Source of the DNA: Deltaproteobacteria bacterium
GTDB taxonomy: Bacteria > Desulfobacterota > Desulfarculia > Adiutricales > JAGVGV01
Length of the DNA: 24,000 nucleotides
Assembly (NCBI GenBank): GCA_020056895.1
Contig: JAGVGV010000387.1
Coordinates: 1 to 24,000, forward strand
Direction of reading: 5' to 3'
Shown piece after piece: positions 1 to 24,000 of the stretch. Position 1 is the first letter of the stretch. Every line of letters starts with the position of its first letter. The notes beneath the pieces are model-generated. The model was not told the DNA's origin, did not search any database, and worked only from the letters and a program-made list of their open reading frames with translations. The position numbers and the translations under genes were made by a program.

Positions 1-2678
1 AAGGAAATTATATAACTTATCAATACAACGATCAAAATCTGCCCACGGTGGCCACCGCCTATCCCAAAGGCGGCGGGTCCGGGCTCGCCATTCTCATGGC
101 CTATCACCCGGATTGGAACAAACCGGTCTCCATTACCGATCCCATGGGCCGGGTCACCTCCATGCAATACGATGCGGCGGGGAATCTGGCGGCCATCACC
201 CAGCCCACGGCCGGCGGTCAATCCGCTGTGACCACTTTTTCCCGGAATTCCAAAGGGCTGCCCACCAGTGTCACGTCTCCGGACGGGTCCGTGGTCCAGC
301 TCAGCTACGATGGGTCGGGAAATATGGTGATGGCCGTTCAAGACCCCGGGGGCTTGAATCTGACCACGACCTATGCGTATGATGCGGGTGGAGCCGTCAC
401 CGGCGTGACGGATGGGCTGAACAACACGACCACCATGGCGTACAACGCGGCGGGCCAAGTCACGTCCGCCACGGCCCCGCAACCATTTGGATACGTGACG
501 AATTTCGGGTACGATGCCGACGGCCGGCCGAACCTGGTCCGTCGGCTGGGGCTGCCCGTGCAGTCATATGCCACCACGTACACCGCCACGGATCAGGTGA
601 TGACAAGGGTCTCCCCCAAAGGCCACGTGACGACCTATGTGTACGACGGTCTGGATCGTCTGGCCCAGGTGACCGACGCGGAAAATCGATCCACTCAGTA
701 TCAATACGACGCCATTGGCCGCGTGGTCACGGTCATCAACGGCAACAATCAGCCCGAAGTCCGGTACACTTATACCCTCAACGGCAAGGTCCACACCTTG
801 ACCGACGCCAACAACAACACGACGACCTATACCTACGACGGCTACGACCGCCTGATCGCCACCACGTACCCGGATGGCAGCGCGGAATCCTATACTCTCG
901 ACGCCGCCGGCCGCGTCGTCCAAATGACCGCCCGCGATGGGAGAATTATCTCCTACACGTACGACAATCTGGACCGTCTGGTCTCGAAAACCGTCCCGGG
1001 TTCTGGTACGTATTCCTATACGTACGATTTGGCCGGAAGAGTTTTAACGGCCACGGATTCCAACGGTCCGATCCAAAACCAGTACGACCGGGTCGGTCGG
1101 TTGCTGGCGGTCACCTATCCCGAAAACCGTCTGGTTTCCTATGAGTACGACGCGCTGTCGAGGCGGACCAAGCTGGTCTACCCCGATAATTCCTATGTCT
1201 CCTACGCCTATGACCAGTTGAGCCGACTGAGCAGCATCGGCTATGACAACAACGGCCCCGGTATCGATCCCGGTCCGGCGGTGATCGCCTCGTACACCTA
1301 CGATTCGCTTTCGCGGCGCACTAAGCTCACGAATGGCAACAATACCAGCACCGCCTATACGTATTCGCTCGACAACAATTTGCTTACTCTGTCGCATCAA
1401 TGGTCCGCCGAAGGGTTGACCTTCACCTACGGCTACGACAAAACGGGCTTGCGGACCTCCCTGGATGTCTCGGATCCTCGTTTCGCGCCCTTGTTTGCCG
1501 TCAATGGCACGGAAACCAACACGCCGAACAACCTGAACCAATACGCCGTCGCCAACAACAAAACCCTCACTTACGACCGCAACGGCAACCTGACCAGCGA
1601 CGGCACGAACACCTACACCTACGACGCCGTTAACCAACTCACCGCCGCCGTTTCCACCAAGAATTCCACCTACTCCTACGACTCCTTCGGCCGCCGGTAT
1701 TCAAAAACCGTGGATGGCTCCACAACGGTCTTCCTCAACGACGGCCACCAGGAAATCATGGAGTACGATGGCTCGGGCAACATCCAGAAAAAATACGTCT
1801 TCGGCCCCGGCATCGATGAACCCATTATCTTGGAAGGAGCGGATAGTAGGTACTATTATTCCGCCGAGGCTTTGGGCTCCATTATCGGCCTGAGCGACCC
1901 AAACGGAGCCGTGGTGGAGCGGTATGCGTATTCGCCCTGGGGGGAGGTTAGTAATGCCGGTACAGTTGGGAATGGATATTTGTATACTGGGCGTCGGTTG
2001 GATAATGAAACGGATTCATATTATTATCGCGCACGGCAATACAACTATCGACAGAGGCGATTTTTCCAGATTGATCCGTTATTATTTGTACGTAACTTAA
2101 ATCTATATTTGTATGTGGTTAATAATTCGGTAAATAAAAGAGATCCATTTGGATTAATTGATGAGGACACTGCGATAGGTTGGGATTTACATCAACCGCA
2201 TGTTTTTCCCCAAGTAACCTGGACAGACGTTGAAGTTAGGGTACTTCACGGCATATTTTTTACACTGTTAGGTGCAGGGGCAGTTGGGACTGATTTCAAT
2301 CTTTCCTTGATATATGGTCCAGGATACTCTTGTGGTACAGAAAGAATAGATTTTCGTGATGCACCTGGTCAAATAACCGATTATGGCTACTATACGCCAT
2401 TAAAAAAACCGGCGTTTGGGAAGAATATTGGATCCAGCGCTTCCGCAGTAGTAGCATGGGGCAAAGGTGGTCCAGAGTCATGGGAAGGTCCCTTTCGTAC
2501 GCTATCATTTGGCTTCCGACGTTTCAGTGCTTCCGCTTTCAGCGATACATCTGGCAATTGGTTTGGAATCACACTTGGATTGAGCCACAGCAGTGCGCTA
2601 CCTCCCTTTGAAGATTATTCTTTGACGTATTCAGTTCCTGAATACAAAATAATCAGCGATTTTAAACCAAATGAATAA
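1..2678 (+). CDS. RHS/YD-repeat polymorphic toxin, 5'-truncated by the window edge; the core ends at DPFGL (2142-2156) and is followed by a ~173-aa unassigned C-terminal tip
   Basis: The frame is open from nt 3 (..ITYQYNDQNLPTVATAYPKGG..). It contains many YD-repeat units (YxYDxxGR/N). The terminal core signature is YYYRARQY..RRFFQIDP..NLYLYVVNNSVNKRDPFGL. GC drops sharply across the tip. Confidence 0.93.
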   Translation, partial: GNYITYQYNDQNLPTVATAYPKGGGSGLAILMAYHPDWNKPVSITDPMGRVTSMQYDAAGNLAAITQPTAGGQSAVTTFSRNSKGLPTSVTSPDGSVVQLSYDGSGNMVMAVQDPGGLNLTTTYAYDAGGAVTGVTDGLNNTTTMAYNAAGQVTSATAPQPFGYVTNFGYDADGRPNLVRRLGLPVQSYATTYTATDQVMTRVSPKGHVTTYVYDGLDRLAQVTDAENRSTQYQYDAIGRVVTVINGNNQPEVRYTYTLNGKVHTLTDANNNTTTYTYDGYDRLIATTYPDGSAESYTLDAAGRVVQMTARDGRIISYTYDNLDRLVSKTVPGSGTYSYTYDLAGRVLTATDSNGPIQNQYDRVGRLLAVTYPENRLVSYEYDALSRRTKLVYPDNSYVSYAYDQLSRLSSIGYDNNGPGIDPGPAVIASYTYDSLSRRTKLTNGNNTSTAYTYSLDNNLLTLSHQWSAEGLTFTYGYDKTGLRTSLDVSDPRFAPLFAVNGTETNTPNNLNQYAVANNKTLTYDRNGNLTSDGTNTYTYDAVNQLTAAVSTKNSTYSYDSFGRRYSKTVDGSTTVFLNDGHQEIMEYDGSGNIQKKYVFGPGIDEPIILEGADSRYYYSAEALGSIIGLSDPNGAVVERYAYSPWGEVSNAGTVGNGYLYTGRRLDNETDSYYYRARQYNYRQRRFFQIDPLLFVRNLNLYLYVVNNSVNKRDPFGLIDEDTAIGWDLHQPHVFPQVTWTDVEVRVLHGIFFTLLGAGAVGTDFNLSLIYGPGYSCGTERIDFRDAPGQITDYGYYTPLKKPAFGKNIGSSASAVVAWGKGGPESWEGPFRTLSFGFRRFSASAFSDTSGNWFGITLGLSHSSALPPFEDYSLTYSVPEYKIISDFKPNE

Positions 2679-2701
2679 GTTGAGACAGGGGGAACGGTTA
2701 A

Positions 2702-3310
2702 ATGTCAGGAAAAAATATGGTGCTAAAAATATTTTTAAAGATAAAACAATTGTATACGTTCCATGTATTATTTTGTCGAGAATATGAGAATGATCTTGAC
2801 GAAATTTTTTTGGCAATATTCAATCAAAGACTCAGGTTAGGTCTAATTAGATGGGGGATGAAAATTGAAGAATATGATGTGAATTTTATTAAATTCTCGC
2901 CAGCCTCTCTATTTCTTAGATCATCGTCTAATCCCTTGGTTGGTGTCTGGTCAGGGGTTATTTATATAAGTTACAATGGTAGGACAATTAAAATTGATGC
3001 GGACTTAAATTGTTGTGAAATTATTTTTGTCATGTTAGGTATTTTAGTGGTATTTTCTAAAGGAGTTTATGAATTAGGAAATGGGAAACTTAACCCTTTT
3101 TGGGTAGTATTCATCCCAACAATTGTATCTATAATGACGTATATAATCGATAAGGTACTCAAAAAATCGTACTATCGTGCTTTTTTTCAGAAGCAATGGC
3201 ATATGACCGTAAAAGACTATAAGAAACGGAAAGAAGACACCTTGAAGAACCAAGAAAAAAAAGATTCCAAATGTCGTGAACGACTTGAGGATTTTTTTTT
3301 ACCATGGTAA
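2702..3310 (+). CDS. Candidate cognate immunity protein of the RHS tip (202 aa, two predicted TM helices)
   Basis: It lies 24 nt downstream of the RHS stop on the same strand and shares the low GC (~35%) of the toxin tip. Hydrophobic helices are EIIFVMLGILVVF and FWVVFIPTIVSIMTYII. No recognisable family motif. The function is inferred from position only. Confidence 0.55.
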   Translation: MSGKNMVLKIFLKIKQLYTFHVLFCREYENDLDEIFLAIFNQRLRLGLIRWGMKIEEYDVNFIKFSPASLFLRSSSNPLVGVWSGVIYISYNGRTIKIDADLNCCEIIFVMLGILVVFSKGVYELGNGKLNPFWVVFIPTIVSIMTYIIDKVLKKSYYRAFFQKQWHMTVKDYKKRKEDTLKNQEKKDSKCRERLEDFFLPW

Positions 3311-3394
3311 CTCATATTCGGGCGATCACAGAATTCGGAAAAAATTGTACGCTAAGGCTCGGCCAGCACCCGTAGCGGCCGGAACTTGCCCTGC

Positions 3395-3817
3395 TCAACG
3401 AGATTCCGGTCGATCACGCTCAAAGCTCACATAAATTCCGTTGTAACCAATTCTCCGACGCACGCGTTTGGTCACCCCGATTGCTCGGCCAGCTGGAACT
3501 TGCGTCGTTTGACCGGCGTTATACTCTTGCTCAAGCCGTGTTGGCGCACTTTCGATACCAAGCCGCTTGAGAGCTTCGGCCGCCAGGGCGCGAAGTCCTT
3601 TTAGCGGCGATGGTATGCCGTCGAAGGGCGATTCAACTGCCCGAGCGTAAAGGCCTTGTCCGATTCTTACTAAGCGCCCCTTGCGAACCAACTGCCGAAG
3701 GGCGCGGCCAACCTGGTCGTAACCGCCAAGGTCCTTGAAATCCGAGCGAACGAACACGTCGCCGCGCTTGCGTTCTATTCGTTTTATAAGTCGGGTTTCC
3801 AGGGGGGGTGCTCTCAT
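3395..3817 (-). CDS. AbiEi_4/DUF6088-like winged-HTH protein (type IV TA antitoxin-like), no partner toxin adjacent
   Basis: The N-terminal pattern RIERKRGDVFVRSDFKDLGGYDQVGRALRQLVRKGRLVRIGQGLYA is typical of AbiEi N-terminal/DUF6088 proteins. It has its own promoter and a GGAG SD upstream of the ATG at 3817. Confidence 0.6.
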   Translation of the reverse strand: MRAPPLETRLIKRIERKRGDVFVRSDFKDLGGYDQVGRALRQLVRKGRLVRIGQGLYARAVESPFDGIPSPLKGLRALAAEALKRLGIESAPTRLEQEYNAGQTTQVPAGRAIGVTKRVRRRIGYNGIYVSFERDRPESR

Positions 3818-3836
3818 GATTTACTCCATAATTGTC

Positions 3837-3864
3837 AATATACGACATTTTTGGCACATTTCAA
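3837..3864 (-). promoter_or_regulatory. sigma70-type promoter for the AbiEi-like gene
   Basis: The minus strand reads TTGAAA (3864-3859), a 16-nt spacer, then TATATT (3842-3837), about 20 nt upstream of the SD/ATG. Confidence 0.45.
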
Positions 3865-3912
3865 CTAACAAATCTATAAGCTAAGCGGCGGAAATAGTTG
3901 ATTGTGGGTCGG

Positions 3913-3947
3913 AAAAAATAAAAAAGCCGGGTGGTCTGGTCCCGGCT
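3913..3947 (-). terminator. Rho-independent terminator downstream of ardC
   Basis: The minus-strand RNA has a 7-bp stem AGCCGGG/CCCGGCT with a 9-nt loop, followed by TTTTTTATTTTTT, immediately after the ardC stop (3956). Confidence 0.7.
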
Positions 3948-3955
3948 GGGGTCGT

Positions 3956-4738
3956 TTAGGCTGAAGGGGCAAGGATCAGCCCCAACACCTGCTCGACCTC
4001 GGACAATACCCGCATGCAGGCCGTCAGAGGGGACATGCCCGCCTTTTCGGCATAGCCCTCGATGTAGCGGTAGGAGTTGCCCAAGGTGTTCTTGGCCTCC
4101 TTGCCTACCATCCGGCACAGGGCCTGGGCGGACAGTTCGGCCACGATCTCCTGAAAGGGGTCCTGACCTGGTCGAAGGCGCCCCTTGACCTTCGCATGCG
4201 CGGCATGGGCCAATTCATGGAAAAAGACCGCTTCCTCCTGGCTGGCCAAGGCGATTTCTTTCCGGCCGGCCGAATAATACCCAAGGTATCGATAGTTCCC
4301 GGGCACGGCCTTCACGCCGATCCCCCACTCTTTGGCCTTTTCCATAAGGGGTAGATCAGGAACCTCGATCTGGCGATACGCCAGTTCTTGACCCTCGGTC
4401 TGCTCGTAAGCGAATACTGCTTTGACTCCGAACCCTGTGAGGAACCTAGCCTCCTCCTCTGTTTCTTCCTCCTGCCGTTTCTTGAAAAATGGCACGAGGA
4501 TGAAGATTCGGGCTTTCTCCCCTTTCTTGACGTACCGGCCGGCTTCGGTCCATTGCCGGAACCCCCTGGCGTCGGACGTTCCACCGATAAACATCAGAGT
4601 GCGGTTGAGCAGGGACCAGTTGGCCGAAGGGATGTCGTTGGCCGTCGGGAACATCGAATAGGCAACCGTTTCCGGAATGTCCCCGCTTTTGAACTGGCTA
4701 AGGATAGAAGTCAGGGCTGCATTGATTCGTGCGTCCAT
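3956..4738 (-). CDS. ardC: ArdC-like antirestriction protein (ssDNA-binding N-domain plus zincin HExxH metallopeptidase domain)
   Basis: The N-terminal pattern ANWSLLNRTLMF..FRQWTEAGRYVKKGEKARIFILVP resembles the ArdC/DUF1738 ssDNA-binding domain. The C-terminal part has FFHELAHAAH (HExxH). A GGAGG SD lies at 4743-4747. Confidence 0.72.
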   Translation of the reverse strand: MDARINAALTSILSQFKSGDIPETVAYSMFPTANDIPSANWSLLNRTLMFIGGTSDARGFRQWTEAGRYVKKGEKARIFILVPFFKKRQEEETEEEARFLTGFGVKAVFAYEQTEGQELAYRQIEVPDLPLMEKAKEWGIGVKAVPGNYRYLGYYSAGRKEIALASQEEAVFFHELAHAAHAKVKGRLRPGQDPFQEIVAELSAQALCRMVGKEAKNTLGNSYRYIEGYAEKAGMSPLTACMRVLSEVEQVLGLILAPSA

Positions 4739-4771
4739 AGTACCTCCGTGGCGGCGGTGGAATGAATTGAG

Positions 4772-4924
4772 GGCCAGACCGCCTTACCGGCCGACTCGTT
4801 CAGGGGCCAGCGCCAGGGAGCCCAAAGCAGTCACAGGTGTGGGCAATCCCGAAGGGTTGTCCATCGCCTTGACGGCTTAAGGGCTGGCGCTACACTGAAA
4901 GAGGTCGGCCAGGTGCGGTTGGCT
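4772..4924 (+). promoter_or_regulatory. Rod-like imperfect hairpin element (copy 1) carrying TTGACG-N16-TACACT in its 3' arm; candidate ssDNA (Frpo-like) promoter or structured leader for ardC
   Basis: Paired segments are GGCCGAC(4789-4795)/GTCGGCC(4904-4910), GCGCCA(4810-4815)/TGGCGC(4885-4890), GTCAcAGG(4830-4837)/CCTTGAC(4867-4873), and an apex CAAtCCC-gaa-GGGTTG. The -35 is TTGACG at 4869-4874 and the -10 is TACACT at 4891-4896. It is a paralog of 11467-11703, with compensatory stem changes between the two. Confidence 0.55.
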
Positions 4925-4983
4925 CGTTGGTTTGGGATTGAAAAAGACTATTTGAGGACTAGGCTTTATCCGCCTGGGCGATC

Positions 4984-4995
4984 GTTGCTTGCAAC
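4984..4995. promoter_or_regulatory. Operator-like palindrome GTTGCTTGCAAC (member of the GTTKC-NN-GMAAC family), upstream of the ardC leader
   Basis: A perfect 5-2-5 palindrome. It belongs to the same 12-bp family found at 12787-12818, 13352-13430 and 14793-14823. On the minus strand it overlaps a possible TTGCAA -35, with GATAAA about 18 nt downstream. Confidence 0.4.
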
Positions 4996-5019
4996 TGATA
5001 CTATAAAAATGCGCACATC

Positions 5020-5052
5020 ATATAAAACAGCCAACCGGTTGAGGGCTGGCTG
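5020..5052 (-). terminator. Probable rho-independent terminator after Uma2 gene 1
   Basis: The minus-strand RNA has a stem CAGCCA/TGGCTG (5052-5047 / 5033-5028) followed by TTTTATA. Confidence 0.45.
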
Positions 5053-5088
5053 AGGTTCGGCGGCGATCATTTCCCCAGAGAACGGCGG

Positions 5089-5655
5089 TTAATCCCCCCA
5101 CCAGAGATTGGCCAGATCGATTTCCACCTCTTGAAACGGCTCGACCCGGACTTTGTCCTTTTCGGAGTAATTCCCCATAACCACCCAAGCGCCGTCCTTC
5201 AGCTTGAAGGCCTCCAGAAGCCTGTTGAGGGGGTCAATAAGCCAGAGGTATGAGACGTTGTGCGCGGCGTAGATGGGCATTTTGCGCACTCGGTCGATCC
5301 GAAAAGTACTTGGGGACAGAATTTCGCAGACCCAATCGGGCACGACGGTTGTCCAATTGCCTACTGGCGGCGCCGGCAAGCGTTCCTGCCTCCAGCCGGC
5401 CAAGTCCGGCACAAGCAGGTTCTCGCCCAGCATTATCTCCACGTCAATAAGGATAATCCACCCACCAGGACCGCCATGCTTCCCGAATTGATACGGCGGC
5501 TTCAATTCGCTTCCTATCGCACTCACGGCATTTGAATGCCGGTAATGCGGTTTGGGGAAGGCATGCAGTTCGCCTTCGATGATCTCGCCGGTCATGTTCT
5601 CCGGCAGGTTATACAGGTCGTCATAGACGGCCTTGCGTTTGGCTGGCATGGACAT
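5089..5655 (-). CDS. Uma2-family (DUF820) PD-(D/E)xK endonuclease, paralog 1
   Basis: Family-typical motifs are present: GEIIEGELHAFPKPHYRHS, GGWIILIDVEIMLGENLLVPDLAGW, PDWVCEILSPST. It is roughly two-thirds identical by eye to the ORF at 17923-18498. Confidence 0.85.
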   Translation of the reverse strand: MSMPAKRKAVYDDLYNLPENMTGEIIEGELHAFPKPHYRHSNAVSAIGSELKPPYQFGKHGGPGGWIILIDVEIMLGENLLVPDLAGWRQERLPAPPVGNWTTVVPDWVCEILSPSTFRIDRVRKMPIYAAHNVSYLWLIDPLNRLLEAFKLKDGAWVVMGNYSEKDKVRVEPFQEVEIDLANLWWGD

Positions 5656-5783
5656 GAAGGCCTCCTTCCCGGGTGACGATAGACGATCAGGCCTATCGCC
5701 TTGTTAATGAACGAAAAACCTAACGATCTTATAAGTCCGGATCATCCTCCTTGAGCATAAACATATCTCCTTAGATTTATTAA

Positions 5784-5812
5784 ATAATAGGTTGATGCCC
5801 AGGTTTTGTCAA
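5784..5812 (-). promoter_or_regulatory. Near-consensus sigma70 promoter for Uma2 gene 1
   Basis: The minus strand reads TTGACA (5812-5807), a 17-nt spacer, then TATTAT (5789-5784). This leaves a ~125-nt leader before the ATG at 5655. Confidence 0.5.
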
Positions 5813-5836
5813 ATTCGTCGGACGCCCTCATCGCCT

Positions 5837-7087
5837 CTAGCACCGGAACCAGCAATCCCTCAGAAAAGTGCCCGCCGGGGTCGCTGGATCACCGTCAAAC
5901 GCCTTGCCCGAGCCGTTTTTTTCCTTTGCCCGTCCGTCCGCCTCCTTCTCTCCTGCCTCATGTTGTCCGCCCGCTTTGACTTTGGGCGGCGGGAAGGTCA
6001 GCACCTTATGAGCGGCCTTCCCGATCTGGACGTACGCTTCGTACGGGCTCAGCTTGAGGAAGGCTTCAGGGCGGAGCTGATATTCCTCGGCCATACGCCG
6101 GGCCTCGGCCGACCCGCAGTTGAAAACCACCTTGGCGTAGCAGTTCCCCAGGATGGCCGACAGAGTTTCCTTGGAAATTTGCAAGTGGCTCTGATGAGCC
6201 AGGGTCAGGCTGATATTGAACTTCCTAGCCTGGGCGAGCATTACGTCGAAAAACTCGGTGACGAAACTCTGAAACTCGTCCACGTACAGGAAAAGAGGCG
6301 GCGAGTCCGGGGTCGCCTGGTAGTGGAAATAGGACTTGATGGCATGGGTGACCAGGTTGCCCAGGTACACGATGGCTTCGGACCCGAGCCCGAACAGATT
6401 GAAGACCACGATCCGCCTGGCCCGGGCGATCCCGGCGATATCGAGCTGGTTCGGGCCGATCAGAAATGGCCGCAGGCTCTCGTCCTCGTAAAAAGCCGAC
6501 AGCCGGGCCCCTACCCGCTTGGCCCCGTCGATCTTTTCCTTGCTCACGAGCTGCCTGGTCTTGGGGTCCCGGTCGTCGAAGTATTGCCAGTACACCGGCG
6601 GCGTCCGGGTTTCGAAGTACTTGCGCCGAACCGGTTCGTAATTGAGGAAATCCGCCACTTCCTTGATGTCCAACCGGTCGGCCGGCAGGGCCAGGACCGC
6701 GTTCCGAATCAGCTCCTTGTGGAGAATGGTGGTTTCCTGGGTGGACGTGGTCGCCCGGACGCAGGCGTTGATCACCTCGCCCAGTTCGCTGGCAAGCTGG
6801 GATTTGGTCAGTCCCGCCCGATCCAAGGGGTTGATGACGATCGGATGATCCTTGTCCACGTAGGTCAGCCGGCCGGCCGGAGCCAAAGCGGCCACGGCCT
6901 CGGCCAGGCTGCCCACGGGATCGAGGACGATCACGGCGTGCCGCCGTTCCTGAACGAACAAATTGGCCAGAAACGTGGTCTTGCCGGTGCCCGTGGCCCC
7001 CAGGACATAAAGGTGCCGAAACCTCGCCCTGGGGTCGAGAACGGCCAGGCCCTCCCTGGCCACCAGCGGCACGCCGAGATCGATCAC
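5837..7087 (-). CDS. VirD4/TraD-like (type IV coupling protein-like) P-loop ATPase lacking an N-terminal TM anchor
   Basis: Walker A is GATGTGKTT and Walker B-like is LFLYVDEFQSF. TLAHQSHLQI matches the TraG-D_C-type QS..Q pattern. The GTG start overlaps the upstream stop (GTGA at 7084-7087). Confidence 0.78.
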   Translation of the reverse strand: MIDLGVPLVAREGLAVLDPRARFRHLYVLGATGTGKTTFLANLFVQERRHAVIVLDPVGSLAEAVAALAPAGRLTYVDKDHPIVINPLDRAGLTKSQLASELGEVINACVRATTSTQETTILHKELIRNAVLALPADRLDIKEVADFLNYEPVRRKYFETRTPPVYWQYFDDRDPKTRQLVSKEKIDGAKRVGARLSAFYEDESLRPFLIGPNQLDIAGIARARRIVVFNLFGLGSEAIVYLGNLVTHAIKSYFHYQATPDSPPLFLYVDEFQSFVTEFFDVMLAQARKFNISLTLAHQSHLQISKETLSAILGNCYAKVVFNCGSAEARRMAEEYQLRPEAFLKLSPYEAYVQIGKAAHKVLTFPPPKVKAGGQHEAGEKEADGRAKEKNGSGKAFDGDPATPAGTFLRDCWFRC

Positions 7088-7566
7088 GCCGTCGCCGGTA
7101 GTTTTTCAATATGATCCAAGCGCTCCATGATCTCCTGCCGACTGATGACCAGCTGGTCGTATTCCCGTTGCGCCTTGGACTTGTTGAGGGAATAGAAGAA
7201 AATCAGGTACACCAGCCACAACGGCAGGGTGATCGGCCAGAGAACGACCGACAGTCCGACGAACAGACAGCCGTTGATGGGAAGGATTTTGGGAAACTTG
7301 GGGATGGGCAAGGCGTTGTAATCCTTCTCCAGCCCCTTGATCATTTCATAATGTGGAATATCGGTCTCCCGTTGGAAGGCCAGCTTCACGTACCGCACGT
7401 CCTTGGTCACGCTGTAAAGGTTTTCCCCTCGAAGTTCCAAATGACTGTCCAGTTGCCGGACCTCCTGAGTGCTCAAAAGCTTCCAGTAAAAGCGGCTCAT
7501 GAGGTCGATCTGGGTCTGCTCGTCCTTGGGCGAACAGACAATGGTCTTGGCTTCGCTTCTGGCCAT
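7084..7566 (-). CDS. Membrane protein (160 aa) with a C-proximal TM hairpin, unknown function
   Basis: I place the start at MARSEAKT (ATG 7566), 8 nt after the upstream stop. The longer track ORF would overlap the previous gene. The hydrophobic segment is LPINGCLFVGLSVVLWPITLPLWLVYLIFFY. Confidence 0.6.
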   Translation of the reverse strand: MARSEAKTIVCSPKDEQTQIDLMSRFYWKLLSTQEVRQLDSHLELRGENLYSVTKDVRYVKLAFQRETDIPHYEMIKGLEKDYNALPIPKFPKILPINGCLFVGLSVVLWPITLPLWLVYLIFFYSLNKSKAQREYDQLVISRQEIMERLDHIEKLPATA

Positions 7567-7574
7567 GGCTACGC

Positions 7575-7817
7575 TTATACCAGCCGCCGGTTGTAGGATT
7601 TGACGGCCATGACCGTGCCGATCCCGGAACCGACCATGGTCACGAACCACAGCGGAAGACCCACGATGGCGAACACCCCCGAAAAAACCATCAACGCGGC
7701 CAGACAGGCCACCAGGAAAAAGACCACTGCCCAGCCGATTCGTCCGGCATAAATCAAGCCGGTCCCCGGCGCCAGCACCGCCAACACCGTCCCTACAAAA
7801 ACACTTTTTCGCTCCAT
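7575..7817 (-). CDS. Small (80 aa) multi-TM membrane protein, unknown function
   Basis: A strong AAGGAGG SD lies 8 nt upstream of the ATG at 7817. The protein is almost entirely hydrophobic (VFVGTVLAVLAPGTGLIYAGR.., VVFFLVACLAALMVFSGVFAIVGLPLWFV). Confidence 0.6.
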   Translation of the reverse strand: MERKSVFVGTVLAVLAPGTGLIYAGRIGWAVVFFLVACLAALMVFSGVFAIVGLPLWFVTMVGSGIGTVMAVKSYNRRLV

Positions 7818-7820
7818 GCT

Positions 7821-8729
7821 CTAATCCTCCTTTTCCTCTCGTTCCTTCTTGATCCGTTCAAAGTCGAAAACCGCTTTCTTGGCCGTGGCCGAGTCAATAT
7901 CGGCCTGGGCCTTCACCGACCGCTTTTCCTCCTTTTTGATCTGGGCCTCGGCCGACGCCCGGTCGGCCTGGGCCTTTTCCTTCTTGACGATGAATTCCTT
8001 GAGCTGCTCCTGCAGGTCGAAGTCCTGGAACTGGCTGCCGTGGGGATTGAAAATGGCCGACGTGATATAGGTTTGGAGGGTGGGCGGCAGTTCGGCGATA
8101 TCGATCGCTTCCAGGGCTTTCTTGATGAATTCGGCCCGGGCGTCGATTTCCCGGGTCGCGGTCTCGATCCGCTCGGTACCGGCCTGCTCGCCCTCGATCC
8201 GCGCCCGCGCCAATTGGTTTTCCCGCTCGACCGCCGCCCGGAGCTGTTCGATCTGGGCCATCTTGAGCTGGTTTTCCAGTTCCATGGCCTTGAGCCGCAG
8301 GGCTCGTTCCACGGCCGCGTCGTCCAGAGCCGCCAGCTCCACCTGGTGCCGCTTTTCCGCCATTTCGGACAAACGCCGGCCCTCGGCATCGACGAAATTC
8401 TCCTGCTCCCGGTACCGCTGAATGATCCGGGCCATCCGCTCCTGGGTCAGATAGACCTCGGCATTGAGGTTCAGGAGCGCGGAATTCATATCCCGAAGGT
8501 CCTCGATCTGCGCCAAGAGCGCCCGCATATGCTCTTCATCCAGAATGGCCTTCTCGTTCCCGCGCTTTTTCAGGAAAATCCAGCCCGGCCGCTTGGCGGC
8601 CAAGGTGCTTTTGAGCTGCCGGCCCAGCTCCACCAAATTAACCGTGGTAATGTCGAACACCGGCAAATCCGGCGGCGTCTCCCCGCTCTTCGCCGGCCAA
8701 TTGTTTTCGTGCGAATCGTCCATACTCAT
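7821..8729 (-). CDS. Coiled-coil protein (302 aa), unknown function
   Basis: I place the start at MSMDDSHE (ATG 8729), preceded by an AGGAGG SD and overlapping the upstream stop (ATGA at 8726-8729). It has long E/R/A/Q/K-rich, heptad-like stretches. Confidence 0.65.
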   Translation of the reverse strand: MSMDDSHENNWPAKSGETPPDLPVFDITTVNLVELGRQLKSTLAAKRPGWIFLKKRGNEKAILDEEHMRALLAQIEDLRDMNSALLNLNAEVYLTQERMARIIQRYREQENFVDAEGRRLSEMAEKRHQVELAALDDAAVERALRLKAMELENQLKMAQIEQLRAAVERENQLARARIEGEQAGTERIETATREIDARAEFIKKALEAIDIAELPPTLQTYITSAIFNPHGSQFQDFDLQEQLKEFIVKKEKAQADRASAEAQIKKEEKRSVKAQADIDSATAKKAVFDFERIKKEREEKED

Positions 8730-9445
8730 AATTCCTCCTGAAACGTCCAGCCCGGCCAGTTTTCCTTGAACGCGCCTATGCACCAAACGGAAAAACCAAA
8801 CTCCTCCGGCGGACACAATTCCAGCCGTAAAACCTTGGCCCAATGCCGCCAGAATTCGTCATAGGTTCGGGTATCCCGGGCCACGGTTTCGTACTTCCTC
8901 CGTTTTTGAAGCAGGTATTCTTTCCAGGCCGGTTTCTGCCGTTCGACTTCCAGAAAAACCAGCTTGGCCAAATGCTCTTTCCGCCAAACCACGGCGGCGT
9001 CCGGAATCAGGAATGCTTGCGCCTGTCCCGGCCGCTCGTAAAATTCCGGATAAAACACGGCGTAAAAATCCGGTTTTTTCATGATTTTGATGAGCGCGTC
9101 GGTATTATATTCGGCGTCCCGTTCGCCCGTTCCGGACGGCAATTTGATCCGCTGAACGTCGTACTCGCCCGGATATTCGGGTTCGGCGTATTGGGCCAAA
9201 AACTTCACGCTTTTGGCCGTGGCTTTGATCATTCCGGTCGGACTTATTTCCAGGTAACCCAGGTCGGCCAGCGCCTTGAGCTGCTTGAGGGTCGCGCATT
9301 TCCGCCGCCAGATTTCATCCTTAAAACCGGCCGCTAATTGCTTCGGAGTGACGTACCTGAGGGTGGCGATCGTCCAAAAGAGGTCGTAATAATTCTTCCA
9401 AGTCCTGGCCGGTCCGCCTTTGACCGGACTCAATTCCGCGCGCAT
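8726..9445 (-). CDS. Replication-relaxation (Replic_Relax)-like protein: N-terminal wHTH plus PD..E.E-type C-terminal region
   Basis: I place the start at MRAELSPV (ATG 9445). The longer N-terminus in the ORF track (SYG repeats) is just a translation of the CGTAAGAA DNA repeats. The wHTH-like segment is VTPKQLAAGF..LKQLKALADLGYLE. The core FLIPDAAVVW..LVFLEVERQKP resembles NPDGFFAL..YFFLEADTGSE of the clearer paralog at 13804-14778. Confidence 0.6.
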   Translation of the reverse strand: MRAELSPVKGGPARTWKNYYDLFWTIATLRYVTPKQLAAGFKDEIWRRKCATLKQLKALADLGYLEISPTGMIKATAKSVKFLAQYAEPEYPGEYDVQRIKLPSGTGERDAEYNTDALIKIMKKPDFYAVFYPEFYERPGQAQAFLIPDAAVVWRKEHLAKLVFLEVERQKPAWKEYLLQKRRKYETVARDTRTYDEFWRHWAKVLRLELCPPEEFGFSVWCIGAFKENWPGWTFQEEL

Positions 9446-9458
9446 GGCCCCGCCCACC

Positions 9459-9592
9459 CCGTAAGAATCGCCGCGAAACCCGTAAGAAAGGCCGTAAGAA
9501 AGTCGCCCGCGCCCGTAAGAATCGAGGCTCAATCTTACGGGCCGACCGCCGAAATTGTCAATCGTTATTTGAGGTTGCCGATTTTCTTACGG
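9459..9592. repeat. Array of six 8-9-bp sites CCGTAAGAA (four direct, two inverted) around the operon promoter
   Basis: Direct copies lie at 9459-9467, 9480-9488, 9492-9500 and 9513-9521 (spacing 21/12/21 bp). Inverted copies are TCTTACGG at 9533-9540 and TTCTTACGG at 9584-9592. Confidence 0.7.
9532..9561 (-). promoter_or_regulatory. Candidate sigma70 promoter of the five-gene operon
   Basis: The minus strand reads TTGACA (9561-9556), an 18-nt spacer, then TAAGAT (9537-9532). The -10 overlaps one repeat copy, and four further copies lie in the transcribed leader. Confidence 0.45.
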
Positions 9593-9903
9593 GGCTTTGT
9601 AAACCCCGCCAACCCCTCCTCTTCACCTTCCGGATTAAATCCCTTCTTCCCTGACCCTTCCCGCTCACGCGCCCTCGGGGCGCGGCCGCTTGCCGGCCTG
9701 CCTCCTTCCTTGGCTCCCGCCGCTCCTCCTCACCTCCTGGTGTTCTCCACGCCGCCTAAAAGGCGCATATCAACTCACGCCCTTCCTTCGGGGCGCCCGA
9801 GCACGCCGCCGGCGCACCCTTCGAAGATTTCCCGGGCGCAACTTTGTCCCCCCGTTTCAAACCGGGCATTTTTAAGGTGGTTTACCCGGCAAATACTTTT
9901 TTT

Positions 9904-9992
9904 AATATTCGTAAAGAGAAGTAAGTAAAAGTTGCCTGTCCGTCTTCGACCGGCCGAATACTTCTCTTTACGCATATTCAAAAGAAGTATTC
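9904..9992. repeat. Nested inverted repeats in an ORF-free region (oriT candidate)
   Basis: AATATTCGTAAAGAGAAGTA (9904-9923) pairs with TACTTCTCTTTACGCATATT (9959-9978) at 19 of 20 positions. GAATACTTCT (9956-9965) pairs with AGAAGTATTC (9983-9992). Confidence 0.6.
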
Positions 9993-10239
9993 AGGCCACA
10001 GCGTGCTAACCTGGTCTACACATCTAAAGCTTGCGAGCTATTACACTCCTTTCGCCGATGTATCACTGGCCCCAGTGATGTATCAAGAACGGAGCAATAT
10101 TCACTATGGCGTTGAAATTTCAAGCGGAGAAAATTGTAGTCTTGACTTTTTTCTTTCCGTTTATCCTCCTAGAAAAAAGTCATAGTCTCAATTTTTGGAG
10201 CGCGGAAACTTTCAAGAGTCCTTTATAAAAAGTCCGCAC

Positions 10240-10280
10240 AAAAAAAGGCCCCCTCTCCGCTTTCACGGTGAAGAGGCCCT
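10240..10280 (-). terminator. Probable rho-independent terminator after the 129-aa ORF
   Basis: The minus-strand RNA has a 9-bp stem GGCCUCUUC/GAGGGGGCC (two G-U pairs) followed by a run of 7 T. Confidence 0.45.
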
Positions 10281-10298
10281 TTCATTTTCCTGATCCAT

Positions 10299-10688
10299 TT
10301 ACTTCGCTTTCATGACGGCTGCGTCGTGTTCTTCTTTTAGCCCGTTATACTTCTTGAATCGGTCAAAGCGGTAGATGCTGACATAGCCGCTCATCGCCGT
10401 ATCCAACCGTCTGAATTCGTCTTTGATGTAGTTCGTATCCAGCTTCAAACTGCTTACTTCCTGCTCGGTCATATCAACTTTAACGATTATTCTTTCCAGC
10501 CGGCTGTCAATTCTGCTCATGTGATTATCCATTCTTTTGTCCAGCCGCTCGACTTCACTTTTCATTACGACCGCCAGTTCGTCAATCGCGTTATTCAAGC
10601 TACTTTCCACCCGGGCCGCTTCACTTTTAATCAAGGCAGCCAAATCATCAAGTGTAATTGGCTTTTGTTCTTTGTTGTTTTGAGTCAT
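10299..10688 (-). CDS. Small coiled-coil protein (129 aa), unknown function, low-GC
   Basis: An uninterrupted ORF with heptad-like E/K/R/L/D-rich sequence, followed by a terminator. No family motif recognised. Confidence 0.55.
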   Translation of the reverse strand: MTQNNKEQKPITLDDLAALIKSEAARVESSLNNAIDELAVVMKSEVERLDKRMDNHMSRIDSRLERIIVKVDMTEQEVSSLKLDTNYIKDEFRRLDTAMSGYVSIYRFDRFKKYNGLKEEHDAAVMKAK

Positions 10689-10748
10689 ATTATTATCGTT
10701 TAGTGAATAAAACTTCTACCTTCAGGATAGGAAAAATAACGGGCTTTG

Positions 10749-11240
10749 TCAATTCACCCGTTTTTCCTCATTGCCGTCTAGGTATGTTATCGCGGGTTTG
10801 CAGGAAAGATAGGATCCATCCGGCGCGACGATCACATGATCGGTCAGCTGAATGCCCAGAAGCTTGCCAGCGTCCGCGATCCGCCGAGTCAGCTCCAGAT
10901 CGGCCTCGGACGGCTCGACATCCCCGGACGGATGGTTATGCGCCAGGATGATGCTCGCCGCGTTCCGAAGAATCGCCGCCTTGAACACCTCGCGCGGGTG
11001 CACCAGGCAGGCGCTCAGGGTCCCGACCGCGACCAATTGCTGCCCCACCACCCGGTTTCTGGCGTCCAAGAGCAGACAGACCATGTTTTCCCGATCCGAA
11101 TCGGCGAAGGCTTTCATCCGGCAAGCCACGTCCTGGGCGCACGTCACGTTCTCGTACCGGGCCTCCGAGTCCTTGACCAGCTCCAGCCGGTAGACCGGCA
11201 CCCGGAGCGTTCGGTTTGTTTTCTTCATAGAGGTTTTCAT
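10749..11240 (-). CDS. radC: RadC-like JAB/MPN domain protein
   Basis: The JAMM motif ILAHNHPSGDVEPSEADLELT and the RadC-like core VVGQQLVAVGTLSACLVHPREVFKAAI are present. Confidence 0.9.
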   Translation of the reverse strand: MKTSMKKTNRTLRVPVYRLELVKDSEARYENVTCAQDVACRMKAFADSDRENMVCLLLDARNRVVGQQLVAVGTLSACLVHPREVFKAAILRNAASIILAHNHPSGDVEPSEADLELTRRIADAGKLLGIQLTDHVIVAPDGSYLSCKPAITYLDGNEEKRVN

Positions 11241-11244
11241 AGGG

Positions 11245-11430
11245 CTACCGCCTCGAGATCGAAACGATGCTCCACTCGGGCTGAGTGTGCGCCACGAATG
11301 AATGCAGGCAGTCCTCGGCTCGACCTTTTATATCCCGGGACCCCTCGCCTTCTTCGGCATAAGTCAGGACCAGCTCCTTGACCTTCGCGCCGTTTTCCAG
11401 CCGGATTCGATACTCTTGGTTGTTCGTCAT
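11245..11430 (-). CDS. Hypothetical 61-aa protein upstream of radC (orf61)
   Basis: The ATG is at 11430 and the stop lies 4 nt before the radC ATG. The composition is non-repetitive and protein-like, but the SD is weak. Confidence 0.4.
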   Translation of the reverse strand: MTNNQEYRIRLENGAKVKELVLTYAEEGEGSRDIKGRAEDCLHSFVAHTQPEWSIVSISRR

Positions 11431-11466
11431 ATGATTTTCGTTGACGGCTGTTGTTTAAATACCGGT

Positions 11467-11703
11467 GGCCAGGCCGTCTTACCGTCCGCCTGATTCCCCT
11501 GATGCGGCAGGGAGCCCAGGTTCGGTCAAGGTGTGGGTAACCGGCGGAGCGGAAGTCAGCCCGCCTTTACGGGTTCTTCGGCCTAAAGCCAAGGTTCAGT
11601 CAAGGCGGAATAGATGACTGGAGCGGAGCCGGTTATCCATCGCCTTGACGGGTTCTGGGCCGCCGCTACAATGGAAGAAGGCGGACGGTAAGACGGCCCC
11701 CGC
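11467..11703 (+). promoter_or_regulatory. Hairpin element copy 2 with TTGACG-N16-TACAAT in the 3' arm; candidate ssDNA promoter for orf61-radC and/or duplex promoter for the primase gene
   Basis: The outer stem is a perfect 19 bp (11472-11490 with 11680-11698). GTCAAGG (11525-11531) pairs with CCTTGAC (11643-11649). TAACCGG/CCGGTTA closes a ~95-nt insertion within the 111-nt apical domain. The -35 is at 11645-11650 and the -10 at 11667-11672. Blocks are conserved with copy 1 (CAGGGAGCCCA, GGTGTGGG, TCCATCGCCTTGACGG, CGCTACA). Confidence 0.55.
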
Positions 11704-11780
11704 CCACCCGGCCGGTACTCCCGAATTTGACTAAATATTCAATTTATTCAAGTATTTATATATAACCGAAAGGAGATGCT

Positions 11781-12782
11781 ATGACGACCAAAAACCACCC
11801 CGTCGATTTCAGGGACATAAAAAGCCGGGTCACCATGGAAATGGTGCTCCGGCGTTATGGTGTTTTCGACCGCCTGAAAGACCGGGGCGACAATCACACC
11901 GGCGTTTGCCCGATCCACGGCTCCGGCTCCAACCCGAACCAGTTTTCGGTCAGCCTGAAGAAAAACGTCTGGAACTGTTTCGGCGACTGCAAGGCTGGCG
12001 GCAATGTTTTGGATTTCGTGGCCAAGAAGGAAGGAGTCTCGATCCGGAAGGCGGCCCTCTTGCTCCAGGACTGGTTCGGATCATCAGCTTCGAGGTCAGC
12101 GCCGGCTTCCGACCCGGAACCGGCCAAACCGGCTCAAGCAAGACCGGCTAAAGAAGAAAGGCCGGTCTCGAACCCGCCCCTGAAATTCACCCTGAAAAAC
12201 CTGGCCGCCGACCATCCCTGGCTGGCCGAACGCGGTATTGACGCGGCCACGGCCGAGCATTTCGGCATCGGCTTTTTCGCCGGCCGGGGCATCCTTTCCG
12301 GCCGGATCGCGATTCCGATCTATAACCAGCGGGGCGACCTGGTCGCCTACGCCGGCCGCGCCGTAAACGAGGAACAAGCCAAGGCCGAAGGCAAGTACAA
12401 GCTTCCGGCCGGCTTCAACAAGTCCCTCGAAATCTACAACGGCCACCGCCTCGCGCCCGGCTTGTCGCTCGTCATCCTGGTCGAGTCCTTCCTTTCGGTC
12501 TGGGCGCTCCACCAGGCCGGCTTTCCGGCCGTGGCGGCGCTTATGGGATCAAGCCTTTCCGAGGCTCAGGCCGAGACCATCGCCGGGCTTCTGGGGCCGG
12601 CCGGACGCCTGCTCCTTCTTCTGGACGCGGACCCGGCCGGTCAGGCCTGCGCGGCCGACTGCCTGGCGCGCCTTGGCCATAAGGCCTGGGTGCGCGCCCT
12701 CGATCTCCGCCCTTACGGCCCCAAGCCGCACCAGCTCGCTCCGGATCAACTCCACGCCGTGATCGAAAACGCTTGCCAATAA
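11781..12782 (+). CDS. DNA primase, CHC2 zinc finger plus Toprim domain (DnaG/TraC-like)
   Basis: The zinc finger is CPIHGSGSNPNQFSVSLKKNVWNCFGDCKAGGNVLDFV. Toprim features are the LVESFLSVWALHQAG glutamate and LLLLDADPAG (DxD). An AAGGAG SD lies upstream. Confidence 0.85.
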   Translation: MTTKNHPVDFRDIKSRVTMEMVLRRYGVFDRLKDRGDNHTGVCPIHGSGSNPNQFSVSLKKNVWNCFGDCKAGGNVLDFVAKKEGVSIRKAALLLQDWFGSSASRSAPASDPEPAKPAQARPAKEERPVSNPPLKFTLKNLAADHPWLAERGIDAATAEHFGIGFFAGRGILSGRIAIPIYNQRGDLVAYAGRAVNEEQAKAEGKYKLPAGFNKSLEIYNGHRLAPGLSLVILVESFLSVWALHQAGFPAVAALMGSSLSEAQAETIAGLLGPAGRLLLLLDADPAGQACAADCLARLGHKAWVRALDLRPYGPKPHQLAPDQLHAVIENACQ

Positions 12783-12786
12783 CCCC

Positions 12787-12818
12787 GTTTCATGCAACTT
12801 TTTAGCGTTGCTTGAAAC
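12787..12818. promoter_or_regulatory. Operator pair GTTTCATGCAAC / GTTGCTTGAAAC between the primase and RHH genes
   Basis: Two 12-mers of the GTTKC-NN-GMAAC family at 12787-12798 and 12807-12818, 20 nt upstream of the RHH gene ATG. Confidence 0.5.
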
Positions 12819-12837
12819 ACCCGAAAGGAGTCATCCC

Positions 12838-13341
12838 ATGGGCATGACGGCCACCGAACGCTCGCGTCTGTGGCGCGCCAAACACGGCCAAAAAGGCGGC
12901 CGGCAATTGTCGGTCTGGATCGATGGCGACACCGCCCGCCGGCTGGATGAACTGGCCGCCGAATCGAGCGGCGCCCTATCCGACCTGATCGGCCAGGCCA
13001 TCGCCTTGCTCCACGAAAAAAATTTGAGCATCCCGCAACCACCCGTCATCCAGCCCAAGCTGGCCTTCGAAACCCCGGCCGAACCCAGCCTCCCGCCGAC
13101 ACCGCCGGAGCCAATCCCCCACCAGCTCCTTCAAAACATCCGAGCCAAGCTCGACCAGGGCGAAAATATCGCCGCCCTGCGGCCCCTCCTGGCCGCCGCC
13201 GCGACCAAACTGGCCGCGACGGGCTTGAGCGGGCGGAAAATCGCCGCGCTCTTCAACGAGGCCGGCCTGCCCACCTTTTCCGGGGCCGGCGGATGGGGCA
13301 AATCCACCGTGCTGCGCCTGTTGCAAGGAACAAGCGGGTAG
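12838..13341 (+). CDS. Ribbon-helix-helix (CopG/Arc-like) DNA-binding protein with a C-terminal HTH-like segment
   Basis: I place the start at ATG 12838 (AAGGAG SD 7 nt upstream) rather than at 12808 as in the track. The RHH-like segment is RQLSVWIDGDTARRLDELAAESSGALSDLIGQAIALL. The C-terminal RKIAALFNEAGLPTFSGAGGWGKSTVLRLL resembles the recombinase-type HTH. Confidence 0.62.
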   Translation: MGMTATERSRLWRAKHGQKGGRQLSVWIDGDTARRLDELAAESSGALSDLIGQAIALLHEKNLSIPQPPVIQPKLAFETPAEPSLPPTPPEPIPHQLLQNIRAKLDQGENIAALRPLLAAAATKLAATGLSGRKIAALFNEAGLPTFSGAGGWGKSTVLRLLQGTSG

Positions 13342-13351
13342 CGGCGTTTTT

Positions 13352-13430
13352 GTTTCTTGCAACACTCCTCGTTGTTGCTTGAAACATCCCCGCTCCGTTG
13401 CACGCAACAGGTGTGTCCGTTTCCTGCAAC
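13352..13430. promoter_or_regulatory. Phased array of four 12-bp operator sites (22-23-bp register)
   Basis: The sites are GTTTCTTGCAAC 13352-13363, GTTGCTTGAAAC 13374-13385, GTTGCACGCAAC 13397-13408 and GTTTCCTGCAAC 13419-13430. A degenerate copy, GTTGCAAGGAAC, lies at 13320-13331. Confidence 0.55.
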
Positions 13431-13474
13431 GGCCCGCCGGTTTTCTTTTCGCCCGTTCATGCCGGTCATCGGCT

Positions 13475-13518
13475 AAAATAAAAGGACGCCCTTTCCAGGC
13501 GTCCTTTTTCATTTTTTT
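13475..13518. terminator. Bidirectional rho-independent terminator
   Basis: An 8-bp perfect stem AGGACGCC (13483-13490) / GGCGTCCT (13498-13505), flanked by an A-run upstream and a T-run downstream, sits between convergent genes. Confidence 0.65.
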
Positions 13519-13548
13519 CAGGATATGTGAAGCAGGGATTGATTTGAC

Positions 13549-13783
13549 GATATCCGGTTAAAACCTTGATGCGGAGCGTCCTCCTGTTTCGGCTCAGCTA
13601 AGCCGCCCTGGCGGGTATAGCCAGGGGGCCCTCGCGGGCTCCTTATTGCCTGCCGGCAAATACCCTCGGCGCCGCTACCGCCATAAATAAGCGTCCGCCA
13701 AAGCGCGGCCTTGCCTGTGCCGCTGGCGGACGATTGCCATTAATCGTGGTTATGCGGTAAGAGCCCGGCTCCAACCGGATATC
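13549..13783. other. Structured GC-rich element, a diverged relative of the hairpin elements (copy 3) lacking the promoter boxes
   Basis: The closing stem is a perfect 11 bp: GATATCCGGTT (13549-13559) / AACCGGATATC (13773-13783). Internal perfect hairpins are CCCTGGC/GCCAGGG, GCCC/GGGC, TTGCC/GGCAA and CGTCCGCC/GGCGGACG. It shares the words TGATGCGG, GCCGCTAC and GGCGGACG..GGTAAGA with copy 2. Confidence 0.35.
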
Positions 13784-13803
13784 CACACCATTATAGCACA
13801 TCG

Positions 13804-14778
13804 TCAATCAAGAATACTTAAAGCCTTGTCGTCCCGGCCGTTTCGCCAGAAATCGCCCAGGATCGCCGCGCCGTTCCTGGGATCGATCCGGGACTCGGGC
13901 GCGAAATAGAAGAGCCGGGTGCCTTTGCCCCGTTCGTCCACTTCCTTGTTGGCCTTGACCAGGTTGGCCACCCGCCCCGGCAAACGGGTCACGGTCAGGA
14001 CCCGGAAACCGTCCAGCCCCAGCGCTTTCCTGGCCGCGCCGTCCCGGGCCGTGGCCCAATACCCGAGCATTTTCTTGAAATAGGCGCTCCGCCGGAAATC
14101 CGCGTGGCTGAAGATCGGCTCGCTGCCGGTGTCCGCTTCGAGGAAAAAGTAGTCCCGCCGCTTGCCCGGCCATTTGCCCGGGTCATAGTCCAAGGCGAAG
14201 AATCCGTCCGGGTTCAGGGCCATGGTCAGGTCCTGGTTGTTGCGCCGGATCGTCACCGGCCATTTGATCCGGGTCTGGTGTCGGCGGCAGCGGGCCACGG
14301 CTTCCCCCGACAGGCTGGCCAGGAGTTCGGGCTCTTCCACCAGACGCACCCCGCCGATTTTGGCCAGGCCCGTTCGCAAGGCCACGAAAAAACCGGCGAC
14401 CATGAGCTGGTGGCTGACGAAATTATCCTTGGCGGCCCGGTTGTTCCGCGCCCAGTCGATCCGCCGGCGGACGGCCAGGCCCCGTTCCACCAGGCAGGCG
14501 TACCCGGCTTGGCCGAGAAAATAAACCAGCGGCCGGGAACCGCCGCCCGGCACGAATTCCTTGAACTGGCCCGGCCAGCGGTCGAGGTACCCGGCGTTGA
14601 ACAGGAGCATGAGCCGACGGCGCAGATTGGTGGGGCTGCCGCCCAGAAGGGCCAGGATGTGGTCGGAGTTCAGGGCGCGGTAGGAAAGGACTTCGCGCAT
14701 GATCCGGAGATCGCGGTCAGTGAGTTGGAACGGCCCGACGGCCGTGCGGGTGGCCAGGGGCCGGGATTTTTTGGGCAT
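13804..14778 (-). CDS. Replication-relaxation family (Replic_Relax) protein
   Basis: The family pattern is present: LTDRDLRIMREVLSYRALNSDHILALL..RRRLMLLFNAGYLDR (wHTH), SHQLMVAGFFVAL, and NPDGFFALDY..YFFLEADTGSEP. Confidence 0.8.
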   Translation of the reverse strand: MPKKSRPLATRTAVGPFQLTDRDLRIMREVLSYRALNSDHILALLGGSPTNLRRRLMLLFNAGYLDRWPGQFKEFVPGGGSRPLVYFLGQAGYACLVERGLAVRRRIDWARNNRAAKDNFVSHQLMVAGFFVALRTGLAKIGGVRLVEEPELLASLSGEAVARCRRHQTRIKWPVTIRRNNQDLTMALNPDGFFALDYDPGKWPGKRRDYFFLEADTGSEPIFSHADFRRSAYFKKMLGYWATARDGAARKALGLDGFRVLTVTRLPGRVANLVKANKEVDERGKGTRLFYFAPESRIDPRNGAAILGDFWRNGRDDKALSILD

Positions 14779-14792
14779 AGGGGGATGATGCC

Positions 14793-14823
14793 GTTGCTTG
14801 AAACCTCACTGGTTTCCGGCAAC
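14793..14823. promoter_or_regulatory. Operator pair GTTGCTTGAAAC / GTTTCCGGCAAC upstream of the Replic_Relax gene
   Basis: 12-mers at 14793-14804 and 14812-14823, 15-45 nt upstream of the ATG at 14778 (minus strand). Confidence 0.5.
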
Positions 14824-14941
14824 AGCTGGTTATGGCCTGAAGTCAGGCGATTTTATAAATTGGGTTCCGACGCCAGCCGGCGGACGCGCGTGGAGCCGAA
14901 GCGAGTTCCTCCGCAAGATCGGTCGTCTCGGGGAATCGAGG

Positions 14942-14998
14942 TCGTCCGCCAACGTGTCGTTTTTAGCCCCCAGAAGGGCCGCAGGCGCGCTTTCGGGG
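14942..14998 (+). repeat. Diverged direct repeat R1 (pairs with 15838-15894)
   Basis: The 57-nt alignment has 44 identities. See the finding on the codon-periodic substitution pattern. Confidence 0.7.
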
Positions 14999-15837
14999 TC
15001 ATCGGGTAATTTTGGGTTGCCTTTGGCCGTCTCGACGCGTCCTGGGGCATTCTGGCGCGTTTGGCGGGTCACTTGTCAAAGGAAGGGGCCGCTTCCGGAT
15101 CGCCGTCCGGGTGTCCCCTCTCTTCGCCCAGGGCGTAAGTTTCTTTTGGCCGTTTGGCTTCCAGCCGGTTTTTGGCCTTGAACGATACGCTTGGCGGAAG
15201 CCGGTGGCGGATATACCGCCAGCCGGGCCGCTTCGGCCGCCGGTGAAGCCCGAACGGCCGTCGGCTTCGCGGTCGCGTTTTTTGAGCCTGGCTCAGAGAG
15301 TAAAGCCCGTAGCCGTCTGAAGCCGGTCGTTAAGCCTGTACCGCCAGGTGGCCAGTTAAAAAGCCGGGGTTCCGCTGTTTTGGCGGACAGCCGGTCCAAA
15401 GCCAGTGCCCGCCGTCACCAGCGAAGCGCGTGACCTCGCCCTTCTCACCCAGCCGGTCAGTCCTCGGCCGCCCAGTGGCGGTTGAGGGCAGGCTGGGCGC
15501 AAGCTCGGCCAGCGCCGGTTGCCGTCCCTCGTTTAGGCGAGGGGGGGCAACTTGAGGCGAGTAGAGGACGAGGGGGAAGGGCGAGGTCACGCGGTAGCGG
15601 GACGGCGGGCAGGCAGTTCGACCGACCGGTAGGCGGGCTTCTCAAGCCGGCAATCGCCGGCACGCCCTTTATCTCTAAGTGGCGATAGACACTTCAAGCC
15701 CGGCGGTAGCCGGTTGCTTTGTTATCAATCCGGGAACGGGCGGCGAACTTTCGCCGCTCGTGTTAAGCCCAGTCGGGAATGAGTCCGGCAGCGGTTACGG
15801 GGGGTGTAGTTTTTGCTATCTGGATGATGGGTTGACA

Positions 15838-15894
15838 TCGTTCGCCAGAGGGTCGTTTTTGGCCTTCAGGATGGCCGTAGACGCGCCTTGGGGG
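15838..15894 (+). repeat. Diverged direct repeat R2 (pairs with 14942-14998)
   Basis: TCGTTCGCCAGAGGGTCGTTTTTGGCCTTCAGGATGGCCGTAGACGCGCCTTGGGGG aligns with R1, 896 bp to its left. Confidence 0.7.
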
Positions 15895-16005
15895 CTGGCA
15901 AGTTAGTTCCTTGCTTTAATGCGTTCAGGGCGCTTGTCTGACTGATTAGGTTACAGCGCTTAAACTATCCCTTACGGTCAAGTTATCTTATTGAATTATA
16001 AACTA

Positions 16006-16116
16006 AAAAGTCATCATCATCAATTCTTTGGCTGTTGGAGAAAGCCATTTAGTTAAGTATACCTCCTAGGTTGGTACAGATGATGATGACTTTTAATTAC
16101 TTTTAATTACTTTTAA
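16006..16116. repeat. AT-rich origin-flanking structure: 16-bp inverted repeat plus 2.8 tandem copies of ACTTTTAATT (candidate DNA-unwinding element)
   Basis: AAAAGTCATCATCATC (16006-16021) pairs with GATGATGATGACTTTT (16079-16094). Tandem 10-mers run 16089-16116. Confidence 0.6.
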
Positions 16117-16149
16117 GGGGCCAAAAAGCCCAATAAAATCAAGGGGCAG

Positions 16150-16375
16150 AGGGTGCGAAATGCGACATCCTTGGGACGAACTACGACAACTTTGGGACGA
16201 AATGCGACTATTTTGGGATGAAAAATGGGTGAAATGCGACAGTTTTGGGACGAAATGCGACTATGGTATGGAATTGTCGTATTTGGTTCAAATGCGACAG
16301 TTTTGGGACGAGTGAAATGAAAAAACGGTATGGCGATGATATGCGACAATGGCATTGACTAATCGCATTTCATTG
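16150..16375. repeat. Iteron array of a theta-type origin (oriV)
   Basis: The core AAATGCGAC occurs at 16158, 16200, 16232, 16253 and 16290. Two perfect 18-mers TTTGGGACGAAATGCGAC lie at 16191-16208 and 16244-16261. Degenerate copies are at 16171-16187, 16302-16319 and 16341-16349. Inverted copies are at 16276-16284 and 16363-16370. The array sits directly upstream of the rep gene. Confidence 0.8.
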
Positions 16376-16411
16376 GATAGAATAATGGAAAGAAGCAATT
16401 AACTGCTTAAT

Positions 16412-17887
16412 ATGTTTAATAAAACAAACGCATCCAAGGGGGGTGATTTCATCCTTACCATTGAAACCCTGAAAAAAATCGAAGACGGCCACAAGGTGGT
16501 AACCGGCAATGACCTCATTATCAAGGCCCAATTGCCGGTTTTAACTGTGCAAGAGCAGCGGCTTGTCTTGTATATGCTGGCCATGGTGGAACAGCATGAT
16601 GAAGACTTCAAGACCTATGCGATCTCCATAAAAGAGTTGAAAAAGGTGTTAGAAGTCACTAGCCAGAATATCTATAAGGAGTTTGAAAAAGCCACGGATG
16701 GCTTAATGACCAAATTGATAAAGTGGATAGAAGCACCCTACACTGAAGACGAGGAATTAAAAAAAGTGGCCTGGTGCTCGTTTGCCGGGGTACGGCGCGG
16801 CTTGGTCAAGCTTCGCTTCGACCCAGCTTTGAAACCATTCCTCCTCGATCTTAAGAATAATTTTACACAAATGGAATTACGGGCGGTTATAAGGCTCAAA
16901 AATCATTATTCGCTAAGGCTCTACCAGTTTATCAAGTATTGGCAAGGGCATTATAAAAGCAACTCAGCGGCTGTTCAAATTGACTGGCTAAAGCAATATT
17001 TAGGAATTCTGCCGACCGAATACACCCGGTTTAATGATTTTATAAAAAAACTAATAATACCGGCCCAGAAAAATATTGCTGAAGTAACCGATATTCAATT
17101 TACCTTTGAAGCCAAAAAGGAACCAGGGAATCGCAAGCATACCCAAATTGAGTTTACTTGGGAAAAGAACCCCCGGTACAATCAACTTTCCCTATTTACC
17201 CCGGAAATGGAACGGCAGTTTTTAAGACAGGAGAGCGAAGCGGAAGGCGGTATTTCACTGGATCAACCGCCTATCGAATTCGATAACCCGCTCGCCAATG
17301 ATCTAATCGCCGCCACGCAAATCGGCTCAGAAAAGGCCTTGAAGCTGCTATCCCTTCATGGTGAAGAGATTATAAAAACAGCGATTGAGGATTTGAAAAT
17401 CATCATCGCGGTGAAAAAGGAACGTGGCGAGGATATGCCCAATCCAGCCGGTTATTTTCAATCATTGCTACCCAAAAAAGGAGAAAAATACCAGCCATCA
17501 AATTACTATCTTTTGCATAAAAAAAAGGAACAAGAAGAAAAACGAAGAAAAGAGAAAGAAGAAAAAGCCAGGCAAGAAGCGGAAAAAGTCAGACGGGAAG
17601 AATGGCTTAAAAGACAGTATGAAGCGTATATTGACAGCGGAATCGCAACCTTTAAAGCTACGCTTTCCGCCGAAGAATTAAGCGACTCTGAACAACGGGC
17701 AAAAGAAGAAGTTGATAAAATGGATGGTATAGAAAACCTCCGCCGTTTTGGAGTTGAAAAGACATTTATAAAAAGCAAATTGAACCAAATTATTCGGGAA
17801 AAAGCCGGGCTTCCTTCCTTCGAAGAATGGCAAAAACAAGTAGCTCAAAATAACAAGACAAAGAAGGCTATGAAAAACCCCAATTAA
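16412..17887 (+). CDS. Rep_3-type (RepB/RepE/pi-like) plasmid replication initiator with a long C-terminal extension
   Basis: N-terminal family pattern: GNDLIIKAQLPVLTVQEQRLVLYMLAMV..DFKTYAISIKELKKVL and LKNHYSLRLYQFIKYW. Iterons lie upstream. At 491 aa it has a K/E-rich coiled C-terminal half. Confidence 0.82.
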   Translation: MFNKTNASKGGDFILTIETLKKIEDGHKVVTGNDLIIKAQLPVLTVQEQRLVLYMLAMVEQHDEDFKTYAISIKELKKVLEVTSQNIYKEFEKATDGLMTKLIKWIEAPYTEDEELKKVAWCSFAGVRRGLVKLRFDPALKPFLLDLKNNFTQMELRAVIRLKNHYSLRLYQFIKYWQGHYKSNSAAVQIDWLKQYLGILPTEYTRFNDFIKKLIIPAQKNIAEVTDIQFTFEAKKEPGNRKHTQIEFTWEKNPRYNQLSLFTPEMERQFLRQESEAEGGISLDQPPIEFDNPLANDLIAATQIGSEKALKLLSLHGEEIIKTAIEDLKIIIAVKKERGEDMPNPAGYFQSLLPKKGEKYQPSNYYLLHKKKEQEEKRRKEKEEKARQEAEKVRREEWLKRQYEAYIDSGIATFKATLSAEELSDSEQRAKEEVDKMDGIENLRRFGVEKTFIKSKLNQIIREKAGLPSFEEWQKQVAQNNKTKKAMKNPN

Positions 17888-17922
17888 CATCAGTTAATCG
17901 GGGCATGCTGGAATGCCGGAGA

Positions 17923-18498
17923 TCAGCTTTCCTCCTCTTCCAGCCACATATCGGCCAAATTGATTTCGACCTCGGCGAACGGTTCAGCCCGAACGCGGTC
18001 GTGTTCTCCATATAAACCGATAGCGACCCAACGGCTGCTTTCCAAACGGTAAACTTCCAGGGTTCTATCCACCGGATCGAGCAACCAGATGTATTGGACC
18101 TCAAACCGGCCATATACCGGCATCTTCTTGATCCGGTCATAACCCCGGGTGTTGGGTGACAGAATCTCGCAAACCCAGTCGGGTGGGACGGTCGTCCAGT
18201 TCTTTTTGGGCAACTTGGGCAAGCGCTCTTTTTTCCAGCCGGCCAAGTCCGGCACGAGCAGATTTTCGCCCAACATCACTTCTGGTTCTATCAGGATGAT
18301 CCACCCGCCCGGGCCGCCACCCCGGCCAAAGCGATACGGCGGAGCTAATTCTCCGCTTAAGGCGGATTCGATGTTGCTGTGGCGGTAATGCGGTCGAGGG
18401 AAAGCGTGCAGTTCGCCATCAATAATCTCGCCCGTCATGTTTGGCGGTAGCTTATAAAGGTCATCATAGACAGCCTCCCTTTTTTCTGGCAGGGACAT
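17923..18498 (-). CDS. Uma2-family (DUF820) endonuclease, paralog 2
   Basis: Same motif set as 5089-5655: GEIIDGELHAFPRPHYRHS, GGWIILIEPEVMLGENLLVPDLAGW, PDWVCEILSPNT. An AGGAGG SD is present. Confidence 0.85.
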   Translation of the reverse strand: MSLPEKREAVYDDLYKLPPNMTGEIIDGELHAFPRPHYRHSNIESALSGELAPPYRFGRGGGPGGWIILIEPEVMLGENLLVPDLAGWKKERLPKLPKKNWTTVPPDWVCEILSPNTRGYDRIKKMPVYGRFEVQYIWLLDPVDRTLEVYRLESSRWVAIGLYGEHDRVRAEPFAEVEINLADMWLEEEES

Positions 18499-18522
18499 GT
18501 TCTCCTCCTTTCCAAGGAGTCA

Positions 18523-18538
18523 GTTCGGCGCGCCGAAC
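18523..18538. promoter_or_regulatory. parS-like palindrome, variant (GTTCGGCGCGCCGAAC)
   Basis: A 16-bp perfect palindrome sharing the TCGGCGCGCCGA core with the two sites at 19341 and 20677. Confidence 0.4.
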
Positions 18539-18574
18539 AAAATGGAAAAATTCCAGTTGTCTGAGAAAAAACAC

Positions 18575-18982
18575 CTACGGATTCAATTTTGAAAGAAGCT
18601 GTTTAAAATCGGGGGGCTGTGTCCACACGACCTGGATGATCCCTGGTGCCCGCATGCCGCATATTTCAATTATTCTGGTATCGCCGGGGTAGTGTTTTTT
18701 CTTATACGCCATAAGCTCCTTAATCATCGTCTTCCAATTATTGTGTCGGAGCTCATCCCAAAACGAGGGCAGGGAATCTTCAAACTCTTTTAGAGTTGAT
18801 CGGCAATCCGCGTCGCGGATGGGCTCGCCCAGGGAGCGGTTCCATGCAACATGGGACAATAAAAGCGCGGCATGGGTGGCTTCAGAGGAAGGGTCGGCAG
18901 AGGGATTTTTGAAGAGCGTTAAGGACATTTCCTTGACGATTTCCGACATTTTTTTCAGCGATTTTTTTCTTGCCACAAACAC
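18575..18982 (-). CDS. Hypothetical protein (135 aa) downstream of parB
   Basis: An uninterrupted ORF with a GTG start, an AGGAG about 10 nt upstream, and protein-like composition. No motif recognised. Confidence 0.5.
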   Translation of the reverse strand: MFVARKKSLKKMSEIVKEMSLTLFKNPSADPSSEATHAALLLSHVAWNRSLGEPIRDADCRSTLKEFEDSLPSFWDELRHNNWKTMIKELMAYKKKHYPGDTRIIEICGMRAPGIIQVVWTQPPDFKQLLSKLNP

Positions 18983-19039
18983 CCCCTGTAATCTCCTGGA
19001 TTGAGGCTACTCATTGCCCTGAACCGAATACGCAACAAG

Positions 19040-19912
19040 CTATTCCGGCTGAGTGCCCGAAATCAAGTCATCCAGCCGGTCGCGTAGCTGTTGCAGATTG
19101 TCCAGTAAAGCAGCCCGCTCTTCAATCTCCATGGTATCCCAGGTTAGTTTTCCAAGCGATTGGGAAAAGCGGTCAATCGCGAAAAGCATGGCCACGGCTT
19201 GTCCTTGCGCCTCTTTGCCCTTCGACCTGGTGATTTCCCTCACCTGGTCGCCCTTCAGGCCGCCCAATCTGACTCGGGAAAACAGGGCCAGCATGGCCTT
19301 TTCCGACTTCTGCTTGGCCACTTCCACCAAAATTCGCCTGGGAATGTCGGCGCGCCGACATTCCTCTCTCAAGGCCGCCGGTAGCCTGGTCAAACTTAGG
19401 ACTTCCGTAACGGTTGTTCGGGCTTTACCCACGGCCTGGGCAAGTTGCTCTTGAGTGTAACCATGCTGCTCGATCATTTCCCGGAAGGCTTCGGCTTCCT
19501 CAATCGGCTTCAGGTTTTCTCTCTGGATGTTTTCAATCAGGGAAATTTCTCGGGGGTTGCCCTTGCTGATGATAGCGGGAATGCTTTCCAATCCGGCAAT
19601 TTTAGATGCCCGCCAGCGCCGCTCGCCGGCCACCAAAAGGAAGCGATTGGCCTGTTCAGGCATGGCCCGAACGATTACGGGCTGCAAAACCCCGTTTTGT
19701 TTGATCGACTGGCTCAGCTCTTCCAGCGCCTGCTCGTCAAAGGTTTTTCTTGGCTGGCCCGGATCGGGACTGATCGCCTCCAGGGGAAGCTGGTAAAACG
19801 CCCCGTCCGAATAGTTGTTCAGGCTGGCCGGATGGTCAGGCTCCAGGGCCGGGGCGTTGCCCAGCTTGCTGTGTTTGCCTTCTAATTTTTTTCTGATGTC
19901 TGATTTTGCCAT
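19040..19912 (-). CDS. parB: ParB/Spo0J-family centromere-binding protein
   Basis: The ParB N-domain with arginine patch LVAGERRWRAS is present, as is the HTH region YTQEQLAQAVGKARTTVTEVLSL. Confidence 0.9.
   Translation of the reverse strand: MAKSDIRKKLEGKHSKLGNAPALEPDHPASLNNYSDGAFYQLPLEAISPDPGQPRKTFDEQALEELSQSIKQNGVLQPVIVRAMPEQANRFLLVAGERRWRASKIAGLESIPAIISKGNPREISLIENIQRENLKPIEEAEAFREMIEQHGYTQEQLAQAVGKARTTVTEVLSLTRLPAALREECRRADIPRRILVEVAKQKSEKAMLALFSRVRLGGLKGDQVREITRSKGKEAQGQAVAMLFAIDRFSQSLGKLTWDTMEIEERAALLDNLQQLRDRLDDLISGTQPE
19341..19364. promoter_or_regulatory. parS-like 24-bp perfect palindrome inside parB
   Basis: GGAATGTCGGCGCGCCGACATTCC. Its central 18 bp are identical to the site at 20677-20694. 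Confidence 0.5.
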
Positions 19913-20661
19913 AGGTTTGAAAACTCCTCGACCAGGGCCTTGTAATCTTGAGCGCCCGAACAGTCGCTCTTGAAGCTGAAAATCGGCTCCTGGGCCATCT
20001 GGGCTTGATTCAAGGCCTCATTCCGGCGGATTGAGGTTTGGAAGATTAGTGATTTATAAGGTTCAAGTTGCTGAAAGACCCAATCATTGCTTACTTTGTT
20101 CCGGCTGTCATATTTGGTCAGGAGGATTCTTATAAAACCCTCTTTCGGGCCGTTATTGCCCTTGACGTGTTCAATCGTCTCCATCAGGTCGGCGAAGCCG
20201 TCCAGGGCGTAGCGCCCCATCTCGCAAGGTACGACGATGAAACTCGAAGCGTACAAGGCGTTGATGGTTAGGGTTCCCAACGTCGGCCGGCAATCGATTA
20301 CGATATGGTCATAGCCCAATCCGGCCAGGGCTCGCTTGAGAAACGATTCCCGAAAAAACTCGGTGTTGAGCTGCTGTTCGATCTTGTCCAGGCGGATATG
20401 AGCCGGCGCGATGAAGAGTCCATCCACATTGGTGGGCAGAACGATTTCCTGAATAGTTTTCTTTTTAGCCAGTACATCGCCGATGGACGCCTGGAAGCTT
20501 CCCGGCTCGATACCGACCCCGATGGTGGAATGGGCCTGGGGATCTAGATCAACCAGAAGTACCCGATCCCCCCGCAAGGCCAAGCCGGCCGCGAAGTTGA
20601 TCGAGGTGGTGGTCTTGCCGACTCCACCCTTTTGATTGATGACCGCAATGAGGTGTTTCAT
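19882..20661 (-). CDS. parA: ParA/Soj-family partition ATPase
   Basis: I place the start at MKHLIAVINQKGGVGKTTTS (ATG 20661; deviant Walker A). The longer track ORF would overlap the Phd gene in another frame. The 3' end overlaps the parB start by 31 nt. Confidence 0.9.
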   Translation of the reverse strand: MKHLIAVINQKGGVGKTTTSINFAAGLALRGDRVLLVDLDPQAHSTIGVGIEPGSFQASIGDVLAKKKTIQEIVLPTNVDGLFIAPAHIRLDKIEQQLNTEFFRESFLKRALAGLGYDHIVIDCRPTLGTLTINALYASSFIVVPCEMGRYALDGFADLMETIEHVKGNNGPKEGFIRILLTKYDSRNKVSNDWVFQQLEPYKSLIFQTSIRRNEALNQAQMAQEPIFSFKSDCSGAQDYKALVEEFSNLWQNQTSEKN

Positions 20662-20676
20662 GGTCGTGGTTCCTTG

Positions 20677-20694
20677 ATGTCGGCGCGCCGACAT
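20677..20694. promoter_or_regulatory. parS-like 18-bp perfect palindrome between the phd-like gene and parA
   Basis: ATGTCGGCGCGCCGACAT, 16 nt upstream of the parA ATG. Confidence 0.5.
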
Positions 20695-20701
20695 TGGATA
20701 A

Positions 20702-20896
20702 TTATTTAATATTAGCGATTTTTTCCTTCTTGAGCTCTTGCAGGAGCTTGTAGTCCTCCATGGAAATGATGGCCACAATGGGCTTGCCGGCTCGCTCGAC
20801 CACATAGGCGTCGCCTCGGATCGAGACTTCATTCATGATTTGCCCCAGGCCCTGCCGGGCCTTGAGGGCGGAAATGGTTTTGGCACTGTCCGGCAT
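20702..20896 (-). CDS. Phd/YefM-family antitoxin-like protein (64 aa), no toxin gene adjacent
   Basis: I place the start at MPDSAKTISALKARQGLGQIMNEV (ATG 20896, GGAG SD). The pattern ..YVVERAGKPIVAIISMEDYKLLQE is typical of Phd/YefM. Confidence 0.75.
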   Translation of the reverse strand: MPDSAKTISALKARQGLGQIMNEVSIRGDAYVVERAGKPIVAIISMEDYKLLQELKKEKIANIK

Positions 20897-20914
20897 AGGC
20901 GCTCCTATATTGGT

Positions 20915-20927
20915 TAGTATGATACTA
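20915..20927. promoter_or_regulatory. Operator-like palindrome TAGTAT-G-ATACTA at the predicted transcription start
   Basis: A 6-1-6 palindrome between the -10 box and the SD of the phd-like gene. Confidence 0.4.
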
Positions 20928-20933
20928 TAAGTT

Positions 20934-20961
20934 ATTATAATTGATTTGAGAATGTTGTCAA
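20934..20961 (-). promoter_or_regulatory. Consensus sigma70 promoter of the phd-parA-parB operon
   Basis: The minus strand reads TTGACA (20961-20956), a 16-nt spacer, then TATAAT (20939-20934). Confidence 0.6.
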
Positions 20962-20984
20962 ATCGGCAACCGATGGCCCCAATT

Positions 20985-23954
20985 TTAACCCGCCAGCACA
21001 TCCTCCAGCCTTGACGCCTTGATGAAGCGGGCCGGGTTATCATCCCTTTCCAGGGCTTTGAAATGTGCTTCACCGCAGGTGATCTTGGCGACTTCCAGGG
21101 CGCGAAGGTCGCCCGCGAACAAGCTGCTTTTGGTTTCGATCACGAAATATAGGCGTTCGGCCCCATCTTTTTCCACCAAAACGGCCCAGTCGGGGTTGTA
21201 CGTGCCTAACGGTGTTGGCACCTTGAACCAGGCCGGAAGTTTGGCATACACCTTGACTGCTTCGTTTTTCTCCAGTTGCGAAGCAAAATTGGCCTCAGTG
21301 TCCGAATCATATACCACGTGCTCGAAGACCGATTTTTGCGTTTCGGTGAGCATGTTCCTGAGGTAGCCGGTCAACTCTTCCTGTTCGAACAATTCCTGGG
21401 CGTAATAGTATTCATCCCCAAGCCGTTGGTACTTGATGCCATCGACAATCGCCAACCGTTTGGCCCGATTGATCGCCTCGCCGGCCAGTTCGATGAACTG
21501 CTGGGGATTTCGCGTAAAATCGGCCAATCTTCCGCTTTCGGTCAGAATGCGGACGATCGTGCGGCGGGTAAGCTGGGTCTTGTCCTGTAGGTCGGTGACC
21601 AGATCGGGCAGCTCAATATCCTGCTCGTCGATCACCACGGGCGCGGCCTCGCTCGTTTCGGTCGCTTCCACACCCGCCCGGCCGATGGCCAAGTCCGCTT
21701 TTCGCCATTGCAGCCGAGTCTTGGTGACCGGCGGGGCGTTCCGGATGGCCGTAATGCACTGGTCGATCAGCCCGTCGTTGTCGAAATCAACCCGGTAGGT
21801 GGTCTTGTGTTTGATTCGATCCCAGAGGGCCTTGAATTCCTCGCTGTGAAGGACCGCCTGGCGGGTTTGCACCTGTTTTCGTTCATCGGCGTTCTTGATT
21901 TCCAGCTTGCCGGCCAGTTTCCGGAGTACGTCCTTAATTTGGGGCAGGTGGGCCGAGAAAGATTCCGGCACGGTTAGCGTATTATCCTTGAGCGCTTTCT
22001 TTAGCGAGTCCTGCACCTTGCCCCTGGCGTCGATGTGTCCCTGGGCCTTGAGGTCGTCCCATAAGGCCTGGGATTGCTCGACGCCCATCGGCCTGGTCGA
22101 ACCGTCGGCTCCTGGAATTGGGATAGCGGCGAATTGGTGCTTTTCCACGATGCCGAAGCGGATGCCCGTGTCCTCCTCGATCTCCTTCTGGAGGCCTTCG
22201 GCAAATTGTTCGTACTTTTCGTTGGCAATGACGGTAAGTGTGTTGATTTCGAAGCCCCGAAGGCGCTCGCCTTGCTGGTCCACGCACAGGCGGAGCCCCC
22301 GGCCGATGGTCTGGCGTCGTTCGCGCTTGGTTGCCATTTCCCGGAAGGCGCAAATTTGAAAGACATTGGGGTTGTCCCAACCCTCTTTCAGCGCGGAATG
22401 GGAAAAGATGAATTTGAGCGGCGTTTCGAAACCGAGAAGCTTCTCCTTCTCGCGCATGATCAGGTTGTAGGCCCGCTCCGCGTTGTCTCTATTGGCCTGG
22501 TTGTTATCGGCGGTATCGGTCCAACGCCCCTTCTTGTCGATGGAAAAATAACCATCGTGCACTTCCGCTGCCGCCGCCGAAAGGTCGACTTCCTGAAAAA
22601 GCGTCCGGTAGTCCGGATGGTTGGCCAGCCGGCGATACTCCTCCTCGAAGATCAGGGCATAGTCCCCCTTGACCTGGTTGCCGCCCTCGTCGTAGCTGCG
22701 ATATTTTTCTACCGCGTCGATGAAGAAGAGGCTCAAGACCTTGACGCCCCGTAACCGGAGCCGTTTTTCCTTGTCCAGATGCTCCTTGATGGTGCGCTGA
22801 ATCATCTGGCGCTGAACCGCGAGCGGTTCCACGTCTCCGTACGCCTGGCCCAACCTCAGGTACTGCTCGCCGCCCGGATAGCGCAGTTCCATGAACTCGT
22901 CGCCTTTGGCCACGCGAATCTCGCCCACCCTGCAATCGCGATAGATCACCCGGCCGGTCGTTTGTTCCAGGTGGTCACCATCCTGAACCAACACCTCACG
23001 GCGCTTGACCCCCGTAGGGCTTTGGACATCCAATTCAACCTTGGCCGTGATAACGCCGCGTTTGTTGCCGACCGCGAGCAAGCGAACATATGGCTTGTTG
23101 TGGCCCCCTTCAACGGCGGCCGCGGCCACCTCGATCTGTTTGACCAGCTTGCGTTCGTAGGCGTCCACCGCATCGAGGCGGTAGATCATATGGTGCTTAT
23201 CGACATGAGTGGCCGAATAGCGCAGGGTGCAGAGCGGGTTCATGGCCCCCAGGGCTTCCTTGCCGCGCCCCCCCAGGCCGCCGTCCACGCTCTGGGGCTC
23301 GTCCACGATCAGGATCGGGCGAGTGGCCTTGATCAGGTCAATGGGCTTCTCGCCGCCCGTTTTTTCCGAGTCCTTGTAGAGGTTGTTGACGTCCTTCTTG
23401 TTGATCGCCCCAACCGTCACCACCATGATTTGGATTTGCGGGCTGGTGGCGAAGTTGCGCACCTTTTGGGGTTTAGACGAATCGTAGAGGAAATATCCAA
23501 AAGGCATATTGGCGTAAAGCGCCCGGAAGTGTTCCTCCATCATTTGAAGGGATTTGTAGACCCCTTCCTTGATGGCTACGGACGGCACCACGATGACGAA
23601 TTTGGTGAACCCATAGAGCCGGTTGAGCTCAAAAATCGTGCGCAGGTAGACATAGGTTTTGCCCGTGCCCGTCTCCATCTCTACCGTGAAATCGCCCGAA
23701 GCCAAGGTCGAAGAGGGCGGCAAGCCGTTATGGAGCTGGATGGCGTTCAGATTTTTTAGAATCTCATCGTCGAGCAGGGTCAAGCGGTTGCCGATGCCCA
23801 GGTCGCTTTCCATACCTGTTAAATAAGCACTGCCCCCGATGTCCTTGGTGACGGTGAACTCCGTGCGGCATACTTCCTGGCCCCGGAACAGGTCGCAGAC
23901 CGCCTCGATGGCCGCAAGCTGATAGTCGAGGTTGGGTTCAAAGTGGAGTTTCAT
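20985..23954 (-). CDS. res: Type III restriction-modification Res subunit (SF2 helicase plus C-terminal PD-ExK nuclease)
   Basis: Helicase motif I is METGTGKTYVY and motif II is ILIVDEPQS. The N-terminus MKLHFEPNLDYQLAAIEAVCDLFRGQE is typical of type III Res. The C-terminal nuclease motif is PDWAVLVEKDGAERLYFVIETK. The partner mod gene would lie upstream, beyond the window. Confidence 0.78.
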   Translation of the reverse strand: MKLHFEPNLDYQLAAIEAVCDLFRGQEVCRTEFTVTKDIGGSAYLTGMESDLGIGNRLTLLDDEILKNLNAIQLHNGLPPSSTLASGDFTVEMETGTGKTYVYLRTIFELNRLYGFTKFVIVVPSVAIKEGVYKSLQMMEEHFRALYANMPFGYFLYDSSKPQKVRNFATSPQIQIMVVTVGAINKKDVNNLYKDSEKTGGEKPIDLIKATRPILIVDEPQSVDGGLGGRGKEALGAMNPLCTLRYSATHVDKHHMIYRLDAVDAYERKLVKQIEVAAAAVEGGHNKPYVRLLAVGNKRGVITAKVELDVQSPTGVKRREVLVQDGDHLEQTTGRVIYRDCRVGEIRVAKGDEFMELRYPGGEQYLRLGQAYGDVEPLAVQRQMIQRTIKEHLDKEKRLRLRGVKVLSLFFIDAVEKYRSYDEGGNQVKGDYALIFEEEYRRLANHPDYRTLFQEVDLSAAAAEVHDGYFSIDKKGRWTDTADNNQANRDNAERAYNLIMREKEKLLGFETPLKFIFSHSALKEGWDNPNVFQICAFREMATKRERRQTIGRGLRLCVDQQGERLRGFEINTLTVIANEKYEQFAEGLQKEIEEDTGIRFGIVEKHQFAAIPIPGADGSTRPMGVEQSQALWDDLKAQGHIDARGKVQDSLKKALKDNTLTVPESFSAHLPQIKDVLRKLAGKLEIKNADERKQVQTRQAVLHSEEFKALWDRIKHKTTYRVDFDNDGLIDQCITAIRNAPPVTKTRLQWRKADLAIGRAGVEATETSEAAPVVIDEQDIELPDLVTDLQDKTQLTRRTIVRILTESGRLADFTRNPQQFIELAGEAINRAKRLAIVDGIKYQRLGDEYYYAQELFEQEELTGYLRNMLTETQKSVFEHVVYDSDTEANFASQLEKNEAVKVYAKLPAWFKVPTPLGTYNPDWAVLVEKDGAERLYFVIETKSSLFAGDLRALEVAKITCGEAHFKALERDDNPARFIKASRLEDVLAG

Positions 23955-24000
23955 GTGGTTGTCCTGATATTGCGTTCAGTATTTTCAGCTTGAGCGATTC

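Follow-up and report, generated by a model that had tools for sequence, protein, structure and literature searches.

A candidate family of compact single-stranded DNA promoters upstream of anti-restriction genes in mobile elements

Introduction

To our knowledge, promoters that act in single-stranded DNA (ssDNA) have been characterized experimentally only in enterobacterial plasmids of the F and I1 incompatibility groups, and they are usually found by BLAST to those. Such promoters explain how incoming plasmids express anti-defense genes before they reach the double-stranded state. They drive genes of the leading region of F, and this logic was shown experimentally for Frpo1 and Frpo2 (PMC9849209); it has been proposed for anti-defense islands generally (PMC11541004). 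Like the hairpins that we describe here, Frpo1 and Frpo2 (ssp1a/b) and ssp2 of F, and ssi3 of ColIb-P9, are imperfect hairpins on the template strand that carry a -35 and a -10 element. They too lie directly before establishment or anti-defense genes, are present in several co-oriented copies on one element, and fold better on the template strand than on its complement. Additional candidates were found by inspecting four islands for hexamers and structure and then propagating these by BLAST (Samuel et al. 2024, PMC11541004). In our search of the literature, the described ssDNA promoters were Frpo1/2 and ssp2 of F, ssi of ColIb-P9, and candidates from Serratia, Salmonella, an insect-gut metagenome, and Streptococcus pneumoniae; none of these is the family that we describe here.

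Hairpins in ssDNA can also mimic promoters for another end. The single-strand origins ssoA, ssoU, and ssoT of rolling-circle plasmids, that of ICEBs1, and the minus-strand origin of filamentous phages all recruit the host's RNA polymerase in a strand-specific manner. An origin of the ssoA type has a conserved RSB and CS-6 (TAGCGT) and lies on a rolling-circle plasmid.

We analyzed 24,000 nt of a contig from a Deltaproteobacteria bacterium (JAGVGV010000387.1; "the window"). The original prediction for this DNA was that a hairpin just upstream of an ardC gene is an Frpo-like ssDNA promoter. The computational tests that came with this prediction all favored a folded + strand that carries a promoter. 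The most likely explanation of our results is that this hairpin, next to a predicted anti-restriction gene, would serve as a promoter only during the single-stranded state that follows conjugation. More broadly, we think it probable that the hairpin and its relatives form a new family of compact ssDNA promoters, with a predicted function that resembles Frpo's in how it works and with no homology to Frpo.

Results

The window and its ardC gene

Judging from its genes, the window looks like a mobilizable plasmid. It encodes a Rep_3 initiator, ParA, and ParB, and it contains five iterons (16152-16311). It also encodes a relaxase and a coupling-protein-like ATPase (Table 1); the relaxase's domain, PF13814, is the MobC relaxase family (PMC5357655). 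Other genes encode a DnaG-like primase, two Uma2 proteins, an RHS protein, and a type III restriction helicase. A comparison of the window to PLSDB found nothing similar.

The ArdC-like ORF (3956-4738, - strand) has thousands of homologs, and many of them are named ArdC. The closest ones are from Desulfobacterota genomes and from sediment-type metagenomes. As originally predicted, the ORF's start codon is 33 nt from the base of the hairpin; on the + strand, the Shine-Dalgarno sequence (SD) appears as its complement CCTCC (4743-4747) and the start codon as CAT (4736-4738). This is the gene that copy 1 of the hairpin would drive. To the right of copy 1 is a Uma2 gene (5089-5655, - strand), and the terminator-like hairpin that follows it would shield ardC from read-through. 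Scanning 4650-5150 for matches to the consensus, we detected no sigma-70-like promoter on the sense strand between this terminator and ardC.

Table 1. Features of the two hairpins and of the genes around them (positions in the window)
Feature	Position	Strand	Comment
Hairpin copy 1, whole imperfect stem-loop	4772..4924	+	this strand is the template for ardC
-35, TTGACG	4869..4874	+	base-paired with GTCAC-AGG of the 5' arm
-10, TACACT	4891..4896	+	partly unpaired in copy 1
Template-arm stretch opposite the -10 and the sequence just upstream of it	4798..4814	+	poorly complementary; unconserved in the family
Unpaired GGG bulge, template arm, opposite the spacer	4816..4818	+	conserved
Predicted transcription start, template arm	4795..4797	-	opposite the positions 6-8 nt past the -10
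Small stem-loop between main hairpin and SD	4753..4783	.	GGCGG 4753-4757 / CCGCC 4779-4783, loop of about 21 nt
SD GGAGG (4743-4747), start codon (4736-4738), and ArdC-like gene with HExxH	3956..4747	-	Pfam ArdcN
Terminator-like hairpin with T-run after Uma2	5028..5052	-	separates Uma2 from copy 1
Type IV coupling-protein-like ATPase	5837..7087	-	TrwB_AAD_bind and TraG-D_C matches
Hairpin copy 2	11472..11698	+	-35 at 11645-11650; -10 TACAAT at 11667-11672; ~80-nt apical insert
Operon downstream of copy 2	10245..11430	-	61-aa ORF, RadC, 129-aa ORF, terminator-like hairpin
61-aa ORF	11245-11430	-	first in the copy 2 operon
RadC	10749-11240	-	copy 2 operon
129-aa ORF	10299-10688	-	copy 2 operon
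Terminator-like hairpin ending the copy 2 operon	~10247-10282		
Replic_Relax relaxase (PF13814, MOBC-type)	13804..14778	-	marks the replicon as mobilizable

Two hairpins with promoter hexamers

Copy 1 does form one long imperfect hairpin. With DNA parameters, the + strand of this segment folds at -51.8 kcal/mol, while dinucleotide shuffles of it average -28.3 kcal/mol (z = -8.46), and none of 200 shuffles was as stable. The complement is less stable, at -45.1 kcal/mol.

Both of the hexamers that had been predicted for the 3' arm are present, with 16 nt between them. In the scan of 4650-5150, this was the only sigma-70-like site on either strand. The -35 is paired within the stem, as predicted. 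(A spacer of 16 nt is one nucleotide below the optimum; we counted this, and the partial pairing of the -10 in copy 1, against the ssDNA-promoter reading.) The -10 had been described as lying in a pre-melted bubble, and this held only in part: in the minimum free energy (MFE) fold, A4892 (A-11) and A4894 are unpaired, but T4891 and C4893 are paired, and C4895-T4896, which includes T-7, is paired inside a weak 5-bp helix (CTGAA/TTCAG). A fully open -10 bubble is the rule among most of the relatives (see below) and is less clean in copy 1. A small stem-loop lies between the main hairpin and the SD, and its right half could alternatively lengthen the outer stem of the main hairpin.

The window was also thought to contain a second copy, and it does. 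Copy 2, which was found as an inverted repeat, has both hexamers and is co-oriented with copy 1, 6.8 kb away. Its DNA fold is at -78.4 kcal/mol (z = -9.06). In the direction in which the hexamers would fire in duplex DNA, the gene for the DnaG-like primase (11781) is 88 nt away. On the other side is the operon that contains radC, and in a consensus scan, no sense-strand promoter of the sigma-70 type was detected between the primase gene and the 61-aa ORF.

A family of hairpins

We searched for relatives in several ways. When 80 ArdC loci of a genome collection were searched with a profile of copy 1, we obtained weak matches that were correctly placed, directly upstream of ArdC homologs. These came from genome bins of Ignavibacteria and Latescibacterota, and their relative orientation was as in the window. 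For metagenomes, our search pattern was limited to the 5' arm (GGGAGCCC-N6-GTCANAGGTG), so that the -10 served as an independent test. About a quarter of the 80 matches were genuine hairpins, and all of these had TTGAC(T/G), 16 nt, and TAnAnT in the 3' arm.

From 19 sequences, which were trimmed, and with the structure taken from folds of each sequence, we built a covariance model (R1). R1 retrieved 31 matches, of which 25 are distinct, with scores of 45 to 120 bits. It matches copy 1 at 4784-4915 with 89 bits and copy 2 with 64 bits. The members found with R1 and the profile are from Ignavibacteria, Latescibacterota, and contigs of uncultured organisms from metagenomes, and R1 found one additional member in an IMG/VR contig. 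The 25 distinct homologs have a common architecture: a paired -35, a 16-nt spacer, a mostly unpaired TAnAnT, and a closing stem. As far as our searches of sequences and the literature extend, this hairpin family appears to be previously undescribed and to be spread over several bacterial phyla.

Several loci carry more than one copy. The window and the loci L134, L138, L141, L142, and L145 each have two co-oriented copies, and L276 has two in tandem; wherever a locus has two copies, their orientation is shared. The element is not tied to every ardC gene: it is missing from 17 of the 24 close ArdC loci in the genome collection that we examined, which we counted against the ssDNA-promoter reading. 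Most of these 17 have a short G+C-rich hairpin beside the SD instead. A 15-mer, CCATCGCCTTGACGG, has at least 120 matches in viral contigs, none of which the family profile recovered as a member.

We then asked if the family is related by homology to known ssDNA promoters. The Frpo/ssi family has been delimited by BLAST hits with E < 1e-6 to known Frpo or ssi sequences (Samuel et al. 2024). Using blastn with a word size of 11, we found no match to 4740-4940 among the 72,556 plasmids of PLSDB. Neither the family's HMM nor R1 had a match in the leading region of F (52000-67500). So "Frpo-like" is apt for the predicted mechanism and not for homology, as there is no sequence similarity to Frpo. 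The family does have the structure expected of an ssDNA promoter: a hairpin that is stable on one strand and that places a -35 and a -10 at sigma-70 spacing in a pseudo-duplex, a feature that is conserved in 25 distinct homologs.

Conservation and covariation

The promoter hexamers are the most conserved part of the hairpin. In the alignment of 19 sequences, the T, T, and A of the -35 (TT(G/T)A) and the T, A, A, and T of the -10 (TAnAnT) are invariant, and the four of the -10 vary little or not at all among 23 to 25 distinct homologs. In the model alignment of 25 sequences, the information content of the -35 columns T, T, G, A is 2.0, 2.0, 1.6, and 2.0 bits; that of the -10 columns is 2.0, 2.0, 0.4, 1.7, 1.2, and 2.0 bits; and that of the template side of the -10 internal loop is 0.03-0.84 bits. 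Among the 22 members that we measured, the -35 is always paired and the spacer is 16 nt in 18 members and 19-20 nt in the other 4. In 11 of the 22 members, the -10 beyond its first T lies wholly inside an internal loop of 9-14 nt, and in the remaining members it is weakly or partly paired. The GGG bulge on the template arm is present in 19 to 23 of the 25 distinct members (two of its three columns have 1.6-1.75 bits), and an AA within the spacer is likewise conserved. Ignavibacteria may not use canonical sigma-70 hexamers, given what is known of the related Bacteroidota, and this would weigh against the ssDNA-promoter reading.

The 5' arm, which is complementary to the promoter arm, is conserved as well, as the original prediction had it and as is not expected of a plain duplex promoter. 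Both sides vary at 30 of the 42 stem pairs. In an alignment that was fitted to the model, and which is thus biased toward the structure, 85% of cells can pair, as compared to 67% in column shuffles, and none of 500 shuffles was as high; the covariation score is 0.38, or at most 0.10 if the partners are slid by 1-3 columns. All 11 pairs of the outer stem show compensatory changes. One wobble pair is itself conserved: of 25 sequences, 18 have G:T at this pair and 7 have G:C. (With MAFFT and RNAalifold on untrimmed hairpins, we obtained 11 pairs only, because the variable outer stems were misaligned.) The small stem-loop near the SD is also present in most members, with different stems (GCGG/CCGC, GACGG/CCGTC, or CAG/CTG) whose pairing is kept.

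This pattern bears on the idea that the hairpin is a structure for recombination or for a mobile element, such as an integron attC-like site, a miniature inverted-repeat element, or an oriT. The attC sites are imperfect palindromes that fold as ssDNA, on the template strand, just upstream of the ORFs of cassette arrays, and our hairpins are likewise imperfect ssDNA-folding palindromes on the template strand just upstream of ORFs. But the pattern of conservation is the reverse of attC, with a conserved interior and a variable base of the stem; there are no RYYYAAC/GTTRRRY boxes; and no integrase was found among the window's ORFs. The copies are not scattered but occupy orthologous positions before specific genes in different phyla. 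It is also unlikely that both of the window's co-oriented copies, 6.8 kb from each other, would be an oriT. We therefore rejected the attC, miniature inverted-repeat, and oriT readings. Overall, we view a recombination or mobile-element structure as extremely unlikely.

The strand with the promoter arm is the one that folds

A G:T pair on one strand becomes an A:C mismatch on the complement. With DNA parameters, the strand with the promoter arm folds better in all 22 members (by 3.9 kcal/mol on average), as was expected of copy 1 from the original prediction. With RNA parameters, this was so in 20 of 20 members tested. The MFE folds of the promoter-arm strand have 52 G:T pairs and no single A:C mismatches, while those of the complement have 11 of each. 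In the model alignment, there are 55 G:T versus 26 A:C, or 50 versus 14 without helix 2, which is poorly registered. As positive controls, we folded regions of the F plasmid, which have the same asymmetry: -123.7 versus -114.1 kcal/mol for Frpo1, -119.6 versus -111.7 kcal/mol for Frpo2, and -112.2 versus -105.1 kcal/mol for ssp2.

These asymmetries in stability and in G:T versus A:C imply that the sense-strand RNA is not the folding species. This argues against one form of a structured RNA, a 5'-UTR element on the sense strand of ardC; the other form would be an antisense RNA from the + strand. The radC and STAXI RNA motifs have a similar neighborhood (radC, antirestriction genes, and other DNA-handling genes of mobile elements), and the reported context of the radC motif resembles the window's; the element is directly upstream of the SD; and covariation alone would also be compatible with an RNA. 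However, the sense strand folds worse in every member, with A:C where the other strand has G:T. In radC and STAXI, the folding species is the mRNA, while in our family it is the antisense strand that folds. The Rfam models for radC and STAXI have no gathering-level match in the window, and with cmscan at E <= 10 on both copies and seven relatives, neither of these matched on either strand, and Rfam as a whole gave nothing beyond chance matches. Also, no promoter was found on the sense strand upstream of the hairpin, nor on the + strand to its left, and an RNA would leave the strongest conservation, that of TTGAC-16-TAnAnT, unexplained. We consider a structured RNA highly unlikely, and for the 5'-UTR that the original prediction offered as its alternative, the strand asymmetry rules it out. 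(A 15-bit match to DUF3085 RNA at 4848-4918, - strand, recurs in none of the relatives that we checked and was dismissed as chance.)

Each complete hairpin precedes an ORF on the opposite strand

Every complete member has an ORF on the strand opposite to the promoter arm, with a start codon that is 40-52 nt from the base of the hairpin in nearly all of them. This makes the folding strand the gene's template in all complete members, and transcription is thus predicted to leave the hairpin toward the gene. The downstream gene is ArdC-like in nine members, including the window; other products are DUF932 (L241), YopX, and several families of small proteins. F's ygeB, which is downstream of Frpo1, also belongs to DUF932. 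Based on their families, the downstream genes appear to be of the establishment or anti-defense type.

If the hexamers were an ordinary duplex promoter, and the palindrome around them an operator or terminator, then transcription would run rightward, away from these genes. The hexamers are good (9 or 10 of 12 positions match), copy 2 is aimed at the primase gene, and some relatives also have a co-oriented ORF. But copy 1 would fire into the 3' end of the convergent Uma2 gene, as originally noted. Of 20 family members, 10 lack any ORF in the duplex-firing direction for the first 400 nt, and the rest have one at widely differing distances (24 to 380 nt). Since about half of the members have a co-oriented ORF, ordinary use of the hexamers in duplex DNA is possible for those copies. 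As the explanation for the family, a duplex promoter is very unlikely, because it leaves unexplained the 30 compensatory stem pairs, the asymmetry toward G:T only, and the conserved mismatch opposite the -10.

The fixed link to a start codon also bears on a role in replication. The hairpin might be a priming site for the synthesis of the complementary strand, like sso, the minus-strand origin of filamentous phages, or Frpo in its primer role, in which case RNA polymerase would make a short primer and not an mRNA. This would be compatible with the promoter function that we favor. The fold, the strand specificity, and the hexamers also fit a priming site, and copy 2 adjoins a primase gene. Frpo was reportedly first described as doing both jobs (Masai & Arai 1997), and transcription from F's ssDNA promoters reportedly contributes to strand conversion. 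However, sso-type origins make short primers that are uncoupled to a downstream ORF, and a priming site needs no fixed distance or orientation to a start codon, whereas nearly all members have one. Several co-oriented copies per element, each before its own gene, also argue against it, as does the replicon, which is of the iteron/Rep_3 type and not rolling-circle. ssoA's CS-6 hexamer occurs in the variable outer stem of one subgroup only. An ssoA-type origin in particular was rejected, given Rep_3 with iterons and the absence of TAGCGT from the window's copies. Overall, a priming site in place of a promoter seems unlikely.

Location relative to transfer genes

The window, L138, and L283 all encode a MOBC relaxase and a coupling-protein-like ATPase, so these hairpins have conjugative surroundings. 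In L283, the relaxase gene is preceded, at about 1.8 kb, by the genes that the hairpin would drive, and these are directed toward it. By analogy to F, whose leading genes point toward oriT, this position fits a leading location. The hairpins of the window and of L138 lie on the downstream side of the relaxase gene, and if oriT immediately precedes that gene, they would enter the recipient late, not first. Late entry is compatible with the proposed function, because the whole strand arrives single-stranded, but it would weaken the label of "leading region." L138 and L134 both have a long inverted repeat before the relaxase gene, which is a candidate oriT; in the window, inverted repeats at 9899-10195 might be one.

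Discussion

A model for expression from the incoming strand

We propose that the hairpin works as follows. Copy 1 would snap into its hairpin when the + strand is single-stranded, most plausibly upon its delivery by conjugation. The 3' arm would then be the non-template strand of a pseudo-duplex and offer TTGACG and TACACT, with the -35 and the spacer paired and the -10 in a mismatched or open region, so that little or no melting would be needed. The host's sigma-70 holoenzyme would bind and initiate about 7 nt past the -10, with the 5' arm as the template. The polymerase would unwind the closing stem and exit leftward from the base of the hairpin. The resulting mRNA would have a leader with the small stem-loop and the SD, followed by the ArdC-like ORF. 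Both the leftward exit and the roles of the arms agree with the original prediction; from the pairing in copy 1 and the usual sigma-70 spacing, we infer a start at 4795-4797 and a ~57-nt leader. Synthesis of the complementary strand would abolish the hairpin and turn the promoter off. Since the hairpin is lost in duplex DNA and the hexamers face the other way, ardC would be expressed only in the single-stranded phase. Copy 2 would use the same scheme for the operon of the 61-aa ORF and radC. In this model, the binding of RNA polymerase, the start site, the identity of the transferred strand, and the timing are predictions from the fold, the hexamers, and the position of the genes.

Comparison to described elements

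Compared to the elements of F and ColIb-P9, which are about 300-330 nt, the hairpins of the new family are a half to a third as long (about 110-160 nt). Unlike those elements, they have a highly stereotyped core, with canonical hexamers, the GGG bulge, and a mostly open -10. They are also from other phyla, and their relaxase is of the MOBC type, as compared to MOBF or MOBP for the F and ColIb-P9 systems. The candidates of Samuel et al. (PMC11541004) share the concept, as they are non-homologous hairpins with a -35 and a -10 that precede anti-defense genes on the transferred strand. Unlike those candidates, the family described here is defined by a covariance model and by covariation across phyla, and blastn against PLSDB came up blank.

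A possible switch, and implications

A more speculative idea is that the hairpin is the only promoter and acts as a strand-state switch: as ssDNA it would fire leftward, and in duplex DNA the hexamers would fire in the opposite direction. With the hairpin as the sole promoter, the anti-restriction and establishment genes would be silent in the resident, double-stranded plasmid. We are doubtful of this idea. If it holds, one sequence would program two temporally exclusive transcription units, and the duplex target of copy 2 would be the primase gene. R1 would be the first general detector of ssDNA promoters outside of Enterobacteria, and it would also let the transferred strand of uncharacterized MOBC elements be inferred.

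More broadly, a searchable model would permit the annotation of these promoters, and inference of the transferred strand, in conjugative elements from uncultured microbes. For mechanistic studies, the hairpins also offer a minimal, stereotyped architecture, in which a closing stem is combined with a duplex -35, a spacer with a bulge, and an open -10. If the prediction is correct, then the presence of the family in Ignavibacteria, Latescibacterota, and Desulfobacterota-like elements would mean that the strategy of expressing genes from the incoming single strand is ancient or convergent.

Conserved features of the hairpin and its surroundings

Besides the promoter hexamers, the 25 distinct homologues of the hairpin share smaller features. 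The GGG bulge that faces the promoter spacer (see the table) is kept in 19 to 23 of them, and an AA in the 3'-arm spacer is likewise conserved. Outside the main hairpin (the whole imperfect stem-loop), we found a small stem-loop on the side of the downstream gene. Its stem, of 3-6 bp, covaries among the window and its relatives, and its loop of about 20 nt has an A/T-rich stretch, for example TTTATTA, at its end. This stem's 3' half can pair in another way, as an extension of the main hairpin's outer stem.

At the other edge of the hairpin upstream of the ArdC-like gene (copy 1), the outermost 3' segment (4903-4924) can form a small stem of its own with a T-rich stretch behind it (GGTCGGCC..GGTTGGCT CGTTGGTTTG). 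Whatever the duplex promoter transcribes rightward could be terminated there almost immediately, or the arrangement may be due to chance.

Features of the window

Feature	Position in the window	Description	Location
Small stem-loop	4753-4783 (equivalent positions in relatives)		Between main hairpin and Shine-Dalgarno sequence
Unpaired GGG bulge	4816-4818 (columns 36-38 of alignment A4)		Template arm, facing promoter spacer
A/T-rich intergenic region	9899-10298	Two inverted repeats, repeated GATGTATCA, and terminator-like hairpin at end	
Iterons	16152-16311	Five, ~21 bp each (GGGACGAAATGCGACA...)	Upstream of Rep_3 initiator gene (16412-17887)

Loci outside the window

One locus (L276) has a tandem pair of family hairpins (2556-2680 and 2757-2880) on one strand, with a spacing of about 200 nt. 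An ORF at the usual distance follows the left hairpin (2556-2680) but not the right one.

Some ArdC loci have no family hairpin (L121-L129, L133, L135, L139, and L140). Most of these have a short G+C-rich hairpin upstream of the ArdC homologue, within about 30-60 nt of the Shine-Dalgarno sequence and flanked by a run of A or T. This upstream element is distinct from the family.

Two other loci share a long conserved inverted repeat (L138, ~6330-6500, and L134, ~6200-6300; GTGGCTATT...GGACAGCAAACCC / GGGTTTGCTGTCC...AATAGCCAC). It lies directly upstream of a Replic_Relax gene, where it borders the integrated element, and may be an oriT or an attachment site.

Other genes and repeats of the window

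The A/T-rich intergenic region may be an oriT or have a regulatory role. In its first inverted repeat, 9899-9923 pairs with 9959-9983 (92% complementary); in the second, 10130-10154 pairs with 10171-10195. The repeated motif recurs around 10058-10086, and the terminator-like hairpin, at ~10247-10282, is that of the RadC operon. The iterons and the Rep_3 gene are a typical theta-replication origin.

The window also contains two diverged Uma2-family genes, 5089-5655(-) and 17923-18498(-). They match each other as direct repeats (5312-5670 and 18155-18513, 12,843 bp apart) with 73-78% nucleotide identity. At 48-3310, an RHS-repeat protein gene (48-2678) is followed by an ORF (2702-3310). The 3' end of the RHS gene and this ORF share a stretch of low G+C content (0.38-0.44, vs. 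~0.57 elsewhere), as a swapped toxin tip and its immunity gene typically do.

The second hairpin and the primase gene

The apical insert (11540-11625) of the hairpin upstream of the RadC operon (copy 2) contains a partial second version of the 5'-arm motif (GTTCAGTCAAGGCGG vs. GTTCGGTCAAGGTGTGG), which points to an internal duplication.

When copy 2 is read as duplex DNA, its hexamers (TTGACG, 16 nt, then TACAAT) face rightward (11645-11781), to the gene of a DnaG-like primase, which has its start codon 88 nt past the hairpin. Since the hexamers point at this gene, the same sequence might have a dual use, driving the primase gene as an ordinary promoter and the RadC operon as an ssDNA promoter.

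Follow-up and report, generated by a model that had tools for sequence, protein, structure and literature searches.

The window (the whole stretch of DNA that was analysed, 24,000 nucleotides) contains two long hairpin elements, the genes downstream of them, a long inverted repeat and a mobilisation operon. Every credible gene in the window from 11.7 kb down to 3.4 kb is encoded on the minus strand. The initial annotation of this DNA had proposed that a hairpin promoter, the leading genes, a candidate origin of transfer (oriT) and the transfer operon share a single orientation. We located all of these features at or near their proposed positions, and the shared-orientation layout is confirmed.

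Hairpin element 2 (11472-11698, plus strand) has genes on both sides. On its far side, a DnaG-like primase gene (11781-12782, plus strand) matches Zn_ribbon_DnaG, Toprim and TIGR01391; by synteny, this gene bounds the leading segment in all related contigs. On the other side, the first ORF is orf61 (11245-11430, minus strand). A search of 5.8 billion protein clusters returned only orf61 itself, there was no match in Pfam or PHROG, and no clear Shine-Dalgarno sequence was seen by eye. We regard orf61 as an unsupported ORF, the status of which as a gene is doubtful. The following gene, radC (10749-11240, minus strand), encodes a RadC-like JAB-domain protein (PF04002, E = 1e-40; PHROG 10276, E = 1e-42) and would be the main cargo of hairpin 2. 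RadC holds the equivalent slot in the related contigs L001 and L021, and in L021 it comes directly after the hairpin, without orf61. ORF129 (10299-10688, minus strand), a coiled-coil protein ORF that adjoins the oriT candidate, has a similar coiled-coil ORF in its slot in L001 (by eye), and a promoter scan found a sigma-70-like promoter for it (TTGACA-17-TATCCT, 10752-10724, minus strand). The initial annotation had transcription from the hairpin run through orf61, radC and ORF129; we correct this in two respects, the separate promoter of ORF129 and the lack of support for orf61. The terminator that had been placed at 10240-10280 is present: at 10240-10279, the minus-strand RNA forms a GC-rich stem followed by U7 (-30.4 kcal/mol). 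Because several pairs in this stem are G-U, the stem is specific to minus-strand RNA. Hairpin element 1 (4772-4924, plus strand) lies directly upstream of ardC (3956-4738, minus strand). The ArdC-like anti-restriction protein matches ArdcN and a PHROG anti-restriction family (E = 9e-8) and contains a HELAH metalloprotease motif; by eye, GGAGG is found 5 nt before the ATG.

Both hairpins are candidate single-stranded DNA promoters. We analysed hairpin 2 by inverted-repeat search, promoter scan, DNA folding and covariation. Its arms are 11472-11508 and 11662-11698, and its right (3') side carries, on the plus strand, a -35 box TTGACG (11645-11650) and a -10 box TACAAT (11667-11672) separated by 16 nt. 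The corresponding boxes of hairpin 1 are TTGACG (4869-4874) and TACACT (4891-4896), also on the plus strand and with a 16-nt spacer. The DNA fold of hairpin 2 reaches -81.8 kcal/mol on the plus strand (z = -8.6) and -78.7 kcal/mol on the minus strand; that of hairpin 1 reaches -52.1 kcal/mol on the plus strand (z = -7.0) versus -45.1 kcal/mol on the minus strand. Hence, both are more stable than shuffled sequence, and more stable on the plus strand than on the minus strand. The pattern of the hairpin core matches the window exactly twice, both times on the plus strand, whereas 0.03 matches are expected by chance. Both elements form long, stable, imperfect stem-loops in one strand, as Frpo/ssi-type promoters do, and in both of them sigma-70 boxes with a spacing within 16-18 nt lie on the non-template arm for the gene beyond the base. 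In a folded single strand, transcription exits through the base of the hairpin and the 5' flank serves as the template. The promoter arm in the folded strand must therefore be the 3' arm, so that plus-strand hexamers in the right arm would drive minus-strand genes leftward. The earlier geometric reasoning, namely that transcription from the hairpin would run toward a nick at lower coordinates, was borne out: the hexamers are on the plus strand in the right arm and the genes are on the minus strand to the left.

Homologous hairpins, at least 14 copies in all, are present in seven independent related metagenomic contigs. In every copy, the promoter arm and the primase gene share a strand, which is opposite to that of the gene for a 239-aa protein described below, and the promoter geometry seen in the window holds in all relatives. 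Most copies have the DnaG-like primase gene on one side and, on the other, a conserved long inverted repeat that precedes the operon for the 239-aa protein and a coupling-protein-like ATPase. Nearly every copy lies 30-60 nt upstream of the start of an ORF on the correct strand, and the cargo consists of ArdC, RadC and DUF2958, that is, genes of the anti-defence or establishment type. We compared 10 aligned copies with 500 shuffles and with slid controls. In the alignment, 88.4% of the cells were paired, compared with 77.6% in shuffles, and 14 pairs had changed on both sides, compared with 7.7 in shuffles and at most 8 in slid controls; for both measures, 0 of the 500 shuffles was as high. On the promoter-arm (plus) strand, G·T pairs outnumbered A·C pairs by 46 to 7. 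Conservation was highest at the two hexamers (-35 and -10), which have sigma-70 spacing. The covariation and the excess of G·T over A·C indicate that the plus strand is the one that folds. It is therefore probably the transferred strand. This strand had been supposed in the initial annotation; the comparative hairpin data and a second structured element with a like strand bias (see below) agree with it, and we infer the strand itself from them.

The repeat for which an oriT had been suspected is a long inverted repeat of about 100 bp (9892-9991; stem of about 35 bp, loop of about 35 nt, z = -6.4), which is equally stable on both strands and which we call candidate A. Its loop holds CAGGCAACT on the minus strand (9930-9938). 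Long inverted repeats occupy the corresponding position in L001 (9518-9653) and L010 (8958-9095), and a CAGG(G)CAACT motif is shared with the relatives. About 300 bp away, six CGTAAGA repeats (four direct and two inverted) cover the promoter and the start of the 239-aa protein gene; these 132 bp (9460-9591) contain all six copies of CGTAAGA in the window. A minus-strand promoter, TTGACA-18-TAAGAT (9561-9532), lies among them. CGTAAGA-type repeats are also found upstream of the homologous gene of L001, L003 and L010, and they are probable binding sites for the 239-aa protein. A large inverted repeat with short repeats beside relaxase and coupling-protein genes is the architecture of a MOBC-type oriT, and the match here is one of architecture. 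Conserved position and architecture thus support 9.9-10.0 kb as a candidate oriT. The nick that had been placed here gains from the conservation in L001 and L010 and from the shared motif; the support is positional, and a rival origin exists. Hairpin 2 and the hairpins of the relatives adjoin a candidate A region on the predicted leading side; in the relatives, the hairpin genes are always immediately next to the long inverted repeat, the CAGG(G)CAACT motif and the CGTAAGA-type repeats that precede the 239-aa/T4CP operon. Hairpin 1 lies on the trailing side of candidate A and does not adjoin it. In L021, ArdC is on the other strand.

The gene next to candidate A (8726-9445, minus strand) encodes a 239-aa protein. 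Its structure model (pLDDT 92) consists of an N-terminal winged helix and a C-terminal PD-(D/E)XK core with conserved acidic residues, and shows weak fold matches (E >= 0.02) to FokI, MarR-type regulators, HamA, MspI and the nickase N.BspD6I. In the family of 69 members, P148 is invariant, and D149, E166 and E168 are conserved in at least 90%. The protein itself is below every Pfam threshold and does not match PF13814 (Replic_Relax) even at E <= 10. In contrast, 12 of the 69 family members match PF13814 (best E = 3e-9). An hhalign comparison with PF13814 paralogues was collinear, with E = 0.0013 and a probability of only 18%, and a weak match to TraX (E = 0.004) covered the winged helix only. 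We consider the 239-aa protein to be a remote relative of Replic_Relax and a candidate MOBC-like nickase or relaxase. As a correction to its earlier description as relaxase-like, it has no Pfam match of its own; a duplication of Replic_Relax in the window can be maintained at the level of remote homology only. The rest of the mobilisation operon (5837-8729, minus strand) comprises a coiled-coil gene (7821-8729), two small membrane-protein genes (by eye) and, after these, a T4CP-like ATPase gene (5837-7087). The ATPase has the domains of a type IV coupling protein (T4CP), namely a P-loop ATPase with a TrwB domain (TrwB_AAD_bind, E = 2.7e-10) and TraG-D_C (E = 4.7e-5); these and DUF87 are all above the Pfam cut-offs, whereas the scores against NCBIfam VirB4, VirD4 and TraD models are far below the cut-offs. 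The four-gene mobilisation module is kept in L001, L003, L008 and L010.

From these results, we propose the following mechanism, to which we give an even chance; the same even chance applies jointly to the mechanism and to the window being part of a small (about 33 kb) environmental, mobilisable Rep3 plasmid. The plus strand would be delivered to the recipient after being nicked in or beside the inverted repeat at 9892-9991. The nickase would most likely be the adjacent winged-helix/PD-(D/E)XK protein of 239 aa, anchored at the CGTAAGA repeats in the way that MOBC relaxases occupy direct repeats located at some distance from nic. With entry in the 5' to 3' direction, the segment at 10.0-11.7 kb would arrive first, and the incoming strand would fold at 11472-11698 into an imperfect hairpin that rebuilds a sigma-70 promoter, with the -35 box TTGACG and the spacer paired and the -10 box TACAAT in a conserved internal loop. 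Host RNA polymerase would then leave through the base of hairpin 2 toward the nick, via radC (and orf61, if it is a gene) and possibly ORF129, and the transcript would end at the terminator at 10240-10279. The mobilisation operon, which starts beyond the repeat and points away from it, would enter last. Hairpin 1 may serve ardC in the same way; it would enter late, still on one single strand. To account for the position of hairpin 1, a cointegrate of two modules had been suggested. We found no evidence for a cointegrate, and none is required because a plasmid of about 33 kb would enter whole as single-stranded DNA in about a minute at F-like rates. Thus, the geometry and the comparative strand data favour the transfer polarity that had been read from this DNA, whereas its oriT is placed by position and faces a rival, and its likeness to F is one of analogy.

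The rival origin is a multi-branched structured element at 15410-15610 (plus strand), closed by a perfect 18-nt inverted repeat, which could be an oriT (B) or a single-strand initiation site. No other stretch of the window is as strongly structured (-79.3 kcal/mol on the plus strand, z = -9.9, versus -65.3 kcal/mol on the minus strand). In L001, L003 and L010, the Replic_Relax gene is preceded by counterparts with a like strand bias and compensated changes in the arms, so that the bias is seen in four of four plasmids including this one. The Replic_Relax gene of the window (13804-14778, minus strand) encodes a second candidate relaxase, of MOBC type. In the window, this 324-aa protein alone is a clear member of PF13814 (E = 4.7e-18; 66.4 bits versus a cut-off of 25.3), and PF13814 corresponds to the MobC class of CONJscan. 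An oriT next to the gene for a genuine PF13814 protein would be just as conventional, and the perfect closing repeat with internal hairpins resembles the perfect, nested repeat found in the oriT of pAM373. If the 324-aa protein nicked the DNA here, the plus strand would again be predicted as the transferred strand, since the relaxase gene likewise points away, and the hairpin promoters would be unchanged. The genes for Rep3, Uma2, ParBA and Res would then enter first, and the 9.9-kb repeat with the CGTAAGA sites would be an operator or accessory site of the 239-aa/T4CP operon. We regard this placement as rather unlikely. It would put the hairpin-driven anti-defence genes at the extreme trailing end in every relative, which is odd for a conserved arrangement. 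In addition, the T4CP-like gene adjoins the 239-aa gene and not the 324-aa gene, and inspection by eye of the DNA beside the element revealed no regular cluster of short direct repeats. The strong strand bias is no less compatible with a single-strand initiation site than with a nick region, and the 324-aa gene, which is kept beside the Rep3 and primase genes in the relatives, lies next to oriV/Rep3 and may act in replication.

Other readings concern the hairpins themselves. They might mainly be signals at which RNA polymerase or the plasmid's DnaG-like primase primes complementary-strand synthesis, with expression secondary or absent. The primase gene that flanks the hairpin cluster in every relative, the several copies per plasmid and a hairpin in L021 (ii) that has no gene to drive are consistent with this, as is Frpo, which was first described both as a promoter and as a source of primer RNA. 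We nevertheless consider a mainly priming function improbable, because almost every copy is placed 30-60 nt before a correct-strand ORF start and because conserved hexamers with sigma-70 spacing suit RNA polymerase better than a DnaG-type primase; moreover, it would alter the purpose of the hairpins and not the polarity. To an equally small probability we assign the idea that the hairpins are ordinary double-stranded features, either rightward promoters with palindromic operators or inverted-repeat mobile or repeated elements. They would then be uninformative on polarity, and the shared gene orientation would merely reflect operon organisation. TTGACG-16-TACAAT is indeed a good double-stranded promoter (10 of 12 matches) and might be active in this form; in hairpin 2 it aims at the primase gene 100 nt away. 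Furthermore, the elements recur within and between plasmids like dispersed repeats, and plasmids often have long runs of genes in one orientation. However, when read as a double-stranded promoter, hairpin 1, the tandem arrays of L003, L015, L016 and L020 and hairpin ii of L021 would fire either antisense at genes or at nothing, and by eye a conserved promoter of the primase gene itself lies between the hairpin and that gene. Taken together, these points speak against an ordinary promoter. The stems show covariation but the hexamers do not change, no change of orientation occurs among the at least 14 copies, and the 46:7 ratio is not expected of a function confined to the duplex. This ratio could also arise if the folded molecule were plus-strand RNA, for example a regulator antisense to the leading genes or a replication or primase leader, because G·T in the DNA becomes G-U in RNA, which is more stabilising than G·T in DNA. 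The element at 15.4-15.6 kb is upstream of iterons and rep, where control RNAs are common. We consider an RNA very improbable: there is no match to an Rfam family, no plus-strand promoter was noticed to the left of the hairpins in the scanned region (for hairpin 1, by eye only), the conserved hexamers are inside the structure and not upstream of it, and a transcript spanning the hairpin would need a start within the coding sequence of the neighbouring gene.

For the preferred reading, in which the hairpins act as promoters on the transferred single strand, the models are Frpo1 and Frpo2 of F and the ssi1-3 or class 1-3 promoters of ColIb-P9 and pESBL. In these plasmids, as observed or predicted here, leading genes are immediately preceded by a long imperfect hairpin in which -35 and -10 boxes are rebuilt, the transferred strand is the template of these genes, several copies occur per plasmid, the cargo is of the anti-defence or establishment type, and transcription runs toward oriT. 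Unlike those of the IncF and IncI1 leading regions, the promoters here are candidates predicted from sequence, and one hairpin copy is far from the candidate oriT. They also differ in sequence: blastn in distant mode with hairpin 2 gave no match among 72,556 PLSDB plasmids, a collection that presumably includes F-like and IncI1 plasmids. A megablast search with positions 3300-12000 gave one unrelated 64-nt match and nothing else. The backbone differs as well, with Rep3, MOBC-like proteins, no T4SS in the window and uncultured hosts.

The closest mechanistic relatives are MOBC systems, such as the oriT2-TraX-TraW module of pAD1/pAM373 and MobC/MobB of CloDF13. Their relaxases are winged-helix plus PD-(D/E)XK proteins and not HUH enzymes, as predicted here, and bind direct repeats that are at least tens of bp away from nic, as also predicted here. 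Their oriT is a large inverted repeat beside short repeats and the relaxase and T4CP genes, which candidate A resembles. CloDF13 encodes a coupling protein of its own although it is a mobilisable plasmid; the present plasmid also encodes its own T4CP-like ATPase, and no mating pore is visible within the window, with about 9 kb of the plasmid lying outside. pAM373, which is related to the prototype pAD1 and is typed as MOBC by MOB-suite, has a large inverted repeat (14392-14533) and short direct repeats with a 12-bp period (14552-14629) between its T4CP gene and the gene for a TraX homologue that matches PF13814 at 27.1 bits. In contrast, the 239-aa protein scores below the PF13814 threshold and has only a weak match to TraX, the short repeats here are separated from the inverted repeat, and the gene order is oriT, relaxase-like gene, T4CP rather than T4CP, oriT, traX. 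Unlike pAD1/pAM373 and CloDF13, this plasmid has two paralogous PD-(D/E)XK proteins. In pAM373 the anti-defence genes are downstream of traX, the relaxase gene, unlike here, and for MOBC, Samuel et al. (2024) did not find the leading region to be enriched. Therefore, the nearest known family does not as a rule show F-type polarity.

The term F-like, which the initial annotation had used, fits the layout but not the machinery. Among the about 30 ORFs of the window, which leaves about 9 kb of the plasmid outside, neither an HUH relaxase (TraI/TrwC) nor an F-type T4SS was matched in Pfam or NCBIfam, and TraM/TraY, ssb and psiB are absent from the window genes. As in F-like (MOBF) plasmids, leading genes point toward the candidate oriT, transfer genes point away from it, and one strand would be the template for all of them. 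Because the hairpin promoters, early-entry genes, likely oriT and mobilisation genes are co-oriented, the transferred strand can be predicted from sequence alone. The likeness is thus one of layout and not of ancestry, and the plasmid would represent an F-plasmid-style arrangement assembled from unrelated parts.

We made a feature map of the window from an ORF listing and Pfam and NCBIfam scans. The genes for an AbiEi-like protein (3395-3817), an ArdC-like protein (3956-4738), a T4CP-like ATPase (5837-7087), two small membrane proteins (7084-7817), a coiled-coil protein (7821-8729) and a 239-aa protein (8726-9445) all lie on the minus strand. So do the genes for ORF129 (10299-10688), RadC (10749-11240) and orf61 (11245-11430), and a terminator (10240-10279). 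Between these two groups are CGTAAGA repeats (9460-9591) and a long inverted repeat (9892-9991; hereafter candidate A), which is the proposed oriT. Hairpin 1 (4772-4924) and hairpin 2 (11472-11698) are both on the plus strand. Thus, the co-orientation of hairpins, leading genes, oriT candidate and transfer operon, which had been claimed in the initial annotation, is real. To the right of hairpin 2 are a DnaG-like primase gene (11781-12782) and a 177-aa ORF (12808-13341) on the plus strand, a 324-aa Replic_Relax gene on the minus strand (13804-14778), a structured element on the plus strand (15410-15610), a Rep3 gene on the plus strand (16412-17887), and parB and parA on the minus strand (19040-20832).

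An identical 239-aa protein is encoded by a 32,874-bp contig on record; exact-match lookups with RadC and with two versions of the 239-aa protein retrieved no contig. The window shows 24 kb of what is probably a plasmid about 33 kb long. The vegetative origin is at 16152-16311, directly upstream of the Rep3 gene, and has five iterons, each about 21 bp long (GGGACGAAATGCGAC...); an AT-rich stretch (16006-16094) contains the repeat AAAAGTCATCATCATC/GATGATGATGACTTTT. The perfect 19-nt palindrome AATGTCGGCGCGCCGACAT is present in two copies (19343-19361 and 20677-20695), one within the parB ORF and one within the parA ORF; these are probably parS-type centromere sites. At the left edge (48-3310), the downstream part of an RHS-repeat gene (48-2678, plus strand) and the next 202-aa ORF have a low GC content (about 38%), as is usual for a swapped toxin tip with its immunity gene. 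The opposite edge encodes a type III restriction Res-like helicase-nuclease (20985-23954, minus strand). Two minus-strand Uma2 genes (5089-5655 and 17923-18498) encode PD-(D/E)XK-like proteins with 67% identity (73-78% in DNA). This pair is the sole sizeable duplication within the window, and the idea that the window is a cointegrate finds no other sign there.

Hairpin 2 is a long imperfect stem-loop with a folding energy of -81.8 kcal/mol on the plus strand (z = -8.6), compared with -78.7 on the minus strand. Hairpin 1 is likewise a long imperfect stem-loop (-52.1 on the plus strand, z = -7.0; -45.1 on the minus strand). Their right arms have a common 54-nt block, which is 81% identical, and carry the hexamers TTGACG-16-TACAAT in hairpin 2 and TTGACG-16-TACACT in hairpin 1. 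The hairpin core pattern has two matches in the window, each on the plus strand, where 0.03 would be expected. Because of the way RNA polymerase reads its template, the non-template arm of a folded single strand has to be the 3′ arm. The required geometry places the -35 region closer to the loop and the -10 region closer to the base, and the RNA exits via the base along the 5′ flank. Therefore, folding of the plus strand would give leftward transcription of minus-strand genes, where ardC and orf61/radC are located (34 nt and 42 nt from the bases of hairpins 1 and 2, respectively). This geometry is the published Frpo architecture. If read as duplex promoters, hairpin 1, the tandem copies in four related loci (L003, L015, L016 and L020) and the second hairpin of L021 would fire antisense into neighbouring genes. 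The computational evidence supports well that the hairpins are single-stranded DNA promoters. The plus strand as the entering strand follows along with this reading, and we consider it the likely transferred strand. Separately, we rejected hairpin 2 as the promoter of the primase gene because a separate, conserved TTGAC(A/T)-17-AAnTAT promoter of this gene was recognized by eye in the window (11727-11755), L021 and L003. Similarity of the hairpins to any PLSDB plasmid was not found by blastn, and megablast and blastn searches of PLSDB with the region and with hairpin 2 gave zero relatives.

Relatives were found through homologues of the 239-aa protein and by a scan for the hairpin core. Strict hairpin patterns gave no match in the early loci; copies were found with a relaxed pattern and recovered by regular expression and BLAST, and their apical insert is variable. 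A relaxed match in an Anaeromicropila locus (L014) was discarded, since there is no hairpin there and the match looks like chance. The material comprises seven independent contigs: the window, L001/L002, L003/L004/L005/L019, L015, L016/L022, L017/L018/L020 and L021. The MAG bins that contain relatives are labelled Desulfurivibrionaceae and Deltaproteobacteria, uncultured and apparently anaerobic bacteria. When gene order was mapped by tblastn, one order was shared across the mapped relatives. The Replic_Relax gene is followed by the primase gene, which is on the other strand, and by one to four hairpins with one gene after each (RadC, DUF2958, a 110-aa protein or small ORFs). Next come a CAGG(G)CAACT motif and the 239-aa gene, and the T4CP-like gene is reached after two or three further small genes. 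The promoter arm of all copies (at least 14) is on the strand of the primase gene, opposite the 239-aa gene.

RNAalifold analysis of an alignment of 10 hairpin copies gave 32 pairs. Pairing in this fold includes the -35 region and the spacer; a conserved internal loop holds the -10 region and the next GGAAGAAG. Standard pairs occupied 88.4% of the cells, as compared with 77.6 ± 1.2% after shuffling (0/500 shuffles reached the observed value) and 39-50% in slid controls. Both sides had changed in 14 pairs, against 7.7 ± 1.7 after shuffling (again 0/500) and at most 8 in slid controls. On the promoter-arm strand, G·T pairs outnumbered A·C pairs by 46 to 7. This excess shows that the fold under selection is that of the window plus strand. 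The 3.7-kb contig L021 possesses three hairpins in one orientation (1-25, 2640-2790 and 3300-3445). The hairpin in the middle points at the 3′ end of ArdC, which is encoded on the other strand, and thus has no gene to drive. This fits an extra priming role, as has been described for Frpo. Because L021 begins inside a hairpin, assemblies appear to break at hairpin repeats.

As for the genes after the hairpins, orf61 has no homologue, and a clear ribosome-binding site was absent by eye. In L021, RadC follows the hairpin directly. ORF129 has its own promoter, so that read-through from the hairpin is unnecessary for its expression. Relative to candidate A, hairpin 1 and ardC are trailing, and for this reason the initial annotation had raised a second oriT or a cointegrate as possibilities. 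The F plasmid (about 100 kb) is internalized in about 2.9 min. At this rate, entry of a 33-kb strand would be complete in about 1 min, and any hairpin on it could fire ahead of complementary-strand synthesis. Thus, neither a second oriT nor a cointegrate is needed.

Candidate A forms a stem of about 35 bp across 9892-9991 (z = -6.4). Its stability is equal on both strands, which would be expected of a protein site in duplex or cruciform form. At the equivalent position, L001 (9518-9653) and L010 (8958-9095) have long repeats whose half-sites are related. The loop of candidate A holds CAGGCAACT on the gene-sense strand, the sole such match in the window; at the corresponding place, L001 and the L003 group have a 7-bp hairpin and then CAACTGCAA. 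All six CGTAAGA copies in the window are between candidate A and the start codon of the 239-aa gene, where they overlap a minus-strand promoter (TTGACA-18-TAAGAT), and L001, L003 and L010 also have short repeats of this type ahead of the homologous gene. The segment between candidate A and the terminator (10021-10240) is AT-rich (about 40% GC), with predicted structure above average on both strands. It contains an inverted repeat (10130-10154/10171-10195) and a direct repeat, GATGTATCA, which flanks a CACTGG..CCAGTG palindrome (10057-10088).

The nick might instead be at 15.4-15.6 kb, upstream of the clear PF13814 protein of 324 aa. No other stretch of the window is as structured as the element at 15410-15610, which is multi-branched, has a perfect 18-nt inverted repeat as its closing stem and occupies a conventional position for an oriT or a single-strand initiation site. 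Counterparts with a perfect stem are present upstream of the orthologous Replic_Relax gene in L001 (1135-1250), L003 (4399-4504) and L010 (3385-3465). No Rfam match was obtained for the element, and the Rfam and tRNA scans were both empty. Its fold is much more stable on the plus strand (-79.3 kcal/mol) than on the minus strand (-65.3 kcal/mol), and the three counterparts each favor the strand that corresponds to the window plus strand. This bias independently supports the plus strand as the one that exists in single-stranded form. A nick here would leave the transferred strand unchanged and the hairpin genes would enter last. However, the hairpin-driven genes adjoin candidate A on its predicted leading side in every relative, and the T4CP-like gene is linked to the gene for the 239-aa protein rather than to that for the 324-aa protein. 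Therefore, we favor candidate A: a nick at 9.9-10.0 kb has about an even chance of being correct, and one at 15.4-15.6 kb seems doubtful.

The 239-aa protein had zero sequence matches in Pfam, NCBIfam or PDB, and a tblastn search of PLSDB with it gave nothing; the same search with the 324-aa protein gave one match (Bradyrhizobium). A confident structure model of the 239-aa protein (pLDDT 92) has a winged helix at the N-terminus and an alpha/beta nuclease core at the C-terminus. Its fold matches were weak but alike in kind: FokI, MarR-type regulators, HamA, MspI, SwaI and the nickase N.BspD6I. In the family (69 members), P148 is invariant and D149, E166 and E168 are kept in at least 90%. The family is small and sharply bounded, with 115 representatives at 50% identity among 1.84 billion proteins, and is without a Pfam model. 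PF13814 (Replic_Relax), a helix-turn-helix plus PD-(D/E)XK family corresponding to the CONJscan MobC relaxase class, was matched by 12 of the 69 members (best E = 3e-9). Profile comparison with the PF13814 paralogues of the plasmid gave E = 0.0013 at a probability of 18%, with a collinear alignment that begins at the winged helix and includes the PD...ExE motif. This link was seen only with the 69-sequence profile and in scans of single members; BLASTP of the 239-aa against the 324-aa protein and hhalign of 12 against 4 sequences were both non-significant. From these sequence comparisons, the 239-aa protein may be a remote member of MOBC.

TraX, the studied MOBC relaxase of pAD1, has a winged helix, and its binding sites are five direct repeats at 70-120 bp from nic; a covalent intermediate was not detected. 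The MOB-suite type of plasmid pAM373 is MOBC, and its TraX homologue scores 27.1 bits on PF13814; an hhalign comparison with this homologue was weak. The oriT region of pAM373, between the T4CP and traX genes, has a nested perfect inverted repeat adjoining direct repeats with a 12-bp period. By analogy, candidate A and the 239-aa gene may form a comparable module. In the CloDF13 record, there was no obvious MobC among the ORFs listed, and the PLSDB annotation of its mob region is patchy; the record was therefore left out of the comparison. In L008 (1-5763), the 239-aa/T4CP module is at the edge of a 113-kb contig beside integrase-like and housekeeping genes (FAD synthetase, ArgJ). Thus, the module also exists in the form of an integrated, mobilizable island.

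The hairpins constitute a new sequence family of putative hairpin promoters, which is unrelated in sequence to Frpo and is conserved with covariation in plasmids of uncultured bacteria. They stand before ArdC, RadC and DUF2958 genes and adjoin a mobilization module based on a PD-(D/E)XK protein. If our reading is correct, anti-defense expression from the entering strand would be a general solution beyond the IncF/IncI lineage, and hairpin orientation together with G·T bias would call the transferred strand from sequence and narrow down oriT in uncharacterized plasmids. The PD-(D/E)XK family of about 115 clusters would then be a candidate new branch of MOBC relaxases. A more speculative proposal, which we regard as improbable, is that the hairpin is a strand-state switch in a self-timed establishment circuit of a MOBC-like mobilizable plasmid lineage. 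Folded single-stranded DNA in the new host would fire leftward into the anti-defense genes. After synthesis of the complement, the duplex -35/-10 elements would fire rightward: in the direction of the primase gene and, in tandem arrays, antisense to the leading genes upstream. The early program would thereby be actively shut off and replication functions fed. Two paralogous PD-(D/E)XK nickases and a pair of structured origins, all on one plasmid of 33 kb, would be further parts of this circuit. If true, such a circuit would exist in a class reported to be without leading-region anti-defense enrichment.

That report is a 2024 leading-region survey (Samuel et al.), which excluded MOBC because there was no anti-defense enrichment in the leading region. 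In pAM373 (8756-16863), the traX homologue is followed on its own strand by genes for AcrIIA9, PcfJ and ssb, which are therefore on the relaxase side of oriT. Defining the leading side as that away from the relaxase may explain the absence of enrichment in MOBC. Published surveys detect single-stranded DNA promoters by BLAST with known and putative Frpo/ssi sequences, and are thus similarity-based. The observation of the initial annotation is confirmed and its interpretation is supported in part: the layout of the window matches that of F, but the window has no HUH relaxase, T4SS, ssb or psiB. Thus, the likeness to the F plasmid is in layout only, and the closest mechanistic relatives are the Frpo/ssi promoters and the MOBC mobilization modules.

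Follow-up and report, generated by a model that had tools for sequence, protein, structure and literature searches.

To our knowledge, promoters that act on single-stranded DNA have been demonstrated only in enterobacterial plasmids of the IncF and IncI groups. In the sso elements (ssoA/ssoU) of rolling-circle plasmids, RNA polymerase sees a promoter-like structure formed by folded single-stranded DNA and starts an RNA, in one orientation only. For the hairpins of F and IncI1 the ssDNA-promoter mechanism has been established experimentally (PMC12672017, PMC9849209, and Masai & Arai 1997 as cited therein). Further ssDNA promoters of pESBL and F, assigned to classes 2 and 3, are found upstream of klcA, ardA and M.EcoGIX (PMC12672017), and Frpo-like candidates have been put forward by Samuel et al. 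2024 (PMC11541004).

Here we describe a hairpin element in a stretch of 24,000 nucleotides from a Deltaproteobacteria bacterium (contig JAGVGV010000387.1), hereafter the window. The backbone is characterized by a Rep3 initiator with iterons, a Replic_Relax (MOBL-type) relaxase and a DnaG-type primase. Two homologous copies of the element are present: copy 1 faces an ArdC-like anti-restriction gene, and copy 2 lies between the primase gene and a divergent unit of three genes, orf61-radC-orf129 (Table 1). Copy 2 is probably a single-strand promoter of the Frpo/ssi type, which would drive orf61-radC-orf129 from the putative transferred strand; this reading is built on sequence comparison.

Table 1. 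Positions, in window coordinates, of the two element copies, their parts and the neighbouring genes and signals.
Feature	Position	Strand	Details
Copy 2 of the hairpin element, folded strand	11472..11698	+	227 nt; inverted repeat I1
Outer stem of copy 2, 5' arm	11472..11491	+	perfect 20 bp; exact reverse complement of 11679-11698
5'-arm segment opposite the -10	11492..11503	+	non-complementary in the fold; most variable part of the family
Apical insert of copy 2	11545..11628	+	84 nt; closed by TAACCGG 11538-11544 / CCGGTTA 11629-11635
-35 hexamer of copy 2	11645..11650	+	TTGACG; inside a fully paired stem
-10 hexamer of copy 2	11667..11672	+	TACAAT; in an internal loop, partly open
Outer stem of copy 2, 3' arm	11679..11698	+	pairs with 11472-11491
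Leader template	11431..11471	-	conserved and Shine-Dalgarno-poor, ..GGCCACC..AACAACAG..AAAATCAT, before the ATG; leaders compared across members
orf61, first gene of the predicted operon	11245..11430	-	without Pfam match
RadC-like JAB domain gene, second gene	10749..11240	-	PF04002, E = 1e-40
orf129, third gene	10299..10688	-	without significant family
Intrinsic terminator of the orf61-radC-orf129 unit	10240..10283	-	RNA fold -27.5 kcal/mol, then TTTTTTT
Promoter-like block of the primase, outside the hairpin	11727..11755	+	TTGACT, 17 nt, AAGTAT
DnaG-type primase gene, neighbour of the element	11781..12782	+	Pfam; homologues
Copy 1 of the hairpin element	4777..4915	+	139 nt; reads into ardC; covariance model 109.7 bits
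Boxes of copy 1	TTGACG 4869-4874, TACACT 4891-4896	+	N16 spacer
ArdC-like anti-restriction gene	3956..4738	-	Pfam ArdcN; annotated 'antirestriction protein ArdC'; GGAGG ribosome-binding site
Terminator of the Uma2 gene, upstream of copy 1	5028..5052	-	shields copy 1 and ardC from read-through

Copy 2 is a long imperfect hairpin on one strand, whose DNA fold reaches -80 kcal/mol (z = -9.6) and is equalled by 0 of 200 shuffles. Stability beyond chance is also found for copy 1 (-52.1 kcal/mol, z = -8.4) and for two elements from related contigs, L130 and L106 (z = -8.0 and -6.2 respectively); a covariance model of the family recognizes copy 2 with 72.7 bits (E = 9e-17). The four sequence blocks that the original prediction had described as common to both copies were all recovered: TCCATCGCCTTGACGG occurs at 4860 in copy 1 and at 11636 in copy 2, CAGGGAGCCCA at 4814 and 11508, and GGTGTGGG and CGCTACA align between the two. 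The claimed promoter boxes, TTGACG-N16-TACAAT with the same spacing as in copy 1, are likewise in place; they lie on the 3' arm of copy 2 and match the consensus at 10 of 12 positions. The -35 is embedded in a stem in which CCTTGAC (11643-11649) pairs with GTCAAGG (11525-11531), these pairs being invariant or nearly so across the family. The -10, as anticipated, lies opposite a largely unpaired segment: at the position of TACAAT in the 3' arm, the 5' arm when reverse-complemented gives ATCAGG, and the box is thus present on one arm only.

Some dimensions of the hairpin differ from those originally given. The outer stem is perfect, as claimed, and measures 20 rather than 19 bp; the distance from its base to the orf61 ATG is 41 nt, the earlier figure of 36 nt being obtained only when counting from 11467; and the apical insertion, put at about 95 nt, comes to 84 nt between its closing stems. 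At the position of this insert the other members of the family have an apex of only 4-18 nt. Inside the insert are degenerate duplicates of two segments of copy 2, the -35 block and the 5'-arm stretch that pairs with it. A three-way-junction fold through these internal duplicated segments was considered and rejected, its energy of -45.5 kcal/mol as against -77.7 kcal/mol for the nested hairpin being indicative only, since the forced pairs in the constraint were one base off. A repeat search of the window found no further long hairpin of the same type.

By means of covariance model and pattern scans we identified 11 distinct members of this family in related plasmid contigs, most of them 125-140 nt long, each of which adopts the same architecture when folded alone. 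The scans differed in their yield: the metagenome scan returned 11 loci, four of which (L115, L116, L121 and L125) are chance matches; a first pattern run on genome contigs, built from the two window copies only, had no match, and a second returned one true member (L128) with two chance matches. In viral contigs the 16-mer TCCATCGCCTTGACGG has 104 exact matches, all of them attributable to chance as none of the 104 is accompanied by the other blocks, and a relaxed pattern has none. A BLAST search of the 72,556 plasmids of PLSDB with copy 1, copy 2, the L117 element and the surrounding 2.2 kb gave no match.

Across the family it is pairing that is retained. The paired changes noted earlier between the two window copies are real: GCGCC/GGCGC in copy 1 becomes GCGGC/GCCGC in copy 2, CAATCCC/GGGTTG becomes TAACCGG/CCGGTTA, and the outer stem has more compensatory changes. 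Counted over 10 of the 11 members, 95.4% of the stem cells are paired and 12 of the 35 pairs show compensatory (both-side) changes, a level reached by 0 of 500 shuffles, although this test overstates the significance, given the kinship of the sequences and an alignment fitted to the model. When the arms are slid as a control, pairing falls to 26-47%. An independent run with MAFFT and RNAalifold yields eight compensatory pairs, and the apical and outer stems covary as well (copy 1, copy 2, L118c and L130). The idea of a folded nucleic acid in which pairing is conserved is in this way strongly supported. Templated repair from arm to arm inside palindromes could mimic compensatory change; simple homogenisation, however, is argued against by the conservation of mismatches, wobbles and a bulge, which comprise the unpaired -10 region, G.T wobbles and, in GGTGTGGG/TCCATCGCC, a T that bulges out.

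The imperfections also tell the strands apart. Among the non-Watson-Crick paired cells on the box-bearing strand there are 17 G.T against 2 A.C, and therefore it is this strand that folds and not the mRNA-sense strand. The box-bearing strand is the better-folding one in 10 of the 11 members, and model scores are 66-142 bits on the forward strand of the loci as against 16-41 bits on their reverse strand. All 11 members have kept the boxes, with the -10 reading TACAAT in all except copy 1, which has TACACT. Folds, 5'-arm reverse complements and column identities agree on a paired -35 and an open or mismatched -10 on one arm only; GCTACA is invariant in the 10 aligned members, and the least conserved part of the element is the segment opposite the -10, with column identities of 0.5-0.7. 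The hexamers sit on the 3' arm, at a spacing within the 16-18 nt expected of such promoters, and point to the hairpin base; L106 attains this spacing via the fold only: here the spacer between -35 and -10 is 20 nt in the linear sequence and becomes 16 bp in the fold by the bulging of 4 nt, which suggests that the element is active when folded.

The arrangement of genes around the element is similarly constrained. In nine of the 11 members an ATG on the opposite strand, for which the folded strand is the template, follows past the 5' base of the hairpin at a distance of 35-41 nt; the ATG of ardC is 38 nt from the model start of copy 1. The corresponding distance in L106 is 81 nt, and L118b and L123 have no ORF near the hairpin base. 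Behind L118b come a c-di-GMP-I riboswitch and an ORF of 347 aa, and hence L118b looks like an mRNA start too. The genes behind the elements are of establishment and anti-defence types: ArdC, RadC (three times), an ArdC-N-like protein and DUF2958, together with small unknown ORFs. The reading that the boxes act through the hairpin base into orf61 and radC, as originally proposed, thus has strong comparative support, to which the near-fixed distance to the opposite-strand ATG and the anti-restriction and establishment character of the genes there contribute. A box scan of the gene strand upstream of ardC and orf61 found no sigma-70-like promoter, and terminators flank both units. L105, the closest relative, keeps orf61-radC without the element; it has either lost the element or never had one, which shows that the element can be dispensed with. 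In L105 the sequence CCGCGACTTACCGGC may be a remnant of the 5'-arm base, which suggests a deletion as opposed to an insertion.

Four loci combine an element with a relaxase gene, and in every one of them the strand with the boxes serves as template for that gene, of the Replic_Relax type. In pLS20 the nicked strand is the template strand of the relaxase gene (PMC5313138), and the gene geometry of the F plasmid, with the relaxase gene and the Frpo-driven genes on one strand, agrees with this. These parallels lend indirect support to the + strand as the one transferred in conjugation. Two regions of the window are candidates for oriT: 14779-15600, located upstream of the gene for the relaxase, and 9500-10230, which has iteron-like repeats and a conserved inverted repeat. 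An oriT in the position it has in pLS20, ahead of the relaxase gene, would make the two copies late-entering, some 22 and 29 kb behind the nick and outside the classical leading region; for copy 2 the two candidate regions thus imply opposite positions, leading or late. A search for a common oriT sequence across the lineages found conservation with L105 only.

These features can be combined into the following mechanism. When the + strand becomes single-stranded, most plausibly during conjugation, copy 2 would snap into its long imperfect hairpin and thereby restore a duplex -35, while the -10 of the 3' arm would be displayed in a bubble that is open from the outset and in which the facing strand would be free to vary. 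Host sigma-70 RNA polymerase could then bind and initiate about 7 nt beyond the -10, the predicted start, deduced from the box positions, lying near 11679 opposite template base ~11491. The 5' arm would act as template, with the initial ~20 nt of the predicted RNA copied from its outer-stem part, and the polymerase would leave through the hairpin base to proceed along the single strand. The expected product is a leader of about 60 nt followed by orf61, radC and orf129, ending at the terminator of the unit. Expression would be transient: synthesis of the complementary strand would abolish the hairpin and so silence genes that have no recognisable duplex promoter. Copy 1 would play the same role for ardC, and the RNA may also prime complementary-strand synthesis.

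The original prediction further suggested that copy 2 may be of dual use, in effect a temporal switch firing leftward when single-stranded and, as duplex, rightward from ~11679 into the primase gene with a leader of about 100 nt. A box scan finds TTGACG-N16-TACAAT to be the only strong promoter-like site on the + strand upstream of the primase, and three lineages have the element in the primase-proximal part of a divergent region (copy 2; L106, ~200 nt upstream; L110, ~830 nt upstream). The primase, however, has a promoter block of its own, TTGACA/T-N17-AAnnAT near the ribosome-binding site, conserved in six of seven lineages, and this block is also present in two lineages that lack a hairpin at this place, L105 and L114, and in L130, where the hairpin is elsewhere. 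Moreover, rightward transcription from copy 1 would run antisense into the convergent Uma2 gene, the next gene rightward is convergent in L130 as well, the three successive modules of L118 have no same-strand gene, and the 20-nt linear spacer of L106 makes for a poor duplex promoter; the primase neighbourhood itself is explained by shared synteny without selection. Hence, although compatible with a single-strand promoter and not exclusive of it, the dual-use proposal is not supported, and we consider it unlikely. Somewhat less likely again is a promoter that switches direction, whereby one element would time two opposite units by the physical state of the plasmid and duplex firing would add to primase expression; were it true, the recurrence on the primase side in copy 2, L106 and L110 would reflect selection and not inherited synteny.

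Other readings dispense with the promoter for orf61. Frpo has been described as both a promoter and a source of primers (Masai & Arai 1997, as cited in PMC12672017), and with this precedent the element might be a priming signal only, a single-strand initiation site comparable to the sso of rolling-circle plasmids, at which RNA polymerase or the neighbouring plasmid primase makes a short primer for the complementary strand and any mRNA is incidental. Three lineages have a DnaG-type primase gene next to the element, and close to the hairpin base of L118b and L123 no ORF begins; yet a pure priming site has no need of the 35-41 nt linkage to an ATG and the conserved leader in 9 of 11 members, the genes faced are of anti-restriction and establishment types, L118b with its riboswitch and long ORF resembles an mRNA start, and several copies per plasmid, one for each gene unit, suit promoters better than origins, all of which makes this reading improbable. 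Still less credence is due to the two remaining ones. In the pLS20 family, ardC and further establishment genes are preceded by long structured regions (PMC8708921), and the present folds are very stable under RNA energy parameters too, so that a structured RNA could be envisaged: a 5'-UTR element of the minus-strand mRNAs, with a role in processive antitermination or regulation akin to EGeRS of pLS20, or an antisense RNA, with the promoter outside. But the wobble asymmetry and the energies place the fold on the strand opposite to the mRNA-sense one, the gene strand to the right of both copies has no promoter-like site, copy 1 has a terminator directly upstream, and Rfam matches nothing in the window and nothing overlapping the elements in six loci; invariant hexamers at a 16-nt spacing and a -10 on one arm would also go unexplained. 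Operators show sequence conservation over ~20 bp. An ordinary duplex promoter of the primase, preceded by a palindromic operator, or else a selfish palindrome inserted here and functionless when single-stranded, would account for the aim of the copy 2 boxes at the primase and for the presence of the element in the window and its absence from L105, as with a mobile or deletion-prone palindrome. It is equally hard to credit: the maintenance of pairing along a stretch exceeding 100 nt, with 12 compensatory pairs, is not operator-like, the imperfections too have been kept, what accompanies the element constantly is an ATG on the opposite strand and no same-strand gene, and the L105 remnant suggests a deletion. 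Integron attC sites, PriA-type primosome assembly sites and terminators were set aside too, as the invariant promoter hexamers would remain unexplained and the elements lie upstream of linked genes.

The reading of the element as a promoter active on single-stranded DNA would extend this principle to an unrelated backbone, that of plasmids with Rep3 replication, a MOBL-type relaxase and a DnaG-type primase in uncultured organisms. Natural covariation in the family brings out the constraints under which such an element might operate: a paired -35, a one-arm -10 facing a variable segment, wobbles and a bulge, and a leader of 35-41 nt. At 125-140 nt the element is compact enough for dissection in vitro. 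It further offers a handle for annotation, by which genes right behind it become candidates for early-entry or anti-defence functions; examples are orf61, orf129, the 125-aa ORF of L118, the 59- and 87-aa ORFs of L130 and the DUF2958 gene.

The closest counterparts are the Frpo/ssi elements of class 1, namely Frpo1-2 of F and ssi1-3 of ColIb-P9. These are likewise long imperfect hairpins on the neighbouring genes' template strand, with -35 and -10 on the 3' arm and a mismatched -10 region; transcription leaves through the base, the F ssb gene being ~46 nt away as compared to 35-41 nt here. As in our plasmids, there are multiple copies per plasmid, each placed before an establishment or anti-defence unit, and the driven genes are on the strand of the relaxase gene. 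Differences concern length (~325 nt for F Frpo, 125-140 nt in most members here), the plasmid backbone, and the boxes, which in F Frpo are farther from the consensus. With boxes this near the consensus, the elements here, unlike F Frpo, may be able to fire from the duplex too. The covariance model, applied to the F leading region with filters off, had a best score of 11.8 bits (E = 0.16) and no match to Frpo; by this result and that of the PLSDB search, our elements are not members of the class 1 sequence family. The class 2 and 3 promoters and the candidates of Samuel et al. are a precedent for non-homologous hairpins with rebuilt boxes before anti-restriction genes, and for discovery by structure and box consensus outside the classical Frpo. 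By their description they are set apart as enterobacterial, or as products of similarity and consensus searches without covariation, whereas the present family comes from contigs of uncultured organisms and has compensatory changes in its support. Rolling-circle sso elements make a short primer uncoupled from any ORF, in contrast to the tight coupling to ATGs on a Rep3 replicon with iterons, and the present elements do not belong with them. The EGeRS of pLS20 resemble our elements in being repeated, highly structured and placed before ardC and establishment genes on plasmids with a relaxase of the Replic_Relax family; they are, however, much longer and have no promoter in the fold (PMC8708921). 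As the transferred strand of pLS20 is the non-template strand for its establishment genes, EGeRS cannot be ssDNA promoters, whereas our elements do have boxes, and driven genes and relaxase gene alike have the folded strand as their template. Judged by sequence, the element is a new family that appears to embody a principle already known from the F and IncI plasmids.

The element between orf61-radC and the primase gene (copy 2) is characterized by a long imperfect inverted repeat with both promoter boxes in its 3' arm; a shorter homologue (copy 1) lies beside ardC. The single-stranded DNA of copy 2 folds at -80 kcal/mol, against -47.6 +/- 3.4 kcal/mol for dinucleotide shuffles (z = -9.6). Its boxes match the sigma-70 consensus at 10 of 12 positions. 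In the fold the -35 box is inside a continuous stem and the -10 box inside a mostly open internal loop; the 5' arm facing the latter reads ATCAGG as reverse complement, not TACAAT. The figures of the original prediction were correct except for details: the sequence blocks it listed are common to both copies and the outer stem is perfect, albeit of 20 rather than 19 bp, while the apical insertion is present but measures 84 nt instead of ~95 nt, and the position of TAACCGG is corrected in the table.

Features of the window, with equivalents in related contigs where named
Feature	Position	Strand	Remarks
RHS-repeat protein	48-2678	+	876 aa
202-aa ORF	2702-3310	+	after RHS gene; no family match
AbiEi/DUF6088-like regulator	3395-3817	-	adjoins ardC
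ardC	ATG at 4738	-	left of copy 1; own GGAGG leader
Copy 1	4777-4915		TTGACG-N16-TACACT; fold z = -8.4
Terminator of Uma2 gene	5028-5052		upstream of copy 1
Uma2-family putative endonuclease genes (two)	5089-5655; 17923-18498	-
Candidate oriT 1	9500-10230		iteron-like CCGTAAGA repeats, inverted repeats, 180-nt core
Iteron-like CCGTAAGA/TCTTACGG repeats	9513-9594		upstream of ~180-nt core
Further 25-nt inverted repeat	9899-9983		upstream of ~180-nt core
Inverted repeat in ~180-nt core	10130-10154 / 10171-10195		25-nt arms
Terminator of orf61-radC-orf129	10240-10283		strong, intrinsic
orf61, radC, orf129	orf61 ATG at 11430	-	left of copy 2
Copy 2	11472-11698	+	227-nt imperfect inverted repeat
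Copy 2 outer stem	11472-11491 with 11679-11698		perfect 20 bp
TAACCGG of copy 2	11538-11544
Apical insert of copy 2	11545-11628		84 nt
-35 box TTGACG of copy 2	11645-11650	+	3' arm
-10 box TACAAT of copy 2	11667-11672	+	3' arm; 16-nt spacer after TTGACG
Conserved primase promoter block	11727-11755; L105 4869-4897; L106 9919-9947
Relaxase, Replic_Relax family	13804-14778	-
Candidate oriT 2	14779-15600		upstream of relaxase gene
Rep3-type iterons GAAATGCGACAnnTTTGGGACGA	16150-16370		at least 5 copies, just upstream of rep; common to L105

PLSDB and Rfam searches gave no match to the hairpin element. Relatives were reached in two ways: primase homologues led to the element in the L110 group of contigs, to one in contig L130 and to a diverged one directly upstream of the L106 primase, and metagenome and genome contigs scanned with a degenerate pattern yielded L117, L119 (identical to that of the MAG contig L128), L123 and three copies in L118 (L118a, b and c). 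Altogether 11 distinct members were found. Each is recovered, with a score of 34-142 bits, by a covariance model based on eight sequences; the reverse strand of the same loci reaches only 16-41 bits. In the model-based alignment of 10 members, standard pairs occupy 95.4% of cells and 12 of 35 pairs show changes on both sides (20 cells); all of 500 column shuffles fall short on every one of five measures, and pairing drops to 26-47% when the partner is slid by 1-3 columns. The same helices, with 8 compensatory pairs, come out of RNAalifold on a MAFFT alignment made blind to structure. Stems outside the model covary too among the four window-type members, whose apical stems are CAATCCC/GGGTTG, TAACCGG/CCGGTTA, TAACCC/GGGTTA and TAAGTC/GACTTA; the outer stem, CCGTCTTACCGTCCGCC/GGCGGACGGTAAGACGG in copy 2, reads GCTTTACTGGCTGTCC/GGACAGCCAGTAAAGC in L130. 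The element is real and non-random, pairing rather than sequence is conserved as had been proposed, and this family with covariation supports both the structural observation and its main interpretation as a putative hairpin promoter.

GCTACA is invariant in all 10 aligned members, the -10 box is TACAAT in 10 of 11 (TACACT in copy 1), and the -35 box reads TTGAC in eight aligned members and TTTAC in the other two. Conservation within the element is lowest in the 5'-arm segment opposite the -10 box. The imperfections are themselves conserved: the -10 box stays open, and GGTGTGGG/TCCATCGCC keeps its T.G and G.T wobbles and a bulged T. This argues for selection of one specific imperfect fold, not for palindrome homogenisation. 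The most diverged member (L106:9675-9802) has a minimum-energy fold in which a small separate hairpin from the 5' flank replaces the outer stem. Between its two boxes lie 20 nt in the linear sequence, a spacing unsuitable in duplex DNA, but 16 bp in the modelled fold, where four bases (ACTA) bulge out; this is a hint in favour of the mechanism proposed below.

Which molecule folds bears on whether the hairpin might be a 5'-UTR RNA. At paired positions the non-Watson-Crick cells comprise 17 G.T/T.G versus 2 A.C/C.A, and with DNA parameters the strand bearing the boxes (the box strand) gives the stabler fold in 10 of 11 members. The sequence bias and the modelled stabilities together indicate that the folded molecule is the box strand; this being the template strand of the adjacent genes and not their mRNA, the 5'-UTR reading is ruled out. 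Promoter use in duplex DNA is a separate question, the original prediction having suggested that the element may be 'dual-use', with the boxes also serving the primase. Given their strength, the boxes may fire rightward in duplex DNA. Such firing does not characterize the family; copy 1, L130 and L118 have no same-strand gene downstream of the boxes. Nor does the primase need the hairpin, its own block (TTGACA/T, 17 nt, AAnnAT) being present near the ribosome-binding site in six of seven lineages, among them the hairpin-less L105 and L114 and also L130, whose hairpin lies elsewhere. The closest relative is L105, with a 67% identical primase and an unchanged gene order. There the orf61-primase gap is just ~112 bp (4814-4925) and the hairpin is absent; the gap retains CCGCGACTTACCGGC, resembling the 5' arm base (CCGCCTTACCGGCC in copy 1), which suggests that the hairpin was deleted.

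The genes behind the elements lie on the opposite strand, with an ATG 35-41 nt past the 5' base in 9 of 11 members. They encode ArdC at copy 1, orf61, RadC and orf129 at copy 2, an ArdC-N-like 98-aa protein in L110, L117 and L119, RadC in L118a, a 125-aa protein without assigned family in L118c, and a 59-aa and an 87-aa ORF followed by RadC in L130; in L106 the ATG of an 87-aa ORF is 81 nt past the base and a DUF2958 gene follows. The usual leader is A-rich, conserved and devoid of a Shine-Dalgarno sequence (GCCACCTCA..TAACAACAG..CATATG), unlike the primase and ardC genes with their clear GGAG sites. Its conservation extends over window 11431-11471 and the equivalents in L110, L117, L119, L118a and L118c. 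Hairpin and leader seem to travel together as a cassette ahead of different genes. A scan for sigma-70-like promoters on the - strand upstream of the ardC and orf61-radC-orf129 units found no site. In L118 a c-di-GMP-I riboswitch (3477-3575, +; Rfam RF01051, 52 bits) sits between the L118b hairpin (2982-3106, rightward) and a 347-aa ORF (3595-4638), so the predicted single-strand promoter would feed a second-messenger riboswitch. L123, where no ORF start is near the hairpin, conserves the initial ~130 nt of the L118b leader.

The 84-nt apical insert of copy 2 contains copies of the element's own parts: 15 of the 16 bases at 11563-11578 (CGCCTTTACGGGTTCT) match the -35 block of the 3' arm, and 17 of the 19 at 11585-11603 match its 5'-arm partner, with short GGAGCGGA repeats on both sides of the duplicated segments. 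The insert is therefore not foreign DNA; with its flanking repeats it looks like part of the element duplicated within the tip. Folding energy strongly favours the long nested hairpin over the alternative two-hairpin junction (-77.7 vs -45.5 kcal/mol). As other members have merely 4-18 nt there, the insert is probably dispensable.

The window has a plasmid-like content: a Rep3 initiator with iterons, ParA, ParB, a coupling-protein-like ATPase, ArdC, RadC, a DnaG-type primase and a type III restriction-like enzyme, with one Uma2 gene immediately upstream of copy 1. The iteron region upstream of rep is the vegetative origin. The RHS protein, the 202-aa ORF (possibly an immunity protein) and the AbiEi/DUF6088-like regulator are cargo unusual on a ~33-kb plasmid. 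In the window as in L110, L106 and L130, the relaxase gene has the box strand as its template; by analogy, this geometry in syntenic relatives is consistent with the box strand being the transferred one, and in F the leading and tra genes likewise share one coding strand. Two regions might be oriT. A ~180-nt non-coding core (10100-10285) is 90% identical to L105, against 70-81% for neighbouring non-coding stretches; together with 9500-10000 it may be oriT or a regulatory RNA locus; were 9500-10230 oriT, copy 2 would be within a 1.3-kb leading region. Were it 14779-15600, both copies would enter late. Between the relaxase and rep genes, a 31-nt block (15032-15062, CGACGCGTCCTGGGGCATTCTGG.GCGTTT; in L105, 8886-8916 and 8570-8595) is 97% identical between window and L105 in otherwise diverged surroundings. 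The block, whose core CCTGGGGCATTCTGG occurs twice in L105, is a possible protein-binding or nick region. The same intergenic region has a perfect 18-nt inverted repeat (15427-15444 / 15576-15593, 131-nt spacer).

We infer, by analogy with the single-stranded-DNA promoter Frpo of plasmid F, a mechanism in which the hairpin would form when the + strand is single-stranded, rebuilding a duplex -35 box and presenting the -10 box as a pre-opened non-template strand. RNA polymerase would start ~7 nt downstream of the -10 box with the 5' arm as template, leave via the hairpin base and proceed into the genes. Duplex formation would destroy the hairpin and, as an ordinary promoter is absent, silence them. 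The F and IncI1 hairpins have been shown to be transcribed, with matching start sites and with expression that is early and transient (PMC12672017, PMC9849209; Masai & Arai 1997, cited therein). The covariance model of the window family finds nothing in the F leading region. The elements are a new, non-homologous sequence family of a known kind, with predicted function as single-stranded-DNA promoters. The plasmid lineage that carries them is uncharacterised; of its primase relatives, the more distant ones bear the labels of Nitrospirota and Desulfobacterota MAGs. The Frpo upstream of ssb folds as a ~325-nt hairpin with its base ~46 nt from the ssb ATG, and the three consecutive modules on one strand of L118 resemble the multiple Frpo copies of F.
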